From Thermoplasmata archaeon (GTDB lineage: Archaea > Thermoplasmatota > Thermoplasmata > Thermoplasmatales > GCA-001856825), in NCBI GenBank assembly GCA_021792255.1, contig JAJYUZ010000005.1:1-64000 (forward strand): a stretch of DNA of 64,000 bases. Direction: 5' to 3'. Below the pieces are notes generated by a model that worked only from the letters and a program-made list of their open reading frames with translations, did not search any database and was not told where the DNA came from. The position numbers were made by a program, and so were the translations under genes. Shown piece after piece: positions 1 to 64,000 of this stretch (position 1 is its first letter; the number at the start of each line of letters is the position of its first letter).

Positions 1-1018
1 TGCCCTTTCTGTGAAGCTCCCTGCTGACGAAAATCTGTCCCTCTGTGATGTAACCCGTCAGATCGGGGATGGGGTGGGTCATATCATCCGAGGGCATAGA
101 CAGAATCGGAAGCTGAGTAATTGAACCGTTTCTTCCCCTGATTTTCCCTGCCCTTTCGTATATCGTGGAAAGATCCGTGTACAAGTAACCAGGGTACCCT
201 CTCCTCCCTGGAACTTCCTCTCTTGCTGCAGATATTTCGCGCAGCGCTTCAGAATAGTTCGTCATATCACTGAGTATGACAAGGACGTGCATCTCCTTTT
301 GATATGCTAGATATTCGGCCGCTGTGAGTGCCACCCTCGGAAGGATGATCCTTTCCATTGAGGGGCTGGAAGCGAGGTTCAAAAATAGAACTGACCTCAT
401 TAGCGCACCAGTCTTTCTGAACTCGTCGATGAAGAAGTTAGCTTCTTCAGAAGTGATTCCCATGGCTCCGAAAATGATGGAGAAGCCCTCAGAAGAGCTC
501 AGCACCTTTGCCTGCCTTGCGATCTGCGCTGCGATCTTGTTGTGAGGAAGACCTGACCCTGAGAAGATTGGTAGTTTCTGTCCTCTTACGAGAGTGTTCA
601 TTCCATCGATAGTCGAGATACCTGTCTGTATGAACTCTGATGGTTCTTCTCTAGAATAAGGGTTGATTGCATTTCCAACTATCTCCACCCTTTCATTCGA
701 GATGATGGAACTCATTCCATCCAGTGGTTCTCCAAGTCCGTTGAACACTCTTCCTATCATTTCGTCCGAAACAGGAATCCTTGCGATGTCTCCCCTAAAG
801 CGGACGGACGTGTTGCCCGTATCCAGTCCGGTGGTCGGTCCAAATATCTGTACTACCGCAATTCCCTTTCTTGTATCAAGTACCTGGCCAGCCCTTACCT
901 CTCCATTTCCAAGAGTGATCTCAACCATTTCGTTGTAGCCTATGTTATCGACCTTTTCTACGAACAAAAGTGGTCCGGCTATTCTTGAAACGGTCTTATA
1001 TCTTATATCTGCACTCAT
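1..1018 (-). CDS. atpB: A/V-type ATP synthase subunit B (3' part runs off the window)
   Basis: Manual translation from ATG 1018: [33 protein letters not shown]..., with [37 protein letters not shown] and [15 protein letters not shown] motifs; ATGA overlap with the atpA stop. Confidence 0.97.
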
Positions 1019-4000
1019 TGTTTATCAGCCCTCTCCCTCGCTTCTGTTTCCATATCCTTGATCAGATCTCCATAATATTTGTCTATATCACTCTCTTTGA
1101 CTTCCTTGAATCTAGATAACTTCTCCTTGAAAGGAAGCGTATCTAGCTCTGACACCGTGACGCCCTTTGATACGGCGTATTTCTCGACTTCGTCCATGGC
1201 TAGTATGGATTTGAGCATCAGGTACTGTTTCTTCAGAGAACAGTATGTGTCGACCTCATCAAATGCACTCTGCTGCAGGAAATCTTCCCTGAGAGATTTA
1301 GCAATGTCAAGAACTTCCTTCTCATTCTCTGGAAGTGCATCATATCCAACCAGCTGTGCCACTTCCTGTAATTCTGCCTCTTTTTCTAGAATGGTCATGC
1401 TCTTTTGATACGAAGAGTACCAGTCCTCTGCAACGTTCTTGTCGAACCACTTGCTCAGTTCTTGAGAATACAACGAATAACTGTTTAACCAGTTTACAGA
1501 TGGAAAGTGTCTTCTCTGTGCAAGCGACGCGTCTAAGGCCCAGAAGACTCTTGTCACTCTCAGAGTGTTTTGGGATACTGGTTCAGATGTATCTCCTCCC
1601 GGTGGCGATACCGCTCCTATTACGGTAACAGATCCCCTTCTTTGATCGCTCGACACGACTCTGGCGTTGCCTGCTCTTTCGTAAAATTCAGCGATCCTTC
1701 TTCCGAGGTACGCAGGGTAACCTTCTTCTCCGGGCATTTCTTCAAGTCTCCCCGAAATTTCTCTAAGAGCCTCTGCCCACCTAGATGTACTGTCTGCCAT
1801 CAAGCCCACATCATAGCCCATATCCCTGAAATATTCTGCAAGGGTAATGCCTGTATATATGCTGGCCTCCCTTGCCGCTACTGGCATATTTGAAGTGTTT
1901 GCTATCAAGGTTGTCCTCTCCATCAAGGGCTTCCCTGTCTTTGGATCAGTCAGTCTGGGAAATTCGGTCAGCACTTCTGTGGCTTCGTTTCCTCTTTCTC
2001 CACAGGCTGTATATATTATAACGTCTGCATCTGACCATTTCGCAAGTTGATGCTGAACTACGGTGTTATGTAGTATTATCCCTCCGTACCCCCCGACAAA
2101 ATTCTGTCCGTAATCAGGAACAGATACGTCATACACTGTGACCGGTCCATTTTCTACCTCTATACTGGCAATCTCGTCACTGTAGACAAACTCTGATGAC
2201 TCTATTAGAGATTTATCGAAATCGTTTAACTGGGGCCCCTCCTCATCCTCTATGATTTGCGCGAAATTCGCAAATGTAGTCATGCTCATGTGCTCGCCGT
2301 TCCCTATATAATTATAGATCTCTATCCCGTTTTTGATGAGCTTGGAGTAAGAGGTATTCCTATACATTTCTCTTATGTATTCTGTCGATACAGGAGCAAT
2401 ATCAATCGAATTGAAACCGCGTACCTTTGAATCTATATATTTTCCAATTGAAGAAATCTTATTTGATTTACTCACAAAAACAGATGAAAGTACCTTGAGG
2501 TTAGAAATGCTCCTAATGAATATCCTATGATATGTTGTTCCATCGATCGTCCTAGTACCAGAAGTATGAATTATTCCCAGTCTTGTTAAGAGGTACGATA
2601 GCTGGTTCCTTAGTTTTGGACTGGCAGTCGAGAGTTCCACGTTTCCCTCGTAGAAGGACCCGTCTCCAATGAAATAGGCTTCAAGAAAGGCGTTCAGGGA
2701 CTCCTGGCTAGATGACAGAAGTAATTGAGGGATCTGTTTCGTGGAGGCTATCCTTCCGATATCAAGCAAGTCCAAGAGCTTGACCAAGACAGAACTGTGC
2801 ACTAGGACGTTTGGAGTTTTATCCCCCTGAAGCTCTAACCTTGAATTAAGGCCAAAGAGAAGTGAAACAAGCTCAGAAAATCTGTTAAGCAGGCGCTCAT
2901 CCGAATTTGTAAAAACTATAGTCTCTTCTCCTCTGATATAGCCCTCTGAAACATAGTAACCGATAAATTCAGCTAGCTCTTTGGTGATTTTAGATGGAAT
3001 TGTTACGGGTGAGCTTCTTCTGTCTCCAACTAGTTGTTTTGGAATAGGGGGTGCGAGTCCCATAGTCTCATATATTGTTTTCAGCCACTTCAGTTTCGGT
3101 GCGACAGATCTGGTACTTCTTGTTAGACTATAACGCGCATTTTTTGGGAGGTCGATTTTAATTTTTTGTGATATTGCTTCTTTCAATAGTTCCGAAGTAT
3201 CCTTCTTGATTTTCTCATCAAGCGCGCGGAGCTCAGGTAGATCATATAAATCGATCTTCGAGTCTTCATTTCTTACATTAATTTTCTTTGCTGATAATAT
3301 GTAATCTCCAATGATTAGATTACTAGCCATCGTCTCGCGTATTTTTCCTCTCTCATCAACCCTGAATAATTTATGGACTGGAGTCACTTTGACTATTCTT
3401 CCGGTTCGAGTCTTGATCTTGATCACGCTATCACTCTTCCCCTTGTACATCAAACTTGACTTACTGCTCGAAATCTTGTTATCATTGTAAGAAAATAGTT
3501 TTATAGGTTCTGGAACTTTGAGATATTCTCCATCTTTCTCTTTTACTTTCTTTGCTGTTTTTTCGTGTCTATTGTAGAGTTCCTCTATCTCAATTAGAGA
3601 TCCATCGCCCAAAAGCACTGGAGTATCGCCCGTAACACACTTTCCGGATCCAAATGGTCCCGGAACAGCAACGGTTCCTCCCTTTGCAACAGGGAAGAAT
3701 GAATCGATGACTCTTTGCCCAGTTACAAGAGGAATTTCCGGTGGTAACTTATTCTTCACTGGTCTCGGTTGTCGTACTGGCCATACCTGACCCAACGGAA
3801 TCTCTTTGACTCCGGATTTTGTCATAACGGTGCCAACTGTTTGTAATGGAGTAAACTCTCCATCTTCTATGCTCTCAATGGTCCCTTCAATTCCGAAGGG
3901 TACCATTATTCTGTGATCTATAAGTGATGTTTCCTTCACTACTCCAACTATGTCACCCGATGATACCTTGTCACCCTTCTTGACGGATGGGGTGAATTTC

Positions 4001-4344
4001 CATTTTTTCTTCATGTCTACCGGTGTAGGATAGATTCCCCTTTGGATGAAATCTCCACCCTGAGCCCTTATCACGTCCAGAGGTCTCTGGACTCCATCAT
4101 AGATAGATGAAAGTATCCCTGGGGCGAGTACGACCGATAGCGGATGGCCGGTAGATTCGACATCTTGTCCCGGCTTGATCCCGCTGGTATCCTCGTATAC
4201 CTGTATGGTGGCCTTGCTGCCTTCCATACCTATGATCTCTCCCAGGAGACCCAGCTCTCCCACTCTCACCACGTCATACATCCTTGCATTTTCTATCTCT
4301 TCAGCGATTACCACTGGTCCAGCAACTCTCAAAATCTTTCCCAT
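1015..4344 (-). CDS. atpA: A/V-type ATP synthase catalytic subunit A, intein-containing (about 584 aa after splicing)
   Basis: GPFGSGK|TV Walker A split by an insertion; [20 protein letters not shown] and [11 protein letters not shown] motifs; operon context. Confidence 0.98.
2065..3639 (-). mobile_element. Intein (525 aa) with LAGLIDADG homing endonuclease, in the AtpA P-loop
   Basis: Starts CVTGDTPV, block B VTPVHKL, ends VYDVSVP...NFVGG...ILHN followed by Thr; two LAGLIDADG-like helices ([22 protein letters not shown]). Confidence 0.95.
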
Positions 4345-4680
4345 TCACATTCCTCCAAGATCCATATTTATTCCCAAGATTCTCCTAGCCAAATCAGAAA
4401 TTCCCTCCTCCTCTGCTCCTTGAGTAACGGGTACAAAGACCACTAGAGGAGAGACGCTCCCGTAGAGCAAATTTAAAAATTTCTTGTCCAAACCTCCTAA
4501 GAAACTGTTGGAGGCAAGAATCAAACCAAATTTACCTGAATAGTATAATTCCCTCAACTGATCGGGAAAGGTATTACTGTCGACGATAAAAGAGTCCTCT
4601 ATCCCGACGAGCTTGAATCCTATGGCCAGCTCCCTTTCGCCTATGAACGCAATTCTTCCAAACTTGCTTTGCTCAACCAA
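4345..4680 (-). CDS. atpF: A/V-type ATP synthase subunit F
   Basis: RIAFIGERELAIGFKLVGI N-terminal motif, 111 aa, between the C and A subunit genes. Confidence 0.92.
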   Translation of the reverse strand: MVEQSKFGRIAFIGERELAIGFKLVGIEDSFIVDSNTFPDQLRELYYSGKFGLILASNSFLGGLDKKFLNLLYGSVSPLVVFVPVTQGAEEEGISDLARRILGINMDLGGM

Positions 4681-4687
4681 TCCTATT

Positions 4688-5749
4688 TCACCCCAGATTT
4701 ATCGTAGTCATTTTGATCGTCTCCTCTTCTATTCCATAGTACCTGCTGAACGCTAGATTCCTGAGATCCTTCCACTCCGCCTCTGCCCTCAGGAGAAATG
4801 CGATTATGTTGTTGAGTGAAAGAGCGCTCATCTCTAGGATGTTGATGAATTCCCAGTAAAGATTCCTGTTGAGCTCTCCCTCTATTCCCACCAAGGAACC
4901 TCTCCTCTTGTAGAAGTCGTATCCCTTTGACAGGTCGGCATAGACCTTCAGTTTGTTCACGAACTCTTCCACATCGGTACTCTTCGATAGATCGTCAATG
5001 AGTTGCTGAGGTAGGCTCCCTCCGTTGAGTATGTAGTTAGACGTGAGCTGTTCTGATCCGAACTCAACGAACTTCAGGAGCGTCATTATGTTCTTCAAGT
5101 CGATGGTCTTCCTAATGAACCTCAATATTGGTCCTTCAGATCCGGAATAGAACCTGAATTTGTCCTTCATCAGGTCGAAATAATAGAGGTCCAGTGAAAG
5201 GAGAAGGGTGGAGATGTTGTTGGTCTTCCTGTACTCGTCCATATATGCCAGCAGAGCCTTGCCATAGCCAAATTTAAGCGTATAGGCTATGATGTCTTCG
5301 ATGTTGTCCATCTGTATGAGGTTCCGGTAGTCGTTTGCATCTAGAAGACCCGCGAATACTCCCAGCTGGGTGTTCGTCTCAGAGACCAGGTTGAGAGAAG
5401 TCTGCTCTATCCTCAGGTTGAGGTTCTTTGAAACGAGAATGGTCTTGATGTTCTGTATGTCCCACTTCGTCACATAAGACACTATGAGATCCTTACCATT
5501 TTGAGGGGTTACAGCCAGTGCCCTCCTGTTGGTCCTTGCAAGGTGCAGATTGTTTGATGCCTCGATCAAATCCAATCCCTTGTAGTCTGAGGACATTGAG
5601 ATCTCCTCATTATAGCCACGAGAACTCGCATAGCTGATGAAATCTTCTGGGTTCGAGAGACGGAACATGTCCTCATAGTCCTTCCTTTGGAGAAATTGCG
5701 TTTTAGCGACTTTAAGGGTTCCGTAAGGAAGGCCGTAAGAGGTTTGCAT
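4688..5749 (-). CDS. atpC: A/V-type ATP synthase subunit C
   Basis: 353 aa, KWDIQNIKTIL, IDLKNIMTLL and RAEAEWKDLRNL repeats typical of vATP-synt_AC39; operon position. Confidence 0.9.
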   Translation of the reverse strand: MQTSYGLPYGTLKVAKTQFLQRKDYEDMFRLSNPEDFISYASSRGYNEEISMSSDYKGLDLIEASNNLHLARTNRRALAVTPQNGKDLIVSYVTKWDIQNIKTILVSKNLNLRIEQTSLNLVSETNTQLGVFAGLLDANDYRNLIQMDNIEDIIAYTLKFGYGKALLAYMDEYRKTNNISTLLLSLDLYYFDLMKDKFRFYSGSEGPILRFIRKTIDLKNIMTLLKFVEFGSEQLTSNYILNGGSLPQQLIDDLSKSTDVEEFVNKLKVYADLSKGYDFYKRRGSLVGIEGELNRNLYWEFINILEMSALSLNNIIAFLLRAEAEWKDLRNLAFSRYYGIEEETIKMTTINLG

Positions 5750-5753
5750 GAAA

Positions 5754-6323
5754 TCACCCGTTTATGTATTCTCTGACTATCTTCTTGATCTCATCGCTCT
5801 TTCTTCTTATGGCTTCTGCAAAAGTCAGGTCGATGCTCATTTTACCATCGGCCGAAGTGACTATCGCACCACCAAGAGGTCCAATAACATTAGGTGCGGT
5901 ATCTATCTTGAGTCCTATTCCCTTCATTCTCTTTGCATCTCCTTCGTCCAGATGCACAACTGCATCGTCTCCTAGGATTTTTTTTGCCCTCTCTATCACT
6001 CTGCTGAGGTACTTGAGATAATCGTCAGTTGCCCTGAGTTGAGAGACTCTGGACGCAAGCGCTTCCATATATTCGTTCTCAATATTCTCCCTGGTCTTTT
6101 CAGCAAAGAATCTGCCTTCTAGAGTCGCGGAAGAAGTTCTCTGTTTTCGTTCCGTATCGGCTTCTTCCTTTGCCTTTGATTCGTAATATTTCTGAATGGA
6201 AGACGTCTTTCCTTTTGCCTCTTCTAGAATTTGCTTTGCCTTTTCCCTGCTTCCGCTGAGTATCTCTTCCTCTTCCTTTTCCGTGTCCTTGATTATTCTG
6301 TCCAGTATCTCCTCCAGAGGCAT
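5754..6323 (-). CDS. atpE: A/V-type ATP synthase subunit E
   Basis: MPLEEILDRI start, charged coiled coil, C-terminal LGGAIVTSADGKMSIDLTF. Confidence 0.92.
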   Translation of the reverse strand: MPLEEILDRIIKDTEKEEEEILSGSREKAKQILEEAKGKTSSIQKYYESKAKEEADTERKQRTSSATLEGRFFAEKTRENIENEYMEALASRVSQLRATDDYLKYLSRVIERAKKILGDDAVVHLDEGDAKRMKGIGLKIDTAPNVIGPLGGAIVTSADGKMSIDLTFAEAIRRKSDEIKKIVREYING

Positions 6324-6327
6324 AGAC

Positions 6328-6558
6328 TCACAGGATGTGCAGGAGCAAAATCAACCCTAGGACAAATCCGATTATCCAGAGCGTCTCCGGTATTACGAAG
6401 AAGAATAGCACTTGTCCGAATTTTTCCGGTTTTTCAGCTATGACTCCCATACCTGAAGCACCAATTCCGCTTTGAGCCATTCCGGTACCTATAAGACCAC
6501 CGGCCATGGCAATGGATGCGGCAATGGCAAATAGCGCATCAGTTGTAGTAACTACCAT
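6328..6558 (-). CDS. atpK: ATP synthase proteolipid subunit K/c (single hairpin)
   Basis: Two hydrophobic helices, AQSGIGASGMG...AEKPE...IPETL with the ion-binding Glu; ATG 6558 preferred over 6570 because a TATA-like TTTTATT lies about 27 nt upstream. Confidence 0.93.
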   Translation of the reverse strand: MVVTTTDALFAIAASIAMAGGLIGTGMAQSGIGASGMGVIAEKPEKFGQVLFFFVIPETLWIIGFVLGLILLLHIL

Positions 6559-6738
6559 TAGTATCAGCACTTCATGTTCGAGAGAATAAAAGTATTTTGC
6601 AAATTAAATGGCAATGAAAAATCTGTGCACGCAAAATGCGTGGAAGCACGCGAAATTGAGAAAATTCCCGATCAATTGAAAGCAAACTCGTGCCAGATAA
6701 TCAATAGCCCTTCGAAAGAGCGAGTCGTGTGAATTTCT

Positions 6739-9700
6739 TCAGTTTTTGCTTCTCTTTCCATTTTTCCTCATCAACAGGACCGTTGCAGCAACAATCAGGA
6801 CGAGAACAATGACTATAGCAATAATGAGGTAGTACCACAGATTAAGACCAGCGGTCTGGGGAGAAGTAGTGAATGCAATATGCTGGATGACGTTCGAACC
6901 ACTCACCGTAATGTTCCCGCTGTGCGGGCTTGAGAAGTAGCCTGACATTTTCTCAATGGTATATGCAAAAGCTCCATTGGGTTCGTACACAATGACAGAA
7001 CTATTGGTTGACGTGCTGAGAATTCCGTCGAGGTAGACCCCCCACTGCATTCCCGCTTTGAGACCAGACTCTTGGAACTTGATGCTGTAGATGCTTGTCG
7101 TGGCCGAGGCAAAGGTCACCGTGTGATTTTGGCTCGACCCATTTACCGAAAGCGTCACAGAAGCAGGATAGGCAGCATAATTAGTCGACGAGAAAGACAC
7201 TGGATAGGAGCCGTTAGTTAGGTACAGCAATAGATATTGAGAGGTCGAAGAGTATACTGTCGAGCCGCTGGTCACCGACCACTGAGAGCCCGAAGGAAGT
7301 CCGTTTTCGGTGAAGTTGACGAGGTACGAATTGTTAAGGGTGAAGAACACATATGTCGTGACTGAGTGCCCTACGATGTCAGTGATTCCAGTCGACGGGT
7401 TGACCTTCATCGAGCTGTTGGATGAGGCTGTGAACGAGTACGTCCCGTTCGGAAGAGAGAATGTGACAGTCGAAGTTCCGGAACTCACGGTGCCATTCAG
7501 GTCAATCTGGAACGGCACTCCAGCTGGTAGACCATTTTCGACGAAGCTCGCGCTGTAGTATGTGACGGTCGCATAGTTAGACCTCTGGCTCATTCCGAAA
7601 GGATCTACCGCATACACCCAGAACTTGTAATCCCCGCCATTTTTGACCTGGAAGTTGTATGAGGTCGTGTTGTTGGAAAGAATGACGGAGAGGTAAATGT
7701 GTCCGTTTATGGAAGCGTTGAGCAAATAGCGCTGAATATGGTACTCAGATCCCCCAGGAACGGACCAGTTCAAAGATATCGTGCTCGCGTTGGAACCAGT
7801 TATCTGAAGTACGGGTGAGGGAGGTGGAACTATCGCATTGTAAGTCAGTACCAAGTCCATCAGAGGTCTACTCGTATTCCCATAATTGCTCATTGTATAG
7901 GACATAAGAGCGCTGTTGGTCTTTTCAATGTTGAAGTAAGTTATGTTCCGAATATTCACTGTGAAGTTGAACGTATCTCTGACATCTGGCTTCGGATTCC
8001 ATCCTGGCAGCTTGCCTAGGCAGTAGACCTGCAACTTGTCGAGGTATTGAGTCTGATCGAGTGTCGACACGCCAACGAAACTTGTCTCGTTTCCAGATAT
8101 CAGCGCGACTGAAGAAGTCGAAATCGGAAGTCTCAGATACAAAGTGTAGAGGAAGGCGGGAGCCGACAGGTTTGAGATGTTGTACCCTACGAATACGTCT
8201 CCATAGGAGGCGTTTGTGTACAACACGAACAGGATGTCGCTCGAATTGTCTGCAAGTCCTGCCTGCTTTATCGTATAGCCGGGGAACGTGGGAAGTTGAT
8301 AAACTGAAGGGGCTGGAGGAGGGCCGAACAGTAATGGCCTGTATCCCAGTATCTCGTAGCTGCCATTCACAAACTGTACGAGTAAATTCTGATATCCAGA
8401 GTTGGTGATCCTGAACGACACGATGTTGCTCGCATCGGGAATGGAAATGTTGAGCGTGGAGTAAGTCACGCCGCTCTCCACTAAGGGTAATGGACCCTGA
8501 GACATCTCATACTCCCTAAGGTACGGAGATGAGGTTGTATTCTTGCTCCACAGCAAGACCACGTAAATCGCACTTCCTATCTGAGCCAGAGAATAAGAGT
8601 TAGCAATTCCGGACGAAGTGATATTGAATGGCTTCGACCAGTTGAAAGTCGTAGTGTTGAAAACGGAGTACTGAAGCAGCGCAGTCGAGACCAAAAATGG
8701 GTTTGAGACGTTGGTATCGTTGTAAGGGACTGCGATCCAGAGAACCGCGAGACTCCCGTTCTGCAGGATCATCGCTTTGGGGTTAGTAATTATGAATCCA
8801 TTCTCTTTTGGATCGGGAAGATAGGTAACGTTCCTCGAGCTGGAATTGGAAAGCAGCAGTTGGATACCCAGACCGTGTCTTTCAGATACCGACACGTTGT
8901 CGTACGAATAGAGAATGTATGTGCTGTTGTTTGACGTGGATGATGCGAATCTGGCGTAGGGGTAGGCATCGTTGATTGCGGTTCCGTTCCACTGTCCGTC
9001 GACCCATCTGTAACTCTGATAGTTGGAAGTGTTGTAGTACCTAGGGGTGAGGGTGAAATTTGAAGCGTTCCCGCTTGTGGCATTCATTGTTATTCTAGAT
9101 ACGTGCGAAAGAGTGGTGGGGCCCCAGTTGAACAGATTGTACGCTCCAGATGTCCATATCGTCCCTGACCAAACGAGTGCATTCCAGTCAACAAAGAGCG
9201 AACCCTGCACGTCTCCTCCTATGGTGAAAGGAGAAGGTATGATGCTCATGTTGATGTTGAAAGTGAGAGTGCCACCTCCGGAGACTGAGGCTATTCCTAT
9301 TCCTGCGTTGAGAGCCGCGGAAACCGCGATGCTGACCTGAGAAGTGATACTGGTTATCATCACGTCCAGATTAGCGATGAACTGAGACGAAGAGGAATTT
9401 GTCGGCGCAAGAGCCAAGGTCAGCACGAATGTCGGAGCTATCGTGATCGTCACACTCAGACCTATGTTCACCGTTCCAACATCGGGGACGCTGAAACTGT
9501 ATCCCACAATCGGGATTGGAATTGAGACAGACCCGGAGACGCTTACAGTCATCGTGGAAGATATCCACGTGACATTTCCGTTGCTGGCCGAGAATTGGCC
9601 GGTCAGAGAGAGAGAAAATGTAATCGGCAGTCCTGGAATTGAGTTCGTGCTAATCCCGGCGATAGAAAGGCTGGGAGACGCTATGTGCGCATTCATGGAA

Positions 9701-11685
9701 ATGTTTCCGTCCGAACTTATCAGCAGTGAAGACTCAACGTTGGGGAAGAATCCGTACTGCCCCCCAATCATTGGAATGTTCACATTCTCTCCAAAGATAC
9801 TCAGGAATGGGAAGGTATCTTCCACACTTATTGTATAGGAATTGTTCCAGGCATAGTTCGTTTCTTCCAGCGTCTCGAAACCAATTGATATCATCGACTT
9901 GAGCCAAAAGGGCTCGTTTACCATGTTTACCGGAATGGTCCTGTTAAAAGTCGTGTTGCTGTAGTAAGCGACAATTTCTATGAAACTTCCAGTAAGGGAA
10001 CCCATGTCGATTGTCGCCTGAAAGGTTCCCTGTGAACAGTTCGTTTCGCTGAATGGATAGGACGATCCCCCGCTGATGGCGACTACACTGTACGGTCTTT
10101 CCGGGCCCATCCCGAGGTGCAATTCAATCAGGTCGTCGAGTGTGTAATTCTTGAGGAAAATGTCCGAGAAACTGAACTGTGACTGGATCTTGAAAGTGCT
10201 TGAAGCACTGAAATAGATCGTTTCATTTACGGCCCCGCCAGAGACGATCAAGGTACCAGAACCCGGTGAAGCTGCAAACCCTGTTGACGCAGAAATGAAG
10301 TTGAAACTACCATTGATTTCTAGGAACTCTATCGTGGAAGGTCCGGAAGTTTTTGTGTTCCCTTGAACCTCTACAGACCATCCCACCGGACTCCCACATG
10401 AAGTGGTTGCGGGCAATCCAACCGGGTTAAAATAGATCGGATAGACATTGCTCCCGATCACGGTAATAAAGTTGGCATTCTCATTGGCAAGATACACTTC
10501 CAGATCGTTCATACCCAGAGACATGCTAGCGGTCCCGGTCAAAACAAAAGGCCTTACCAAGAATTGGTTTTGAATCACCAGGTTGCTGTCTATCGTGGTT
10601 ACGGTGTTCGTGTTGGTGCTGCCAACATAAATCAGCTTGTTTGCAGGATCGTAAATCCCATCGGTTGGGTAAGAATCGTTAATGCCTGCGACTACTGCAT
10701 TTGAAGAGTTCAGCACGGTGATAATGTTTCCGGAAGCATTCAGCAATAGCAGGTCGTTGTTTGCCGGATCGAACAGGAATGGAGTTAGAGAAAACCCACT
10801 CCCAAGTATTCCAGGAATGGTGGCCACGACGGATTCCGAAGGGCCAATGGCCTGGACCGACCCTGTGGACGAAGATGCGACATAGATGAAACCATTAGCT
10901 GGATCATAAATCATAGCGACTGGCTCTGGCAAGACGCCTATGCTGGCCGACTGGCCGTAGATAGCCACCACTCCCATCTGTGCGTTAGAAATGTAAACGT
11001 TTCCATTGGAAGGATCGTAGGTCAGATTCTGAACGAAGTATTGGCGGTTTGCAAATATGTTTAAGGTGTACGCATGTTGGCTATCATAAGACCACGTACC
11101 TATCAACTGTGTCCCGCTTATTACCGCGATCTCCGGAAAGGCTATGGACCATATAAGGAACGAAGTGTAGGCCACCAGAACGTAACCGTTTTCGGGATCG
11201 TAAATCATCGAACTTGCGTACGAATTTATGCCAAGAAAAATTGATGAAATTACAGAAGTCCCAGATACGACCTCTATGTCAGTGGATTGAGGTCCCGAAA
11301 GGTAAACGTATCCATTTTCAGGATCATAAATCATGCTGACGATTCCCATTCCGACGGAAAGGTTCGCAATGACAGAGTTTGTCGAGTCATCAATTACGAA
11401 TAGCGTACCAAATTGAGAGAGCGCATACGTGTAGTTTAGAATAGGATCGTACAAAATTGAGATTGAAGGCACTGACGTCGATATGTTCCCCACGATTGCT
11501 GTGATGGAAGAATTGGAACCCGAAAAAGAATTTGAGAATTCAAAATTTCCTCTGGGGATCGATTGTATTCCTCCAGAATTTACAGAGGTCGCCGAGGCAT
11601 AATTTATGGTAGAGAAATTTATGGCTACCAGTACGACTACTAGAACAACCGCGACACCACCCCTGGATCTGCCACTTATCTCCAT
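6739..11685 (-). CDS. Large membrane-anchored surface protein (YncE/YVTN-like beta-propeller, beta-rich core, FN3-like domain, thermopsin-type C-terminal repeats)
   Basis: Signal peptide, repeated (I/L)YDP(E/A/S)NGY(V/I)Y blades, F-x-E-x-GLP-x-G-x-x-W repeats, C-terminal TM helix and basic tail, many N-x-S/T sequons. Confidence 0.8.
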   Translation of the reverse strand: MEISGRSRGGVAVVLVVVLVAINFSTINYASATSVNSGGIQSIPRGNFEFSNSFSGSNSSITAIVGNISTSVPSISILYDPILNYTYALSQFGTLFVIDDSTNSVIANLSVGMGIVSMIYDPENGYVYLSGPQSTDIEVVSGTSVISSIFLGINSYASSMIYDPENGYVLVAYTSFLIWSIAFPEIAVISGTQLIGTWSYDSQHAYTLNIFANRQYFVQNLTYDPSNGNVYISNAQMGVVAIYGQSASIGVLPEPVAMIYDPANGFIYVASSSTGSVQAIGPSESVVATIPGILGSGFSLTPFLFDPANNDLLLLNASGNIITVLNSSNAVVAGINDSYPTDGIYDPANKLIYVGSTNTNTVTTIDSNLVIQNQFLVRPFVLTGTASMSLGMNDLEVYLANENANFITVIGSNVYPIYFNPVGLPATTSCGSPVGWSVEVQGNTKTSGPSTIEFLEINGSFNFISASTGFAASPGSGTLIVSGGAVNETIYFSASSTFKIQSQFSFSDIFLKNYTLDDLIELHLGMGPERPYSVVAISGGSSYPFSETNCSQGTFQATIDMGSLTGSFIEIVAYYSNTTFNRTIPVNMVNEPFWLKSMISIGFETLEETNYAWNNSYTISVEDTFPFLSIFGENVNIPMIGGQYGFFPNVESSLLISSDGNISMNAHIASPSLSIAGISTNSIPGLPITFSLSLTGQFSASNGNVTWISSTMTVSVSGSVSIPIPIVGYSFSVPDVGTVNIGLSVTITIAPTFVLTLALAPTNSSSSQFIANLDVMITSITSQVSIAVSAALNAGIGIASVSGGGTLTFNINMSIIPSPFTIGGDVQGSLFVDWNALVWSGTIWTSGAYNLFNWGPTTLSHVSRITMNATSGNASNFTLTPRYYNTSNYQSYRWVDGQWNGTAINDAYPYARFASSTSNNSTYILYSYDNVSVSERHGLGIQLLLSNSSSRNVTYLPDPKENGFIITNPKAMILQNGSLAVLWIAVPYNDTNVSNPFLVSTALLQYSVFNTTTFNWSKPFNITSSGIANSYSLAQIGSAIYVVLLWSKNTTSSPYLREYEMSQGPLPLVESGVTYSTLNISIPDASNIVSFRITNSGYQNLLVQFVNGSYEILGYRPLLFGPPPAPSVYQLPTFPGYTIKQAGLADNSSDILFVLYTNASYGDVFVGYNISNLSAPAFLYTLYLRLPISTSSVALISGNETSFVGVSTLDQTQYLDKLQVYCLGKLPGWNPKPDVRDTFNFTVNIRNITYFNIEKTNSALMSYTMSNYGNTSRPLMDLVLTYNAIVPPPSPVLQITGSNASTISLNWSVPGGSEYHIQRYLLNASINGHIYLSVILSNNTTSYNFQVKNGGDYKFWVYAVDPFGMSQRSNYATVTYYSASFVENGLPAGVPFQIDLNGTVSSGTSTVTFSLPNGTYSFTASSNSSMKVNPSTGITDIVGHSVTTYVFFTLNNSYLVNFTENGLPSGSQWSVTSGSTVYSSTSQYLLLYLTNGSYPVSFSSTNYAAYPASVTLSVNGSSQNHTVTFASATTSIYSIKFQESGLKAGMQWGVYLDGILSTSTNSSVIVYEPNGAFAYTIEKMSGYFSSPHSGNITVSGSNVIQHIAFTTSPQTAGLNLWYYLIIAIVIVLVLIVAATVLLMRKNGKRSKN

Positions 11686-11941
11686 ATTTTACTGACCTAC
11701 CGGCTAGGACCAAATCATTCAGTGGCACTGCCGTCATTCCCCCATCTTAACATTTCAGACTCTATGACTTTAATATCTTGTGCCTTAGTCTATGCTATTT
11801 ATATACGATTTACCTTTATTTAAAATATTCGTTTTGGTTAAAAAAGTTAGACTCTGGGTGCTTCTCAGAGTCATTTAGACCTCTGATCGAACCAGACAGT
11901 CACGATAAATAGAAATATCCGTAGAAATTTTCTACCAGATT

Positions 11942-12012
11942 GCGAGTGTAGTGTAGCGGTAGCACAAAAGCTTCCCAAGCTTTTAACCCGGGTCCGAATC
12001 CCGGCACTCGCA
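11942..12012 (+). tRNA. tRNA-Gly (anticodon CCC)
   Basis: Acceptor GCGAGTG/CACTCGC+A, D stem GTGT/GCAC, anticodon stem AAAGC/GCTTT with loop TT-CCC-AA (11974-11976), T stem CCGGG/CCCGG; T loop is atypical (TCCGAAT). Confidence 0.9.
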
Positions 12013-12099
12013 TGGTCATAAAACGTCAGGTGGTTAAGGGTTCGCATAGATGAGAACTGGTCTGTATCCGTTTCACCTTTGTCAGTACGGACTTTCCAA

Positions 12100-12287
12100 T
12101 CTTCCTTCATTTCAGTCAGGATTGCACTCATTTCGCTGTATGTCATTCCCTTTCCGGTTTTTGCATATTGTTCATTTCTCAGTGCGAGGAAATGATTCCA
12201 TACAAATCTGCATGCACCGAACTGTTCGGTGAGGAATCCCCTCTGACCTTCTTTTGGGTACATCCTGAATTTGTATGCTTTGAACAC
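12100..12287 (-). pseudogene. tnpB: Truncated TnpB (IS200/IS605 family), N-terminal HTH_OrfB region only
   Basis: MFKAYKFRMYP...FGACRFVWNHFLALRNEQY...LTEMKE; similarity is lost after about 62 aa; no RuvC or Zn finger. Confidence 0.85.
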
Positions 12288-12324
12288 AATTATATGATTG
12301 ATTGTTTTAATATAAATGCCGTGA

Positions 12325-12382
12325 TTGAGGGAAGTCCTTGTATCCCACTGCTGAAGCAGATGGGTTTTAATGCTTCCCTCAA
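12325..12382. mobile_element. IS200/IS605-type subterminal hairpin (left end of the tnpB remnant)
   Basis: TTGAGGGAAG/CTTCCCTCAA outer stem enclosing CCCA-CTGC-TGAA-GCAG-A-TGGG, immediately upstream of tnpB. Confidence 0.65.
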
Positions 12383-12426
12383 ACTCCTAACTTATTCATA
12401 AATACAATGACGGAATATCCATTTTC

Positions 12427-13689
12427 GTGTTCAGTGATTCTCAAGAGAAGATAGATTCGTCCTTCAAATTTCTCCTCATATCAAGGTCGGCAAGAAGCAT
12501 AGCTTTGATTTTCGTTACGCTTGCCTTTTCACTATATCTAAGTGACTTGGGGTACAGTGTGGTGTTCATTGGGTTGATCTTCATTCCCATAATACTTTTC
12601 AACATGTTCTTCTCCCTTGCTCTGGGTATCCTGGGAGATAGATTCGGTTATAGCCTGTCTCTCATTGTCGGCGAAGTCTTGCCTCTCGCAGGTTTGGCTG
12701 GCCTTACAGTTTCTACCAACATATACGTTCTCGCAATATCCGCCATAGCGACAGGTATCACGGGCACCGCAGGTGGAATGAGAGGTGCCTTTTCCCCAGG
12801 CACGACTGCATTCGTTGCGAGCAACTGGCCTGACGAGACCAATAGGGTGACCCGAATTGCAAACATGAGCGTGGTCGCTTCGTTATCATCTATCGTCGGA
12901 AGTCTTTTCCTGGTATCGCACGGATATCTCACGCCTTACTTCGGTACCGCGGGCACATTCCGGTTCCTATTCGGAATTTCATTCTCAATACTCTTGGTTT
13001 CTCTAATCTCGCTTCTACTCCTAAAGGAGAGAAAGAGACCAAAGAAAACGAGCAGGGTCATGAAGAAAGAGAGCCTCTCGTATCTGCTCAGAATTCTCTG
13101 GCCGAATTTGATCAATGGTTCTGCTATCGGAATCTTTTCGCCACTTCTTCCGCTGTGGTTTGAGATGAGGTTCCACATTTCCGTTTCGTCGGTCGGAGCG
13201 GTATTCACTCTGGCTTATGCGGCAACGGCAATAGGTTCCTACATTTCTGGTAGGTATCTGAACTCGAAACGAATAAGGGCGATAACGGTATCGTCGGTCA
13301 CCAGGCTTTTCCAGGGACTGCTTCTCATCGCGATCGCATTCTCTCCCTTCGGACTGATAGCCTTCTCTTTCTACGCCATCAGAAGTGCGGTTGCGGGAAT
13401 GGGAATGCCCATGAGAACCGCCATCAATGTCAGGGGGATAGGGAACGAGGACTATGGAACTGCGTCAAGCATCCAGGGAGTAGCGACCAGAGGATCTCAG
13501 AGCACGTCAGGACTGTCAGGCTATCTCATGGACGCATATCTTCCCTCTCCGCTATTTCTGGGAGGTGCACTTCAGGTTGCAGGATCGTTGGTATATTATC
13601 GCGTGATTAGAAACTGGGAGAAGCAACACGATACTTCCACGAATCAAAAGATCGATTCCGGCTCGGATTTCCCTCCGAACGAAAAGTGA
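12427..13689 (+). CDS. MFS transporter
   Basis: About 12 hydrophobic helices, motif A GILGDRFG, 420 aa. Confidence 0.9.
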   Translation: MFSDSQEKIDSSFKFLLISRSARSIALIFVTLAFSLYLSDLGYSVVFIGLIFIPIILFNMFFSLALGILGDRFGYSLSLIVGEVLPLAGLAGLTVSTNIYVLAISAIATGITGTAGGMRGAFSPGTTAFVASNWPDETNRVTRIANMSVVASLSSIVGSLFLVSHGYLTPYFGTAGTFRFLFGISFSILLVSLISLLLLKERKRPKKTSRVMKKESLSYLLRILWPNLINGSAIGIFSPLLPLWFEMRFHISVSSVGAVFTLAYAATAIGSYISGRYLNSKRIRAITVSSVTRLFQGLLLIAIAFSPFGLIAFSFYAIRSAVAGMGMPMRTAINVRGIGNEDYGTASSIQGVATRGSQSTSGLSGYLMDAYLPSPLFLGGALQVAGSLVYYRVIRNWEKQHDTSTNQKIDSGSDFPPNEK

Positions 13690-13764
13690 AGCAGAATGAA
13701 GGGGCAACTCATTTCACGCTTCAACGAACAAAAAACTTTTAATTTTAAGCATACTTAAAATTCA

Positions 13765-14424
13765 ATGACAGAAACAACAAATGCAATTCCAACGATACCA
13801 AAGATCGGAGACAGAGCGCCAGACTTCCAAGCCAGCTCTTCCAAGGGACCGTTGTCACTGAAAGACTACAAGGGGAAATGGGTTGTACTGTTTTCCCACC
13901 CAGCGGACTTCACGCCAGTATGCACGACAGAATTCATCGAATTCGCAAAGAGGTACGAAGAGTTTGAGAAAAGAAATGCCCAACTTATAGGTCTGAGCAT
14001 AGATTCAGTCTATTCGCATATAGCCTGGCTACTTCAGATGGAAAAGATGTATGAAGTGGAAGTGAAGTTCCCCGTTATAGCGGATCTCAACATGAACGTT
14101 GCAAATCTTTACGGTCTGATACACGAGAGAGCGAGTGCAACCAGCACCGTAAGAGCTGTATTCTTCATAGACCCAGAAGGAGTAGTCAGAGCTCTGATAT
14201 ACTATCCCGCAAGCACGGGTAGAAACATAGACGAGATACTCAGGGTGCTAGATTCTCTCACATATGTCGATTCATTCATGATCGCAACGCCTGCCAACTG
14301 GAACGTGGGAGACGATGTAATTGTTCCCCAGCCAGCGACCCTTAATGCGGCAAAGGAGAGATTGAAGGACAAGAATCTCAACGTGAAGGACTGGTTCCTC
14401 GCAATAAAGAAGTCTCCGAAGTAG
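13765..14424 (+). CDS. Peroxiredoxin (Prx6/archaeal type)
   Basis: FSHPADFTPVCTTEF active site, GRNIDEILR, TPANW. Confidence 0.96.
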   Translation: MTETTNAIPTIPKIGDRAPDFQASSSKGPLSLKDYKGKWVVLFSHPADFTPVCTTEFIEFAKRYEEFEKRNAQLIGLSIDSVYSHIAWLLQMEKMYEVEVKFPVIADLNMNVANLYGLIHERASATSTVRAVFFIDPEGVVRALIYYPASTGRNIDEILRVLDSLTYVDSFMIATPANWNVGDDVIVPQPATLNAAKERLKDKNLNVKDWFLAIKKSPK

Positions 14425-14447
14425 CTTTTTCTAATTCAATTTTTTTT
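14425..14447 (+). terminator. Probable U-rich archaeal terminator after the peroxiredoxin gene
   Basis: CTTTTT and T8 runs directly after the stop. Confidence 0.45.
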
Positions 14448-14521
14448 AACCACTTATTTCCACGATCAAGAATTCGGAAAAGAAAATATTGGGAATTCGC
14501 ATCTTGTTTCGTCTGATGTAC

Positions 14522-15049
14522 ATGACCGATAACAATTCACACATTAGAAGATGGCACGGCAGAAGACCATTCTCTATTGACGATGAAGCAATTGTTGACT
14601 TTCTAGGGATCACAAAAGGAATGAGTATTTTGGACGTCGGGGGAGCGGACGGATACTATTCCAAGAGGTTCGTAGCTAGAGGAGCGACTGTCACCATCAT
14701 AGATGCACACGATTATGATTTCAAGGAGTTGAATGGTGTTGGCATAAAGACCATCTTGCACGATTTTTGCAGCTTTGATGGAGGCAATTATGACCTCGTT
14801 TTCATGGCTCATGTCTATCACGATCTGGTCCATACGTGCAAGAAGAAGACTCTTGAAAACCTATCAAGAGTTTCATCGAAATACATCGCCAACCTAGATT
14901 TCACGAAGGACGACTTCGGATTCGGTCCTCCTGTCTCGGAAAGACTGACAAAAGAGGAAGTCGTTCAGGACATGAGGAGCATAGGGTTCGCACTTGAAAG
15001 GAGTATGGACCTGCCATTTCATTACCTACAAGTGTTCGTTCGAGATTGA
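14522..15049 (+). CDS. Class I SAM-dependent methyltransferase
   Basis: ILDVGGADGYYS motif I, YDLVFMAHVYHD, FGPPVSERL; ATG 14522 preferred over TTG 14489. Confidence 0.85.
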   Translation: MTDNNSHIRRWHGRRPFSIDDEAIVDFLGITKGMSILDVGGADGYYSKRFVARGATVTIIDAHDYDFKELNGVGIKTILHDFCSFDGGNYDLVFMAHVYHDLVHTCKKKTLENLSRVSSKYIANLDFTKDDFGFGPPVSERLTKEEVVQDMRSIGFALERSMDLPFHYLQVFVRD

Positions 15050-15107
15050 CAATAAAAAATATGTCAAATAACACTGTTGGGATTCAGTCTTCCGGACTAA
15101 TTGTAGA

Positions 15108-15168
15108 CTAAAATATGCGTTGGAAACGCAAATTTTAGCGAAATTTGTGCGTTTTAAACGCAAATTTT
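15108..15168. promoter_or_regulatory. Tandem palindromic operator-like sites TGCGTT-N3-AACGCA upstream of the AAA/DUF4143 gene
   Basis: Copies at 15116-15130 and 15148-15162, each followed by AATTTT, 32 bp apart, abutting a TATA-like TTTTTAATA. Confidence 0.6.
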
Positions 15169-15195
15169 TAATAACACATTGAACTATCATCAGGG

Positions 15196-16470
15196 ATGGA
15201 CATCGAGTTACTAAAGAGAATTATCAGTGATGAAGAATCTGAGATACAACAGAAATTTAAGAACGAGAACATAGTAGAAAGAGAATATCAAGCTGAAATT
15301 GAGAGATACTTAACCAGACCAAATGCAATAATCCTAAGCGGAGTAAGAAGAAGTGGAAAATCCACTTCAGCTGTTTTGATTACACGAGGGGAGAAGTCTG
15401 CGAGAATCGACTTCGACCATCCTTCCCTAGAAGGAATGAAATCGAGTGACCTGATAAAACTGAATGAAGCAATCATTGAGTTGAAAGGCAGTGTCAAGTT
15501 CATCATACTAGATGAAGTTCAAAATGTAGAAGGCTGGGAACTCTTTGTCTCCAGATTACGAGAAACAAATATCGTTATTGTAACAGGAAGCAACTCCGAA
15601 CTCATGTCGGAAGAATTAGCCAGTAGGTTAACGGGCAGATACGTGAGTTTCACAACTTTTCCTTTTTCTTTCAGAGAATATCTGAGCTATCTTAACTTCT
15701 CGCCTAACGTTTATGTGGCCAGTGATAGAACTAGGACTAGATCACACTTCGATAGTTATGTTAGAACGGGCGGTTTCCCTGAAGCCATAAGCTTTGGGGA
15801 AAGGTTCCTCGCACAGATATACTCGGACATACTGACGAAGGACATCGAGAGGAGATTCGGTATAAGAAATAGAGCCACTTTCAGGGAATTCTCCAGATAC
15901 ATTCTATCGAACGTTTCCAAGGAAATTAGCTTCAACAAACTGAAGAATGTCTTCGGTTTAAAGAGCGTTCATACGGTAAGCAATTATCTTAGCTTTCTGG
16001 AGAAGGCCTTTCTGGTATTTGTCATTAACAAGTATTCCGACAAACTAAAAGAACAAGTGAGGGGAAGGAAAAAGGTATATTCTATCGACACAGGGATGGC
16101 TATTGCCCTTGGTTTCAGGCCAACAGAAGATAGGGGTAGACTGCTTGAAAATATAGTGGCGCTGCAGTTGATTAGGAGAAAGCATTACTTCAACACTAGA
16201 CTGGAAATTTACTACTGGAAAGACTATGCTGGAAACGAAGTAGATTTTGTTCTGAGGGAGGGAAACTCCATAACACAGCTCATTCAAGTTTCCTACAATA
16301 TCGATGACCTAGACACGAAGAAAAGAGAAGTCGACTCCTTGCTCACCTGCTCGGACAATCTCAAATGCGAAAACCTTCTAGTATTAACGAACGACCATGA
16401 AGGTACTGAGAATTTTGAAGGGAAATCCATTAGATTCATTCCTATTTGGAAGTGGTTACTAGAAGATTAA
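15196..16470 (+). CDS. AAA_14 ATPase with DUF4143 domain
   Basis: GVRRSGKST Walker A, ILDEVQ Walker B, VTGSNS, LTGR, GGFPE, KVYSIDTG, LENIV, EVDFV...IQVS. Confidence 0.92.
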   Translation: MDIELLKRIISDEESEIQQKFKNENIVEREYQAEIERYLTRPNAIILSGVRRSGKSTSAVLITRGEKSARIDFDHPSLEGMKSSDLIKLNEAIIELKGSVKFIILDEVQNVEGWELFVSRLRETNIVIVTGSNSELMSEELASRLTGRYVSFTTFPFSFREYLSYLNFSPNVYVASDRTRTRSHFDSYVRTGGFPEAISFGERFLAQIYSDILTKDIERRFGIRNRATFREFSRYILSNVSKEISFNKLKNVFGLKSVHTVSNYLSFLEKAFLVFVINKYSDKLKEQVRGRKKVYSIDTGMAIALGFRPTEDRGRLLENIVALQLIRRKHYFNTRLEIYYWKDYAGNEVDFVLREGNSITQLIQVSYNIDDLDTKKREVDSLLTCSDNLKCENLLVLTNDHEGTENFEGKSIRFIPIWKWLLED

Positions 16471-16556
16471 GACTAACAGAGCCCATCTCCATCAAGGTTA
16501 TATTGCAACAATCTTAAAAGATTAAATACTCGCTATAAATATTAAATCGATAGAAT

Positions 16557-16811
16557 ATGGAGACTGACGTCACCAATCTTATTGGGCTTGAAATTTTCAG
16601 CGACAGGGGATACAGATTAGGTAGTGTAAACGACGTTACCGTCGATTTTGACACTCAAACAATTTATGGACTCTACGTCGAGAGAACCAACGACGGACTA
16701 GTAGAAGATGGTGTTTCAGTGCTCGTCCCTTACAGATGGGTAAGAGCAGTCGGAGACGTTATAATTCTCAAGAGATTCCCCACATTCGTCTCTGTCTCGG
16801 CCTCTGAATAA
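16557..16811 (+). CDS. PRC-barrel domain protein (CdpB-like)
   Basis: LIGLEIFSDRGYRLGSVNDV...VPYRWVRAVGDVIILK, 84 aa. Confidence 0.85.
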   Translation: METDVTNLIGLEIFSDRGYRLGSVNDVTVDFDTQTIYGLYVERTNDGLVEDGVSVLVPYRWVRAVGDVIILKRFPTFVSVSASE

Positions 16812-16868
16812 GAACTCTTTTCTCCTCGGAATCTCTCTATCTGGAATTTCCTTTTAGAGTGGTCCGGT

Positions 16869-18560
16869 TCATGGGTGTGTAAAATAGCCCTCTTTCTCGT
16901 TGAGCACGTTGACGTATCCATATCTCTCAAACTGGTGGACCGTACCTAGATAGTTTAGTGCATTCTTTTCGACTAGCCCCGTGTCTACCGTCCCATCTGG
17001 TTTAGCTACGACGAATGGAATCTCGTTCCCTGATAGCCAGTGAATTATCGGGACCTTCCCGAGTGGTTTGTTGGGGCTCCATTTTTGAACATCCTCGTTG
17101 ATGCTTGTACCAACATAATGGATCTCATCCGGTTCTATTTTGAAATATCCTAGGTCCTTCAGACGTACCAGTTCTCCATTGAACTTCTGGTAGTCCTGTG
17201 AGGAAATTATTATGGTCCCTTTTCCAACAGTGTAGTGTCTGTTCTTGTGTTCACCGGCCCTATTTGACTGGGGGAAGAGGGGTATATCGGCGGTTAGAGT
17301 TCCCTCGAAATCAAAGTCAAGGTATACCGGTTGATTCACGAAGAAGTGTCTCGGTGAGCGATTGTCAATGATCTTTCTGTTGAAGGAATAGAATATTTCC
17401 CAGGAGAACGTCGTGTCCACACTTCCTATGCCCGACTCTACGTAGTACTTTCTTATTGCAAGAGGGTCGAACCCCCTCTTCTTGAGCGCAAGTAGAGTTC
17501 CCAATTTTGGATCGTCCCATCCAGAAAATTCACCGCTCCTTATCCCCTTCTTTATCAATGAAGTCTTCAGGATCGAGTGTTCAATCGATACCTTGCCGTA
17601 GTGTAAGTAGTAGGGCACTTTCCAGTTCCTGTATCCGAAGATGTACTTCTGTTTCTCTGTGTTGGCTATGTGGTCCTTACCTCTGATGACGTGGGTCAAT
17701 CCAAGATAGTGATCGTCGATTGCTACAGAGAAATTCATCATCGGATAGGCCTTGTATTTGTCCCCCTCAAGGGGGTGAGGAATATCGATTATTCTGAATG
17801 CGATAAAGTCTCTTATTGCGGGATTTGGGTGATCGAGATCCGTCTTCACAACTGCGTATACTTCTCCTTTTTCGTACTCTCCCGAGACCATCTTCGACCA
17901 TCTCTCAAGATTTTCTTCTGGAGATTCATCCCTCTCTTTGATTGGCATTCCCTTCTGTTTCTTCGCCTTGAATTCTTCGGTCGGCGTAGTTGCAACGTAT
18001 GCCTTCCCCATCTCGATGAGCTTCTTCATCTCGTCATAGTATATGTCGAATCTCTTTGATTGAACGACCAGGTCAGTAAAATTGACCTCGAGCCACTTGA
18101 GGTCGTCCTGGATCATCTGATATGCCGCAGGTTCTATATTTGCAGGATTTGTGTCTTCTATCCTCAGGATCAACTTGCCACCGTATCTCCTGAAGTACTC
18201 GTCGTTGAGTATCGACATCCTTGCGTGACCAATGTGTAGGGGTCCAGATGGAGAAGGTGCAAGTCTCATGACCACTCCACTATTCTCAACGTTAGGTAGA
18301 TCTGGCAGTCTCTTTTCGTCCTCTTTGGCCGCAGTCACAAGAAGTTCTGGAAAGTCCCTCTGGATGATTGCATTCTTTTCTTCCTTTGAAAGTGAATTGA
18401 CTTCCTCTACGATTTCTTTGATCATCGGAATCAGGGATTTGAGATTCTTGCGCTCTTCCGGAAATAACCCTATCGTCTTTGAAACGACGGAATTCGGTTC
18501 CGCCTTTCCATCATGCTCCAGTGCGTTTAAAGACGCTATCGCCCTTATCTTCTCTCTCAC
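16869..18560 (-). CDS. gltX: Glutamyl-tRNA synthetase
   Basis: RLAPSPSGPLHIGH, LRIEDTNP, THVIRGKDH, GWDDPKLGTL, QFERYGY; GTG 18560 with a GGAGG SD preferred as start. Confidence 0.96.
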   Translation of the reverse strand: MREKIRAIASLNALEHDGKAEPNSVVSKTIGLFPEERKNLKSLIPMIKEIVEEVNSLSKEEKNAIIQRDFPELLVTAAKEDEKRLPDLPNVENSGVVMRLAPSPSGPLHIGHARMSILNDEYFRRYGGKLILRIEDTNPANIEPAAYQMIQDDLKWLEVNFTDLVVQSKRFDIYYDEMKKLIEMGKAYVATTPTEEFKAKKQKGMPIKERDESPEENLERWSKMVSGEYEKGEVYAVVKTDLDHPNPAIRDFIAFRIIDIPHPLEGDKYKAYPMMNFSVAIDDHYLGLTHVIRGKDHIANTEKQKYIFGYRNWKVPYYLHYGKVSIEHSILKTSLIKKGIRSGEFSGWDDPKLGTLLALKKRGFDPLAIRKYYVESGIGSVDTTFSWEIFYSFNRKIIDNRSPRHFFVNQPVYLDFDFEGTLTADIPLFPQSNRAGEHKNRHYTVGKGTIIISSQDYQKFNGELVRLKDLGYFKIEPDEIHYVGTSINEDVQKWSPNKPLGKVPIIHWLSGNEIPFVVAKPDGTVDTGLVEKNALNYLGTVHQFERYGYVNVLNEKEGYFTHP

Positions 18561-19500
18561 GGATGTTCGCCTCCATAATCTTCTTGAGTTCTTCAATTCC
18601 TTCCCCTGTTGAGCAAGAAATCTTCAGGTTGTTGCTGTCCGTCAATTCTAGGTCCAGCTTGTTCTCCACTATCAGTACGTTCTTCCCGAGCCCTTTCAGG
18701 GATTCACATAGCTCCTTTTGATCTTCCATCCTATAACCGCACTCTTCCGATGGATCCAGCATGCACACGATCAGATTTCCGATGTTTTCTATCGCAGCGA
18801 GAGCGACCTTCTCTATCGCGTTGTGGTTTTTCCTGTTGAGCAGTCCAGGGACGTCGAGAACTTCATATATGCTGGTTCCAATCCTCATCATTCCCACGTT
18901 TATTTCCTTGGTCGTGAAAGGGTAATCCGCAATTTCTGGGGCCAGATTGGTCAGTTTAGATATGAGCGAAGACTTTCCAACGTTGGGGAAGCCTGCGATT
19001 ACTATTATCTTCATTTCCCTGCTCACCTGTGGGACTTTCTTGAGAGCTTCCCTTGCCTCCCTTAGAAAAGAAAGAGATTCGTCCAAATCTTCAACGACCG
19101 AGGAGAACCTTCCGTAGAATGAAGATCTGAATCTGGAGATCGCCGCCATGCTCGGCGCCCTCTTCATACCTTTAATCGAGTTTGTCGCAAACTCGGTGAT
19201 CTTTCCCCTGGCCCAGTTAAGATTGTTCAGGGATCTTTCGTACTCCCTTCCATTGACCATTATGAACAGCAGATCTCTCTCGAACCTGTCTAGATCATCG
19301 AATTTGGGAAAACCGTCGTAGACCCGTCCGATCGCCTTCTTTGCGGTCGCTTCCATGACCTTAACTTTCTGGATCGAAACGGTCTTCAGTTTGGAGATAA
19401 AGTTGGGCATGTAAACGTTCTGGACTTTCTTTATGTCTTTGAAACTCCTTTCAATAATTTCCTTTGAATCTGGAACCGTTGGAAGCTTCTCGGGAATCAA
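18511..19500 (-). CDS. NOG1-family GTPase
   Basis: GFPNVGKSS, YPFTTK, DVPGLL, DPSEECGY, NKLD; N-terminal helical domain. Confidence 0.92.
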   Translation of the reverse strand: MIPEKLPTVPDSKEIIERSFKDIKKVQNVYMPNFISKLKTVSIQKVKVMEATAKKAIGRVYDGFPKFDDLDRFERDLLFIMVNGREYERSLNNLNWARGKITEFATNSIKGMKRAPSMAAISRFRSSFYGRFSSVVEDLDESLSFLREAREALKKVPQVSREMKIIVIAGFPNVGKSSLISKLTNLAPEIADYPFTTKEINVGMMRIGTSIYEVLDVPGLLNRKNHNAIEKVALAAIENIGNLIVCMLDPSEECGYRMEDQKELCESLKGLGKNVLIVENKLDLELTDSNNLKISCSTGEGIEELKKIMEANIREREDKGDSVFKRTGA

Positions 19501-21071
19501 GACAAAACCTCTTGAATATCCAGCTCTCCCATAACGACGGGCATCCTGATGCCAATGTCCTTCAGCAGCATCGGGTGAACCTCCCCGAAGAACCCGATCT
19601 TCTTTTCGTTGATCACGATTCCGGCGATCCTACCTGGAGCGTACATCGCCTCTTCGTCTCTCGTTATCTCATACTTCTCAATTCCGAGATCCTCAAGAAC
19701 GCTGACAAAGATCCCCTTGATCTCAGAAAATGAAGCTCCCTTATCTGCTATCCCGATGCCTACCACGTCCTTCTCCTTCCCCTTCACGAACACGCTTCCT
19801 ATCTCGAAAATTCTTTGCGGATACGGATTTCGGAAATTGTTCATGAAAGTTTGCACGAGAGAGGGCGACATCCTGGTCCTGATCGAATCCTGTTCCTGGC
19901 TCACGGGGTTGAGCAGGTCCGTCCTGTCGTCATTAAAGCCAAAGATGGAATTGTACCTGCCGTTGACCAGCACACTGCTCAGGGTTTCGTTCAGATTATA
20001 TCCCACCAACAGGTGTCTCAGCTTGCTCTCCAACGCTCTCAGTGAGTTTGCCCTTCCATAGCTAACGAATCCTTCCTTTCTTCTCTCAATTTTGTCATAA
20101 CCCAATCCTTTGAAAACGTCTTCCAGAACGTCCACATCTGCTATGATGTCCGTCCGATAGAGGGGAATTATTGTATTGCCATCCCTGAAACCGTACCCCA
20201 TTCTCTCCAGGGCTGAAGTCATCTCAGCTTCTGGCAGCTCATAGCCGAGCAACTTTTTCACGGCATTCGGAGTAATTCTCTTCTCATGATATTCGAGTTT
20301 GGGAGTGATGATGCCATTCATCTTCAACGTACTGATAGACCCATCCGGATAGGAGAGTGATGTCAGCAGAAGGATCATGGTCCTTTCGACCGCGTTCAGG
20401 TTAGTTCCCTCTACGTCTACCAAAATGTCTTCAGTCTCTTCAGTAGCGGTAGTAATGGAGGAATTGAGAATCGGAGGAAGGGAGATTATCCGGTCTTCCG
20501 AATCAATGATTGCAGGTATTTTTTCACCTGCAAGATGCCCATATTCCAGTGCCTTTGGATGTTGTTTCATGAAAGTATCTATTTGGACTTCTTCGCTCTC
20601 TTTAAGTGGAACGAATTTTTGATCTCTGGTCACTTCCTTGTAGGTAATTGGGAACTTTATCTTCTTCAGATCGTGGAGTCCGATCGATGAAAGTTTCCTG
20701 TGCCTACCTACCGTAAGGTCGATCTTCTCCTGGAAGTCGATGATCTCTGTGATGAGATTCTTGACTTTGCATCCCCTGACTATTCCCACTGTAAAATAGG
20801 GTCTGTACTTTGGTGGATATGATGCAACTTCGAGGTCTTCATTTCTAAAGACCTGAGGTACAAATTTTTCAACGCCAGCAAACGTCCTGATTGCCCTCGT
20901 TATTCCCTGTATCGAGTACAGGTCCGGTCTATCTGGGTTGAATTCCATGACGATGTCTCCCCCGTCTTCCCTAGCTTCTCCTCCGAGGAGCCATGGAACC
21001 TTCACCAGACTGTCATTTGGAAGACCAGAGAAATCACGTAATTTCTTTTCTTCAAATCTGACCAGTACCAT
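19497..21071 (-). CDS. pheT: Phenylalanyl-tRNA synthetase beta subunit
   Basis: EFNPDRPDLYS, SLPPILNS, YRTDII.DVDVLED, YPQRIFEIG, GEVHP. Confidence 0.95.
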   Translation of the reverse strand: MVLVRFEEKKLRDFSGLPNDSLVKVPWLLGGEAREDGGDIVMEFNPDRPDLYSIQGITRAIRTFAGVEKFVPQVFRNEDLEVASYPPKYRPYFTVGIVRGCKVKNLITEIIDFQEKIDLTVGRHRKLSSIGLHDLKKIKFPITYKEVTRDQKFVPLKESEEVQIDTFMKQHPKALEYGHLAGEKIPAIIDSEDRIISLPPILNSSITTATEETEDILVDVEGTNLNAVERTMILLLTSLSYPDGSISTLKMNGIITPKLEYHEKRITPNAVKKLLGYELPEAEMTSALERMGYGFRDGNTIIPLYRTDIIADVDVLEDVFKGLGYDKIERRKEGFVSYGRANSLRALESKLRHLLVGYNLNETLSSVLVNGRYNSIFGFNDDRTDLLNPVSQEQDSIRTRMSPSLVQTFMNNFRNPYPQRIFEIGSVFVKGKEKDVVGIGIADKGASFSEIKGIFVSVLEDLGIEKYEITRDEEAMYAPGRIAGIVINEKKIGFFGEVHPMLLKDIGIRMPVVMGELDIQEVLS

Positions 21072-21217
21072 TCAAGATGGGATGTGGAATCCGTATTTAT
21101 AGCTAAGGAGATGAGAATCACCAGCTCATTAAGGGGCACACCATTGTTGTTGACAATTGAACGAGTCAAAAAAGTATTTATTAACTCAAACGTTGCCGAT
21201 AGAAGAGATGGTAGTGA

Positions 21218-21895
21218 TTGAGTAAGGAGAAAGCAGGCAGGACAGCCACTAAGAAAGTGAAGGACAAGTGGAAAGCAAAGAGTTGGTACACGATACTGGC
21301 CAACGATTCGTTTGGAAAGAAAGAAATTGGCAGTTCGCCAGCTTCTTCGCCAGAAGAGATGGTGGGAAGGGTCTCGGAAGCTGCCCTTTCTGATATAACA
21401 GGAGATTACAAGCAGAGTCACGTCAAGCTCTACTTCAGGGTAACTAAGACTGAGGGAGACAAGGCGTTCACGGAATTCGAGGGGCACAAGATAGACCAGG
21501 ATTATATAAGAAGGATGATCCGGAGAAGGAAGACGAGGATCGACCTCACTGTGAATGGATTGACTTCCGATAACGTGAGCATCAAGATAAAGCCCATCAT
21601 AGTTGTCGATAGGAAGGTCATCAACAGTGTCGAGACTGGGATAAGGAACAAGGTTGCAGAATTCCTCAAAACCAAGGCAAGGGAGCAGCCCATCAGCCAG
21701 TTTGTAGTTTACATGTTTTCAACGCAGATATACAACGATCTTTACGATCAGATAAAAGTCATCTACCCGGCAAAGAAGATTGAGATCAGGGGTTCGGAGA
21801 TTTTCGAACCAACGAAAAAGATTGGGAAAGAAGTGAGAATAGAGAAAGAGCCGGTCGAAGAAGAGGAAGAAGGGTCTGAAGCCGGGGTGGCTTAG
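21218..21895 (+). CDS. rps3ae: 30S ribosomal protein S3Ae (eS1)
   Basis: KVKDKWKAKSWY, GRVSEAALSDITGD, YIRRMIRRRKTRID, IYPAKKIEIR; TTG start; the stop lies inside the tRNA. Confidence 0.95.
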   Translation: MSKEKAGRTATKKVKDKWKAKSWYTILANDSFGKKEIGSSPASSPEEMVGRVSEAALSDITGDYKQSHVKLYFRVTKTEGDKAFTEFEGHKIDQDYIRRMIRRRKTRIDLTVNGLTSDNVSIKIKPIIVVDRKVINSVETGIRNKVAEFLKTKAREQPISQFVVYMFSTQIYNDLYDQIKVIYPAKKIEIRGSEIFEPTKKIGKEVRIEKEPVEEEEEGSEAGVA

Positions 21896-21970
21896 TCGGT
21901 AGAGCGTCGGACTCATAGGGATTAAAACTGGGAAATCCGAAGGCCCCGGGTTCGATTCCCGGCCCCGGCA
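21881..21970 (+). tRNA. Elongator tRNA-Met (CAU) with a 17-nt intron at position 37/38 (21918-21934)
   Basis: Acceptor GCCGGGG/CCCCGGC+A, anticodon stem TCGGA/TCCGA, loop CT-CAT-A[intron]A, T arm CCGGG-TTCGATT-CCCGG; CUCA pairs with intron UGGG to give a bulge-helix-bulge-like motif; a GCC start fits elongator Met rather than initiator or Ile2. Confidence 0.93.
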
Positions 21971-22005
21971 TCTTCAAAAAATGAGTTTGATAGTTGGAAT
22001 CGATT

Positions 22006-22026
22006 CAATTCTGCTGAGCAGTATCT
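22006..22026. repeat. Left copy of an imperfect 21-bp direct repeat (candidate att site)
   Basis: CAATTCTGCTGAGCAGTATCT; 18/21 identical to 28156-28176; internally palindromic. Confidence 0.45.
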
Positions 22027-22124
22027 CGTTTGACCATTACCCATTTTCTGCGGTCTTTCCCAAAAAAGAAATCCATTCTCTCAGGTAGATTTGTGGTATC
22101 AAGATAGGCGAAGTCAAATCTCGA

Positions 22125-23588
22125 TTGGTTATTCACTGGTCCACAGTAGCAAAAGATCCTCTCACAAAGAAAGGTTTAAGCATCTGGCGACTTTTATCAG
22201 CGTTGAGTGAACGCGAATCTACGCCACCCAGCGAGGGAACTTCGGAATCTCCCCTTAAAATGGAGGAGAGAAAGGGGGCTATCGCCAGGAGGATCTTTTC
22301 TACAATCTCAATTCTCCTTGTTCTCCTAGGAACCCCTCTGACAATCACGATCGGGTACTTGTTTCATACCGATTTCTCCGAAGTCTTTAAAATTTGGACT
22401 TACGTCACCATGTCGACTCTCTTAATCCTCTCGGTTTTCTCAGTCTTTGAAATGCTGAAGGAAGAAGCTAAGAGATCAGAGGAAAGGAATCTTACTGCGC
22501 TGAAGCGCGATCTATTCTCTCTGTTTAGTTACAAGCACATCGTGATACCTCTTTTGGTCTTGTCAATTCTATCGGGATTGGGTTCAGTATCACACGTCTT
22601 TACTCCCATCTTTTCGCTTCAGCTGCTTTACACCGCCGTCGTGATCCTGATCTTTGAAACCATATTCCATTCTCTCTATCGATTTTGGCCGAGATTCTTG
22701 AAAGAAAACCTACGTCTAAGAAATGCAACACTTACACTTCTGGTCATTTTGGGCATATTCGTTTCCTTATTCGTAATTGGGATCGGTGCAGTGGAATTGA
22801 TCTCTCTCGTTTTCGGTGGGATACTTCTGGTTGGCGGAATTGGGTTGGCATTCGTAGTGGATACAGTCGCTTCCGATCTCTCTCGTTCCCGTCTGCCGAA
22901 AAGGAAAGCGACCTATGCTTCGTTCCTCGCATTCTTCTTATTGCTAGTCCTGTGGTTGCTGCTCTCATCAAATCTATTAAAGTACCTAGTCCTCCTTGCA
23001 AATGGATCCGGTGGAACTCTGGTCTCAAATTTGCTTGTTCACGATTTCCAATCTCTAACCTCTGGACTGAACATATCGCTGATTAGCGTCATAATGGCAC
23101 TTGGTGCAGGCGCGATCTATTTCGCTTATCTATTTTTCAAGAGGAGTTACGACAAAAGGCTAGAAAGGTTTGTCTTCCTGATGGTCTCATTGCCAGTCGC
23201 GGGTTTCATATTTCTGTACCTCGCGATCCTTGCAGACGGTGACTGGGTAGCAGCGACAACGTCCTCGGTCAGCGTGCTTTCCTCCTTCCTCCAAGTTATG
23301 CCATCGATTGTTCTGTTCGTAGTGGGGTACTCGCAGATCATCATTGAAGTCCCCAGAAAGTCCTCAAAAACGCTAATGCTTGAAGAAAATGAGTTCTTGG
23401 TCGCTCTGACCTGGCTGTTAGTTTTCTCAGCTATTTCTGAGTTTCTCAGCTGGCTCGTTTACGGCAAACCTGGATTATTCATCTTTGAGGTCGATATACT
23501 GCAGTGGTTTGGGATTCCGATAGGGATTGCCCTGATCTCTGTCAATCATCTCAGAAGCAGAAGAAACAGCAGAACATCTCCAGGTTGA
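22125..23588 (+). CDS. Polytopic membrane protein of unknown function
   Basis: About 11-12 hydrophobic segments; the real start is probably downstream (TTG 22203 or ATG 22260). Confidence 0.75.
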   Translation: MVIHWSTVAKDPLTKKGLSIWRLLSALSERESTPPSEGTSESPLKMEERKGAIARRIFSTISILLVLLGTPLTITIGYLFHTDFSEVFKIWTYVTMSTLLILSVFSVFEMLKEEAKRSEERNLTALKRDLFSLFSYKHIVIPLLVLSILSGLGSVSHVFTPIFSLQLLYTAVVILIFETIFHSLYRFWPRFLKENLRLRNATLTLLVILGIFVSLFVIGIGAVELISLVFGGILLVGGIGLAFVVDTVASDLSRSRLPKRKATYASFLAFFLLLVLWLLLSSNLLKYLVLLANGSGGTLVSNLLVHDFQSLTSGLNISLISVIMALGAGAIYFAYLFFKRSYDKRLERFVFLMVSLPVAGFIFLYLAILADGDWVAATTSSVSVLSSFLQVMPSIVLFVVGYSQIIIEVPRKSSKTLMLEENEFLVALTWLLVFSAISEFLSWLVYGKPGLFIFEVDILQWFGIPIGIALISVNHLRSRRNSRTSPG

Positions 23589-23784
23589 ATGCTCCGACTT
23601 AGAACTGACTGAATGCCAATATTCTGGGACTTTGTGTTCGGTATAGGAGAGAATGCCTGGTTGTCCAGCTAGAAGTTCATGGACTGAACTTTCACGTTGT
23701 GTCGGAAGGATAGAGATTCGGGGAGTTACTGTAAGCAGACATCTATGTGGATAGTCTTATATAACGGTTAAATAATTTAATCGA

Positions 23785-26679
23785 ATGAAAGAACAAAAAC
23801 CCGTCATTATTCTTTTCACCATACTAATCACTCTTTTCGTAGTATCGACGGCCTTTTCTGGCGCAAATGTTTTTTCGTCTAAAACGAGTCCCCCCTTCAG
23901 TAGTACGTACCCTCAAGCAGAGCAGTCATCAAACTCGATCCATCAGCAATTATCAAGTCCAGCGGGGAATTTTTCTACCGGATTAAGGATGTCCGAGAGA
24001 AATTTCGCTCGACAGCTAAACTTTCTAAAGCAACAAAGTCACAGCTCTGTTCTCGCTTCTGCATACGGTCCCAGCTATGCAGGGTATAACTATTCTATCA
24101 CCTTCAATGTGGTAAACCAAATACCTTCCGTTTCTTGGAGCCTCTACATCTATAATGACCTTGCTTCGGAAATTCCTGCGCTTCCCCTTTATGATACTCT
24201 CTACCATGTAAATGCCGGATTAATATACTCAAAATCGACCACCTCTTCTTCAATTACGGTCTCCCTGGCAGCCGGCACTTATTTCTATTATGCAGGTCCA
24301 TCCTCAACGCTTCTGGGGGTGTACGAAATAAATGTGACGGGCACCCAATCCACAACAGTGACCCTTCCAACCTTCTATACTGCGACATTCAACGAAAAAG
24401 GACTGGCCAGCGGATTGACCTGGGCCATTACCGCAAGTGCAAGTCAGCCAAATGGGAAAGCTGCGATCCTGTACCAGAGTTCATCATCCTCCTCCATCTC
24501 TGCTTATCTTCCCAACGGCCTATATTCGTTAGGATACAGCATAGGATCTGCGTTCATCGAAAGTTCGCCCTTCGCGATTTCAACGGGGGGCGTAACGGAG
24601 CAAATAACGATACCCTCTCTGACTCAAGTAACATTCCAGGAGTCTGGTTTACCATTGGGAACGAGCTGGGGGCTATTTGCATTTGGAATTTCCAGTGCCG
24701 CTTCCTCTGTGCTCTACATCAACCTATCCATGTCATCGTCAAGCATGGCTTTGCTACCTGAAGGAACGTACTACCTTACTTACAGCGCGTATGGGGTATC
24801 GCTAGGCTCAAGCAAAACTCTCTGCGTAGATGCAACTTCAAGCACGGTGAGCGTAAGATTCCCACCTATGTACCTGGTAAAGTTTACTGAAACGGGGCTT
24901 AGCAGCGGGTTCAGCTGGAATGTGGAAGTTGGCAACAATACACTCAGCGCGGAAAGCTCGACTTACACCTCAACAATCAATATGCATCTTCCGGAGGGAA
25001 GCTATTATTACGGGGCCGGAGAAGATGGTTCATATATAGTCTCTGGGTCCTTCAACGTGACCGGAAATGGGACTGCCGAAGGCATCACCTTCCCCACGGT
25101 TCACCAAGTTGTAATCAGAGAGAGCGGTCTTCACTCGGGATTCGAATGGTCGCTCTCGGTGATGAGTTCGTCTTTCAGCGCTTTCTCAAATCAAACGACC
25201 GCGTCGTCCTTCACCATTTATCTCCCAAATGGGCAATTTAACTATACTTACTCAGAGTCTCTGTCTTCCTTTTACCTCTTCGGTTTTACACTATCTGAGG
25301 ATGTTACATCGTCAGGTTATTCATTTAACGTTACCGGCTCATCCCTCGGCGTTTCCTTGGAATTTCCGATGTTGTCTACAGTAACTTTCTCTCAAGCAGG
25401 GCTTAAGACAAGCCGCACTTGGGGGATAGATGTGTTTAACGAAAACCTAACAGGCTTCAGCGAGTCTTATGCAAATCGCACACTCTCTTCCTATTCCATG
25501 GTTGCATACCTGTTCAACGGCACATTTACTTATTCAGCTGTTGTTGGAGGTGCATATTTCTCATCTAACTCAACGTTCAACGTGACGGGCACATCGATGA
25601 GCGAGAGCGTGCATTTCCCTCAGCTTTACACAGTAATTTTTGCCGTGGCGGGTCTTCCTACGTGCGCAACCACGACCATTGACGTCTATCCAGAAAATTC
25701 CTCTCTCCCTCTGGGCTACACTAACTCTACAGAGTCATCGAGCATTACCGCATACCTTCCTAACGGAACCTATGCGTATACAATTTATCTGTCAAACGGC
25801 GCAATGCTAAGTTCCACATTCACAGTCTCAGGCAAATCTGAAACGGTGACCGTCAGCCTGTCTGCAACCTACGCAGTCACTTTCTCCGAAACGGGATTAC
25901 CGACCGGGACTCTATGGTCCGTGGATCTTAACGGTAGCTATAACAGCTCTACCTCTTCATCCCTCGAATTTTTAGAATTTAACGGCACCTATGACTTCAG
26001 CGTTTATGCCAGCGGGTTCACTGCAAACGTGTCATCGGGAAATGTCAGCATAACGGGAGCACCTGAGTATGTATATGTGGCCTTCACTCAAACATCCAAT
26101 GTGACCTGGGGCATTACATTCAATGAAACTGGTTTGCCGGCGGGGTACGAATGGAACATCAGCATTCAGGAAATAACCGCCTTCGTCGATATCTTTAATG
26201 GTTCGACTCTGACTTCATTAAGCTTCACATTCGAAGAGCCAAACGGAACTTACGAATATAGCGTGAATGCTAGCGGATACATAGCATCTCCCGCAATGGG
26301 CAACGTGACAGTAAATGGTGCAAATGAATACGTATCGATACAGTTTAGCAAGATCATCTACTTCACAGGAACACTATCGCCTTCCAACGCATCCCTCTAC
26401 ATCGACGGTCAGCTGATACCGACGGTGGGAGGGGTTTTCAATGTCACCCTTACCGCAGGCCAAACATACGAAATAGAAGTGACTTCCCCTGGTTACAAGC
26501 CCTATTATGTGAACGAGAGTGTTTCGGCAACCACACATTTTTCTTCGCTTTCGGTAAAGCTCAGTAAAGTGGCGCCTCCAGCTCCCCTCTCCAGCACATA
26601 TGTTCCGATCATCGTTGTAGTCGTAATTGTGCTGATCGGAGCAGTAGCCGCGTTCGCCATGAGGGCAAGGAGAAGATGA
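23785..26679 (+). CDS. Membrane-anchored surface protein made of thermopsin-type C-terminal repeats plus a PEGA-like domain
   Basis: Signal peptide, about 9 repeats V-T-F-x-E-x-G-L-x-x-G-x-x-W...LPNG-x-Y, PSNASLYIDG...PGYKPY, C-terminal TM and RARRR. Confidence 0.82.
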   Translation: MKEQKPVIILFTILITLFVVSTAFSGANVFSSKTSPPFSSTYPQAEQSSNSIHQQLSSPAGNFSTGLRMSERNFARQLNFLKQQSHSSVLASAYGPSYAGYNYSITFNVVNQIPSVSWSLYIYNDLASEIPALPLYDTLYHVNAGLIYSKSTTSSSITVSLAAGTYFYYAGPSSTLLGVYEINVTGTQSTTVTLPTFYTATFNEKGLASGLTWAITASASQPNGKAAILYQSSSSSSISAYLPNGLYSLGYSIGSAFIESSPFAISTGGVTEQITIPSLTQVTFQESGLPLGTSWGLFAFGISSAASSVLYINLSMSSSSMALLPEGTYYLTYSAYGVSLGSSKTLCVDATSSTVSVRFPPMYLVKFTETGLSSGFSWNVEVGNNTLSAESSTYTSTINMHLPEGSYYYGAGEDGSYIVSGSFNVTGNGTAEGITFPTVHQVVIRESGLHSGFEWSLSVMSSSFSAFSNQTTASSFTIYLPNGQFNYTYSESLSSFYLFGFTLSEDVTSSGYSFNVTGSSLGVSLEFPMLSTVTFSQAGLKTSRTWGIDVFNENLTGFSESYANRTLSSYSMVAYLFNGTFTYSAVVGGAYFSSNSTFNVTGTSMSESVHFPQLYTVIFAVAGLPTCATTTIDVYPENSSLPLGYTNSTESSSITAYLPNGTYAYTIYLSNGAMLSSTFTVSGKSETVTVSLSATYAVTFSETGLPTGTLWSVDLNGSYNSSTSSSLEFLEFNGTYDFSVYASGFTANVSSGNVSITGAPEYVYVAFTQTSNVTWGITFNETGLPAGYEWNISIQEITAFVDIFNGSTLTSLSFTFEEPNGTYEYSVNASGYIASPAMGNVTVNGANEYVSIQFSKIIYFTGTLSPSNASLYIDGQLIPTVGGVFNVTLTAGQTYEIEVTSPGYKPYYVNESVSATTHFSSLSVKLSKVAPPAPLSSTYVPIIVVVVIVLIGAVAAFAMRARRR

Positions 26680-26807
26680 GCAAAGAGAGGGAAAACCTTA
26701 TTTTAATTTCATTAAATTTTTGTTTTGTCTGAAAGGTCTCATCGCAGGAAGTCTTCCTGACTTCTCGCGGGCAACCAGAGAAATCGAAAGCCTGATGGAA
26801 AAATAGC

Positions 26808-28091
26808 CTATTGCTTATCCTTCAGAGTCTTCAAAAGAGTCTCCTTCAGTCGAGGATTCCGAATTATTTCAGTCAGCACGTCCTTAAGGATCCTGTCCTT
26901 GAAGTTCGGATCGAAATCCTTCAAAAGTTCTTTGGCGCTACTATCAGTTACCGACGGCTCTATCGTAGCAGTCTTGATCTCGTTTCCCTTGTTTCCAGAC
27001 TCGATGGTCTCACTCTTATCCAGTGGAGCACCGCATCTGAAGCAGTAGTTGCCTATCGATGGATTTTCTGCCCCACATTTCATGCATATTTTAGGCACCG
27101 CCTGAATAGTCTTCGTCTTTTCACTTTTCTGTCTTTCAATTCCATAGACCTTCAGAACAGCATCGTCTACCTGTTCATCGCTCAAATTTACGTAAACCCT
27201 CGACATCCTGGAGCCATGAACCCACCCCATCGTCGCCTCTAGTGGGGCCTCCTTTAAGTCTTTGGCTAAAATGGTCGCTCTCGTGTGCCTGAATAGGTGA
27301 GGGTGGATTCTTCTCTTAATACCAGCTCTCTTGCTAACCTTATAGAACATCATGTTCACATCATTCCACTTTAAGGGTCCACCTCCCTTTATCTGAATGA
27401 AGAAAAAATCGTCTGGTATGCTTCTATTGAATTTGTCCTTGTACTGAAGTGTCAAAGGTACGCTCCTCCCTATAACTCTGACCTTCCTTACTCCTGTCTT
27501 TCCCTTAACAGTTAGTTTCATTCCATAATCATCGAACTCTAGATCCTTGACTCTTAACGTTAACAGTTCGCCTATTCTGCATCCAGAATCATAGAGCATC
27601 GATACAAGGGCCTTGTCTCTCTCGTTTCGACTTGCACCCAGAAGCTTGTCTAGCTCCTCCACCGTCACTATATCCTCTGGTTTCTTGTCCTTAGCAGGAT
27701 GCAAATTCAGTTTCAGTCCACTGACCGACTCTTCATACTTTCCCTCAGCGTGAATGCGATAGAATTTCTTCAAAGTCATGTAGATGCCGTTCATAGTACT
27801 ATCTGCGTAATTGCTGTCTTTCCTGGTCTTAGCAGCTTTGAGTTTTAATACCGCCAGTCTGATATCTTGCTTTGTTGGGTGCAGGAATGAATCTCCCATA
27901 ACACGAGCAATTAGCTTTAGCCTCGTGATGTAAAAGTACTGCATGTGATGGGACAAGTTGTCCATCGAAAGACTGTCAATAAAATCTAGAATGGATTTTT
28001 TAACAGCAGGGCTGAGAGATTCCTCCTGATTTAAACGGCTTTTACTCTGTTGTAGGAGTACCTCTATATTATAAACACTATCCCCCTCCAT
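26808..28091 (-). CDS. Tyrosine recombinase/integrase with a C-terminal zinc ribbon
   Basis: Catalytic set intact: YDSGCRIGE (R), GKTG (K), HPHLFRH (HxxR), MGW, RVY (Y); CMKC-x10-CFRC. Confidence 0.93.
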   Translation of the reverse strand: MEGDSVYNIEVLLQQSKSRLNQEESLSPAVKKSILDFIDSLSMDNLSHHMQYFYITRLKLIARVMGDSFLHPTKQDIRLAVLKLKAAKTRKDSNYADSTMNGIYMTLKKFYRIHAEGKYEESVSGLKLNLHPAKDKKPEDIVTVEELDKLLGASRNERDKALVSMLYDSGCRIGELLTLRVKDLEFDDYGMKLTVKGKTGVRKVRVIGRSVPLTLQYKDKFNRSIPDDFFFIQIKGGGPLKWNDVNMMFYKVSKRAGIKRRIHPHLFRHTRATILAKDLKEAPLEATMGWVHGSRMSRVYVNLSDEQVDDAVLKVYGIERQKSEKTKTIQAVPKICMKCGAENPSIGNYCFRCGAPLDKSETIESGNKGNEIKTATIEPSVTDSSAKELLKDFDPNFKDRILKDVLTEIIRNPRLKETLLKTLKDKQ

Positions 28092-28155
28092 CTAGTAATA
28101 CGATAACAATTCACTATAAATGTGATTCCGCATGACAATCATGTACTGGATACTC

Positions 28156-28176
28156 CAATTCTGCTTAGGAGAATCT
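28156..28176. repeat. Right copy of the imperfect 21-bp direct repeat (candidate att site)
   Basis: CAATTCTGCTTAGGAGAATCT; ATTCT/AGAAT arms around a 7-bp spacer; 65 bp upstream of the integrase start. Confidence 0.45.
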
Positions 28177-28364
28177 TAGGTTTTATAACTCTCTTCATTA
28201 AGAACAGACAACATTTCTGCCTTCCGTGAATCATTCCGTCAATCCCCTGGCGTTCTATTTCTTTATACAGTAAAAGTAAAGTCTGCGGCTCGCTCAGTCT
28301 ATCCCACTATCTAGCGAGATCAAATGAGGTAAACAGTTCTGTGACTCTAAATGGTCCAGTAATG

Positions 28365-28778
28365 TCACAGCGAAATCACTTCGAGACCGATATCCCTTAT
28401 TTCATTCCTCTTTTCTGCAAATTCCATATCGAGAGTCACAAAAGTATTGGCACGGATAACCATACTTGCAGACAAATGTAAAAGATCCAACGTGCGCATC
28501 CTTATCTTGTAAGCAATTTCTTCGGCATTCACGAAGACCGAATCCATGTCAACCTCGGGGACTGCTATGTTTAAGACTTGCAAATATTCCTCATAAGCTT
28601 GAATTTCGTTTTCGCTTAGTTTAGTTGTTCTTGAGAGAACTGATTTTAACTCCAGAACTGCGACTTTAGATGTGACCATATCTTTCATCTTGTCCAGTGC
28701 TTCAGATGCTTTGGAGTGATTTGAATCATTCTCATTCAAAATGGCCAGTATCAAGTTTGTATCAATATAATTGATCAT
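28365..28778 (-). CDS. vapC: PIN-domain toxin (VapC)
   Basis: MINYIDTNLILA, ELKSVL, RTLDLLHLSAS, FVTLD; ATGA coupling to the upstream antitoxin. Confidence 0.88.
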   Translation of the reverse strand: MINYIDTNLILAILNENDSNHSKASEALDKMKDMVTSKVAVLELKSVLSRTTKLSENEIQAYEEYLQVLNIAVPEVDMDSVFVNAEEIAYKIRMRTLDLLHLSASMVIRANTFVTLDMEFAEKRNEIRDIGLEVISL

Positions 28779-29026
28779 TCCCTCTCCTTGATCGAGATTG
28801 TAGAAAGGTCTTTCGGTAATTCGGGAAGCCCGTGTTTTAACCATTTCTTTACGACTTCTTTCCCCTTTTCCTTCCGCTCTACTACTTTTTTAGCGTTTGG
28901 AATGCCATCCCTCATAATGATTCTTACAGCATCTGCTTTGTTTCTTGCCAATTTGTAACGTAGCAGTTTCTCCACAAGGTCGGAAATTTCTTGTTCAACT
29001 CTTATGGTGATTACATCTGCTTTCAT
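28775..29026 (-). CDS. Putative RHH-type antitoxin (VapB)
   Basis: VITIRVEQE...NKADAVR ribbon-helix-helix pattern, 83 aa, coupled to the PIN gene. Confidence 0.78.
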   Translation of the reverse strand: MKADVITIRVEQEISDLVEKLLRYKLARNKADAVRIIMRDGIPNAKKVVERKEKGKEVVKKWLKHGLPELPKDLSTISIKERE

Positions 29027-29137
29027 TTGATTTCTAATGTTTTCACAATATAAATAGCCATCTAAAACAAGGATCTCTGCATATCTCTCTAATTTCTCTG
29101 CATCTTTGGGTCTAGTTAAACTAACATAATCTTAATT

Positions 29138-29566
29138 TTATTTAGTTCCAATCTCTTTTAGTCCAATGCGCTCTATTTCTTTCAGATTATCGAAATCCCG
29201 GTCATCTGTTATAATTTTCTTAATGCGTCTTCCGATGGCAGAAGCAAGGTGTATGGCGTTCCTGGGTTTTATATTGTACTTTTCCCTCATAAGTTGGCTC
29301 CTTCTCATGACATCTTCGTCCATAATGATAAACCGAAGTCCTGGGTAGTTCATGAACTTCCGTCCTGTTTCAATGGCGTCCGTTCTGCCTAATAATTTCT
29401 CAACAACGTGGGATATCTCATCCCAAGTGAGTGTTGAAGTATATGCCTGTATATCCCCTTTTTCAATTGATAAGATTACCTCTCTGGAGAATTCAACCTC
29501 CGGCAGGTCTTGGTAAAGAACCGGATTAAGAAAAATATTGGAATCAACGTAGTAAATTCCTTTCAT
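29138..29566 (-). CDS. vapC: PIN-domain toxin (VapC)
   Basis: YYVDSNIFL, TSTLTWDEI, KPRNAIHLASA, IITDDRDFD; ATG 29566 preferred as start. Confidence 0.88.
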   Translation of the reverse strand: MKGIYYVDSNIFLNPVLYQDLPEVEFSREVILSIEKGDIQAYTSTLTWDEISHVVEKLLGRTDAIETGRKFMNYPGLRFIIMDEDVMRRSQLMREKYNIKPRNAIHLASAIGRRIKKIITDDRDFDNLKEIERIGLKEIGTK

Positions 29567-29798
29567 ATTCTTCATCCAGGATCTTCTTGATATCAACCTT
29601 CTGTTTGAGCTTTTTTGCATAAGTGGATGTGAAGAAATCCGTGTATGACACCGATAGCGGGGCTGACCGGCTAATCACAACTTCACTACCTCTTAGGTCT
29701 ACCAGCACTTCAGAGAACTCCTTAATTCCAAGTTTATCCCTAATATCTTTCGGTATCACGATTTGTCCCTTTGGTCCAATTTTCATTCGCTTTTCCAT
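29544..29798 (-). CDS. vapB: AbrB/MazE-fold antitoxin (VapB)
   Basis: KIGPKGQIVIPKDIRDKLGI signature, overlaps the PIN gene. Confidence 0.9.
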   Translation of the reverse strand: MEKRMKIGPKGQIVIPKDIRDKLGIKEFSEVLVDLRGSEVVISRSAPLSVSYTDFFTSTYAKKLKQKVDIKKILDEEYERNLLR

Positions 29799-30293
29799 TT
29801 TATAGTTATATGTATAACTATTATTTATACTACACTCTCTGGTATTCTAAGATGTTTCCTAGACCCAAAACAATTATCATGGTTTTTCTAAGTTTGAGCG
29901 ATGCGTTTTCGGTTTCGGGATAATCAAGTTGTTTACAATTTAGATTTGCCTACTCCAGGGTATTGCGGAGGTCAGCTCTAGGGTGATGATATCACTACCT
30001 TGCCACAGATTAATGATTAACATCCGTACCATAAGAAGACAAAAATCTACAGGACTACGAAGCAGAATTGAAAAGATAGAAACTTCAAAAGGGATGAAAA
30101 GTGCGATATTGCACTTTATTTTTGAACTGAGATATGTAACGAGGCTGTTCCCAAAACGTTTAAAAGGGAAATGTATGACAATTTTCAGTTTCAAAACAGA
30201 CATTAGCATTTGTAAAGTTTATTTCCCTGTTAAATATTTGGAATTTCCAGTCGTCTGAAAAATGTCATATTATGGAAGACAAATCCATGATGC

Positions 30294-30327
30294 TTAAATA
30301 GTATGGTTCTTCTCCTAAAGTTGGAGG
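30294..30327 (+). promoter_or_regulatory. TATA box and Shine-Dalgarno sequence of the S-layer-like gene
   Basis: TTAAATA at 30294-30300, GGAGG at 30323-30327, ATG at 30337. Confidence 0.55.
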
Positions 30328-30336
30328 TTTTTAATA

Positions 30337-33300
30337 ATGTATAAACCCAACAACAGAAAATTGCTTACGGTATTGATCAGTATAGCAATGGTATTCAGTG
30401 CTTTCGCAATATTAGCTCTAACAACAACGCCAGCAGCCGCTGTAACCCCAACACAATCATTTACTCTAACGCCTAACACTGCTCTTGCATCGTATAGCTC
30501 TAGTCTCTATGTCGCATCTAGCTCCGTGACTTTCCCATCTGGAGCGACCATTTACGCAGAATGGAGTACCACCGGGGCTTGGTCCGGATTACCGCCTCTC
30601 TGGGCTCATCTAGTATCGGGACAAACATCAATTGTGGGACTAGTTGCCCCCCCTTTCAATGAAGCAAGTGGCAGTGGGCCGTGGTACCTTCTGGTATCGT
30701 CAACCCAAGATGGTACTAGCGGAACTTTCGCTTCTGAAGCCATATCGGCGGTCTCTTCAGTCCCAAGTGTTACAACCACGCAGGCGAGCGGATATGTTGG
30801 CAGCACAGTCAACGTCACTGGCTCAAGTTTCCCAGACAATAGCCCTGTAAACGTATACTTCCTGCACAATCCATCGACAGCTACAAATTTCACAGCTGCA
30901 GTTCTTATGACGACAGCGACAGCAAATGCAACTGGAGTACTATCTACGAGTTTCACCGTGCCAACTACGGTATATGGAAATTATGGCGTAATCGTTCTTG
31001 ATACGAACGGAACAACAACCGTATATGGCTACGATTCTGCTCATTCGTGGTACGTACCTTACTCTGTCGAAGCATCAGTGACCGTTAGTTACAGCAGCGG
31101 CAGTTCTATCTACGCCGGACAAAGCTTCAGCGTATCTGGAACAGGATTTGCGGCAGCTGGTACAGTCGCTATAAGCGACAATGATGTCAACGCATCGGGT
31201 ACACTAAAAACAACGCCATCCACAATCACGGTAGGAAGTGACGGAACATTCACCGCGACCGTTTCAACATTGGGAGCCACATTTGCGGCACTATCCGCTT
31301 CAGCACTTGCAACAACTGTTTCCGCAACAGAAACTGGAGTTTCACCTACAGCTACGTCCACTCTTAATGTTACGGGTGGAAGTATAACGGTGTCTCCTGG
31401 AACAATTTCGCCAGGTGGATCCTTCACTTTGACGGGTGTCAATTTCTATCCTGGAGGAAGTATAGCAGCAGATTCAATCACGGTCACTTCAGCAACACTT
31501 ACTAACTCTGCAGTAACTGTCTCTTCTACGGGTACGTTCACCGTCAGTGTCTCTACCCTTAAGTTTACGGGAACCCTAACATCGAACAACAAACAAACGG
31601 TAACTGCGCCTGAAACTCTACCATCTCCAGTGACAATAGGCGGTAGTGGTGTTTACTCTGCAACTGGAAAGGTCAACATCGCGGGACCTCAGATAACAGT
31701 GACATATCCTTCTGGATATTCTCTGACCGCATCTGAGAATGTAACAGTATCTGGAACGAATTTCTTCCCGGGAGCAACCATAAGCGCTAATTCAATAACG
31801 TTTGCGGGAATAGCCGGAACTAACGCAGCATATGCTGTTACGTCCTCTGGCTCGTTCAGCATCCAGTTCACGGTTCCAACGGCTTCAGCACTATCCTCAA
31901 CAGCCCTAGGTGTGCACCACATTGCAGTCACTCAGACTATGCCAGGTGGACTAGCTTACACAAACACCACTTTGTACGTAAATGCAATATACAGTAAACC
32001 AACTGTGAACAATACTGGAATAGAGGTTGCATTATCATCTTCTGCATCAGCCTCAACATCAATCGCTCAACAGAACGTTGGAACGACAATCTACTACTAT
32101 CTCTTCGGATATCCTGCGGCCCAGACGGTCTCACTCTACATGGGCTCAGTGCAGGTAGTCTCCAGCATAGTGACGGACGCTAACGGAGCATTCTCCGGAA
32201 CGTTCGCAATTCCAGCACTACCCGGATCTGTAGCTGGAGTCGCATATGCCGTTCAGACACAATCTGCATTTGGACTGCAAGCACACACTTACTCCACTGT
32301 ATCTGTATCACCTGTGATAACCTTCAGCGCAACCGAGAGCTACTTCACAAACTATGGACTTCTCGCGAGTGGTGATTACTTCAACATTACGGGAACAGGC
32401 TTTGACTCTCTCGCAACGGTTACAATAACCGACGCTGCATCTGTCACGGGAACAGTCGCTTCTTCAGTGACGACCGATGTCTACGGTAGTTTCACTGCTG
32501 AAATGCAGGTTACAAGTACCAGCCTGACTTCAAACATCGTGGATGATGTCACTGCAGCAACCTCAGCAGGGGCAACATACACCATCACCGGCGCGTTCAC
32601 AGAATTGGGCACACCAACCTTGTCGCTGTCAGAATCCATCGCGACAACTGGCGACACAGTAACAGCAACTGTCGGAAATGCAATTGACACATCAATCGCA
32701 CCCGTTTCGTACTCGGTAACTGGTCCAATGGGCGCGACTCTTACAGGCTTGACCCATTCTTCCCCCAGCGGGACAATCAGTGTGACAGATTCCACTAACG
32801 GAACTGCAACCGAGACTCTGGCAGCAAACGTTACTGGTTTCCCAGGTGCGAGTGCAGTATTCCTGCTCTCTATACCAGGAAGCACTGGATACCTGCTGAA
32901 TTCAACAGGCGGTCATAGCGTCAGCGCAACTCTGGGCGGATCATTTACGGTATACGCAATCGGATTTGGATCGGGCAGCTACGTCAACCTCGGTGCAACG
33001 GGATCACTAGCACCTACGGGAGGTAGTTCTTCTTTGACCACACACGGAGGATTCATATTCTCTTCAGTAGGTATACCCCTTTCCTCTGCGGTTGGTACAT
33101 ACCTAATATACGGACAACAGGCTGCCACATCTGGAGGATCTCCCACTTACACCACAAGCCTAACGGGATCGCTGGTAGTTTCTTTCGCCGCAAATCTGAC
33201 ACTTGGCGCTTACAATGGCAACATCGGCAGTACAGTATCTGTAACTCCAAACGGGCTAGTCGCAGATCACTACTATAATCTCTACTTCGGAACAATGCTC

Positions 33301-34467
33301 CTGAGTTCTTCACCGTTCTTGGGATCTGCAGTACCTGGAACGTTCGTAGTTCCACTGGTTCCTGCTGGAACATATAACGTGTCTATAGTGCCTCTGGGAT
33401 CAACTACACCTGCAGCATCGGCCGTCTTCACAGTGACCGTCACGACAGAATTCAGCCTCAGCGTTGACGCCCCTACGGCCTTCCCCGGACAGATAGTGAC
33501 ATTCGCCTGGAAAGTTGCCAACACAGCTCCTAGCACAAGCGTCTTCTTGACTAGCGGGTACTATGGAGCAACGACTGTAACGGTCTATCTAAACGGAACG
33601 GCCTTTGAGACTATACCTGTTTCTCCAAACGTTGCGGTTACCTACACTTGGCTGAATGGTTCATTCCAGATGCCAAACGATAACGTCGGCACATACTGGA
33701 CATTGACGCTCTCATATATGCAGGTACAATACGGCTCTACGAAGACGGTTTCCGCTACGACTGGCACTGGTGCATACATCCAGCTCGTATCTGGAAATGG
33801 CGCACTGCTCACTGGAATAACATCGAACCAGACAGCAACACTCTTGGCAGACATCAACAGCACGTTAAAGACATCAATGAAAGTTCCGCTCTCCGAGCTA
33901 AATGCAACAGTAGTGGCACTTAACAGCACTTCAGCTAAAATAACAACAGCATTCGGTAATATGACAGCAACACTCAAAGCAATCAACGCTTCAGTCAACG
34001 CGATAGTGGCTGGACAGGTCATAGTCACGACAGACCTCGGAACAATAACGACCAGCTTGGCCTCTATGAACGCAACACTTGCGTCTGTAAGTGGAAATTT
34101 AGCTACGGTCGTCACTTCGGTTGGAACAATAACAACGTCTCTCAGCAACATCAACGCAACTGTAGCATCCAACGGACAGAAACTTGTGACCATCACCACG
34201 GACCTAGGAACGCTCTCAGGAACGATCACCAGCGTCTCTGGTAAAGTAGCTACAATCAGCACTCAGCTCGGAACAATGCAGACAAACGTGTCGCAGATAC
34301 AGGGATACACCAGCCAAATAAGCAACAATACAAAGACCATTGGTACCCTTGAGATATTCCTTGTCGTCATCATAGTGCTTGTACTGATAACACTGGTGCT
34401 TGCCTTAATGGCAATAAGCGGAGTGAACAAGGTATCCAAAAAGGTCAATGAAGAGAAGAAGCAGTAA
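30337..34467 (+). CDS. S-layer-like cell-surface glycoprotein (tandem Ig-like domains, repeat stalk, C-terminal TM anchor)
   Basis: Signal peptide, S/T/G/A/V-rich beta-sandwich repeats (G..VTVSGTNF, ..G.F...FTVP), 28-aa stalk repeats, TM helix and basic tail; strong SD and long U-tract terminator. Confidence 0.78.
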   Translation: MYKPNNRKLLTVLISIAMVFSAFAILALTTTPAAAVTPTQSFTLTPNTALASYSSSLYVASSSVTFPSGATIYAEWSTTGAWSGLPPLWAHLVSGQTSIVGLVAPPFNEASGSGPWYLLVSSTQDGTSGTFASEAISAVSSVPSVTTTQASGYVGSTVNVTGSSFPDNSPVNVYFLHNPSTATNFTAAVLMTTATANATGVLSTSFTVPTTVYGNYGVIVLDTNGTTTVYGYDSAHSWYVPYSVEASVTVSYSSGSSIYAGQSFSVSGTGFAAAGTVAISDNDVNASGTLKTTPSTITVGSDGTFTATVSTLGATFAALSASALATTVSATETGVSPTATSTLNVTGGSITVSPGTISPGGSFTLTGVNFYPGGSIAADSITVTSATLTNSAVTVSSTGTFTVSVSTLKFTGTLTSNNKQTVTAPETLPSPVTIGGSGVYSATGKVNIAGPQITVTYPSGYSLTASENVTVSGTNFFPGATISANSITFAGIAGTNAAYAVTSSGSFSIQFTVPTASALSSTALGVHHIAVTQTMPGGLAYTNTTLYVNAIYSKPTVNNTGIEVALSSSASASTSIAQQNVGTTIYYYLFGYPAAQTVSLYMGSVQVVSSIVTDANGAFSGTFAIPALPGSVAGVAYAVQTQSAFGLQAHTYSTVSVSPVITFSATESYFTNYGLLASGDYFNITGTGFDSLATVTITDAASVTGTVASSVTTDVYGSFTAEMQVTSTSLTSNIVDDVTAATSAGATYTITGAFTELGTPTLSLSESIATTGDTVTATVGNAIDTSIAPVSYSVTGPMGATLTGLTHSSPSGTISVTDSTNGTATETLAANVTGFPGASAVFLLSIPGSTGYLLNSTGGHSVSATLGGSFTVYAIGFGSGSYVNLGATGSLAPTGGSSSLTTHGGFIFSSVGIPLSSAVGTYLIYGQQAATSGGSPTYTTSLTGSLVVSFAANLTLGAYNGNIGSTVSVTPNGLVADHYYNLYFGTMLLSSSPFLGSAVPGTFVVPLVPAGTYNVSIVPLGSTTPAASAVFTVTVTTEFSLSVDAPTAFPGQIVTFAWKVANTAPSTSVFLTSGYYGATTVTVYLNGTAFETIPVSPNVAVTYTWLNGSFQMPNDNVGTYWTLTLSYMQVQYGSTKTVSATTGTGAYIQLVSGNGALLTGITSNQTATLLADINSTLKTSMKVPLSELNATVVALNSTSAKITTAFGNMTATLKAINASVNAIVAGQVIVTTDLGTITTSLASMNATLASVSGNLATVVTSVGTITTSLSNINATVASNGQKLVTITTDLGTLSGTITSVSGKVATISTQLGTMQTNVSQIQGYTSQISNNTKTIGTLEIFLVVIIVLVLITLVLALMAISGVNKVSKKVNEEKKQ

Positions 34468-34477
34468 ACTCAACTGA

Positions 34478-34512
34478 TTTTTTCCTTTTTTATTTTTTAT
34501 TCCATTTTTATT
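34478..34512 (+). terminator. U-rich terminator of the S-layer-like gene
   Basis: Four consecutive T5-T7 runs directly after the stop. Confidence 0.6.
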
Positions 34513-34631
34513 GGCTAAATTCATTCTTGGATTGTAAGTTGCGGACATCATCGCGCAAGTTGCTAAATGCATTTCAGTCACAGCTTGGGAACGTGTGAAA
34601 AGTATTATTATTCAAAAAGGAATCGAAGTTT

Positions 34632-35735
34632 GTGCGAAAGATACTGTTACTTCTGATCGTTATACTGACTCTCATCTCTCCTGCTATCCCATTAACCAAC
34701 GGAACATCTCCCCAGAACTACTCGGTCACATTCAGCGAAACGGGGCTTCCCCAGAACTTGAGCTGGTACGTCCTTGTGAACGGGGTGGGAACAACTGCGG
34801 ACAGTCCAAACATAACGTTCTCCGAGCCAAATGGAACTTATCCGTATTTGGTCGGAGATTCTCATGGCTTTCCCGTGACACCACAGCAGGGTAACTTTGT
34901 GGTCAATGGCACAGGTATCCATATCAGCGTTCAATTCGCAGTTCCGTATTACAACGTCACATTCGAAGAGACAGGTCTTCCGAGAGGGTTCAATTGGCAG
35001 ATAGATTTTGCGGGAAAGACCGTACAGATGAACAACAGCAGTTACGAATTCAGAGAGTACAACGGCTCTCATCCCTTCACCATTGCCTCAGGCAACAGTA
35101 AGTACAGGCCGGTACCTTCATCAGGCGTAATAGTCGTTTCCGGTTCTAATCTCACGGAATCGATCGTATTCAAGAAGGTCGAATACACCGTCACCTTTGA
35201 GGAGCAGGGGCTCGCAACGGGGACTACCTGGAATGTGAACGTTTCCGGACAGAACAAGAGCTCCAACGGAACTGTCATAGATTTCAATCTGACGAACGGG
35301 TCATATCGTTATTCCGTCTCTATGATTCAAGGGTACAGCCTTAGTGGTGGCCTTCGCAACTTTACGATTAACGGGACGAATCTGACCTTTAATATTTCAT
35401 TCTCTCCTCCTCTGCCTTACACCTTCATAGTCACCGGTCTGGGAACGGGGGCAACCTGGTATCTTGAAATAGGTGGCTCCAAATACACTTCGAACGGGTC
35501 GTTTATCACCGTGTACCTCTTTCCAGCCAATTACAGCTACAGGGTTGTGCTTCCTTACGGTTATTCTGCAAGCAATACCGTCGGTACGATAGGCAGTTCC
35601 AATGACGTGGTTTTCATAAGTGCGACAAACGTTCTCATGGAATACGTTGTTGTCATTGCTCTGGTGGTAGTCATTGACCTGATCCTGGCATTCTTTCTGT
35701 TAAGACGGAGATCAAGGAAGATCCAGAAACAGTGA
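34632..35735 (+). CDS. Membrane-anchored thermopsin-repeat surface protein
   Basis: Signal peptide, 4 repeats of the VTF.E.GL...W type, C-terminal TM and RRRSRK. Confidence 0.8.
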   Translation: MRKILLLLIVILTLISPAIPLTNGTSPQNYSVTFSETGLPQNLSWYVLVNGVGTTADSPNITFSEPNGTYPYLVGDSHGFPVTPQQGNFVVNGTGIHISVQFAVPYYNVTFEETGLPRGFNWQIDFAGKTVQMNNSSYEFREYNGSHPFTIASGNSKYRPVPSSGVIVVSGSNLTESIVFKKVEYTVTFEEQGLATGTTWNVNVSGQNKSSNGTVIDFNLTNGSYRYSVSMIQGYSLSGGLRNFTINGTNLTFNISFSPPLPYTFIVTGLGTGATWYLEIGGSKYTSNGSFITVYLFPANYSYRVVLPYGYSASNTVGTIGSSNDVVFISATNVLMEYVVVIALVVVIDLILAFFLLRRRSRKIQKQ

Positions 35736-35986
35736 GCAGATGTCTTCGGAATCTGCAGACAGAAGGGGTGAAACCAATATTATTAAGGAGGGGGTGTACG
35801 ATTGATTTTTAGGAGGTCTAAAAGTTGAACATTTTACTTACATTATTAGGAACGGTCTTCCTGTTTAGAGGACAAGACCAAGCTGATCAGAACCAACTCA
35901 GCTCTCAGGGCACGGATCTATCAAAATGATAATCAGGAGAACATGAGCACAGTATTCAATTCAACCCAATTCTGTCACAGATTTAT

Positions 35987-37900
35987 TCAACCCTGAATGT
36001 TCACCAGCTTGATCTCAAGTGAAACCACACTTATTCCTACCGTCAGGGGCTGTCCGTTTGTAGTCAATTCAAGCGCTGGTCGATACTCTACGAAGTACGA
36101 AGGAAACTGCTGATAAACGGTATAGTCCACATAGTTGCCGCTTACCTGAAGATCAGAGATACGAGTGGGAGAAGAGGAAATGACAGTACCATTCCCCACC
36201 GAAGTTGTCTCGTATATATCAGCGGATGTCAGCACAGATTTGGATCCATTTACCATTAACACGTAAGTCATCTGGTATTCTCCAGGGGGGAGATAGTCGG
36301 AGTTTCCGCTGAAAACCGTTTGATTATAGCTTGTTCCCGGAGCCAAGTTAGTATTAATGGAATAGTTCATGATAAGCGGCACGAAAAGAATTGGGCTGGA
36401 GTGATAGTGAAGCTTGAATATGGTCACGCTGGATATTGACTCATAGATGCCGTAAGACGAGTTGTTCAGGAAATGCTGGGCCCAGAACGGGCTGAATCCC
36501 ACGTAATCGGGAAGGGGTACCGTGGCAACGGGTAGTGAACTGACGACGGCATAATCCACCGTTTGATTGTCGTACGTACCGGGCATATAGAAGTACAACC
36601 GGTTGGTGAGCTGAGGGAAAGCCTTCTGGGCAAAGACGGAAGCATTCTGAGGTATATCGGAGAATGCGACGCTCAGGTATTTGTCTTCCTGAGAAACATT
36701 CAGCTCGGAATGAAGGGTACCGTTCTGGATGTTTGTGACGCTAAAAGGTGAATACAGCAGGAAAGAGAGAAACATGGCTACGATCAGCACTATCATCAGT
36801 TTTCTAAGATCGTTCTTCTGCCATTTTAACCTCGATATATTGTAGGATAGTCCCAGAAAAAGGAAGGCAGAGAACAAGAACGTATAGTGGCTAAGGATAT
36901 CGTAGTACGGTGGAAAGTTGCCGTAGAAGATGACAAGGAAGAACGGCAGGATAAACAGGGAATAAGGGCTCAGCAGGGGAATGAAGAGGAAGCCGGACAA
37001 GACGCCATAGAGATAGTTGAGTTTCAGGCCCACGTTACCGGTGAAGCTACCGATAACCGAACCTAGGAGAGTTTCTGTTGCAGCGCTAGGCTGAACCGAT
37101 CCGGTCCTATGTAGATAAAACGAAAAGAGATAGGAAAGCGGGTATGTAACTGTTACCAAAACCACTATGATCATTAATCCGGCAAACAAAACCAGCAGGC
37201 TGTTTCTGTAGGAACGTACAATTTTATCCAGTGTTCCGTCCCTCTTTCTGGTAATTCTCGCAAGGAATCTGTACGAATAACCTTCATTCCTATAGTCCTC
37301 TATCAAAAAGAAGATGGCCACGATAAACGGCGAGACAAATGATGTGAGTGCCCCTAAGAGGCCAATTACGACGGATGTCAAATAGTTCCTTCTTCTGAAG
37401 AAGTAGTAACTCATCAGAACAAAAGTGGGCAGCAGGATCTCGAACTCTGGGCCATTCGTGATCATGCCATAATTGGAAGGAAACAAGAGATAGACGAGCT
37501 GAAGAGTGAATGCCCATGACAGAGATTCGGTCTCTTCTCTAACGATCTTGAACAGAAAATACGATCCTATCGAGATCCACAGAGCTTCAAACACTACAAA
37601 TGAGACCGGTGAATTGTAAATGAACACCAAAGGGGCCAGCAGTGTGTATATCAGGTCTCCATTGGAATTTGGATTTATGGTCTGACCTGGCAAACCCGCT
37701 AAAACGTGAGTTTGAAAAAATGTATAGAGTAAGTGGTAGTTGTAGCCCAGATCTACAACATAGAAATTGTACCCGTTGTAGAAGTTAACGAAGAACCAGG
37801 CAAATAGGATTGAAAATACGATTGTAACAATCGCGGATATCAAATCAAACGCATCTAACTTTCTGGGGAATTTGTTCCTCGAAAGGATGCAAGTACTCAT
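35987..37900 (-). CDS. DUF2079-like membrane protein (predicted GT-C glycosyltransferase)
   Basis: Polytopic N-terminal part with DLG, LLAPL, FLFIPLLSP and HY; IPQNASVFAQ...PQLTNR; C-terminal extracellular domain with YLPPGEY. Confidence 0.75.
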   Translation of the reverse strand: MSTCILSRNKFPRKLDAFDLISAIVTIVFSILFAWFFVNFYNGYNFYVVDLGYNYHLLYTFFQTHVLAGLPGQTINPNSNGDLIYTLLAPLVFIYNSPVSFVVFEALWISIGSYFLFKIVREETESLSWAFTLQLVYLLFPSNYGMITNGPEFEILLPTFVLMSYYFFRRRNYLTSVVIGLLGALTSFVSPFIVAIFFLIEDYRNEGYSYRFLARITRKRDGTLDKIVRSYRNSLLVLFAGLMIIVVLVTVTYPLSYLFSFYLHRTGSVQPSAATETLLGSVIGSFTGNVGLKLNYLYGVLSGFLFIPLLSPYSLFILPFFLVIFYGNFPPYYDILSHYTFLFSAFLFLGLSYNISRLKWQKNDLRKLMIVLIVAMFLSFLLYSPFSVTNIQNGTLHSELNVSQEDKYLSVAFSDIPQNASVFAQKAFPQLTNRLYFYMPGTYDNQTVDYAVVSSLPVATVPLPDYVGFSPFWAQHFLNNSSYGIYESISSVTIFKLHYHSSPILFVPLIMNYSINTNLAPGTSYNQTVFSGNSDYLPPGEYQMTYVLMVNGSKSVLTSADIYETTSVGNGTVISSSPTRISDLQVSGNYVDYTVYQQFPSYFVEYRPALELTTNGQPLTVGISVVSLEIKLVNIQG

Positions 37901-38239
37901 ATTAGTTCCACTTAACTACTTGACCTTAATTAGTTTTCTCAGGAAATAGAACAAATTGGGAAAAGTTGACAAAATCTTGAATTTGAAAACGTTTTCACTT
38001 TAGCCTTGAAATCGGTGTCTGAAAAATTTATGATACTAGCAATAAGATAACAATTTATCTATGGTCTTTAATGACCGCTTTGATTCTTCCGTAGATAGAA
38101 TGAAGCACAATTCGCTGTATATTTCATCAAAGTAATCTCATTTCCCTCTATTCTATCGAATCTGTTTGAGCATAGCGCCCAAATTTTGAACAAAAAGTAA
38201 GATTCAAAGAACAAAGAAAGGATGACTTCAAGAGTACTT

Positions 38240-39763
38240 TCAGAGAAATAGTACTGATATTATTTTCTTGATTTTCCAAAGCCAGCCGGGAACAAGAAGC
38301 ATTATGAAATCAAGATCAACTTTATTAAAGGTCTTCAAAACTTTAATCATCCCCAGATAGATGGCAAATCCCAGCAATATGAGAAAGAAGAGCCTGAGGG
38401 GTGAGTAGTGAATAGCCGCCTGCAAGAGGAATATTACGATGAACATCACCGTTGCGGAAAGGTATATCTTCGCTACCTTCCTCCCCTCGATTTTAAGTGT
38501 GTTGAACTTTTTTGCGTAATGGTACATGATCACAAACGATACCGCGCTTATGGAAGAGTACCCTATTGCAGCGCCTATCATCTGATACCTTGGTATCAGC
38601 AGTATGGAAAGTATGAAGTTGGATAGGAGGGCGAATGACGAAGTGAGCAGGAATATCCTCGTCTTCCTTATTCCCTGAAGGGAGACAGCAAGGATGTTGC
38701 CAGAAACGAAAACTGAACTGGATACAAGGACGATTATCACAGGTATTGACGCAGGAAGATATGCCCCGTTGGAGAGAAAGAGGATTATTGAAGAGGATAG
38801 GGATGCAACTAACATTGCTATCGGTACGTATGTGCTGCTCATCAGCTCGATCCCTTTTGATACATAATTTTTGAAATCCTCCCCTCTCTCCTGACCGTAC
38901 ATTTCAGAAAGTTTAGGTAGGAGTATGGTTAGGAACGGCCCAACTATAAAGCCTATTGCAGAGCTTATCAGGAGTGCAAAATTATATATGCCCAGGAGGG
39001 AGAGGTTCAGGAGGTATGAGACAACGAACCTGTCCACATAGCCTGCTCCATATCCAATGAGGGATGCGAGGAATATCGGGAAGGCGTAGCTGAAAATCCT
39101 ATCGCTCGCTGGATGTTCAGCATTCACAACTGCACCCTGCACCTTCCTGAAGATGAGAATCGCATAAGCCAGAGCTGAGAGTCCGTATCCCGAAGCCCAT
39201 CCTACAACGATAAAAATCGGATCGTCGAAGATGAACAGAAGAATGACTGGCAGGGAGTAGCTTATAAGTACTCCTACGATGCTCCAAATCGCCTGAGACC
39301 TGAAATTCTGTAGACCCAAGAGTATTCCACTGAGCGCCGTCCCCATGATCATGAAGAAAAGGTCTATGCCTAGGAATCTTACCAGTGCCACATATTTTAC
39401 GGAGTGGAAGAAGAGCATCGCGAATACGGGTGATGAAAAATAGAGAAACACAAGGGAAGCAGATGATAAACCCAGACCTATAACGACGAATTTCTTTATC
39501 AAATTTCTGATTATCCCGAACTCCCCCTTACCAAGATGGTAAGATATGAAGTGTTGCAGTCCGTAACTAATGCCAACTGAGAATGTTATGTTCAGAAGGG
39601 ATGCTATTGCAAGCAGGAGGGCGACTATGCCGACCAGCTCTGAGGTATAGAAGTGGATTATGTATATATAGAAGATGAATCCAGCGAAAACGGAGGAGAC
39701 GGAGTTTGCATACTGGAAAAAAACACCACTTCCAATATGCTCCCTGATCTCCAGCTCTTCCAT
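38240..39763 (-). CDS. Oligosaccharide flippase (MOP/Wzx/AglR-like)
   Basis: About 14 TM helices, YVDRFVV...LGIYNFA, LLPKLSE, LLIPRYQMIGAAIG. Confidence 0.9.
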   Translation of the reverse strand: MEELEIREHIGSGVFFQYANSVSSVFAGFIFYIYIIHFYTSELVGIVALLLAIASLLNITFSVGISYGLQHFISYHLGKGEFGIIRNLIKKFVVIGLGLSSASLVFLYFSSPVFAMLFFHSVKYVALVRFLGIDLFFMIMGTALSGILLGLQNFRSQAIWSIVGVLISYSLPVILLFIFDDPIFIVVGWASGYGLSALAYAILIFRKVQGAVVNAEHPASDRIFSYAFPIFLASLIGYGAGYVDRFVVSYLLNLSLLGIYNFALLISSAIGFIVGPFLTILLPKLSEMYGQERGEDFKNYVSKGIELMSSTYVPIAMLVASLSSSIILFLSNGAYLPASIPVIIVLVSSSVFVSGNILAVSLQGIRKTRIFLLTSSFALLSNFILSILLIPRYQMIGAAIGYSSISAVSFVIMYHYAKKFNTLKIEGRKVAKIYLSATVMFIVIFLLQAAIHYSPLRLFFLILLGFAIYLGMIKVLKTFNKVDLDFIMLLVPGWLWKIKKIISVLFL

Positions 39764-39835
39764 TTACTACCCTATGAAGTATCAATATATTACAATTATC
39801 TTGAGAATTTGCGCATCATTAACGTTTTTTTGGTC

Positions 39836-39995
39836 AAGGGCACCAGGCAATCTATGTGCGATTGTCAAAGGGGAGGGAATTCATCCCAATTGGACTGGAG
39901 AGTCTTTCGTTCAGGAAGAGGGTTGGTCGCGACTCTCTGTTCCCCGAGCCAGGAGAGACGTGTTGCGGATGCTGGCAGTTCTGGGGTGTGCCCTT
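39836..39995 (+). ncRNA. Candidate structured non-coding element (multibranch fold), family not recognised
   Basis: Closing AAGGGCAC/GTGCCCTT plus nested helices GGCAATC/GATTGTC, GGGGA/TCCCC, GGAGAGTC/GACTCTCT and GCCAG/CTGGC; G-U pairs favour the + strand. Confidence 0.35.
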
Positions 39996-40078
39996 TAGGT
40001 TTGGTAATCTGAAAGGAATGCTGGATGTAAAGAGAGTCCAGGCAGGTCAGCTGAGAGAAACAATGAAGACTGCTGTCC

Positions 40079-41398
40079 CTACTGCACTTGCTTACCAGGT
40101 TTAGTTGCCGAACTGTCTCGGATGAATATTTTCCCTGTGATGTACTTCGGAGCCCTTGCTTCGCCTTTTGCTTCCCCAACATCCGCGCTCAGATAGACCT
40201 CCTTCGATTCCAAAGGTATTGGGGTTGGAAGTTCCAGGCCTTCCAGGATGTACGAGTAGATATACCTCATGGGTTCAATCCCGTCTATCTTCCCTTCGTT
40301 AAGATTCTGAAAGAGCATCTTGAGCTTCAGCGTGTTGCGGACATTTTCCATGCTGAGAGAATCCCTGGTTCTTCTGATATTTGAGACCTTATCCTCCAGA
40401 TCTTCCTTTATTCCAATGAGGCCTTCAACATCCCGTCTCAACTCATCTCTCCTTTCATTCAGGTCATCTATCTCAGCTCCAAACGTTCTAATCTTTAAGC
40501 GCGCCGCTTCTTCTGATGCTGCCTCGGCATCACGAATGAGCTTATCTCTGTTAGCGGCGAACGACATGAAGGAGGAGACGAAAGATTCTAGAGAGGGATA
40601 GGGTTTTAGGTTCCCCACAGTTCTCCCTATATCTTTTTTATTGATCCAGAAGGATCGGAGAAAATCCAACTCCTCGCCCCTCTCTATCACTACTCTTGGA
40701 TCCAATCCGCTTTCTATCAGATTAATCACAGTCATCAGGAACCCCTCTGTCTCTCCCTCACTTCCTTCAAATGAAGAAGCTATGTCTGCAATTTTCCTGG
40801 CAAGGCTGTATCTCCTTCCGATCTTTTCTCTCGCGTACTCCAGGAAGGAAACCTCGTCCTTCATTTTTTTCAATTCACTGTTCAGACCGTCAATCTCCTG
40901 TTTCCTCCTTCCTATTTCAATTAGGAGGCTTTCTGCATCGCTCTCGAGCGATTTCTTTTTCTTAAACAGGGATTCCACATGCTTCTCAACTTCCCTGGCA
41001 GAAAACCCCTCTTCCTTCTCCTTTTGCACTATGAATTTGCTCGCACCTAGGATTGAGGGGAAATCTGCCATGTTTTCCTTGTACAATTTAGCAGTGTCGA
41101 GGAGTATGATGTTGTCCAGCCCCAAATTCTTGGTCTCCTTGTGAAGAACGGTCGTTGGGCTCAACTCTTCAACGCCTATCCCTTCTCGCTTCATGAACTT
41201 GAACCCCTCCCTGATTAATTCAAGGTCGGAAACGATGTCTCCTGGAATATAGTCTGCCTTTCCGCTAGCAATCTCATCAAGCACCTTCCCAACGGTCGGA
41301 TGCGATATGCTCAGTTGCTTCCCGATGTCTCTGTTCGATAAACCCTGAAGGTGCAGGTCCAATACCCTCACTTTCTTCTGCTCGTCTATTTCATTCAT
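40079..41398 (-). CDS. N-terminal HTH plus long coiled-coil protein of unknown function
   Basis: LHLQGLSNRDIGKQLSISHPTVGKVL helix-turn-helix; two heptad-rich charged segments. Confidence 0.75.
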   Translation of the reverse strand: MNEIDEQKKVRVLDLHLQGLSNRDIGKQLSISHPTVGKVLDEIASGKADYIPGDIVSDLELIREGFKFMKREGIGVEELSPTTVLHKETKNLGLDNIILLDTAKLYKENMADFPSILGASKFIVQKEKEEGFSAREVEKHVESLFKKKKSLESDAESLLIEIGRRKQEIDGLNSELKKMKDEVSFLEYAREKIGRRYSLARKIADIASSFEGSEGETEGFLMTVINLIESGLDPRVVIERGEELDFLRSFWINKKDIGRTVGNLKPYPSLESFVSSFMSFAANRDKLIRDAEAASEEAARLKIRTFGAEIDDLNERRDELRRDVEGLIGIKEDLEDKVSNIRRTRDSLSMENVRNTLKLKMLFQNLNEGKIDGIEPMRYIYSYILEGLELPTPIPLESKEVYLSADVGEAKGEARAPKYITGKIFIRDSSATKPGKQVQ

Positions 41399-42022
41399 AT
41401 CTTACTAATGAGAAGCCCTTTTTAAACCTTTGGAAATAAGTGTACTTTTTTTAGCATAATGATTAGTGTATCCACCCTGTCTATGTCTGGTTGCTGACCG
41501 ATTTATGCGTAGCCTAAACTTAGGTCTTTGGAAGCCTCTGGAGAATGGGCGCATATTAGCGTTTAACTCCTAAAAAAGGGAAATAACAAGGTAAAACATT
41601 TAAGTGCTTATAAACAGGTTGAAAAACAGCCTGAGAAGATGATGGGTTAAGTGCGCATCATGAATCAGTTACAAGAGAATAGAGGAAAATTGAAATGGAA
41701 AACATGAGTAGCACTTTAGATGGAAAGTGAGGAAGACGCATACAAGAATTCCATAACTGAGATAATTCAAGCCTGCTATAGCTTGTCCAGATCTTCACTA
41801 CTGCAGGATGCTAAACATGAGAGATTCATGCGTCCATTCCGTAGCACCGTAAGACAAGCAGCTACAATGAGCAATCATTGCAGATTCCACAGGTCATGCG
41901 CCACAAGTGCATCAATACGTGATTGATGGCGATATTCGCTGGAGCCTCAGTTCCAGAATCTCAGGGTTGATTTCCTCCAAAAAGCTAGCTTGATGTCAGT
42001 GAAATTCAAGGCAGCAAGAAAA

Positions 42023-42574
42023 TTAAGGAATCTTTTTCAGATACCTGAAATACATCATCTGCACTTCAGGCAAAGTCCAGCTGTACCGCGCATGAATACA
42101 GGCAAAGCTCTGGTCTTTTTCGCACCAGAGTCTCTGGATACCTTTGTCATCATTCTTCATGAGGATTGTTATCCTTTCATTTGACCTGAGGTCTTCGAGT
42201 ATGATGTGATCGTCGTATGCCCTTACGCTGAAGATCTGAGGCATCATTTCGAAAATATCTATTATATTAGATTCGCCTGAAAGTTGAGTCTGAGGGAGCT
42301 CAGTCCCGTTTAACAAGTCTTCGACCCTTCTCAGCTGAATCGCAGCAATCCTTCCCCTGTTCGTCAAGGAGATGAAGTATGTCCTCCTCACAATGACCTC
42401 CTGCCTCATCGTAATCAATCCGAGACTGACAAGGGACTCAAGGTTCCTCTCCAGTGAGTAGGAATTCGGAACTACATCCAGAAGAAATGACTTCGTTACT
42501 TCTGAACCTGCGTCGTAAAGCTTCAAGAGTATTGCACGCCCCTTATCAGATATCACATTCCAAAATTTAGCCAA
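42023..42574 (-). CDS. Winged-helix regulator with a C-terminal C-x7-C-x-H (SWIM-like) motif
   Basis: LERNLESLVSLGLI...YFISLTNRGR winged helix; LWCEKDQSFACIHARY. Confidence 0.75.
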   Translation of the reverse strand: MAKFWNVISDKGRAILLKLYDAGSEVTKSFLLDVVPNSYSLERNLESLVSLGLITMRQEVIVRRTYFISLTNRGRIAAIQLRRVEDLLNGTELPQTQLSGESNIIDIFEMMPQIFSVRAYDDHIILEDLRSNERITILMKNDDKGIQRLWCEKDQSFACIHARYSWTLPEVQMMYFRYLKKIP

Positions 42575-42653
42575 AGTATATAAAACCCATGATAAGAGAT
42601 ATTATTACGAAAGATATTTATATAATTATATCAGATAGTGTATGTGATATAAT

Positions 42654-43085
42654 ATGATAAACTCAAACAGTAATTCCGAAAAAAATGACATGCAAAAGAC
42701 AACAGAGGAGGAATATATCAGAATGGCAAACGAAAGGATTGGGATGGTCTTGAAAATCGTGTGCAGGAATTCATCTGATCCGAGCGCAAAGGAGTGGGAG
42801 ATATCGAGAATGATCGCTGAGAAAATGATAGATCCTTTCTACTATTGGCAGCATGAAGGACCAAATGAACTGGAATCTGAAAACGGAAAGAAGAATGAAG
42901 TCCTAATCAGTGAGATTGCAGAAAAGTACGACCTTGATCTTTCTGAGATTAAAAGCAGCCCCAGCAGGATAAAGATCAGGAAGTATATTGAGAATGGGTT
43001 TGAAGAGCTAAAGGTTAAAACGAAGGAAATGGGATATGCCTATGACAGGGAAAGCAGATCGTTCGTGAAGTGGATAAGAAAGTAG
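42654..43085 (+). CDS. Hypothetical protein divergent from the wHTH regulator
   Basis: 143-aa ORF with protein-like composition and an AT-rich divergent promoter at 42575-42653. Confidence 0.6.
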   Translation: MINSNSNSEKNDMQKTTEEEYIRMANERIGMVLKIVCRNSSDPSAKEWEISRMIAEKMIDPFYYWQHEGPNELESENGKKNEVLISEIAEKYDLDLSEIKSSPSRIKIRKYIENGFEELKVKTKEMGYAYDRESRSFVKWIRK

Positions 43086-43315
43086 ATTAGCACTGGTGTT
43101 CCTCAGTACGCCTTCTAAAAGGCGGTAGGACAGTAAACACAACCATAGGGGAACACATTGAAGGGTTGTTATTTCAGGAACTGCCGGCCGGTTCCCAAAG
43201 ATCGGCATGGTGAGGAAGTGGAAGAGGAAACGGAAATTTTTGTTCATGGTCATAAGGACGGAAGAGTTGGAGTGATGTTTTTCTGAAATCATGAGAATGA
43301 TCATGGGTACTCTCA

Positions 43316-43438
43316 GGTAAAGAAGTGGCAAAGGTGGTACATTACCTTAGTCATGGGTCGTGCGGAAAATTTGTGCATTTTTCCAATTTTACCGTGAATT
43401 TACCGTTTATTTTACCATCACTCTACCGCATCTTTACC
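43316..43438. repeat. Periodic GGTAAA/TTTACC hexamer array in two inverted arms
   Basis: GGTAAA 43316, GGCAAA 43327, GGTACA 43336; then TTTACC 43388, 43399, 43411, TCTACC 43422, TTTACC 43433 (spacing 11, 12, 11, 11). Confidence 0.75.
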
Positions 43439-43647
43439 GACTATTTTCACTCCATTTCACTACTAGGAGCTCATAGGAAGAACTGTTATAGTCTCGTATG
43501 CGTCAGGAGATGGACTGCGACCCGTCCTTGTTCTGGATAAAACATAACCTGCTATAGTCGCTATTAAATTTCTTCCAATCATCGAGGGTTTCGGAATCCT
43601 CAGTAGAACCTCAAAAAATTAAAATACGGTAAAAATAATCTAAATCG

Positions 43648-44424
43648 ATGAAGGTAGTCATATTAGCAGGGGGAAGAGGTACAAGGTTATCCGAGGAAAC
43701 AACGGTGAGACCAAAACCTATGGTAGAGATTGGAGAGCAACCGATTATGTGGCATATTATGAAAATTTATTCCCATTATGGTTTTAATGATTTTGTAATC
43801 TGTTTGGGATACAAAGGCAATGTCATAAAGGAATATTTTTACAACTACTTTATCCATGAATCTGACATTGAACTAAACTTGGCAACGAGGGACTTTAAAA
43901 CGTTGAAGAATCCTCCCGAACAATGGAAAGTCACCCTCGTGAACACAGGGCTCGATACCATGACAGGGGGGAGGATCAAGAGAATAAAAGACCATATTGG
44001 AGATGAAACATTCATGATGACATACGGAGACGGCCTTTCAGATCTGAACATTGGTTCTCTTGTCGATTATCACAAGGCCCATAGCAAATATGCGACCGTT
44101 ACGGCGGTCAAGCCACCAGGAAGGTTCGGTGCGATTTCATTACAGGAAAATGGTCTGGTATCTCAATTCACAGAGAAGCCAAGGGGAGATGGGTCGTTTA
44201 TAAACGGAGGTTTTTTTGTTCTCGAGCCTGCAATTTTCGACTATATTGAAGGCGATGGCACAATCTGGGAACAAGAGCCTCTCAGAAAGCTGTCGCGGGA
44301 CAATCAACTTATGGCTTTCAGGCACGATGGTTTCTGGAAAGCTATGGATACAATGAGAGATAAGATTGAACTAAAAAATCTTTGGAACAGCGGAAATGCA
44401 CCATGGAAGGTGTGGAAGAGTTGA
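43648..44424 (+). CDS. rfbF: Glucose-1-phosphate cytidylyltransferase
   Basis: ILAGGRGTRLSEET..RPKPMVEIG, TMTGGRIKR, TYGDG, INGGFFVL, FWKAMDT, APWKVW. Confidence 0.96.
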   Translation: MKVVILAGGRGTRLSEETTVRPKPMVEIGEQPIMWHIMKIYSHYGFNDFVICLGYKGNVIKEYFYNYFIHESDIELNLATRDFKTLKNPPEQWKVTLVNTGLDTMTGGRIKRIKDHIGDETFMMTYGDGLSDLNIGSLVDYHKAHSKYATVTAVKPPGRFGAISLQENGLVSQFTEKPRGDGSFINGGFFVLEPAIFDYIEGDGTIWEQEPLRKLSRDNQLMAFRHDGFWKAMDTMRDKIELKNLWNSGNAPWKVWKS

Positions 44425-44460
44425 TTAAAACCATGAACTTTAGGTATGGAGGAATTGACC

Positions 44461-44910
44461 ATGATTGATGGAACCAAAATTACCGAACTGCGGATTATAC
44501 CTGACGAGAGAGGGGCAGTATTAAGAATGCTTAGAAAAGATGATCCTGTCTTTTCCAAGTTCGGAGAAATCTATTTTTCGAAGGTTTATCCGGGCGTGGT
44601 TAAAGGATGGCATCTTCACAAGAAGATGACCTTAAACTACGCAGTTCCAGTCGGAATGGTCAAGTTGGTTCTATATGATAACAGGGAAAACTCCTCTACA
44701 AAGGGGGAGATAATGGAGCTTTTTATAGGGGAGACCAATTATCAGCTGGTAACTATACCTCCAAACGTCTGGAACGGTATTAAGGGAATAGGTACGGTGC
44801 CCGCTTTAATAGCCAACTGTGCAACAGAACCACACGACCCAAATGAAATAGTAAGGATGGACCCAGAGGACAACTTCATTCCCTACAACTGGAACTTAAG
44901 GTGGGGGTAG
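44461..44910 (+). CDS. NDP-4-keto-6-deoxyglucose 3(,5)-epimerase (RmlC-like cupin)
   Basis: DERG, FGEIYFS, KGWHLH, VLYDNR..SST, VTIPPNVWNG; start could be 44446. Confidence 0.88.
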   Translation: MIDGTKITELRIIPDERGAVLRMLRKDDPVFSKFGEIYFSKVYPGVVKGWHLHKKMTLNYAVPVGMVKLVLYDNRENSSTKGEIMELFIGETNYQLVTIPPNVWNGIKGIGTVPALIANCATEPHDPNEIVRMDPEDNFIPYNWNLRWG

Positions 44911-45857
44911 AGAAATTGAAAGTTCTCGTTACTGGGGCAAATGGCTTTATTGGTTCTCACGTGCTGGAAGCCTTAATAAAGGAAAATGGTTGGGAAATAG
45001 CCATTACTCTAAGACCTGAGTCTGATATCTCTAGAATAAGGAATATGTTGGAAGAATCAAATAGAATCAAGGCATATGTCTTGGGTGAACAAAGCTTAGA
45101 CAGCATCATTTCGAGTTTTAAACCTGACCTTGTTGTTAACTTTGCAGTTTACTACGAAAAGAAGGACCTTTATTCTAATATAGATCAAATGGTTGAAACA
45201 AACATATCATTTTCCTCTAAGATTTTAGATTCCATGTCAAGAAATGGAGGAAGGTTTTTTGTGAACACAGGGACTTACACAGAATTCCTAATGGATAAGC
45301 AAATCTTAGCTACAGAATCTAACGTTCACCCTGCCAATCTCTACTCCGCAACCAAGGCAGCATTCGAAAACATCTTAAAATATTACACCGAGAATTATAA
45401 TATAACTGCAGTCACATTGAACCTTTCAACTACTTACGGACCGAAAGATAAACCCAATAATCTAATTCCATATTTGGTGAATTGTTCTTTGGAAAATAGA
45501 GATGCAAATGTCTCAGCGGGGGAACAAATTTTGGATTTCGTTTATGTAAAGGATGTTGCAGAAGCATATGTAAAAGCTATGAGATACTTATTGGGCACCC
45601 ATAAAAATTACGACGTGTTTAGCATAGGAAGTGGCTCTCCTCACAATCTTAAGGAAATCGCTGAAATTATTAGCGGATTCGGTGGCAATCTCAGGATCAA
45701 CTGGGGGGCAATACCTTACAGCCTTCAAGAGACGTTCTTCTTCAAGTCTGATATAACCCACGCAAGGAATGTTCTCAGGTGGTGGCCAAAATATACACTG
45801 AGTGAAGGCCTCCGTGAAACCTTTGAATACTTTAAGGGTGTAAAGTCCCATGAATGA
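44901..45857 (+). CDS. NAD-dependent epimerase/4-ketoreductase (CDP-sugar reductase-like)
   Basis: VTGANGFIG, YSATK (YxxxK), TYGP.D, DFVYVKDV. Confidence 0.85.
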   Translation: MGVEKLKVLVTGANGFIGSHVLEALIKENGWEIAITLRPESDISRIRNMLEESNRIKAYVLGEQSLDSIISSFKPDLVVNFAVYYEKKDLYSNIDQMVETNISFSSKILDSMSRNGGRFFVNTGTYTEFLMDKQILATESNVHPANLYSATKAAFENILKYYTENYNITAVTLNLSTTYGPKDKPNNLIPYLVNCSLENRDANVSAGEQILDFVYVKDVAEAYVKAMRYLLGTHKNYDVFSIGSGSPHNLKEIAEIISGFGGNLRINWGAIPYSLQETFFFKSDITHARNVLRWWPKYTLSEGLRETFEYFKGVKSHE

Positions 45858-46143
45858 AGACATCTATCCAGAAATAAGCATACTTGGAGCAAGGCTCTCC
45901 GGACTTTCTCTCTATATTCCCGAAGGTTTCGCTCATGGATTCTTAACCCAAGGAGAAAGTAATATCGTCCTTTGCCTTGTTGATAAACGCTATAGCCCTC
46001 AACACGAAGGTGGCATTAGGTACGATTCATTTGGTTTTCATTGGCAGATATGTACGCATAAAACACTATCAAAGAGGGATCTCTCGTTCATCAAGTTCAG
46101 CAACTTTCGCACGCCATTCGGAGGTAATATAAATGAAAGGTAA
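45850..46143 (+). pseudogene. C-terminal fragment of a dTDP-4-dehydrorhamnose 3,5-epimerase
   Basis: LYIPEGFAHGFLT...YSPQHEGGIRYD...LSKRD; the N-terminal DxRG and RGLH region is missing. Confidence 0.75.
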
Positions 46144-47215
46144 TTTATCAAAAGATCATTTAGAGTTTTTTGGAAAGAAGAAAATTCTAATAACCGGTCA
46201 TACTGGTTTCATTGGTTCCTGGCTTACAAAATGGCTCTCGATGCTGGGTTCCCAAGTTTTAGGGTACTCTTTAGATCCTTCAACACATCCAAATATGTTC
46301 TCTAATCTAAATTTTGGAAGTAATTTAATCGATGTTCGAAATGATATCCTCAACAAAGAGTCTTTGAAAAAGGCTGTAAGTGACTTTGAACCAGAGATAG
46401 TATTTCATTTAGCGGCACAACCTATAGTGTTAGAATCATATAACAATCCAGAATATACCTATCAAACAAACGTTATTGGGACAGTTAACCTTCTAGATAT
46501 TTTACGAAAAAATCAATCCGTGAAGGTTATAGTGGTAATTACAAGTGACAAAGTTTACGAAAATGTGGAATGGATTTATCCGTATCGTGAGACCGACCCA
46601 TTAGGTGGGAAGGACCCTTACAGTGCGAGTAAATCTTGTCAAGATATCGTAGTAAGTTCGTTTAGGGAAAGCTTTTTTGCCGGTCGCGATGTAAGTGTAT
46701 CTTCCATAAGGGCTGGTAATGTTATTGGGGGTGGTGATTGGGGGGAATTTAGGCTGGTACCTGATATTGTAAGGGGAATTACTCAAAAGAAGATTATCGA
46801 TTTAAGAAATCCTTACTCAACTAGACCATGGCAACACGTTCTTGATCTAGCATTTGGAATGATGAAATTAGCCGAGATGAGTTGGTTGAACACCGAATAT
46901 GCAGGGATCTGGAATTTTGGGCCTACTGGCGCAGACAATTTAACGGTGAAAGAACTTGCCGGCAGATTAATTAATTTTTGGGGAGCCGGCGAGTATAAAA
47001 TCTCAAAAAGTGGAAAATTTTACGAGGCATCTTATTTGAAACTTGATATAAGCAAGGCTAGGCATATGCTAAACTGGTACCCGCTAGTTGATATTGATCG
47101 GTCGGTGGTAAAGACTGTTGAATGGTATAAGAAATATTACCACGGTCGTAATGAAATTAATAAATTTACAGAAAAACAGATCAATGAGTATTCCGAGAAT
47201 AGAAATGCGAAGTGA
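46133..47215 (+). CDS. rfbG: CDP-glucose 4,6-dehydratase
   Basis: ITGHTGFIGSWL, FHLAAQP, TSDKVY, DPYSASK, RAGNVIGGGDW, RPWQHVLD, WNFGP. Confidence 0.95.
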   Translation: MKGNLSKDHLEFFGKKKILITGHTGFIGSWLTKWLSMLGSQVLGYSLDPSTHPNMFSNLNFGSNLIDVRNDILNKESLKKAVSDFEPEIVFHLAAQPIVLESYNNPEYTYQTNVIGTVNLLDILRKNQSVKVIVVITSDKVYENVEWIYPYRETDPLGGKDPYSASKSCQDIVVSSFRESFFAGRDVSVSSIRAGNVIGGGDWGEFRLVPDIVRGITQKKIIDLRNPYSTRPWQHVLDLAFGMMKLAEMSWLNTEYAGIWNFGPTGADNLTVKELAGRLINFWGAGEYKISKSGKFYEASYLKLDISKARHMLNWYPLVDIDRSVVKTVEWYKKYYHGRNEINKFTEKQINEYSENRNAK

Positions 47216-48191
47216 AGCGATAACGGGTAATAGATTAATATGCGAGTTAAAAGAAGAGCCCATAAATCTATTTTTCAGTCTCGCTGATTATAGGAACAGT
47301 TATTTCACAAGCAACGACCAGAACAAGATAATGGAGTTCTATGAAGGGGTTCAAGATTCAGAGGAACTAATTGAATGGATGAGAGAAAGACCAAAAGGTG
47401 TATCATATGTTCATGAGGTCGAAGGCGACAAGGAGATTGTTGTCGTCATAACAACGGCCGACTTTGATGGCAAGTACGCGAAAGAATGCAGAGATAATAT
47501 ATTTAAAGGCCTCCATTTGATATTTGTAGAAAGTGGAGGAAGAGGTGACTTTTATTTCAACATTGCGCACAACATCAACGTCGGAATTAAGAAAGCGATG
47601 GAATACAATCCAAGATGGGTTGTGTTTTCTAATGACGATATGGTAAAACAGGATGAAATTTCAGTACTTCAAGAGGCGCTGAAGAATTACGATCCTTCTA
47701 AGACAGGAATAGCGTATTTTTATCCCAGCACAAGTTACCACTCTAGGGAAATGAATATATCCACCATTAGGAAAACAAGATCAATTGTGAATCCACTGCT
47801 GCTCTATTCCCGCCGGAAGGCATTTGATATTCTAAAGAAATTTAACACTAAATTCGTTCTATCTGGGGGTTCTATCCGGGACTTACTCTTTTATAAGAGA
47901 GTACTCACGTTCAGGAATACAATTGCCATTGCTGTTTATTCAGCGGAAATGATAAAAGAATTTATCTCTAGATACGGTTGTTTTTTTGACGAAACATACA
48001 TAAATTCTGGCGAAGATGGTGATCTCGCATTAAGAGTTCAAAAGGCAGGATGGGAAAAAGGGGAGGTCAATTTTAGGATACGTCCCCTCATAGGTGGAAC
48101 CTTTGGCAATTCAGACAGCAGGTACCTGAGGGATCAAGCCGGCAACATCTATTTTTCAAAGAAGCGAGAGGAAGAGGAACATGACTTTTAA
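47184..48191 (+). CDS. GT-A/GT2-like glycosyltransferase, paralog of 55933-56913
   Basis: IFVESG...FNIAHNINVG...SNDDM, FDETYINSGEDGDLALR; start uncertain (47118, 47184 or 47205). Confidence 0.72.
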   Translation: MSIPRIEMRSEAITGNRLICELKEEPINLFFSLADYRNSYFTSNDQNKIMEFYEGVQDSEELIEWMRERPKGVSYVHEVEGDKEIVVVITTADFDGKYAKECRDNIFKGLHLIFVESGGRGDFYFNIAHNINVGIKKAMEYNPRWVVFSNDDMVKQDEISVLQEALKNYDPSKTGIAYFYPSTSYHSREMNISTIRKTRSIVNPLLLYSRRKAFDILKKFNTKFVLSGGSIRDLLFYKRVLTFRNTIAIAVYSAEMIKEFISRYGCFFDETYINSGEDGDLALRVQKAGWEKGEVNFRIRPLIGGTFGNSDSRYLRDQAGNIYFSKKREEEEHDF

Positions 48192-48285
48192 GTCACGGTC
48201 GTACTCCAACGCAACTAGATTCCTTGGAAAAGTCATTTACAGTGGAGCTATACCGATTGTTTTACCGCGTCTTTACCGGCAATAA
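48181..48285 (+). pseudogene. 5' remnant of a DUF2079-like gene (paralog of 56885-58990)
   Basis: MTFKSRSYSNATRFLGKVIYSGAIPIVL aligns without gaps to MPYRYSSHHKVPGFIGQIINRRTIPIIL, with the same position relative to the upstream GT; similarity stops at the TTTACC motif. Confidence 0.6.
48261..48277. repeat. Copy of the 17-bp motif (TTTACCGCGTCTTTACC)
   Basis: Matches 43422-43438 and the reverse complement of 54624-54640. Confidence 0.65.
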
Positions 48286-48357
48286 TTTATCGCTCTTTCC
48301 TTTTATAGGGTGATGGGATTAGATTTTATGAATTCAAATGGGTTGAGAAGTGAACTA

Positions 48358-49400
48358 TAGTTAAGGACATTTGTAATTGATTATTATTAAATATTATATC
48401 CGTATACAGATACCATGGTGGAAATGGGTATTGATGAGCTCAAGCTCAATTACAGGAATGAGAAGGATGCGGATGTGCGAGAACGCATCCTCATGATCAT
48501 ATGGCTGAAGTCAGGCATATCCAGCTACAAGATTGGTGAAAGACTGTTCTGTCCCCAGTCCAAGGTCATCTACTGGAAGAAGAGGTATGCAGAACATGGA
48601 ATGGATGGTCTAAGAACAGTCCAGAAATCTGGAAGGCCTACACAAATGGATGAAGTCACAGAACAGCATATAAAGGAAGAGCTATCCTCAAAGGAATACT
48701 GGAAATCCACCCAAGTCTCTTCCATAATCAGGGAGAAGGGCAGAATGATCTACACTCAGAGGCATGTGCGCCGTTTAATGCAGAAGTGGGGTTATTCCCT
48801 AGTAACTCCAAGGAAGAAGCACAAGAAGGCAGCCTCCGATGAAGAGGTTGAAAACTTTAAAAAAAATCCGCAGAGATACTGGGTTCTCTCAGGAAGGGAA
48901 TGACTGCGGTGTGCATGGATGAGTCCATATTCGTATACGACTCAATAGTAAGAAGGGTGTGGGCAAGGAAGGGAAGCAAGCCAAGAATCATGACAACGGG
49001 TTCTCACAAGAAGGTGCTTCTATCCGGTGCAGTTGCATTAGACGGATCGACTCTATTCCGTTCCTATGAGGGCATGGCATCAAGGGAATTCATCTCCTAT
49101 CTCAGTGCACTGAAGAGGAAGTATGGAAAGTACGTACTGTTCTACGATGGTGCACCCTGGCACAGATCTGAGAAAGTGAAAAGATTCCTCAAGAAGAACA
49201 GGAGGAGGATAAAGCCTGTGATGTTTCCAGCATGTTCTCCCGAGCTTAATCCTGTGGAGGAGTGCTGGAACATAGGAAAGAACACCCTCCTTGGGTCTAC
49301 GGTGCCGGACAGCTTCGAAAAATTGAGGAGAGAGGTATCGGAATATTACAGGACAAAGAAGTTCCATCTAAATATAATCAACTACATATGTCCATATCTA
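48358..49400 (+). mobile_element. IS630-family insertion sequence, apparently intact
   Basis: Terminal inverted repeats 24/28 identical including the flanking TA (TATAGTTAAGGACATTTGTAATTGATTA vs TATAGATATGGACATATGTAGTTGATTA); TA duplication at 48356-57 and 49401-02. Confidence 0.92.
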
Positions 49401-49403
49401 TAA
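48415..49403 (+). CDS. IS630 transposase, two ORFs joined by a probable -1 frameshift
   Basis: OrfA HTH (W.KRY...GMDGL...SGRP) and OrfB DDE (MDES, YDGAPWH, SPELNPVEECW); A8 slippery run near 48859-48866 joins the frames (FKK-SAEILG...MTAVCMDES). Confidence 0.9.
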
Positions 49404-49711
49404 TATTCCTCCTTGTATCAGACGTAGCCGATCTTACTGAGGTCTTGGGTTCATTTCTTGCGGTTATCCAATCAGGCGCTGAACTTCAAACAGTTACCTT
49501 CCCTTGTAAGTTTGTATTTCTCAATGGTCGCATTGAATGAAACGTTATCGGTTGTCTTTCCGCTATCGGGTATCCGTTGCTTAGTCTGCGCCGTATATCA
49601 TTCTTCCATTCTAGAAATTTTTCCGGTTTCGAACGGTTCCTTATATCTTTCTACTCGTTATCAGTTGTCATTTTATAGAAAATTTATAAAGTTATTGTTA
49701 ATCCTCTGGCT

Positions 49712-50641
49712 ATGGCAGGGGCACTTGTTTCGGGTGGAAATGGTTTCTTGGGATCACATTTGGTTGAAAAACTACTTAAAGAGTGTCTTGAAATTACAGT
49801 TGTGGATGACCTATCTACTATGGAGGAAATGAATTTGCCAAAAGACGTTCGATTTGTGAAAAAGAAAATTGAGAATTTCAAAACTGAAGAAAAATTCGAC
49901 TATGTGATTCATATGGCCGCAAGACCTTCGCCTGAAGACTACATCCAGAATCCGATTGATACTTTGATGTCTAATTCAAAGGGTACTAAGGTGATGCTGG
50001 ACATAGCGCGATTGTCTAACGCAGTTTTTCTGTATACTTCTTCTTCAGAAGTGTATGGGGAAGCTTCCACAATCCCCACGCCTGAGAGCTACTTCGGATA
50101 CGTTAACAGCATCGGTCCGAGGAGCTGTTATGATGAAGGGAAAAGGTATTCCGAATCTCTAATTATGGCTTATTACAGACAGTTCAATCTAGACGTAAGA
50201 ATAGAGAGACCGTTCAACGTGTATGGACCCAGGATTAGGGCTGACGGATTTTATGGCAGGGTCATACCAAGGTTCGTTACATCGGCATTAAATGATAAAG
50301 ACTTAATAATCTACGGGGATGGTCAACAGACTCGCTCCTTCCTATACGTTAACGATTGGGTCGATGCCACTTGGACCTTTCTGACAGAAAGGAATCTTTC
50401 CGGCCAATTTATTAACGTAGGATCAAGGGATGAGATTACAATTAACGATCTCGCTGAGAAAATTGTGAACATCACCTCCTCTCAATCGAAAATTGTCAGG
50501 GTAGAAGGTAGACAAGATGATCCCAGAAGGCGTGCAGCAGATATTACCAAAGCTGGGGAATTATTAAAATGGAAGTCAATGACGAGCCTAGATGAGGGGC
50601 TTCGCCAGACCATAAGTTGGTTCAAGGGGAGAGAGATATGA
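49712..50641 (+). CDS. UDP-glucuronate decarboxylase (UDP-xylose synthase-like)
   Basis: GGNGFLG, SSSEVYG, GPRSCYDEGKR, FNVYGPR, QTRSFLYV, DDPRRR. Confidence 0.88.
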   Translation: MAGALVSGGNGFLGSHLVEKLLKECLEITVVDDLSTMEEMNLPKDVRFVKKKIENFKTEEKFDYVIHMAARPSPEDYIQNPIDTLMSNSKGTKVMLDIARLSNAVFLYTSSSEVYGEASTIPTPESYFGYVNSIGPRSCYDEGKRYSESLIMAYYRQFNLDVRIERPFNVYGPRIRADGFYGRVIPRFVTSALNDKDLIIYGDGQQTRSFLYVNDWVDATWTFLTERNLSGQFINVGSRDEITINDLAEKIVNITSSQSKIVRVEGRQDDPRRRAADITKAGELLKWKSMTSLDEGLRQTISWFKGREI

Positions 50642-51861
50642 AGATTTCTGTGGTAGGACTAGGATTTGTTGGCCTAGTTACCTCAGTGGTACTCTCTAGG
50701 GCTGGTAATAACGTTATTTGCATAGATACCGATGAATCAAAGATAAATAGACTGAACAAAGGGGAGCTATACATATACGAACCGAAGCTAGATTCCTTGT
50801 TTACAGATCAAAAAAGTAAGATGAGATTTGAAACTGATTACTCTGACGTAAAGGGGAGCGACTTGACTTTCGTTTGCGTTCCGACACCAACAGTGAACGG
50901 CCGGAGCGACCTATCGTTTGTTCGAGATGCTGTAACAAGAACAGGCAAAGTGGATAGAGAAACAATAATTGTTATAAAAAGCACAGTTCTTCCAGGAACA
51001 GCTAAATCTCTTTCCTCTGCCATTAGCAATAGGATAATTTCCAATCCTGAATTTCTTAGAGAGGGTTCAGCCGTAGATGATACACTACATCCTGACAGGA
51101 TAGTGATCGGAGGAAGGGATAATGCGGCTTTGGACAAGGTTGAGGGGGCTTGGAGATTCTGCGGATCACCCATAGTCAGAACGACAAATGAGAATGCAGA
51201 GCTTATAAAGTATGCATCTAACTCATTTCTTGCTGCGAAGATTTCTTTTATAAACGAAATATCTGACCTCTGCGAGAGAATTCCAGGTACGGATGTAGAA
51301 ATTATTGCAAAAGGAATGGGGTTGGACCACAGGATAGGAAGAGAATTCCTCAGGGCAGGGCTAGGGTTCGGCGGTTCCTGCTTTCCAAAAGATACCCGAG
51401 CGATAGCAGAATATGCGAATAAAATAGGGACTAGACTGTCCATAGTCGAATCCGCAATTGACGTCAATGAAAGAAGGGTCGAAAGGGGAGTTAAAATCAT
51501 AGAGAATACAATGGGCAGTCTTAACGGTAAGAGGATATGCCTGCTTGGTTTGAGCTTCAAAGAAAACACAAACGACCTGAGGGAGTCGAGGGCGTTGGAC
51601 TTAGCAAGGGCGCTTAGAGAAAGAGGTGCACTAGTCTATGCATATGATCCGGTCATAAAAGACATTGAAGGCATTGGAACACTGAGAAGTGCTGAGGAAT
51701 GTGATGGCATGGATTGCGTTGTTGTTTCTTCGGAATGGAAAGAGTTTGAAGACCTACCGCTGTTCAAACGAGCTAACAATGTGATAGATCTTAAGAGGAT
51801 TGTGAATACTGCGACTAATCCAAGTGTCAAGTCAATAGGGGTTGGATATGCAAAGAATTAG
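50638..51861 (+). CDS. ugd: UDP-glucose 6-dehydrogenase
   Basis: VGLGFVG, CVPTP, IKSTV.PG, NPEFLREG, KYASNSFLA, GFGGSCFPKD. Confidence 0.93.
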   Translation: MKISVVGLGFVGLVTSVVLSRAGNNVICIDTDESKINRLNKGELYIYEPKLDSLFTDQKSKMRFETDYSDVKGSDLTFVCVPTPTVNGRSDLSFVRDAVTRTGKVDRETIIVIKSTVLPGTAKSLSSAISNRIISNPEFLREGSAVDDTLHPDRIVIGGRDNAALDKVEGAWRFCGSPIVRTTNENAELIKYASNSFLAAKISFINEISDLCERIPGTDVEIIAKGMGLDHRIGREFLRAGLGFGGSCFPKDTRAIAEYANKIGTRLSIVESAIDVNERRVERGVKIIENTMGSLNGKRICLLGLSFKENTNDLRESRALDLARALRERGALVYAYDPVIKDIEGIGTLRSAEECDGMDCVVVSSEWKEFEDLPLFKRANNVIDLKRIVNTATNPSVKSIGVGYAKN

Positions 51862-52651
51862 AAAGGCTGTGATCCCTGCAGCAGGTTACGGAAAGAGGTT
51901 CTATCCGCTCACCAGAGCTCAGCCCAAGGAGATGCTTCCAGTTCTCGACAAGCCGGTCATTCACTACGTCGTAGAGGAGGCAGTGTCGTCGGGACTAGAT
52001 GAAATACTGATCATAGTTGGAGCAGGAAAGGACGCAATAATAAATTACTTTGACAAGAACAAAATGGACGACGAGCTTGACAATTACGGTTTCAAAGGAA
52101 TGCCCGATATTTACTTCGTAAGACAGAAAGAGCAGAAGGGACTGGGTGACGCGATAAGGTATGCAAAAAATTTCACAGGCGACGATGACTTTGTAGTTCT
52201 TCTAGGCGATACAATTTACAAATCAGAAACAGAAAGGACGGTAACTTCGCAGTTGATAAATCTGTACGAAAAGACGGGTTCCCCTTCGATTATCGTTGAA
52301 AGGGTAAAAGCGGAAAAAATAAGAGATTACGGTATTGTTGACGGTGAAAAAGTCTCGGATGATGTCTTCAGGGTTAGATCTATTGTAGAAAAACCCGATC
52401 CATCCGACTCGCCCAGCGACTTAGGAGTCACGGGTATATACATTCTAGGTCCATACATTTATGAATGTCTGGAGAACATACCTCTAGGAAGGAACGGAGA
52501 ATACCAGCTAAGCGATGCATACAATCTGCTCGTAAAGAAAATGGATGTGTTCGCACTGATCATGAAAGGCAAGAGATACGATATAGGAACGAAGGAACTG
52601 TGGATAAAGACTTTTATAGAGTTCGCAAGCAAGCACGGCGGATACGGATGA
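51848..52651 (+). CDS. galU: UTP--glucose-1-phosphate uridylyltransferase
   Basis: KAVIPAAGYGKRFYPLTRAQPKEMLP, RQKEQKGLGDA, VEKP, EYQLSDA, RYDIG. Confidence 0.92.
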   Translation: MQRIRKAVIPAAGYGKRFYPLTRAQPKEMLPVLDKPVIHYVVEEAVSSGLDEILIIVGAGKDAIINYFDKNKMDDELDNYGFKGMPDIYFVRQKEQKGLGDAIRYAKNFTGDDDFVVLLGDTIYKSETERTVTSQLINLYEKTGSPSIIVERVKAEKIRDYGIVDGEKVSDDVFRVRSIVEKPDPSDSPSDLGVTGIYILGPYIYECLENIPLGRNGEYQLSDAYNLLVKKMDVFALIMKGKRYDIGTKELWIKTFIEFASKHGGYG

Positions 52652-52782
52652 AGTTAATGTCAAATGTGCTTGTTACAGCGGGAGCAGGGTTCATCGGGAG
52701 TTCCAGTGTTGACATGCTCGTGGAAGAAGGGTGTTACGCTAGTCTGATAGACAACTTTGAAAGATGCGTTCATAGGGAGTAA
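52648..52782 (+). pseudogene. N-terminal remnant of an NAD-dependent epimerase (GalE-like)
   Basis: MKLMSNVLVTAGAGFIGSS.VDMLVEEG....IDNF then stop; ATGA-coupled to galU. Confidence 0.75.
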
Positions 52783-52951
52783 GAAGTCAGTTCCTCGTGC
52801 TTAATAGTGATTTTTTCCCAAACATAGTCTCAGTAACATGAGTGCCATATAAGTTAAAATATCTGGCCAACTAGAGAAAGTATTCACATATCTGTTGATA
52901 TTCATTTGGCTTCGTGCCAAATATTATTAAGATGAGTTCTTATAGAACAAT

Positions 52952-54106
52952 ATGACGCTCAAAGTAGCATTCATTATGTTCAGCAATCTAAGTGTAGGTA
53001 GAGGTACAGAGAATATTGTGATGCAGTACTGCAAATTTTCTCCCTCCGACGTGGACATCACGATATTTCAGACAGATTTTCCGAGAGGCGAGGTTCAAGA
53101 AAAAGATTTTGACTTTGGATTATCCAAGCCCAAAATAGTCACGTTAAGAGGATTCGATCAGAGGTCAATTTTTCCTTCGAGGTCAATAGTGGTATTGGCC
53201 CTAACTCTTTATGTAAGATATCCCTTTCTTTTTTTAGCTTTAAGATTTATAAAAGAATATCGAGAAATGAGAAAGCAACTCAAGGATTTTGATGTCGTTT
53301 ATGTGTTCGGAAACTATTGGTCTTCGCTAGTTCCAAGAGGGCCTATAGTTGTCGGCTCGCCTCAAGGTTGGGAGCCGGAAAGAATCGGGGTTCTCAAGGC
53401 GCTAAACACATCAATTATTGGTAATGGACTCATATGGAGAAGAATTGATTATTTTCATTTGTTTCCTAGAAATAGCTGGTTTCTTGAAAGATATAACAAA
53501 AAAGGATTTGTCTTAGGCAATGGAAGCAGGTTATTATCCAGTTCGTCCGAAACCATTAAAGAAAACAATAAATTGGAATTTTGCTTTTTAGGCGCTCTTG
53601 AGGAATGTAAAGGCACTCTCACAGCTGTTAAGGCGTTTGAACTCCTAAGAGAGAGGGTAAGAGACAGGGAATTGGAGCTTCACTTAGTTGGGAGTGGTCC
53701 TCTCTTAAACGAGATCGAGGAAGGACAAGGGATGGTAAAGCACGGATTTATAGGCAACAAGAAAGAATTGCAGTCAATATTGAGTTCTTCAGATTGTTTC
53801 ATTTATCCAACCACCTGTGATACATTTGCTTTAGTTGTTATCGAGGCTTTGTCCGCAGGCACATATGCGATTGTATCAGACAGACTGCGGGGGGTTTATG
53901 ATAAATTTGAATATATGGGGGTACTGGAATACTGTCCGCCAACAGCTCATGCACTGGCTGATCAAATGCAGAATTTTTTAGCTAAAAGTGTGCCAAAGAA
54001 AAATTTTGACATCGCACGCCAGTTGATTCTAAGAGAGTATTCGTGGGAATCTATCACGGAAAAACTATTTGCAGAATTTAGGAAGTTAGTCAAAGAAAAT
54101 TCTTGA
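52952..54106 (+). CDS. GT4 (GT-B) glycosyltransferase
   Basis: FLGALEECKG, LVGSGP, DTFALVVIEALSAG, YSWE. Confidence 0.88.
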   Translation: MTLKVAFIMFSNLSVGRGTENIVMQYCKFSPSDVDITIFQTDFPRGEVQEKDFDFGLSKPKIVTLRGFDQRSIFPSRSIVVLALTLYVRYPFLFLALRFIKEYREMRKQLKDFDVVYVFGNYWSSLVPRGPIVVGSPQGWEPERIGVLKALNTSIIGNGLIWRRIDYFHLFPRNSWFLERYNKKGFVLGNGSRLLSSSSETIKENNKLEFCFLGALEECKGTLTAVKAFELLRERVRDRELELHLVGSGPLLNEIEEGQGMVKHGFIGNKKELQSILSSSDCFIYPTTCDTFALVVIEALSAGTYAIVSDRLRGVYDKFEYMGVLEYCPPTAHALADQMQNFLAKSVPKKNFDIARQLILREYSWESITEKLFAEFRKLVKENS

Positions 54107-54623
54107 CCTTCTTCTAACTTGGAAAGTCTATGTTCTACATTTTTCTCATCCTTTTAACCAGACGCATTTAACCAATACTGGTGATAACCTGCGCGATGGC
54201 GAGACTGCAATAAGTCTGAACATGACTTTCGATCTTTGATGTTCTGAAGTCTAGGACTATTCGTGCCTTTAATTGTGTATTGCTGCAATGGGTTGTTGTG
54301 GGGAATCTCAACTCCCCGTCGACAGAGGATGACAGTAATGATGCCGGTATGCTATTCTAGTGGGTCTTCCTTTGTCTCGAATCTGTGTTGAGCAACTATG
54401 ACATTATAGAGAAGTATCTCTCTGCAATTTCAATTGTCTTTTCATAGTTACTGTTTACAAGATAAAGGAATACCTTTCGCTTTCCCCTGTTCTTCTTTAG
54501 GAATGAGTGGAATATTAAAATAAAAGGGAGGTGAAATGGCAGAAACCACTCCTTAATTTATTTCGCCGTTTGTCTCAAACTGCTATAAACACTACATAAG
54601 ATATATAGACTGCGAGGAAAGGT

Positions 54624-54640
54624 GGTAAAGTTGCGGTAAA
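54624..54640. repeat. Inverted copy of the 17-bp motif (GGTAAAGTTGCGGTAAA)
   Basis: Preceded by GGAAAGGT and followed by CTATCTTAA, resembling the left arm at 43327-43350. Confidence 0.65.
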
Positions 54641-55042
54641 CTATCTTAATTTTTAGCGCTGCCGGATAATAAAATTTTTAACCAGCTTATATACTCAAGT
54701 TGCTCAGAATAATAAATAAGAGCATACGTAGAAGGTCTGACCGATAAGAGATTTTACAAGTCAGTCATAAAAACAAGGAAAAGAGGTTAGGTGACGGGAC
54801 TTGTTTCTTTATAAATTCTTGTCTGAAATTAGGAGAAATATTACCCTTTCATGTATAAAATCTGCGGAATCATTTATTAGGAATAATTGTAATAAAAAGA
54901 AGGGAACATAACGGGTTTAACTTCTAATGTAACCGACATAAATTGCAGTCGATCTTAACTGACACACACATTGGCAGCCGTGCCTTAGTTGCAAGAGAAG
55001 ATAATTATATCAGGTAAGCGATACCTTTTACTAGGAACTCGT

Positions 55043-55861
55043 ATGACCGTAGGGGCATATACTTTTGCAACAAGAGACTGGAAGGACCTTGAGTACCCAT
55101 TGGACCTTTATATCAAGTGGAACCATCTGCATTTTGATGAAGTAGCAATTTATACTTACGGAAATATAGACATACAATCAGACATACCGTCAAACGTTAA
55201 AATAATCCAAGGCATTGACCCTCAAAGCAAAGGACTCGATTTCTACCGTTTCGGCTTACACAATGCGATGCGAGAACTTTCCACGGACTGGAAGGTTTAC
55301 CTTGCACTAGATGAGTTCATAGAGAGAAGAATAGATACAAGCAATCTTAACCGTCATCTGGCTTATCCCCTGCGTAGAATAGACCTTTATGGTAATGTTC
55401 AGACAGCTATAGAAGGGGCATTTGTTAGATATCAATACTGTATTCATAACGGCAATAGGCGGTTGTTGGGGGACGGTGGTTCTATGATGCCACCGTATTC
55501 CGGAAGAATCCATATGGATGGGGTTGCTGCCTTTGTAAAACAGCTTATTACTAGGAGGCCAACATACAGGGATGAACCTATATTTACGACAAATTCCTTC
55601 CCAGGAACATTATACCATACCAATTCTCTCAGATCGCCAGAAAGAATGAGCAAGAAATGGCTACTTCAATTCACACGGGAAATCGATGGCGGAATTAGGA
55701 GAGACGATTTCAATAATGGACTTAAAAAAGTGCTGCTTAAGCCATTTAGATACGAGGACTATAAACTATACTGGCCTAGGGCGAAGTTGATTCGCGTGGA
55801 ACCACCAAGCATTATTCTTGAAAATAGGGAGCGGTTCGTAAACGTCAACTTGTCCGCCTGA
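55043..55861 (+). CDS. Putative GT-A-fold glycosyltransferase
   Basis: WNHLHFDEVAIY, LSTDWKVYLALDEFI (DxD-like), LYH; glycan-locus context. Confidence 0.6.
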   Translation: MTVGAYTFATRDWKDLEYPLDLYIKWNHLHFDEVAIYTYGNIDIQSDIPSNVKIIQGIDPQSKGLDFYRFGLHNAMRELSTDWKVYLALDEFIERRIDTSNLNRHLAYPLRRIDLYGNVQTAIEGAFVRYQYCIHNGNRRLLGDGGSMMPPYSGRIHMDGVAAFVKQLITRRPTYRDEPIFTTNSFPGTLYHTNSLRSPERMSKKWLLQFTREIDGGIRRDDFNNGLKKVLLKPFRYEDYKLYWPRAKLIRVEPPSIILENRERFVNVNLSA

Positions 55862-55932
55862 AGTACTCTAAAAAGATGAATAGAAATGGCAAATGAGATA
55901 TATTTGTTGAAGTTTCACCTAATAGACGCTTT

Positions 55933-56913
55933 ATGTACGGTCTTTGTTGCCCCTTAGAACAGAATGGAAAAGGTTTGTTCTTGAGCCCTACTGATTATCG
56001 TAACAATTACTTCATAAGTAACAATATAGAAAGGATTTTAGAGTTTTACGAAGGGTTTGGAAACAGGGAAGAACTAATTGAATGGATGAGGGAAAGACCC
56101 AAGGGTCTACCTTACGTATACGAGGAGGAAGGAGATAGAGAAATTATTGCAGTAATACCTACTGCCGATTTCAATGGGAAACTTGCTCTGACTTGCAGGG
56201 AAGAAGTCTTCAAAGGTGTTCATATTATATTCGTTGAAAGTGGAGTTGGTAATAATTACTTCAATTATGCGCATAACTGTAACGTTGGGATCATGAAAAC
56301 TATAGAATACAATCCAAAATGGGTCGTGGTTTCAAATGATGATATGGTGAAAAAAGAAGAAATTTCAGTCCTCAGAGAGGCTCTGAGGAGCATTGATCCA
56401 TCGAAGGTCGGAATTGTTTACTTCTATCCGAACACAGATTATCATTCAAAGGAAATAAGTGTATCTACGGTCAGGAAGATCAGGTCGGCCGTGAATCCCC
56501 TTTTGCCCTACTCAAGAAGGAAAGCGTTTAATATCCTGAAGAAATTTAAAGTTAAATTCTTCTTGTCTGGGGATTCATTCAAGGACTTTATCTTTTTTAT
56601 AAGAAAATTCAAATTTAAGAACACAATCTCCATTAAGGTCTATTCAGCAGAAATGATTAAAAAATTTATTTCGCGGCTCGGCTACTTTTACGATGAAATG
56701 TATGTAAATTGCGGTGAAGAGGGTGATCTTGCATTAAGAATACAAAGGTCTGGATGGGGAGGGGAAGTAGCAAATTTTAAGATATGGCCGCTCATAGGAT
56801 CATCATTTGGCAATTCAGACAGCAGATACTTGAGAGATCAGGTTGGAAACATCTATTTTTCGAAGAAGTTGGAGGACGAGGGGTATGCCCTACAGGTACT
56901 CGTCACACCATAA
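55933..56913 (+). CDS. GT-A/GT2-like glycosyltransferase, paralog of 47184-48191
   Basis: Shares EELIEWMRERPKG, YNP.WVV.SNDDMVK and FGNSDSRYLRDQ.GNIYFSKK. Confidence 0.72.
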   Translation: MYGLCCPLEQNGKGLFLSPTDYRNNYFISNNIERILEFYEGFGNREELIEWMRERPKGLPYVYEEEGDREIIAVIPTADFNGKLALTCREEVFKGVHIIFVESGVGNNYFNYAHNCNVGIMKTIEYNPKWVVVSNDDMVKKEEISVLREALRSIDPSKVGIVYFYPNTDYHSKEISVSTVRKIRSAVNPLLPYSRRKAFNILKKFKVKFFLSGDSFKDFIFFIRKFKFKNTISIKVYSAEMIKKFISRLGYFYDEMYVNCGEEGDLALRIQRSGWGGEVANFKIWPLIGSSFGNSDSRYLRDQVGNIYFSKKLEDEGYALQVLVTP

Positions 56914-58990
56914 AGTACCCGGATTCATTGGGCAAATCATCAACAGAAGGACCATACCGATAATTTTGCTGGTTGCGGGTATTGTGCTTTACAACTATTT
57001 CTGGGATATTATGGCTGGAGCACGTATACTTGCTTTTAACAACTCTATATCTCCAGCAACAGTGTGGGATATGGGCGCATTCTACGGAAGAATCTGGGTA
57101 TCCATTCACAGCGAGACCGTGTTGAATTTTGCGTTTGATGTGATACCATCACCGATCACCCTGCTGATGTCGCCATTGTCCCTGATTAAGGACCCGTTCT
57201 TTTTTGTGTATCTTCAGACAGCGTGGATATCAATAACATCAATTCCCATTTTCTTGATTTCCATCAAGAAGCTAAATTCTTCAATTTTGTCCTTGACGCT
57301 TTCTGTTTCATTTCTCTTATTCTTCGGTATTGCGGGGCTCAACTGGTATGATATCCATTTTCAGACCCTATTCCTTCCTTTTTTTACTGGGGGAGTCTGC
57401 CTATTCTACTATGGAAAGTACAAAACATCAGCCTTATTCATGGTTCTGGCCGGCTCAGTTCATGCTTTATTTATGGTCTTCCCTGTTATCTTCTATCTCA
57501 CCTATCTAATTGAACTATTCCTTAAACGAAGGTCATTTATCAGGGTGCGTTTTTCAATTATTGCACCGCTTGTAATCTCCCTTATTTTTTTAATTTCAAC
57601 TGTATATCTAGATTACCATCTAGGGGGGGGCATAGGATTACTTTCAGGTGTCCATTACGCCCAGAACAGCGGTGGCATTTTCCAGCGTCTAGAGAACGAA
57701 TATATAGATGATAAGGTATTCACGTTTCTCCTGTACTTGTCTCCGTTTATGATGCTTCCTCTATTGTCAAAGCGCTGGTTGTTTCCGATGCTTTTTTATT
57801 TTTATGAACTATTATTTGCAAACTCAGGAGTCTTTTTCTTCCCACTTGGGTTGAGAGTCACGGAATCGTCGATGCTTATCCCGTTCCTCTTCCTTGGGAC
57901 TATTGATGTACTTGAGCAGATGTCCGGCAGATTGCCAAATGAAAAAGCAAAGAATAACGAGAATGTCAGTGCCGCCAACGAGGCAAGGGCGAATTTTAAT
58001 CAAACAAAGGCAGATGCCAGTCACTCCAAGAAAATTGTTGTCACAATCTTGATCCTCACAGTGTTATTGACTGCAGTCTATCAACCGTACGGCGCTCTTA
58101 ACAAGTACTCTGAAGCAGATTTAGGGCTGAGTTCTGTTCTGAATAACAATGCCACACTTTTTGATGTATTCAATGCAATTGTAAGCTTAATACCTCAAAA
58201 TGACCCATTCGTACTGTACCAGAACAACATGCCGGAGGTGGTATTTAGAGACCCATCAACTCTTACGACAGAGTTGTTCGGATATTCTAATAATTTCACA
58301 TATCCATTCGGTACGGCTTATACTAAGCCAATCTGGTCCCAGCGGGTTGATTACGTTATTGCCGATCCCTACCACCCTTACTTTCTGGGTGGAGGAAGCG
58401 GAAATTTTTCTTTGACAATGTATGACACATTGCAGCATTTCATTTCTCAGGGTGGGTACGGGGTAGAGGCAGAATATGACGGTTTGATTCTTCTGAAGAG
58501 GGGTTTCACAGGCACTCCTCTGATCTATGGCCCAGAGGACAGGGTTTTTTCTGCAATAGAGCCGGGTACGCCAGATCCTAATGACAGTGCAATAATCAGC
58601 TCGTTCTACAGCAACGGTGTGGTATATGCGAACGATGCGACCTCCGGTCAGACTGTATGGTATGGGCCTTATACTTTCCTGCAACCGGGTAACTATCTTC
58701 TAAGATTAGAGGTAAGCGCATCCAACATAAGCTATGAAAATTATTTCCAGCTAAGATTTTCATATTTCAACGATACAAACGGAGTGCAAGAAGTTGGTCC
58801 CTTGGACGTAAACCTTTTCAACATTACAGGAAATGATTTTTCTGCTTCCAACAAATTTATTAACATCACTCTAAGGATCACTGCTATGAATTTTATGGAG
58901 TTTGTCGAATTTGCCGGGCAGGATTTTCACTGGAACGGAAACTTTGAGATCAAACAAATAACATTGGTACAGGTGGGTCCGTTATCTTAA
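56885..58990 (+). CDS. DUF2079-like membrane protein (predicted GT-C glycosyltransferase)
   Basis: WDMGAF, YDIHFQTL, FMMLPLLS, LIPQND, C-terminal WYGPYTFLQPGNY domain; ATG 56885 with a GAGGGG SD preferred as start. Confidence 0.75.
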   Translation: MPYRYSSHHKVPGFIGQIINRRTIPIILLVAGIVLYNYFWDIMAGARILAFNNSISPATVWDMGAFYGRIWVSIHSETVLNFAFDVIPSPITLLMSPLSLIKDPFFFVYLQTAWISITSIPIFLISIKKLNSSILSLTLSVSFLLFFGIAGLNWYDIHFQTLFLPFFTGGVCLFYYGKYKTSALFMVLAGSVHALFMVFPVIFYLTYLIELFLKRRSFIRVRFSIIAPLVISLIFLISTVYLDYHLGGGIGLLSGVHYAQNSGGIFQRLENEYIDDKVFTFLLYLSPFMMLPLLSKRWLFPMLFYFYELLFANSGVFFFPLGLRVTESSMLIPFLFLGTIDVLEQMSGRLPNEKAKNNENVSAANEARANFNQTKADASHSKKIVVTILILTVLLTAVYQPYGALNKYSEADLGLSSVLNNNATLFDVFNAIVSLIPQNDPFVLYQNNMPEVVFRDPSTLTTELFGYSNNFTYPFGTAYTKPIWSQRVDYVIADPYHPYFLGGGSGNFSLTMYDTLQHFISQGGYGVEAEYDGLILLKRGFTGTPLIYGPEDRVFSAIEPGTPDPNDSAIISSFYSNGVVYANDATSGQTVWYGPYTFLQPGNYLLRLEVSASNISYENYFQLRFSYFNDTNGVQEVGPLDVNLFNITGNDFSASNKFINITLRITAMNFMEFVEFAGQDFHWNGNFEIKQITLVQVGPLS

Positions 58991-59026
58991 ATTGTCAGTA
59001 TTATTTCAAGGCAATATAAGGAGGGA

Positions 59027-59695
59027 TTAGCGAATTAGCTCGGTAGAAACATCGGATATTTCCCTGATGACCTTTGCAGGGTTCCCATATGCCAGGCTAT
59101 TTTTTTCTATGTCTCTAGTGACTACAGATCCAGCCCCTATGAGAACATTATCCCCTATATTCACGTCTTCTATGATAGTTGTGCCAGAACCTATCCAGCA
59201 GCCCTTTCCTACTTTTACCCCCCCTGCCATGTTTACGCCGGTCGAAATTGTGGAATAATCTCCAATATTCATATCATGTCCAACGGTGGCGTTCATGTCT
59301 ATTAGAACAAATTTTCCGACTTCAACATTTGTCATAATGCCTACCCCAGCCTGTATAACGCTTCCATAACCGATCGATACGTAATCTTCCACGTTTGCAG
59401 AAGGGTGAACAAGAGACTGAAATTTAAATCCCAAAGATATAGATCTCTCTATTGCGTTTCTTCTGTTCGGTCTACCGAGGCCATTCAGAAGAACAACATT
59501 TCGCCTATCTACACTAAGAATATCAGATTCAGTGATGCACGGCAACCCATTTATTATTTTTCCTTTTTCTTTGTCCAGACCTATGAACCCTCTCACACCT
59601 AAGTCAGGAATCGCCTTCTTTGCTATTGACAAAATCTGTCTCGCTTGTCCGCCCGCACCGACAATGTAATATTCCACCACTTGTATATGATTCAC
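59027..59695 (-). CDS. Sugar N-acetyltransferase (PglD/NeuD/PerB family)
   Basis: IVGAGGQA, LVHPSA, VGHD, hexapeptide repeats, IGAGSVV...YGNPAK. Confidence 0.9.
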   Translation of the reverse strand: MNHIQVVEYYIVGAGGQARQILSIAKKAIPDLGVRGFIGLDKEKGKIINGLPCITESDILSVDRRNVVLLNGLGRPNRRNAIERSISLGFKFQSLVHPSANVEDYVSIGYGSVIQAGVGIMTNVEVGKFVLIDMNATVGHDMNIGDYSTISTGVNMAGGVKVGKGCWIGSGTTIIEDVNIGDNVLIGAGSVVTRDIEKNSLAYGNPAKVIREISDVSTELIR

Positions 59696-59804
59696 GGCAT
59701 TAATTTATAGTTTTCATCAACTCTCGCATAACACAGATTGTGATTCATTTCATCACGCTATCATTTCAGAAAAGGTTGAAATAGCCGAAATATCTCTTAA
59801 TTGA

Positions 59805-60860
59805 ATGGAAAAGAGAGTATTGGTTACAGGAATCACAGGGCAGGATGGTGCTTTGCTGGCAAAGATGCTATTGCAACGCGGTTTCGATGTATTTGGGACG
59901 TACAGGCGGATCAGTTCCCCAAACTTTTGGAGACTTTCATATTTAGGGATAGTGGATAAAATACATCTGGTGCCGTGTGATATTCTCGACCCTACGTCGG
60001 TATTCAGGGTAATAAAATCCATACAGCCGGAATATATATTCAACTTGGCCGCCCAGAGCCAGGTCTTGGCCAGTTTCGATTCTCCCATTATAACTAGCCA
60101 GATTACGGGGATATCCGTTGTGAACTTTTTAGAGGGAATTTTGAGGCTGGATAAGTCAATTAAATTCTATAACGCAGCGACAAGTGAGTTGTTTGGAAAC
60201 AACGGAGTATCGGGAAGCTTCGATGAGGAATCACCCATGAAGCCTTCAAGTCCTTACGCAGTTTCCAAGCTGTACGCATACTGGATGGTTAAGGTTTACA
60301 GGGAATCGTACGGTCTCTTCGCAGTTAATGGAATACTGTTCAATCACGAGTCAGAAATAAGGGGATTGGAATTTGTTACAAGAAAGATATCAAATGAGGT
60401 AGCAAAGATCAAACTGGGACTTTCAACTAAGATAAGACTCGGCAATATAGAAAGTTACAGAGACTGGGGGTACGCACCCGATTATGTGGATGCAATGTAC
60501 ATGATGATGGAATCAGAAGAGGCGGATGATTTTGTTGTCGCTACAAATGAAACACATCAGGTAAAGGAATTCTTGAAAATAGCATTTGAGTACGTAGATT
60601 TAGACTACAAAGATCATCTGGAGATTTCTCCTAAGTTCATGAGGCCGACGGATGTTAACTATTTAAGAGGAAGTCACGATAAGATTACCCGGAAGCTTGG
60701 TTGGAAGCCTAACACCACATTTTCAGAGCTAGTAAGAATTATGGTTAAAGCGGACACAGAAAGGTGGAGGAATCTCAAGGCGGGGCACATTGTTCCAACA
60801 GATGCCCTTTTTTATGACGAAAGCAAGTTTGATATTTATAGCCCAGAGGGTAAAATATGA
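59805..60860 (+). CDS. gmd: GDP-mannose 4,6-dehydratase
   Basis: VTGITGQDG, NLAAQS, TSELFG, SPYAVSKLY, GILFNHES..RG.EFVTRKI, RDWGYA. Confidence 0.96.
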   Translation: MEKRVLVTGITGQDGALLAKMLLQRGFDVFGTYRRISSPNFWRLSYLGIVDKIHLVPCDILDPTSVFRVIKSIQPEYIFNLAAQSQVLASFDSPIITSQITGISVVNFLEGILRLDKSIKFYNAATSELFGNNGVSGSFDEESPMKPSSPYAVSKLYAYWMVKVYRESYGLFAVNGILFNHESEIRGLEFVTRKISNEVAKIKLGLSTKIRLGNIESYRDWGYAPDYVDAMYMMMESEEADDFVVATNETHQVKEFLKIAFEYVDLDYKDHLEISPKFMRPTDVNYLRGSHDKITRKLGWKPNTTFSELVRIMVKADTERWRNLKAGHIVPTDALFYDESKFDIYSPEGKI

Positions 60861-61945
60861 TTCCAATATACAAGCCTTTGATCGAGGATGAGGAAGTTAA
60901 CGCAGTCTCAAAAGTGGTTAGATCAGGGTGGGTAAGTTCTAAAGGCAAAGAACTGAAAGTTTTTGAGGACCATTTTTCTAAATACATAGGAAGAAAAGCA
61001 GGTGTGTCTACTTCCAGCGGAACAACAGCATTGCATTTAGCGCTGGCAGCACTTGGCATAAGAAAAGGGGATGAAGTAGTAGCTCCCGACTTTACCTTTG
61101 TATCTCCTGTGAATGCTGTCATTTATCAAAATGCTGAACCTGTCCTAGTGGATGCCGAATATGAGACCTTCGGTGCCGACCCAGATAAAATAAAAGAAGC
61201 GATTTCCAAAAGGACTAAGGCGGTAGTAGTTGCTCACATGTATGGAAACGCTGCAAGAATTGATGAGATTAAGGAGATAACGGAGGATAAAGGAGTATAT
61301 TTAATAGAGGATTGCGCAGAATCCATAGGAGCGAAGTACAACGGGAAAATGGTTGGATCGAGAGGCATCATTAGTTGTTTCTCTTTTTACGGCAACAAGA
61401 TCATAACAACGGGAGAGGGGGGGATGTGCCTTACTGACGACTATGAGATCGGAGAGAAGTTGTCCACACTGCGAGATCATGGGATGAAACCGGAGAAAAG
61501 ATACTGGCACGATGAAGTTGGATTTAACTATAGGATGACCAACATGCAGGCAGCGCTAGGGTTAGCCCAGCTAAAAAAAATAGACCAAATTATTGCAAGA
61601 AAGAGAAAAATTGCTGCGCAATACCAAGAACTCTTATCCAACAGACTTGAAGTCCAGTCAGATCCTCCAAATCAGGAATCCGTATTCTGGCTTTATTCTG
61701 TTCTTTCAAAGAGCGGAACGGTTCGAGAGAGAATTTTAAGGGAATTGGAAAAGAATGATATAGAGTCTAGAAGATTTTTCCATCCAGTTCATACGATGCC
61801 GCCTTACAGGAATTTTCGTTTTATCAGTCAGAAAAGAAAGGTGAGCAATGATATTTCGAGAAGGGGATTTAACCTTCCAAGCTATCCGGGAATTTCACAA
61901 GAAGAACTAACGCTAGTAAGTGAAACGGTAAACAGAATTGTATGA
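60857..61945 (+). CDS. DegT/DnrJ/EryC1/StrS aminotransferase, probable GDP-perosamine synthase
   Basis: SSGTTALHLAL, IEDCAESIG, FSFYGNKIITTGEGG, RYWHDEVGFNYRMTNMQAALG; coupled to gmd. Confidence 0.9.
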   Translation: MIPIYKPLIEDEEVNAVSKVVRSGWVSSKGKELKVFEDHFSKYIGRKAGVSTSSGTTALHLALAALGIRKGDEVVAPDFTFVSPVNAVIYQNAEPVLVDAEYETFGADPDKIKEAISKRTKAVVVAHMYGNAARIDEIKEITEDKGVYLIEDCAESIGAKYNGKMVGSRGIISCFSFYGNKIITTGEGGMCLTDDYEIGEKLSTLRDHGMKPEKRYWHDEVGFNYRMTNMQAALGLAQLKKIDQIIARKRKIAAQYQELLSNRLEVQSDPPNQESVFWLYSVLSKSGTVRERILRELEKNDIESRRFFHPVHTMPPYRNFRFISQKRKVSNDISRRGFNLPSYPGISQEELTLVSETVNRIV

Positions 61946-61966
61946 ATCTGTCTTTGAGAGTGCCCT

Positions 61967-63127
61967 ATGGGAAAGGTTGACCAAATAGACTTCTTGTTCG
62001 TGATCGCCCGTCCGCAGATAAATGACGGTGGATACGTTATAAAGCACGCCTTATATCTGGCAGAAGAGGTCAGAAAAAAAGGTTATTCGGTAGCATTCTT
62101 AATCCTCCCCCAGGCCGATATGGAAATTGCTTTGATTAGAAAAAAGAAGAGAACTATGCCGTTAAGGCTTTTTTTAGCGAATTTGCTTTACGATTCATTG
62201 TTTTTTTTTAAATTCAGCAACTACTTGTTTCAAATTTTTAATCTAAAATTTAACCGATATGCATATAATTTAGATATTCCCGATGAAATAAAAATATTTT
62301 ATTCTAGTACACGCTGCATTTCATTATCTAAACGAGTTGTATGTAATGACTGGTTTTCAGCGCATTATCTCTCCAAACAAACTAAAGTTCAAAATGGATA
62401 CTTCATAGTCTACCATTCACACGAAAACGAGTATGTGGGACTCTCTGACATAGTAATCACCACCTACGACCGATGGCCCAATATCATAGTCACAAACGAA
62501 GTTATGAGAAGAAAACTTAATTTGAGTAAGGAAGCCGTGATGACGGTTGCAATTGATAATGGCAAGATCTTAAAAGAGAATGATAAGGAAAAAAAGGCCA
62601 ATACGGTATTAATTTCTATCAGAAAGGGTCCCATTAAGGGAGCCGAGTATGCTATAGAAGCCATTAACACACTCCTACGAGAGAGAGAGGATATAACTGT
62701 TTACACATTTGGTGATTTGAATCTAGAACAGTTATCAAATCCTAAGTGGATCAACCTAGGTTACGTAACTAACGATGATCTGAAAAATCTATTTAGCATA
62801 AGCGAAATATTCGTATCGCCATCTATAGAAGATGGAGTTCCAGGCACAGCAGCTGAAGCTATGGCTAACGGCTGCGCTGTAGTCTGTACAGATGTAAGTG
62901 GCGCCAGGGAACTGATAGATGATGGACATAATGGACTCATCGTACCTATAAGGGACCCTGTCTCAATTGTTAAGAATGTCAACTTTCTGTTAACGCACAG
63001 AGATGTAATGAAAAAACTTCAAAATAATGCCAGAGACTCTTTAAAAAAATTTTCAAGGGAGAATATGGCTGAATCATTTCTATCGGTCGTACACTATTAT
63101 GAGCAATCCGGAGTGCCAAAGAAATAG
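61967..63127 (+). CDS. GT4 (GT-B) glycosyltransferase
   Basis: IKG, SPSIEDGVPGTAAEAMANGCAVVCTD, NGLIVP. Confidence 0.9.
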   Translation: MGKVDQIDFLFVIARPQINDGGYVIKHALYLAEEVRKKGYSVAFLILPQADMEIALIRKKKRTMPLRLFLANLLYDSLFFFKFSNYLFQIFNLKFNRYAYNLDIPDEIKIFYSSTRCISLSKRVVCNDWFSAHYLSKQTKVQNGYFIVYHSHENEYVGLSDIVITTYDRWPNIIVTNEVMRRKLNLSKEAVMTVAIDNGKILKENDKEKKANTVLISIRKGPIKGAEYAIEAINTLLREREDITVYTFGDLNLEQLSNPKWINLGYVTNDDLKNLFSISEIFVSPSIEDGVPGTAAEAMANGCAVVCTDVSGARELIDDGHNGLIVPIRDPVSIVKNVNFLLTHRDVMKKLQNNARDSLKKFSRENMAESFLSVVHYYEQSGVPKK

Positions 63128-63416
63128 CGGAAGAGATACGGGCGGCTGAATAAAGGATTGCAACAGAAAGCAACGGGGAAGGCATTGGAAATTTCAGTTA
63201 AACTAGCCACCTTTCGATCGAAATGATAATAGTAAAAGTAGAGAAAGGGAGTGGATAACATAAAATGCAATTACTACAGTTCACCCTCCACTTTAATGAC
63301 TCGTTTTACACTTCATTCTGCCAAGCATTCTGATGTGTTAAGAATGCGATAGCAGGTCAATCAGAAGTTAAGACGAGAGAAAGCAAAGTTTATTAGATTT
63401 CGAGGCTTGTATATTA

Positions 63417-64000
63417 GTGAATCCAGTAGCAAAGCTTTTTTTTTGGAATGAAACTGCATACAAATTGTACAAGCGTAGTAAACTTCTTCCTTGGCTTAAT
63501 GCTCGATATGTCGAATGGAAATTTTTGAAAGATTTGACATCGGCTAGGTCCAGCATTTCAATTGATGACCCTATGGAGTATATGGGATTTAAAATGGTTA
63601 TCGACCCATCACAAAGGCATGACCTTTATTTTCTCATTCTAAAGGACAAGAATCTTGTTTACGAAGAAGAAGTTGTACAATTCTTAAGGAAGAGCTCAGA
63701 GAAAAATATAATATTCGTAGACATAGGAGCTAACAATGGTTTTTTTTCGTTACTGGTGGCATCTTTATCACAAGGGAATATTGTGTATTCATTCGAGCCT
63801 AGCCCATCTGCATATGCGAGGCTTACTAATAACATAGGGTTGAATAGTTTCAAGAATATCCAGCCATACAATCTCGCCCTAGGGTCCAAAGAAGATGATG
63901 GATATATGAATATTTCTAATCTTGAAGATGGCCTAAACTCACTAAAAGTAATACCCAATTCCAACTCGATGGTTCCAGTACATATTACGACTCTGGACAA
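63417..64000 (+). CDS. FkbM-family methyltransferase (3' part runs off the window)
   Basis: Manual translation: YEEEVV...FVDIGANNGFFSLL...VYSFEPSP...NLALG...TTLD; open from GTG 63417 (alternative ATG 63573). Confidence 0.85.
   Translation, partial: MNPVAKLFFWNETAYKLYKRSKLLPWLNARYVEWKFLKDLTSARSSISIDDPMEYMGFKMVIDPSQRHDLYFLILKDKNLVYEEEVVQFLRKSSEKNIIFVDIGANNGFFSLLVASLSQGNIVYSFEPSPSAYARLTNNIGLNSFKNIQPYNLALGSKEDDGYMNISNLEDGLNSLKVIPNSNSMVPVHITTLD

Follow-up and report, generated by a model that had tools for sequence, protein, structure and literature searches.

In the ParR/parC system of plasmid R1, a central region lies between two sets of iterons with an 11-bp period, to which a small DNA-binding protein binds cooperatively; this protein, ParR, is of the ribbon-helix-helix type, its partner ParM is actin-like, and every such system has a repeat sequence of its own. 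Lambda-family integrases use arm-type sites, short direct repeats spaced about one turn apart in two opposed arms, which flank a core of identical overlap sequence and adjoin the integrase gene. OmpR/PhoB-type boxes are direct repeats with a period of 10 to 11 bp, read head to tail by an HTH domain. KfrA (of the IncU plasmid RA3, and also of IncP-1 plasmids) has an N-terminal HTH head and a long, self-associating alpha-helical tail; its gene belongs to the same module as its cis site, an operator that occurs nowhere else in the replicon and has five short direct repeats, of which three point one way and two the other (PMC7783346, PMC7821693). A report on BldC of Streptomyces describes a MerR-like protein that forms cooperative head-to-tail multimers on variable numbers of direct repeats (PMC5859096).

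Here, we ask how a locus with phased repeats in a Thermoplasmatales genome compares with these systems. The window, i.e., the whole stretch of 64,000 nucleotides that was analyzed, begins contig C9 of genome G000 (1,587,011 bases, 93.55% complete). An earlier note had read a 17-bp motif in this DNA as the mark of sugar-pathway cassettes exchanged by an integrase, with iterons or a transcription-factor regulon as the alternatives. The comparative evidence favors those alternatives, and we propose, with a probability of about 0.6, that the repeat arrays are cognate docking sites of a KfrA-like protein with an HTH and long helices (HTH-CC), which regulates or organizes the surface-glycan island. 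Cells of Thermoplasmatales lack both a wall and a regular S-layer; therefore, their glycan coat and surface glycoproteins are the interface with extreme acid. The glycan gene islands are highly variable, and a literature search found no description of such an HTH-CC/phased-array system in archaea.

A phased repeat restricted to one locus

The motif GGTAAAGWYGCGGTARA is matched exactly at 43422-43438 (-), 48261-48277 (-), and 54624-54640 (+), where three copies had been reported, against a mean of 0.00 matches expected from 100 dinucleotide shuffles of the window. With up to three mismatches there are six matches (0.61 expected; six reached in 0/100 shuffles), the additional ones being at 43316 (+), 43388 (-), and 36911. 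The claim that 14 of the 17 positions are invariant across the three copies also stands, spacer bases included. The motif consists of two (C)GGTAAA units of a direct repeat phased at 11 bp, one DNA turn apart, and the arrays in this genome hold two to five units each. Similarity is limited to a repeat core of 17 to 20 bp; the flanks of sites 1 to 3 share nothing when 100 bp on either side are aligned. At 28276, where a weak site had been listed, the second half-site is absent.

The earlier note had suggested a genome-wide scan as a check. In G000, the pattern with at most one mismatch is confined to the three sites (reversed-pattern control, 0), GGTAAA-N5-GGTARA has five matches, all on C9 (43388, 43422, 48261, 54624, and 78611), and the four perfect GGTAAA-N5-GGTAAA pairs all lie inside 35 kb. 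Two hexamers with at most one mismatch give 19 matches, 7 of them on C9 (5.4% of the genome), against 25 for the reversed control, 4 of them on C9. The motif copies are non-random and restricted to this locus.

Site 1 and the fourth site

The two-armed inverted array before rfbF, with a phasing of about 11 bp, is real and comprises the first two of the following features.

43316-43342, plus strand: left arm of site 1, with GGTAAAG at 43316, GGCAAAG at 43327, and a degenerate, out-of-phase GGTACAT at 43336
43387-43440, minus strand: right arm of site 1, five (C/T)GGTA(A/G)A units at 11- to 12-bp spacing, containing the motif copy at 43422-43438
43627-43635, plus strand: one CGGTAAAAA half-site, after the TATA box of rfbF (43618-43625) and before its ATG (43648)

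In the right arm, TACCG starts at 43390, 43401, 43413 (here TACCA), 43424, and 43435, i.e., at spacings of 11, 12, 11, and 11. This arm is among eight G000 segments with a lag-10 to lag-13 autocorrelation of at least 28/44; the other seven are, by eye, purine- or pyrimidine-rich, A/T-rich, or longer-repeat runs. A related locus, G010:C38, retains the TTACC cores of both arms with changed spacers, and the first two units of the left arm are kept both there and in the left arm of G010:C6. The half-site before rfbF may be a chance occurrence; CGGTAAA occurs 200 times in G000. A TATA box of its own precedes rfbF at -30 and uxs at -28, and sites 1, 2, and 3 lie upstream by about 208, 387 (insertion sequence removed), and 403 bp, none of them promoter-proximal.

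A fourth array site lies beyond the window, at C9:78611-78627, directly next to the TATA box of a gene for a large surface glycoprotein; unlike sites 1 to 3, it is promoter-proximal (on or abutting BRE/TATA). Here GGTAAATATTTGGTAAA ends at -34 and is followed by TTTTTATATA and then by the ATG at C9:78661; across 979 open reading frames (ORFs) of G000, the commonest positions of TATA-like hexamers relative to the start codon are -29 to -26. The product has a signal peptide, a C-terminal anchor, and 1.53 N-glycosylation sequons per 100 aa (genome, 0.78), and its gene is homologous to the L035 gene that adjoins the module described below.

Sites 2 and 3

The other two sites are listed here with a gene remnant and an insertion sequence.

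48181-48285, plus strand: remnant (34 codons) of the start of a duplicated DUF2079 gene (compare 56843-58990), reaching into site 2
48250-48279, minus strand: site 2, made up of three units in phase (with TACCG at 48251, 48263, and 48274), containing the motif copy at 48261-48277
48356-49402, plus strand: IS630-family element with HTH_23/32/33 and DDE_3 ORFs and 37-nt inverted repeats (48356-48392 and 49366-49402, 81% complementary)
54624-54640, plus strand: site 3, two units, GGTAAAG-TTGC-GGTAAA

Upstream of the HTH-CC gene of G010:C6, the left arm begins with a stretch that agrees with site 3 at 18 of 22 bases, counted by eye. A truncated, duplicated DUF2079 gene had been reported at site 2. 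The plus-strand remnant is real (tblastn against the gene at 56843-58990: residues 5-42, 39%, E 6e-5), but the ORF at 47118-48191 is not DUF2079; it is a full-length paralogue of 55933-56913 (65% aa). The homology of the remnant fades at about 48265-48270, within the site 2 array, and the internal duplication ends there; the position of site 2 at a duplication end would also be compatible with a recombination-linked role. Part of site 2 aligns with coding sequence of DUF2079, in which the motif positions differ; this suggests that the site was gained or retained and not lost. The IS630 element, 78 bp to the right of site 2, is missing from the earlier note and has no second copy in G000. We rejected the motif as an IS630/Tc1-mariner transposon end, given that site 2 ends those 78 bp outside the terminal inverted repeats.

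Can sites 2 and 3 be the attL and attR of an integrated circle with a two-armed site, at which sugar cassettes are inserted or exchanged? The geometry is correct: site 2 (-) has the orientation that the right arm of site 1 would have after integration, site 3 (+) has that of the left arm, the homology of the duplicated GT/DUF2079 segment stops inside site 2, and that between the window and G010:C38 stops at the outer edge of the right arm of site 1. An intact tyrosine recombinase is indeed present at 26808-28091, and the module containing site 1 is mobile between two genera (see below). Even so, we regard such cassette exchange as very improbable. The rest of the DUF2079 gene, predicted to the right of site 3, was not found there by self-blastn of 42000-60000 or in the ORF lists, the left end of the duplication (about 47235/55942) carries no motif, and no common core or overlap sequence lies beside the three sites. 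Integrase homologues number 0 in 73 loci of relatives (417,229 bp; tblastn), all fetched array-bearing loci included; the arrays accompany the HTH protein gene, not a recombinase gene. Another species has site 1 as a stable, conserved element of a gene module, and the fourth site is on a promoter, not at a junction. Metagenome contigs (four runs, three studies) keep the reference arrangement and bridge all three sites unchanged (site 2 in 4/4 runs, site 3 in three), with no excised, inverted, or empty junction and no listed joint at a motif; this is a weak argument, since contigs drop rare variants. In total, integrase-driven cassette swapping is unsupported, and a tempting story is thereby removed.

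Proteins encoded near site 1

Three genes beside site 1 bear on the identity of the binder.

40079-41398, minus strand: HTH-CC, 439 aa, the candidate array binder
42023-42574, minus strand: p183, 183 aa, winged-helix-like by eye on sequence, an alternative binder
42654-43085, plus strand: p143, 143 aa, a conserved partner upstream of the main array in the family, with no family match

HTH-CC, which the earlier note had already named, is the likely binder. Its Pfam matches are HTH_23/GerE at residues 5-42 plus weak coiled-coil matches. The N-terminal 130 aa are modeled as a three-helix HTH (AlphaFold, pLDDT 85.9), and the full-length model, of low confidence (pLDDT 61.7), is all-helical, with long helices at 134-193 and 284-368 (60 and 85 residues). 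Among 24 family genomes, the sole full-length homologue (E 4.7e-57) is in G010, which is also the sole other family genome with GGTAAA-type arrays; the G024 match is weak and partial (residues 199-349, E 1.4e-8). The G000 and G010 proteins are 32% identical overall, with 32/60 identities across the HTH region as counted on the alignment. In the window, 2 kb and two other genes separate the HTH-CC gene from site 1, and the arrangement in relatives differs.

Could the arrays instead dock one of the other proteins of the locus? Neither p183 nor p143 has a Pfam, NCBIfam, or PHROG match. A search of the genome contig collection gave seven p143 loci. Homologues with 41-46% identity are followed by a phased array in G010:C38, G005, G009, and L035, and all five array-bearing f1-family loci have p143 directly before the main array, as a binder might. 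Its identity, however, is independent of the repeat word (window-G010, 43%; window-G005, 46%), and tblastn (E up to 1) did not detect it in six f7 loci with flanks of about 8 kb, three of which (G113, G105, and G085) bear arrays. For p183, the best relative in the family is likewise in G010 (E 2.4e-10). Weak relatives occur in 9/24 family genomes, several at contig ends, but the eight genomes other than G010 have no GGTAAA-type pattern above the control rate, and the loci of G005, G009, and L035 have no relative. We therefore think it unlikely that either protein is what the arrays dock.

Conservation of the layout and change of the repeat word

Site 1 is held in a conserved module comprising the 143-aa gene, the array, and the HTH-CC gene. 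Related Thermoplasmatales loci keep this layout with an altered repeat word (GTTCAAA, GTACGG, GTCCGG, or TGTCTA). In G005, G009, and G024, for example, six to seven GTTCAAA units at 11 bp follow p143 and precede the HTH-CC gene by 510-620 bp. The N-terminal domain of HTH-CC is present in 29/168 genomes. At least four identical phased 5-mers were found in 7/32 loci (shuffled loci, 0; random G000 windows, 0/300); a relaxed scan of upstream regions found an array in 5/9 (control, 4/200) and added G163 and G152, bringing the loci with an array to 9/32. The remaining 23/32 HTH-CC-domain loci, with no array by the criteria used, mostly have shorter forms of about 330 aa.

The repeat word co-varies with the recognition helix of HTH-CC. 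ISHPT(V/A)GK goes with GGTAAA (G000 and G010), RSIGIVNA with GTTCAAA (G005, G009, and G024), (K/R)STVQD with (G/A)TACGG (G113, G125, and G152), AKSTVQD and AKSTIED with GTCCG (G105 and G163), and SKDTANG with TGTCTA (G085). With about 10 loci in four to five classes, this co-variation could reflect co-inheritance of neighboring DNA instead of recognition. Genomes from two different genera share the 3.5-kb module at 90.5% identity, and its flanks in them are unrelated; the module DNA is therefore mobile. Glycan genes surround the module in every f1 locus examined and in 3/4 f7 loci with neighbors scanned.

Each relative scanned genome-wide for its own word (G005, G009, G085, and G010) has its array at a single locus; the word pair is found only there in G005 (4/4 matches), G009 (3/3), and G085 (5/5). 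Therefore, the secondary sites are peculiar to the window's genome, and they could be relics. Is site 1 alone functional, with sites 2 and 3 inert, decaying array fragments scattered by rearrangement, duplication, and IS activity? Such events are typical of glycan islands, site 2 lies at a duplication end beside an insertion sequence, and both sites are distant from proximal promoters. We nonetheless consider this improbable. The three motif copies keep 14/17 positions, spacers included, between unlike flanks, and decay would not be expected to spare exactly the best two units; the confinement of all four perfect pairs to 35 kb and the gain or retention suggested by the DUF2079 alignment also argue against relics.

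In a scripted measurement, 9/9 arrays lie 275-620 bp from the gene start and off the proximal promoter. This distance, the HTH plus long-helix architecture, and the exchange of a self-contained 3.5-kb unit between genera would also suit a non-transcriptional scaffold, of the kind proposed for KfrA, that tethers or positions module or island DNA (for segregation or for attachment to the membrane or a pole) or stabilizes a horizontally acquired module; RA3 KfrA is reported to require its repeat operator for plasmid maintenance (PMC7783346). The arrays here, however, are on a chromosome, and the scanned neighbors include no partition ATPase gene; the fourth site has a classic repressor/activator position on a promoter; and the constant linkage to glycan or surface-protein genes suggests a gene-tied role. 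We thus judge such a scaffold to be quite unlikely. A plasmid or viral iteron origin was rejected separately, there being no Rep or Orc-type family among the scanned neighbors.

A proposed mechanism

In the model that we prefer, in which the arrays dock HTH-CC, the N-terminal HTH of each protein would read one repeat unit, and the long helical tails would join the proteins as dimers or higher oligomers; such oligomerization would therefore lead to cooperative loading along one face of the DNA. Site 1 would be the home site of HTH-CC inside the conserved module, and sites 2 (48.26 kb), 3 (54.63 kb), and the fourth site would extend its reach to further parts of the surface island. We infer that binding affects transcription, possibly in two ways: at the fourth site, on the BRE/TATA of the surface-glycoprotein gene, HTH-CC would control transcription initiation directly, and at sites 1 to 3, which are 200-400 bp from the nearest proximal promoter, it may exert distal control or bridge and loop arrays.

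Comparison with known systems

A broader reading, which we offer tentatively and with considerable doubt, is that these loci represent an undescribed, order-wide Thermoplasmatales family of KfrA-like HTH/coiled-coil proteins with private phased iteron arrays in surface-glycan and glycoprotein islands. In this family, a 3.5-kb module would move between genera, joint changes of helix and word would yield insulated control circuits, and the spread of sites to four places over 35 kb could let one protein bridge, co-regulate, or switch a whole cell-coat island. The conserved HTH-CC offers a testable handle on how such islands are controlled, with a readable, apparently re-programmable helix-to-repeat code, and HTH-CC/array pairs could provide orthogonal protein/operator sets for archaeal genetics.

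How do the known systems compare? Lambda-family arms differ in that no core was found here and no integrase is linked in relatives. OmpR/PhoB-type proteins are bacterial winged-helix response regulators at -35-proximal positions, whereas HTH-CC has no receiver domain. The locus resembles ParR/parC in its two repeat sets of 11-bp period and its system-private repeat sequence; however, it has no genes for a ribbon-helix-helix ParR or an actin-like ParM, and the R1 parC repeats are all direct, whereas the arms here are inverted. BldC shares the cooperative multimer binding to direct repeats that we propose for HTH-CC, but it has 68 residues, no coiled coil, a bacterial host, and a genome-wide regulon.

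KfrA belongs to bacterial plasmids and HTH-CC to glycan loci on an archaeal chromosome, and the KfrA family is absent from the Pfam results for HTH-CC of the window (E up to 0.001) and for its G009 and G005 homologues (E up to 0.1), which hold only HTH_23/GerE and coiled-coil noise. The KfrA repeats are abutting 9-mers, whereas the units here are 6-7 bp at a period of 11-12 bp; the KfrA operator lies over its own promoter, whereas the arrays are 275-620 bp from the gene; and, unlike KfrA, the window's genome has secondary sites. The likeness lies in the pairing of the protein gene, within one module, with a cis site of short direct repeats in two orientations, and in the architecture: the AlphaFold model of HTH-CC, with low confidence over the full length, has the globular HTH head and long helical tail of KfrA.

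Motif and arrays

The earlier note had described a 17-bp motif at junctions between glycan modules and read it as a candidate site at which an integrase exchanges sugar cassettes, with iterons or a transcription-factor regulon as alternatives. The three copies are confirmed by pattern search: GGTAAAGWYGCGGTARA has exactly three matches in the window, where dinucleotide shuffles give an expectation of 0.00, and all three are intergenic. The features that concern us are as follows.

40079-41398, minus strand: HTH-CC, a 439-aa protein with a helix-turn-helix (HTH) head and long helices
42023-42574, minus strand: p183, a 183-aa ORF
42654-43085, plus strand: p143, a 143-aa ORF
43422-43438, minus strand: site 1, between p143 and rfbF
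48261-48277, minus strand: site 2, 3' of the glycosyltransferase-like ORF 47118-48191
48356-48392 and 49366-49402: 37-nt inverted repeats of an IS630 element, 78 bp to the right of site 2
54624-54640, plus strand: site 3, in an 880-bp gap 3' of the GT4 gene
C9:78611: site 4, on the same contig but beyond the window

In the genome-wide scan that the earlier note had proposed, the motif is confined to the C9 locus and is not spread evenly. Across G000, the genome of the window (a 1.59-Mb assembly of 11 contigs, 93.55% complete), the 17-mer is restricted to the same three places when up to one mismatch is allowed. The core GGTAAA-N5-GGTARA has five genome matches, all on C9, one of which is site 4. 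With one mismatch, there are 19 genome matches, 7 of them on C9 (5.4% of the genome), versus 25 matches, 4 of them on C9, for the reversed control. Viral contigs gave more than 120 stretches with one match each, which equals chance for ~15 specified bases.

The main arm of site 1 comprises, on the GGTAAA strand, five units (CGGTAAAG, CGGTAGAG, TGGTAAAA, CGGTAAAT, and CGGTAAAA) spaced by 11, 11, 12, and 11 bp, and a shorter inverted arm (GGTAAAG and then GGCAAAG) faces it from ~40 bp away. Site 2 holds three phased units and site 3 holds two. Thus, the 17-mer is the best-preserved two-unit stretch of a direct repeat with one unit per turn. When sites 1 to 3 are aligned with their flanks, similarity is limited to a core of 17 to 20 bp. 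A lag-autocorrelation scan overlooks arrays of mixed 11/12 spacing, so we used chains of k-mers as the array detector. Based on the sequence evidence outlined here and below, we posit, with a probability of about 0.6, that the motif represents docking arrays for the HTH/coiled-coil protein of its own locus, HTH-CC.

Arrays and HTH-CC in family genomes

The idea that the motif is conserved as a word across the family was rejected because its matches fall below the reversed control: sought as an exact pattern in 24 family genomes, it gave 3 single matches with one mismatch versus 13 for the control. The conserved core pattern of site 1 was found, among genome contigs, in a G010 contig alone. A DNA search of the 24 family genomes finds the region 3' of p143 conserved in G010 (contig C38), with the TTACC cores kept in both arms and the spacers changed, and the similarity extends no farther than the outer edge of the right arm of site 1.

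In G005, G009, and the locus L035, p143 homologues are followed by an array of the same place and build whose word is GTTCAAA, with six to seven units at 11 bp; this word pair is absent elsewhere in the G005 and G009 genomes. The gene after the array in G005 and G009 encodes a 675- to 678-aa protein that combines an HTH_23 domain at its N terminus with coiled-coil-like sequence and is homologous in architecture to HTH-CC, and the counterpart in G024 and L035 is a 377- to 378-aa form. Only one of the 24 family genomes, G010 (contig C6; E of 4.7e-57), encodes an HTH-CC homologue over the full length, and it is also the other genome that carries GGTAAA-type arrays. A two-armed array of this type is located ~200 to 320 bp upstream of the homologue, and the start of its left arm is nearly the same as site 3. 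Identity between the two proteins is 32% overall and 32/60 over the HTH, and they have in common the recognition helix ISHPT(V/A)GK; in the GTTCAAA group, the helix is RSIGIVNA.

Taken on these sequence comparisons, p143, the array, and HTH-CC make up a discrete module. The loci L047 (G005, genus g1) and L048 (G024, genus g4) share a 2,569-bp match of 90.5% identity that ends short of the locus ends, and the longer loci L031 and L035 have no similarity beyond that 2.57-kb match. In metagenome contigs, p143 was not found.

These loci hold further features of their own. In L047, L048, and L049 (the last from G009), (T)AGGAA units form an additional phased run, weaker than the array, ~80 to 150 bp before the start of HTH-CC, near the promoter of this gene. 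Across these three species, the 750 bp that separate p143 from HTH-CC are ~89% conserved, which is more than binding sites alone would need. On G010:C38 (L032, 7701-7745), four GTATTCA units spaced by 12 bp form a further, separate array 73 to 117 bp upstream of a gene whose 232-aa product carries a transposase-like HTH; this gene is convergent with the p143 array.

Recognition helices and repeat words across the order

Of 168 genomes in the order, 29 carry the head domain of HTH-CC according to a profile of its 130 residues; more widely, a search of 1.84 billion proteins yields 171 representatives of head-domain clusters at E up to 1e-10. At least four identical 5-mers in 10- to 12-bp phase occur in 7 of the 32 loci that the profile returned, versus none in shuffled loci and 0/300 in random 3.3-kb windows of G000. 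A relaxed scan of nine upstream regions found an array in five (control, 4/200), including G163 and G152, which are beyond the strict seven. The arrays lie 275 to 620 bp upstream of the HTH-CC-type gene. No array was found in 23 of the 32 head-domain loci, which are mostly of ~330-aa forms.

Repeat words and recognition helices at loci of the order-wide survey
G113, G125, G152: word GTACGG or ATACGG; helix (K/R)STVQD
G105, G163: word GTCCG; helix AKSTVQD/AKSTIED
G085: word TGTCTA; helix SKDTANG

All five genome matches of the G085 word pair are at the locus. Over about ten loci in four or five classes, like helices pair with like words and unlike with unlike, a covariation that carries the relatedness of the loci as a caveat. 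Glycan genes neighbor the examined loci of f1, the family of the window's genome, and three of the four more distant loci scanned for neighbors.

A CATGG(G) word, sometimes a CCCAT/ATGGG dyad, was also seen within 100 bp beyond the arrays of the window (43302-43307 and 43352-43357), L076, L077, and L047 to L049. The impression by eye that it is a universal second word was rejected upon a script count of five of nine loci, three of them close kin (background, 0.15 per 100 nt).

Promoter context of the sites

Genome G000 is of the leaderless type, with an A+T peak at ~-25 and TATA-like hexamers starting at -29 to -26 (979 ORFs). It encodes TBP, and a search for sigma-70 came up empty, which identifies the organism as an archaeon. 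The rfbF promoter has TTAAAATA at -30, the uxs promoter has TTTATAA at -28, and a TATA-like box precedes the first ATG (55043) of the ORF 3' of site 3 by ~40 bp. Given these box positions, sites 1 to 3 lie ~208, ~387 (with the IS removed), and ~403 bp upstream of the proximal promoters, not on them. At site 4, GGTAAATATTTGGTAAA is directly followed by TTTTTATATATTT, and the ATG of a 1175-aa ORF comes 33 bp after the site. The encoded protein is probably a surface glycoprotein because it has a signal peptide, a C-terminal membrane anchor, and a raised density of N-glycosylation sequons (1.53 per 100 residues versus a genome mean of 0.78). No array was found upstream of the other surface-protein gene (30337).

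We infer array binding, oligomerization, and a regulatory effect of HTH-CC. In this model, HTH-CC at site 4 would directly control transcription from the surface-glycoprotein promoter, and its role at sites 1 to 3 would be distal or architectural.

Separately, a 40-bp stretch with the uxs TATA region (49669-49708) is 87 to 91% identical in several relatives, in some at contig starts, a conservation that is unusually high for promoter DNA. The metagenomes carrying the DNA of the window are from mine drainage, tailings, and sediment.

Possible recombination at the arrays

Could the arrays instead be recombination sites, with a circle carrying a two-armed site having integrated to leave sites 2 and 3, the attL and attR of the earlier note? 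The geometry is borne out, in that sites 2 and 3 are oriented as the two arms of site 1 would be following such an integration, and site 2 is located at the end of an internal duplication. ORF 47118-48191 is a full-length paralogue (65% at the amino acid level) of 55933-56913, and the duplication also takes in the first ~40 codons of the following DUF2079 gene before its homology fades at 48265-48270, within the site 2 array. Thus, of the claim that a duplicated DUF2079 gene is cut off at site 2, the breakpoint stands, but what was duplicated is the ORF 47118-48191 paralogue with only those first codons behind it. However, the opposite end of the duplication has no motif, the DUF2079 continuation is not seen to the right of site 3, and sites 1 to 3 have no shared core sequence outside the repeat. 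A search of 417 kb of related loci, those with arrays among them, turned up no relative of the integrase (26808-28091), and integrase-driven cassette swapping at the motif is not supported; the weak site reported beside the integrase at 28276 has no second half-site. Contigs drawn from four metagenome runs in three studies span all of the sites with the layout of the reference, although rare variants are invisible in contigs, and no contig joint among those listed falls at a motif. We consider recombination at the arrays very improbable and favor docking of HTH-CC.

We also rejected the idea that sites 2 and 3 delimit a composite transposon: the IS630 element is flanked by inverted repeats of its own, and the genome holds no further copy of it. 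Some metagenome contigs of IS630 lack one base at 48859, and depth rises over the IS; therefore, diverged IS630 copies occur in the communities, though this assembly has one copy. The integrase is a tyrosine integrase with a C-terminal zinc ribbon, PIN-domain genes lie beside it (28365-28844 and 29138-29620), and contig C3 holds a paralogue at 41% identity.

Other elements in the window

A noncoding element of ~100 nt (54499-54597), a short hairpin and then a T-rich run, ends ~27 bp before site 3. It has copies at C11:153324-153404 and C7:283706-283785 and recurs at 71 to 79% identity in intergenic DNA of G000 and several relatives, often at contig ends. It has no Rfam match at the gathering score; a small RNA, a terminator module, and a miniature mobile element are all candidate identities. 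A second noncoding stretch (54300-54513) has stops in every frame and is 72 to 73% identical to loci in G006, G010, and G014 and to one at C7:235601 of G000.

Over the whole window, Rfam reports two tRNAs and nothing else. The 90-nt gene at 21881-21970 is tRNA-SeC (anticodon TCA) according to ARAGORN and a plain tRNA according to Rfam; to our knowledge, selenocysteine use is not known in Thermoplasmata, and the gene may be a long-arm or intron-bearing tRNA. In the rfb block, the match of a 97-aa ORF (45850-46143) to dTDP-4-dehydrorhamnose 3,5-epimerase is limited to the C-terminal third of the enzyme, and a 154-aa RmlC-like ORF lies at 44446-44910, an arrangement that may include a fragment left by rearrangement.

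HTH-CC and known systems

AlphaFold models the head of HTH-CC (pLDDT of 85.9) as a three-helix HTH and then a helical bundle, and the full-length protein, at low confidence, as entirely helical, with helices 60 and 85 residues long. A fold search of the head against the PDB gave no match at E up to 0.001 and local, generic HTH likeness alone (LuxR/GerE, DeoR, and Pax). In the ESM Atlas, the head leads to archaeal HTH_23 clusters, all scoring under 0.9, and p143 has no usable match. PHROG, NCBIfam, and Pfam hold no informative family for p143, p183, or HTH-CC. A homologous-protein search with HTH-CC returned itself and P0003 (49% identity) only, and P0003 was not found in metagenome or genome contigs. 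The sole source name seen for an HTH-CC relative is a generic “SbcCD ATPase” label.

By analogy, the closest described system that we found for HTH-CC and its arrays would be KfrA of plasmid RA3. As described in PMC7783346, KfrA has an HTH head and a long alpha-helical, self-associating tail, and its unique operator, which is needed for plasmid maintenance, has five short repeats, three of them inverted relative to the remaining two. By sequence, the archaeal HTH-CC proteins fall outside the KfrA family. We think it probable that HTH-CC and its arrays are a KfrA-like protein/iteron pair native to the surface-glycan islands of Thermoplasmatales.
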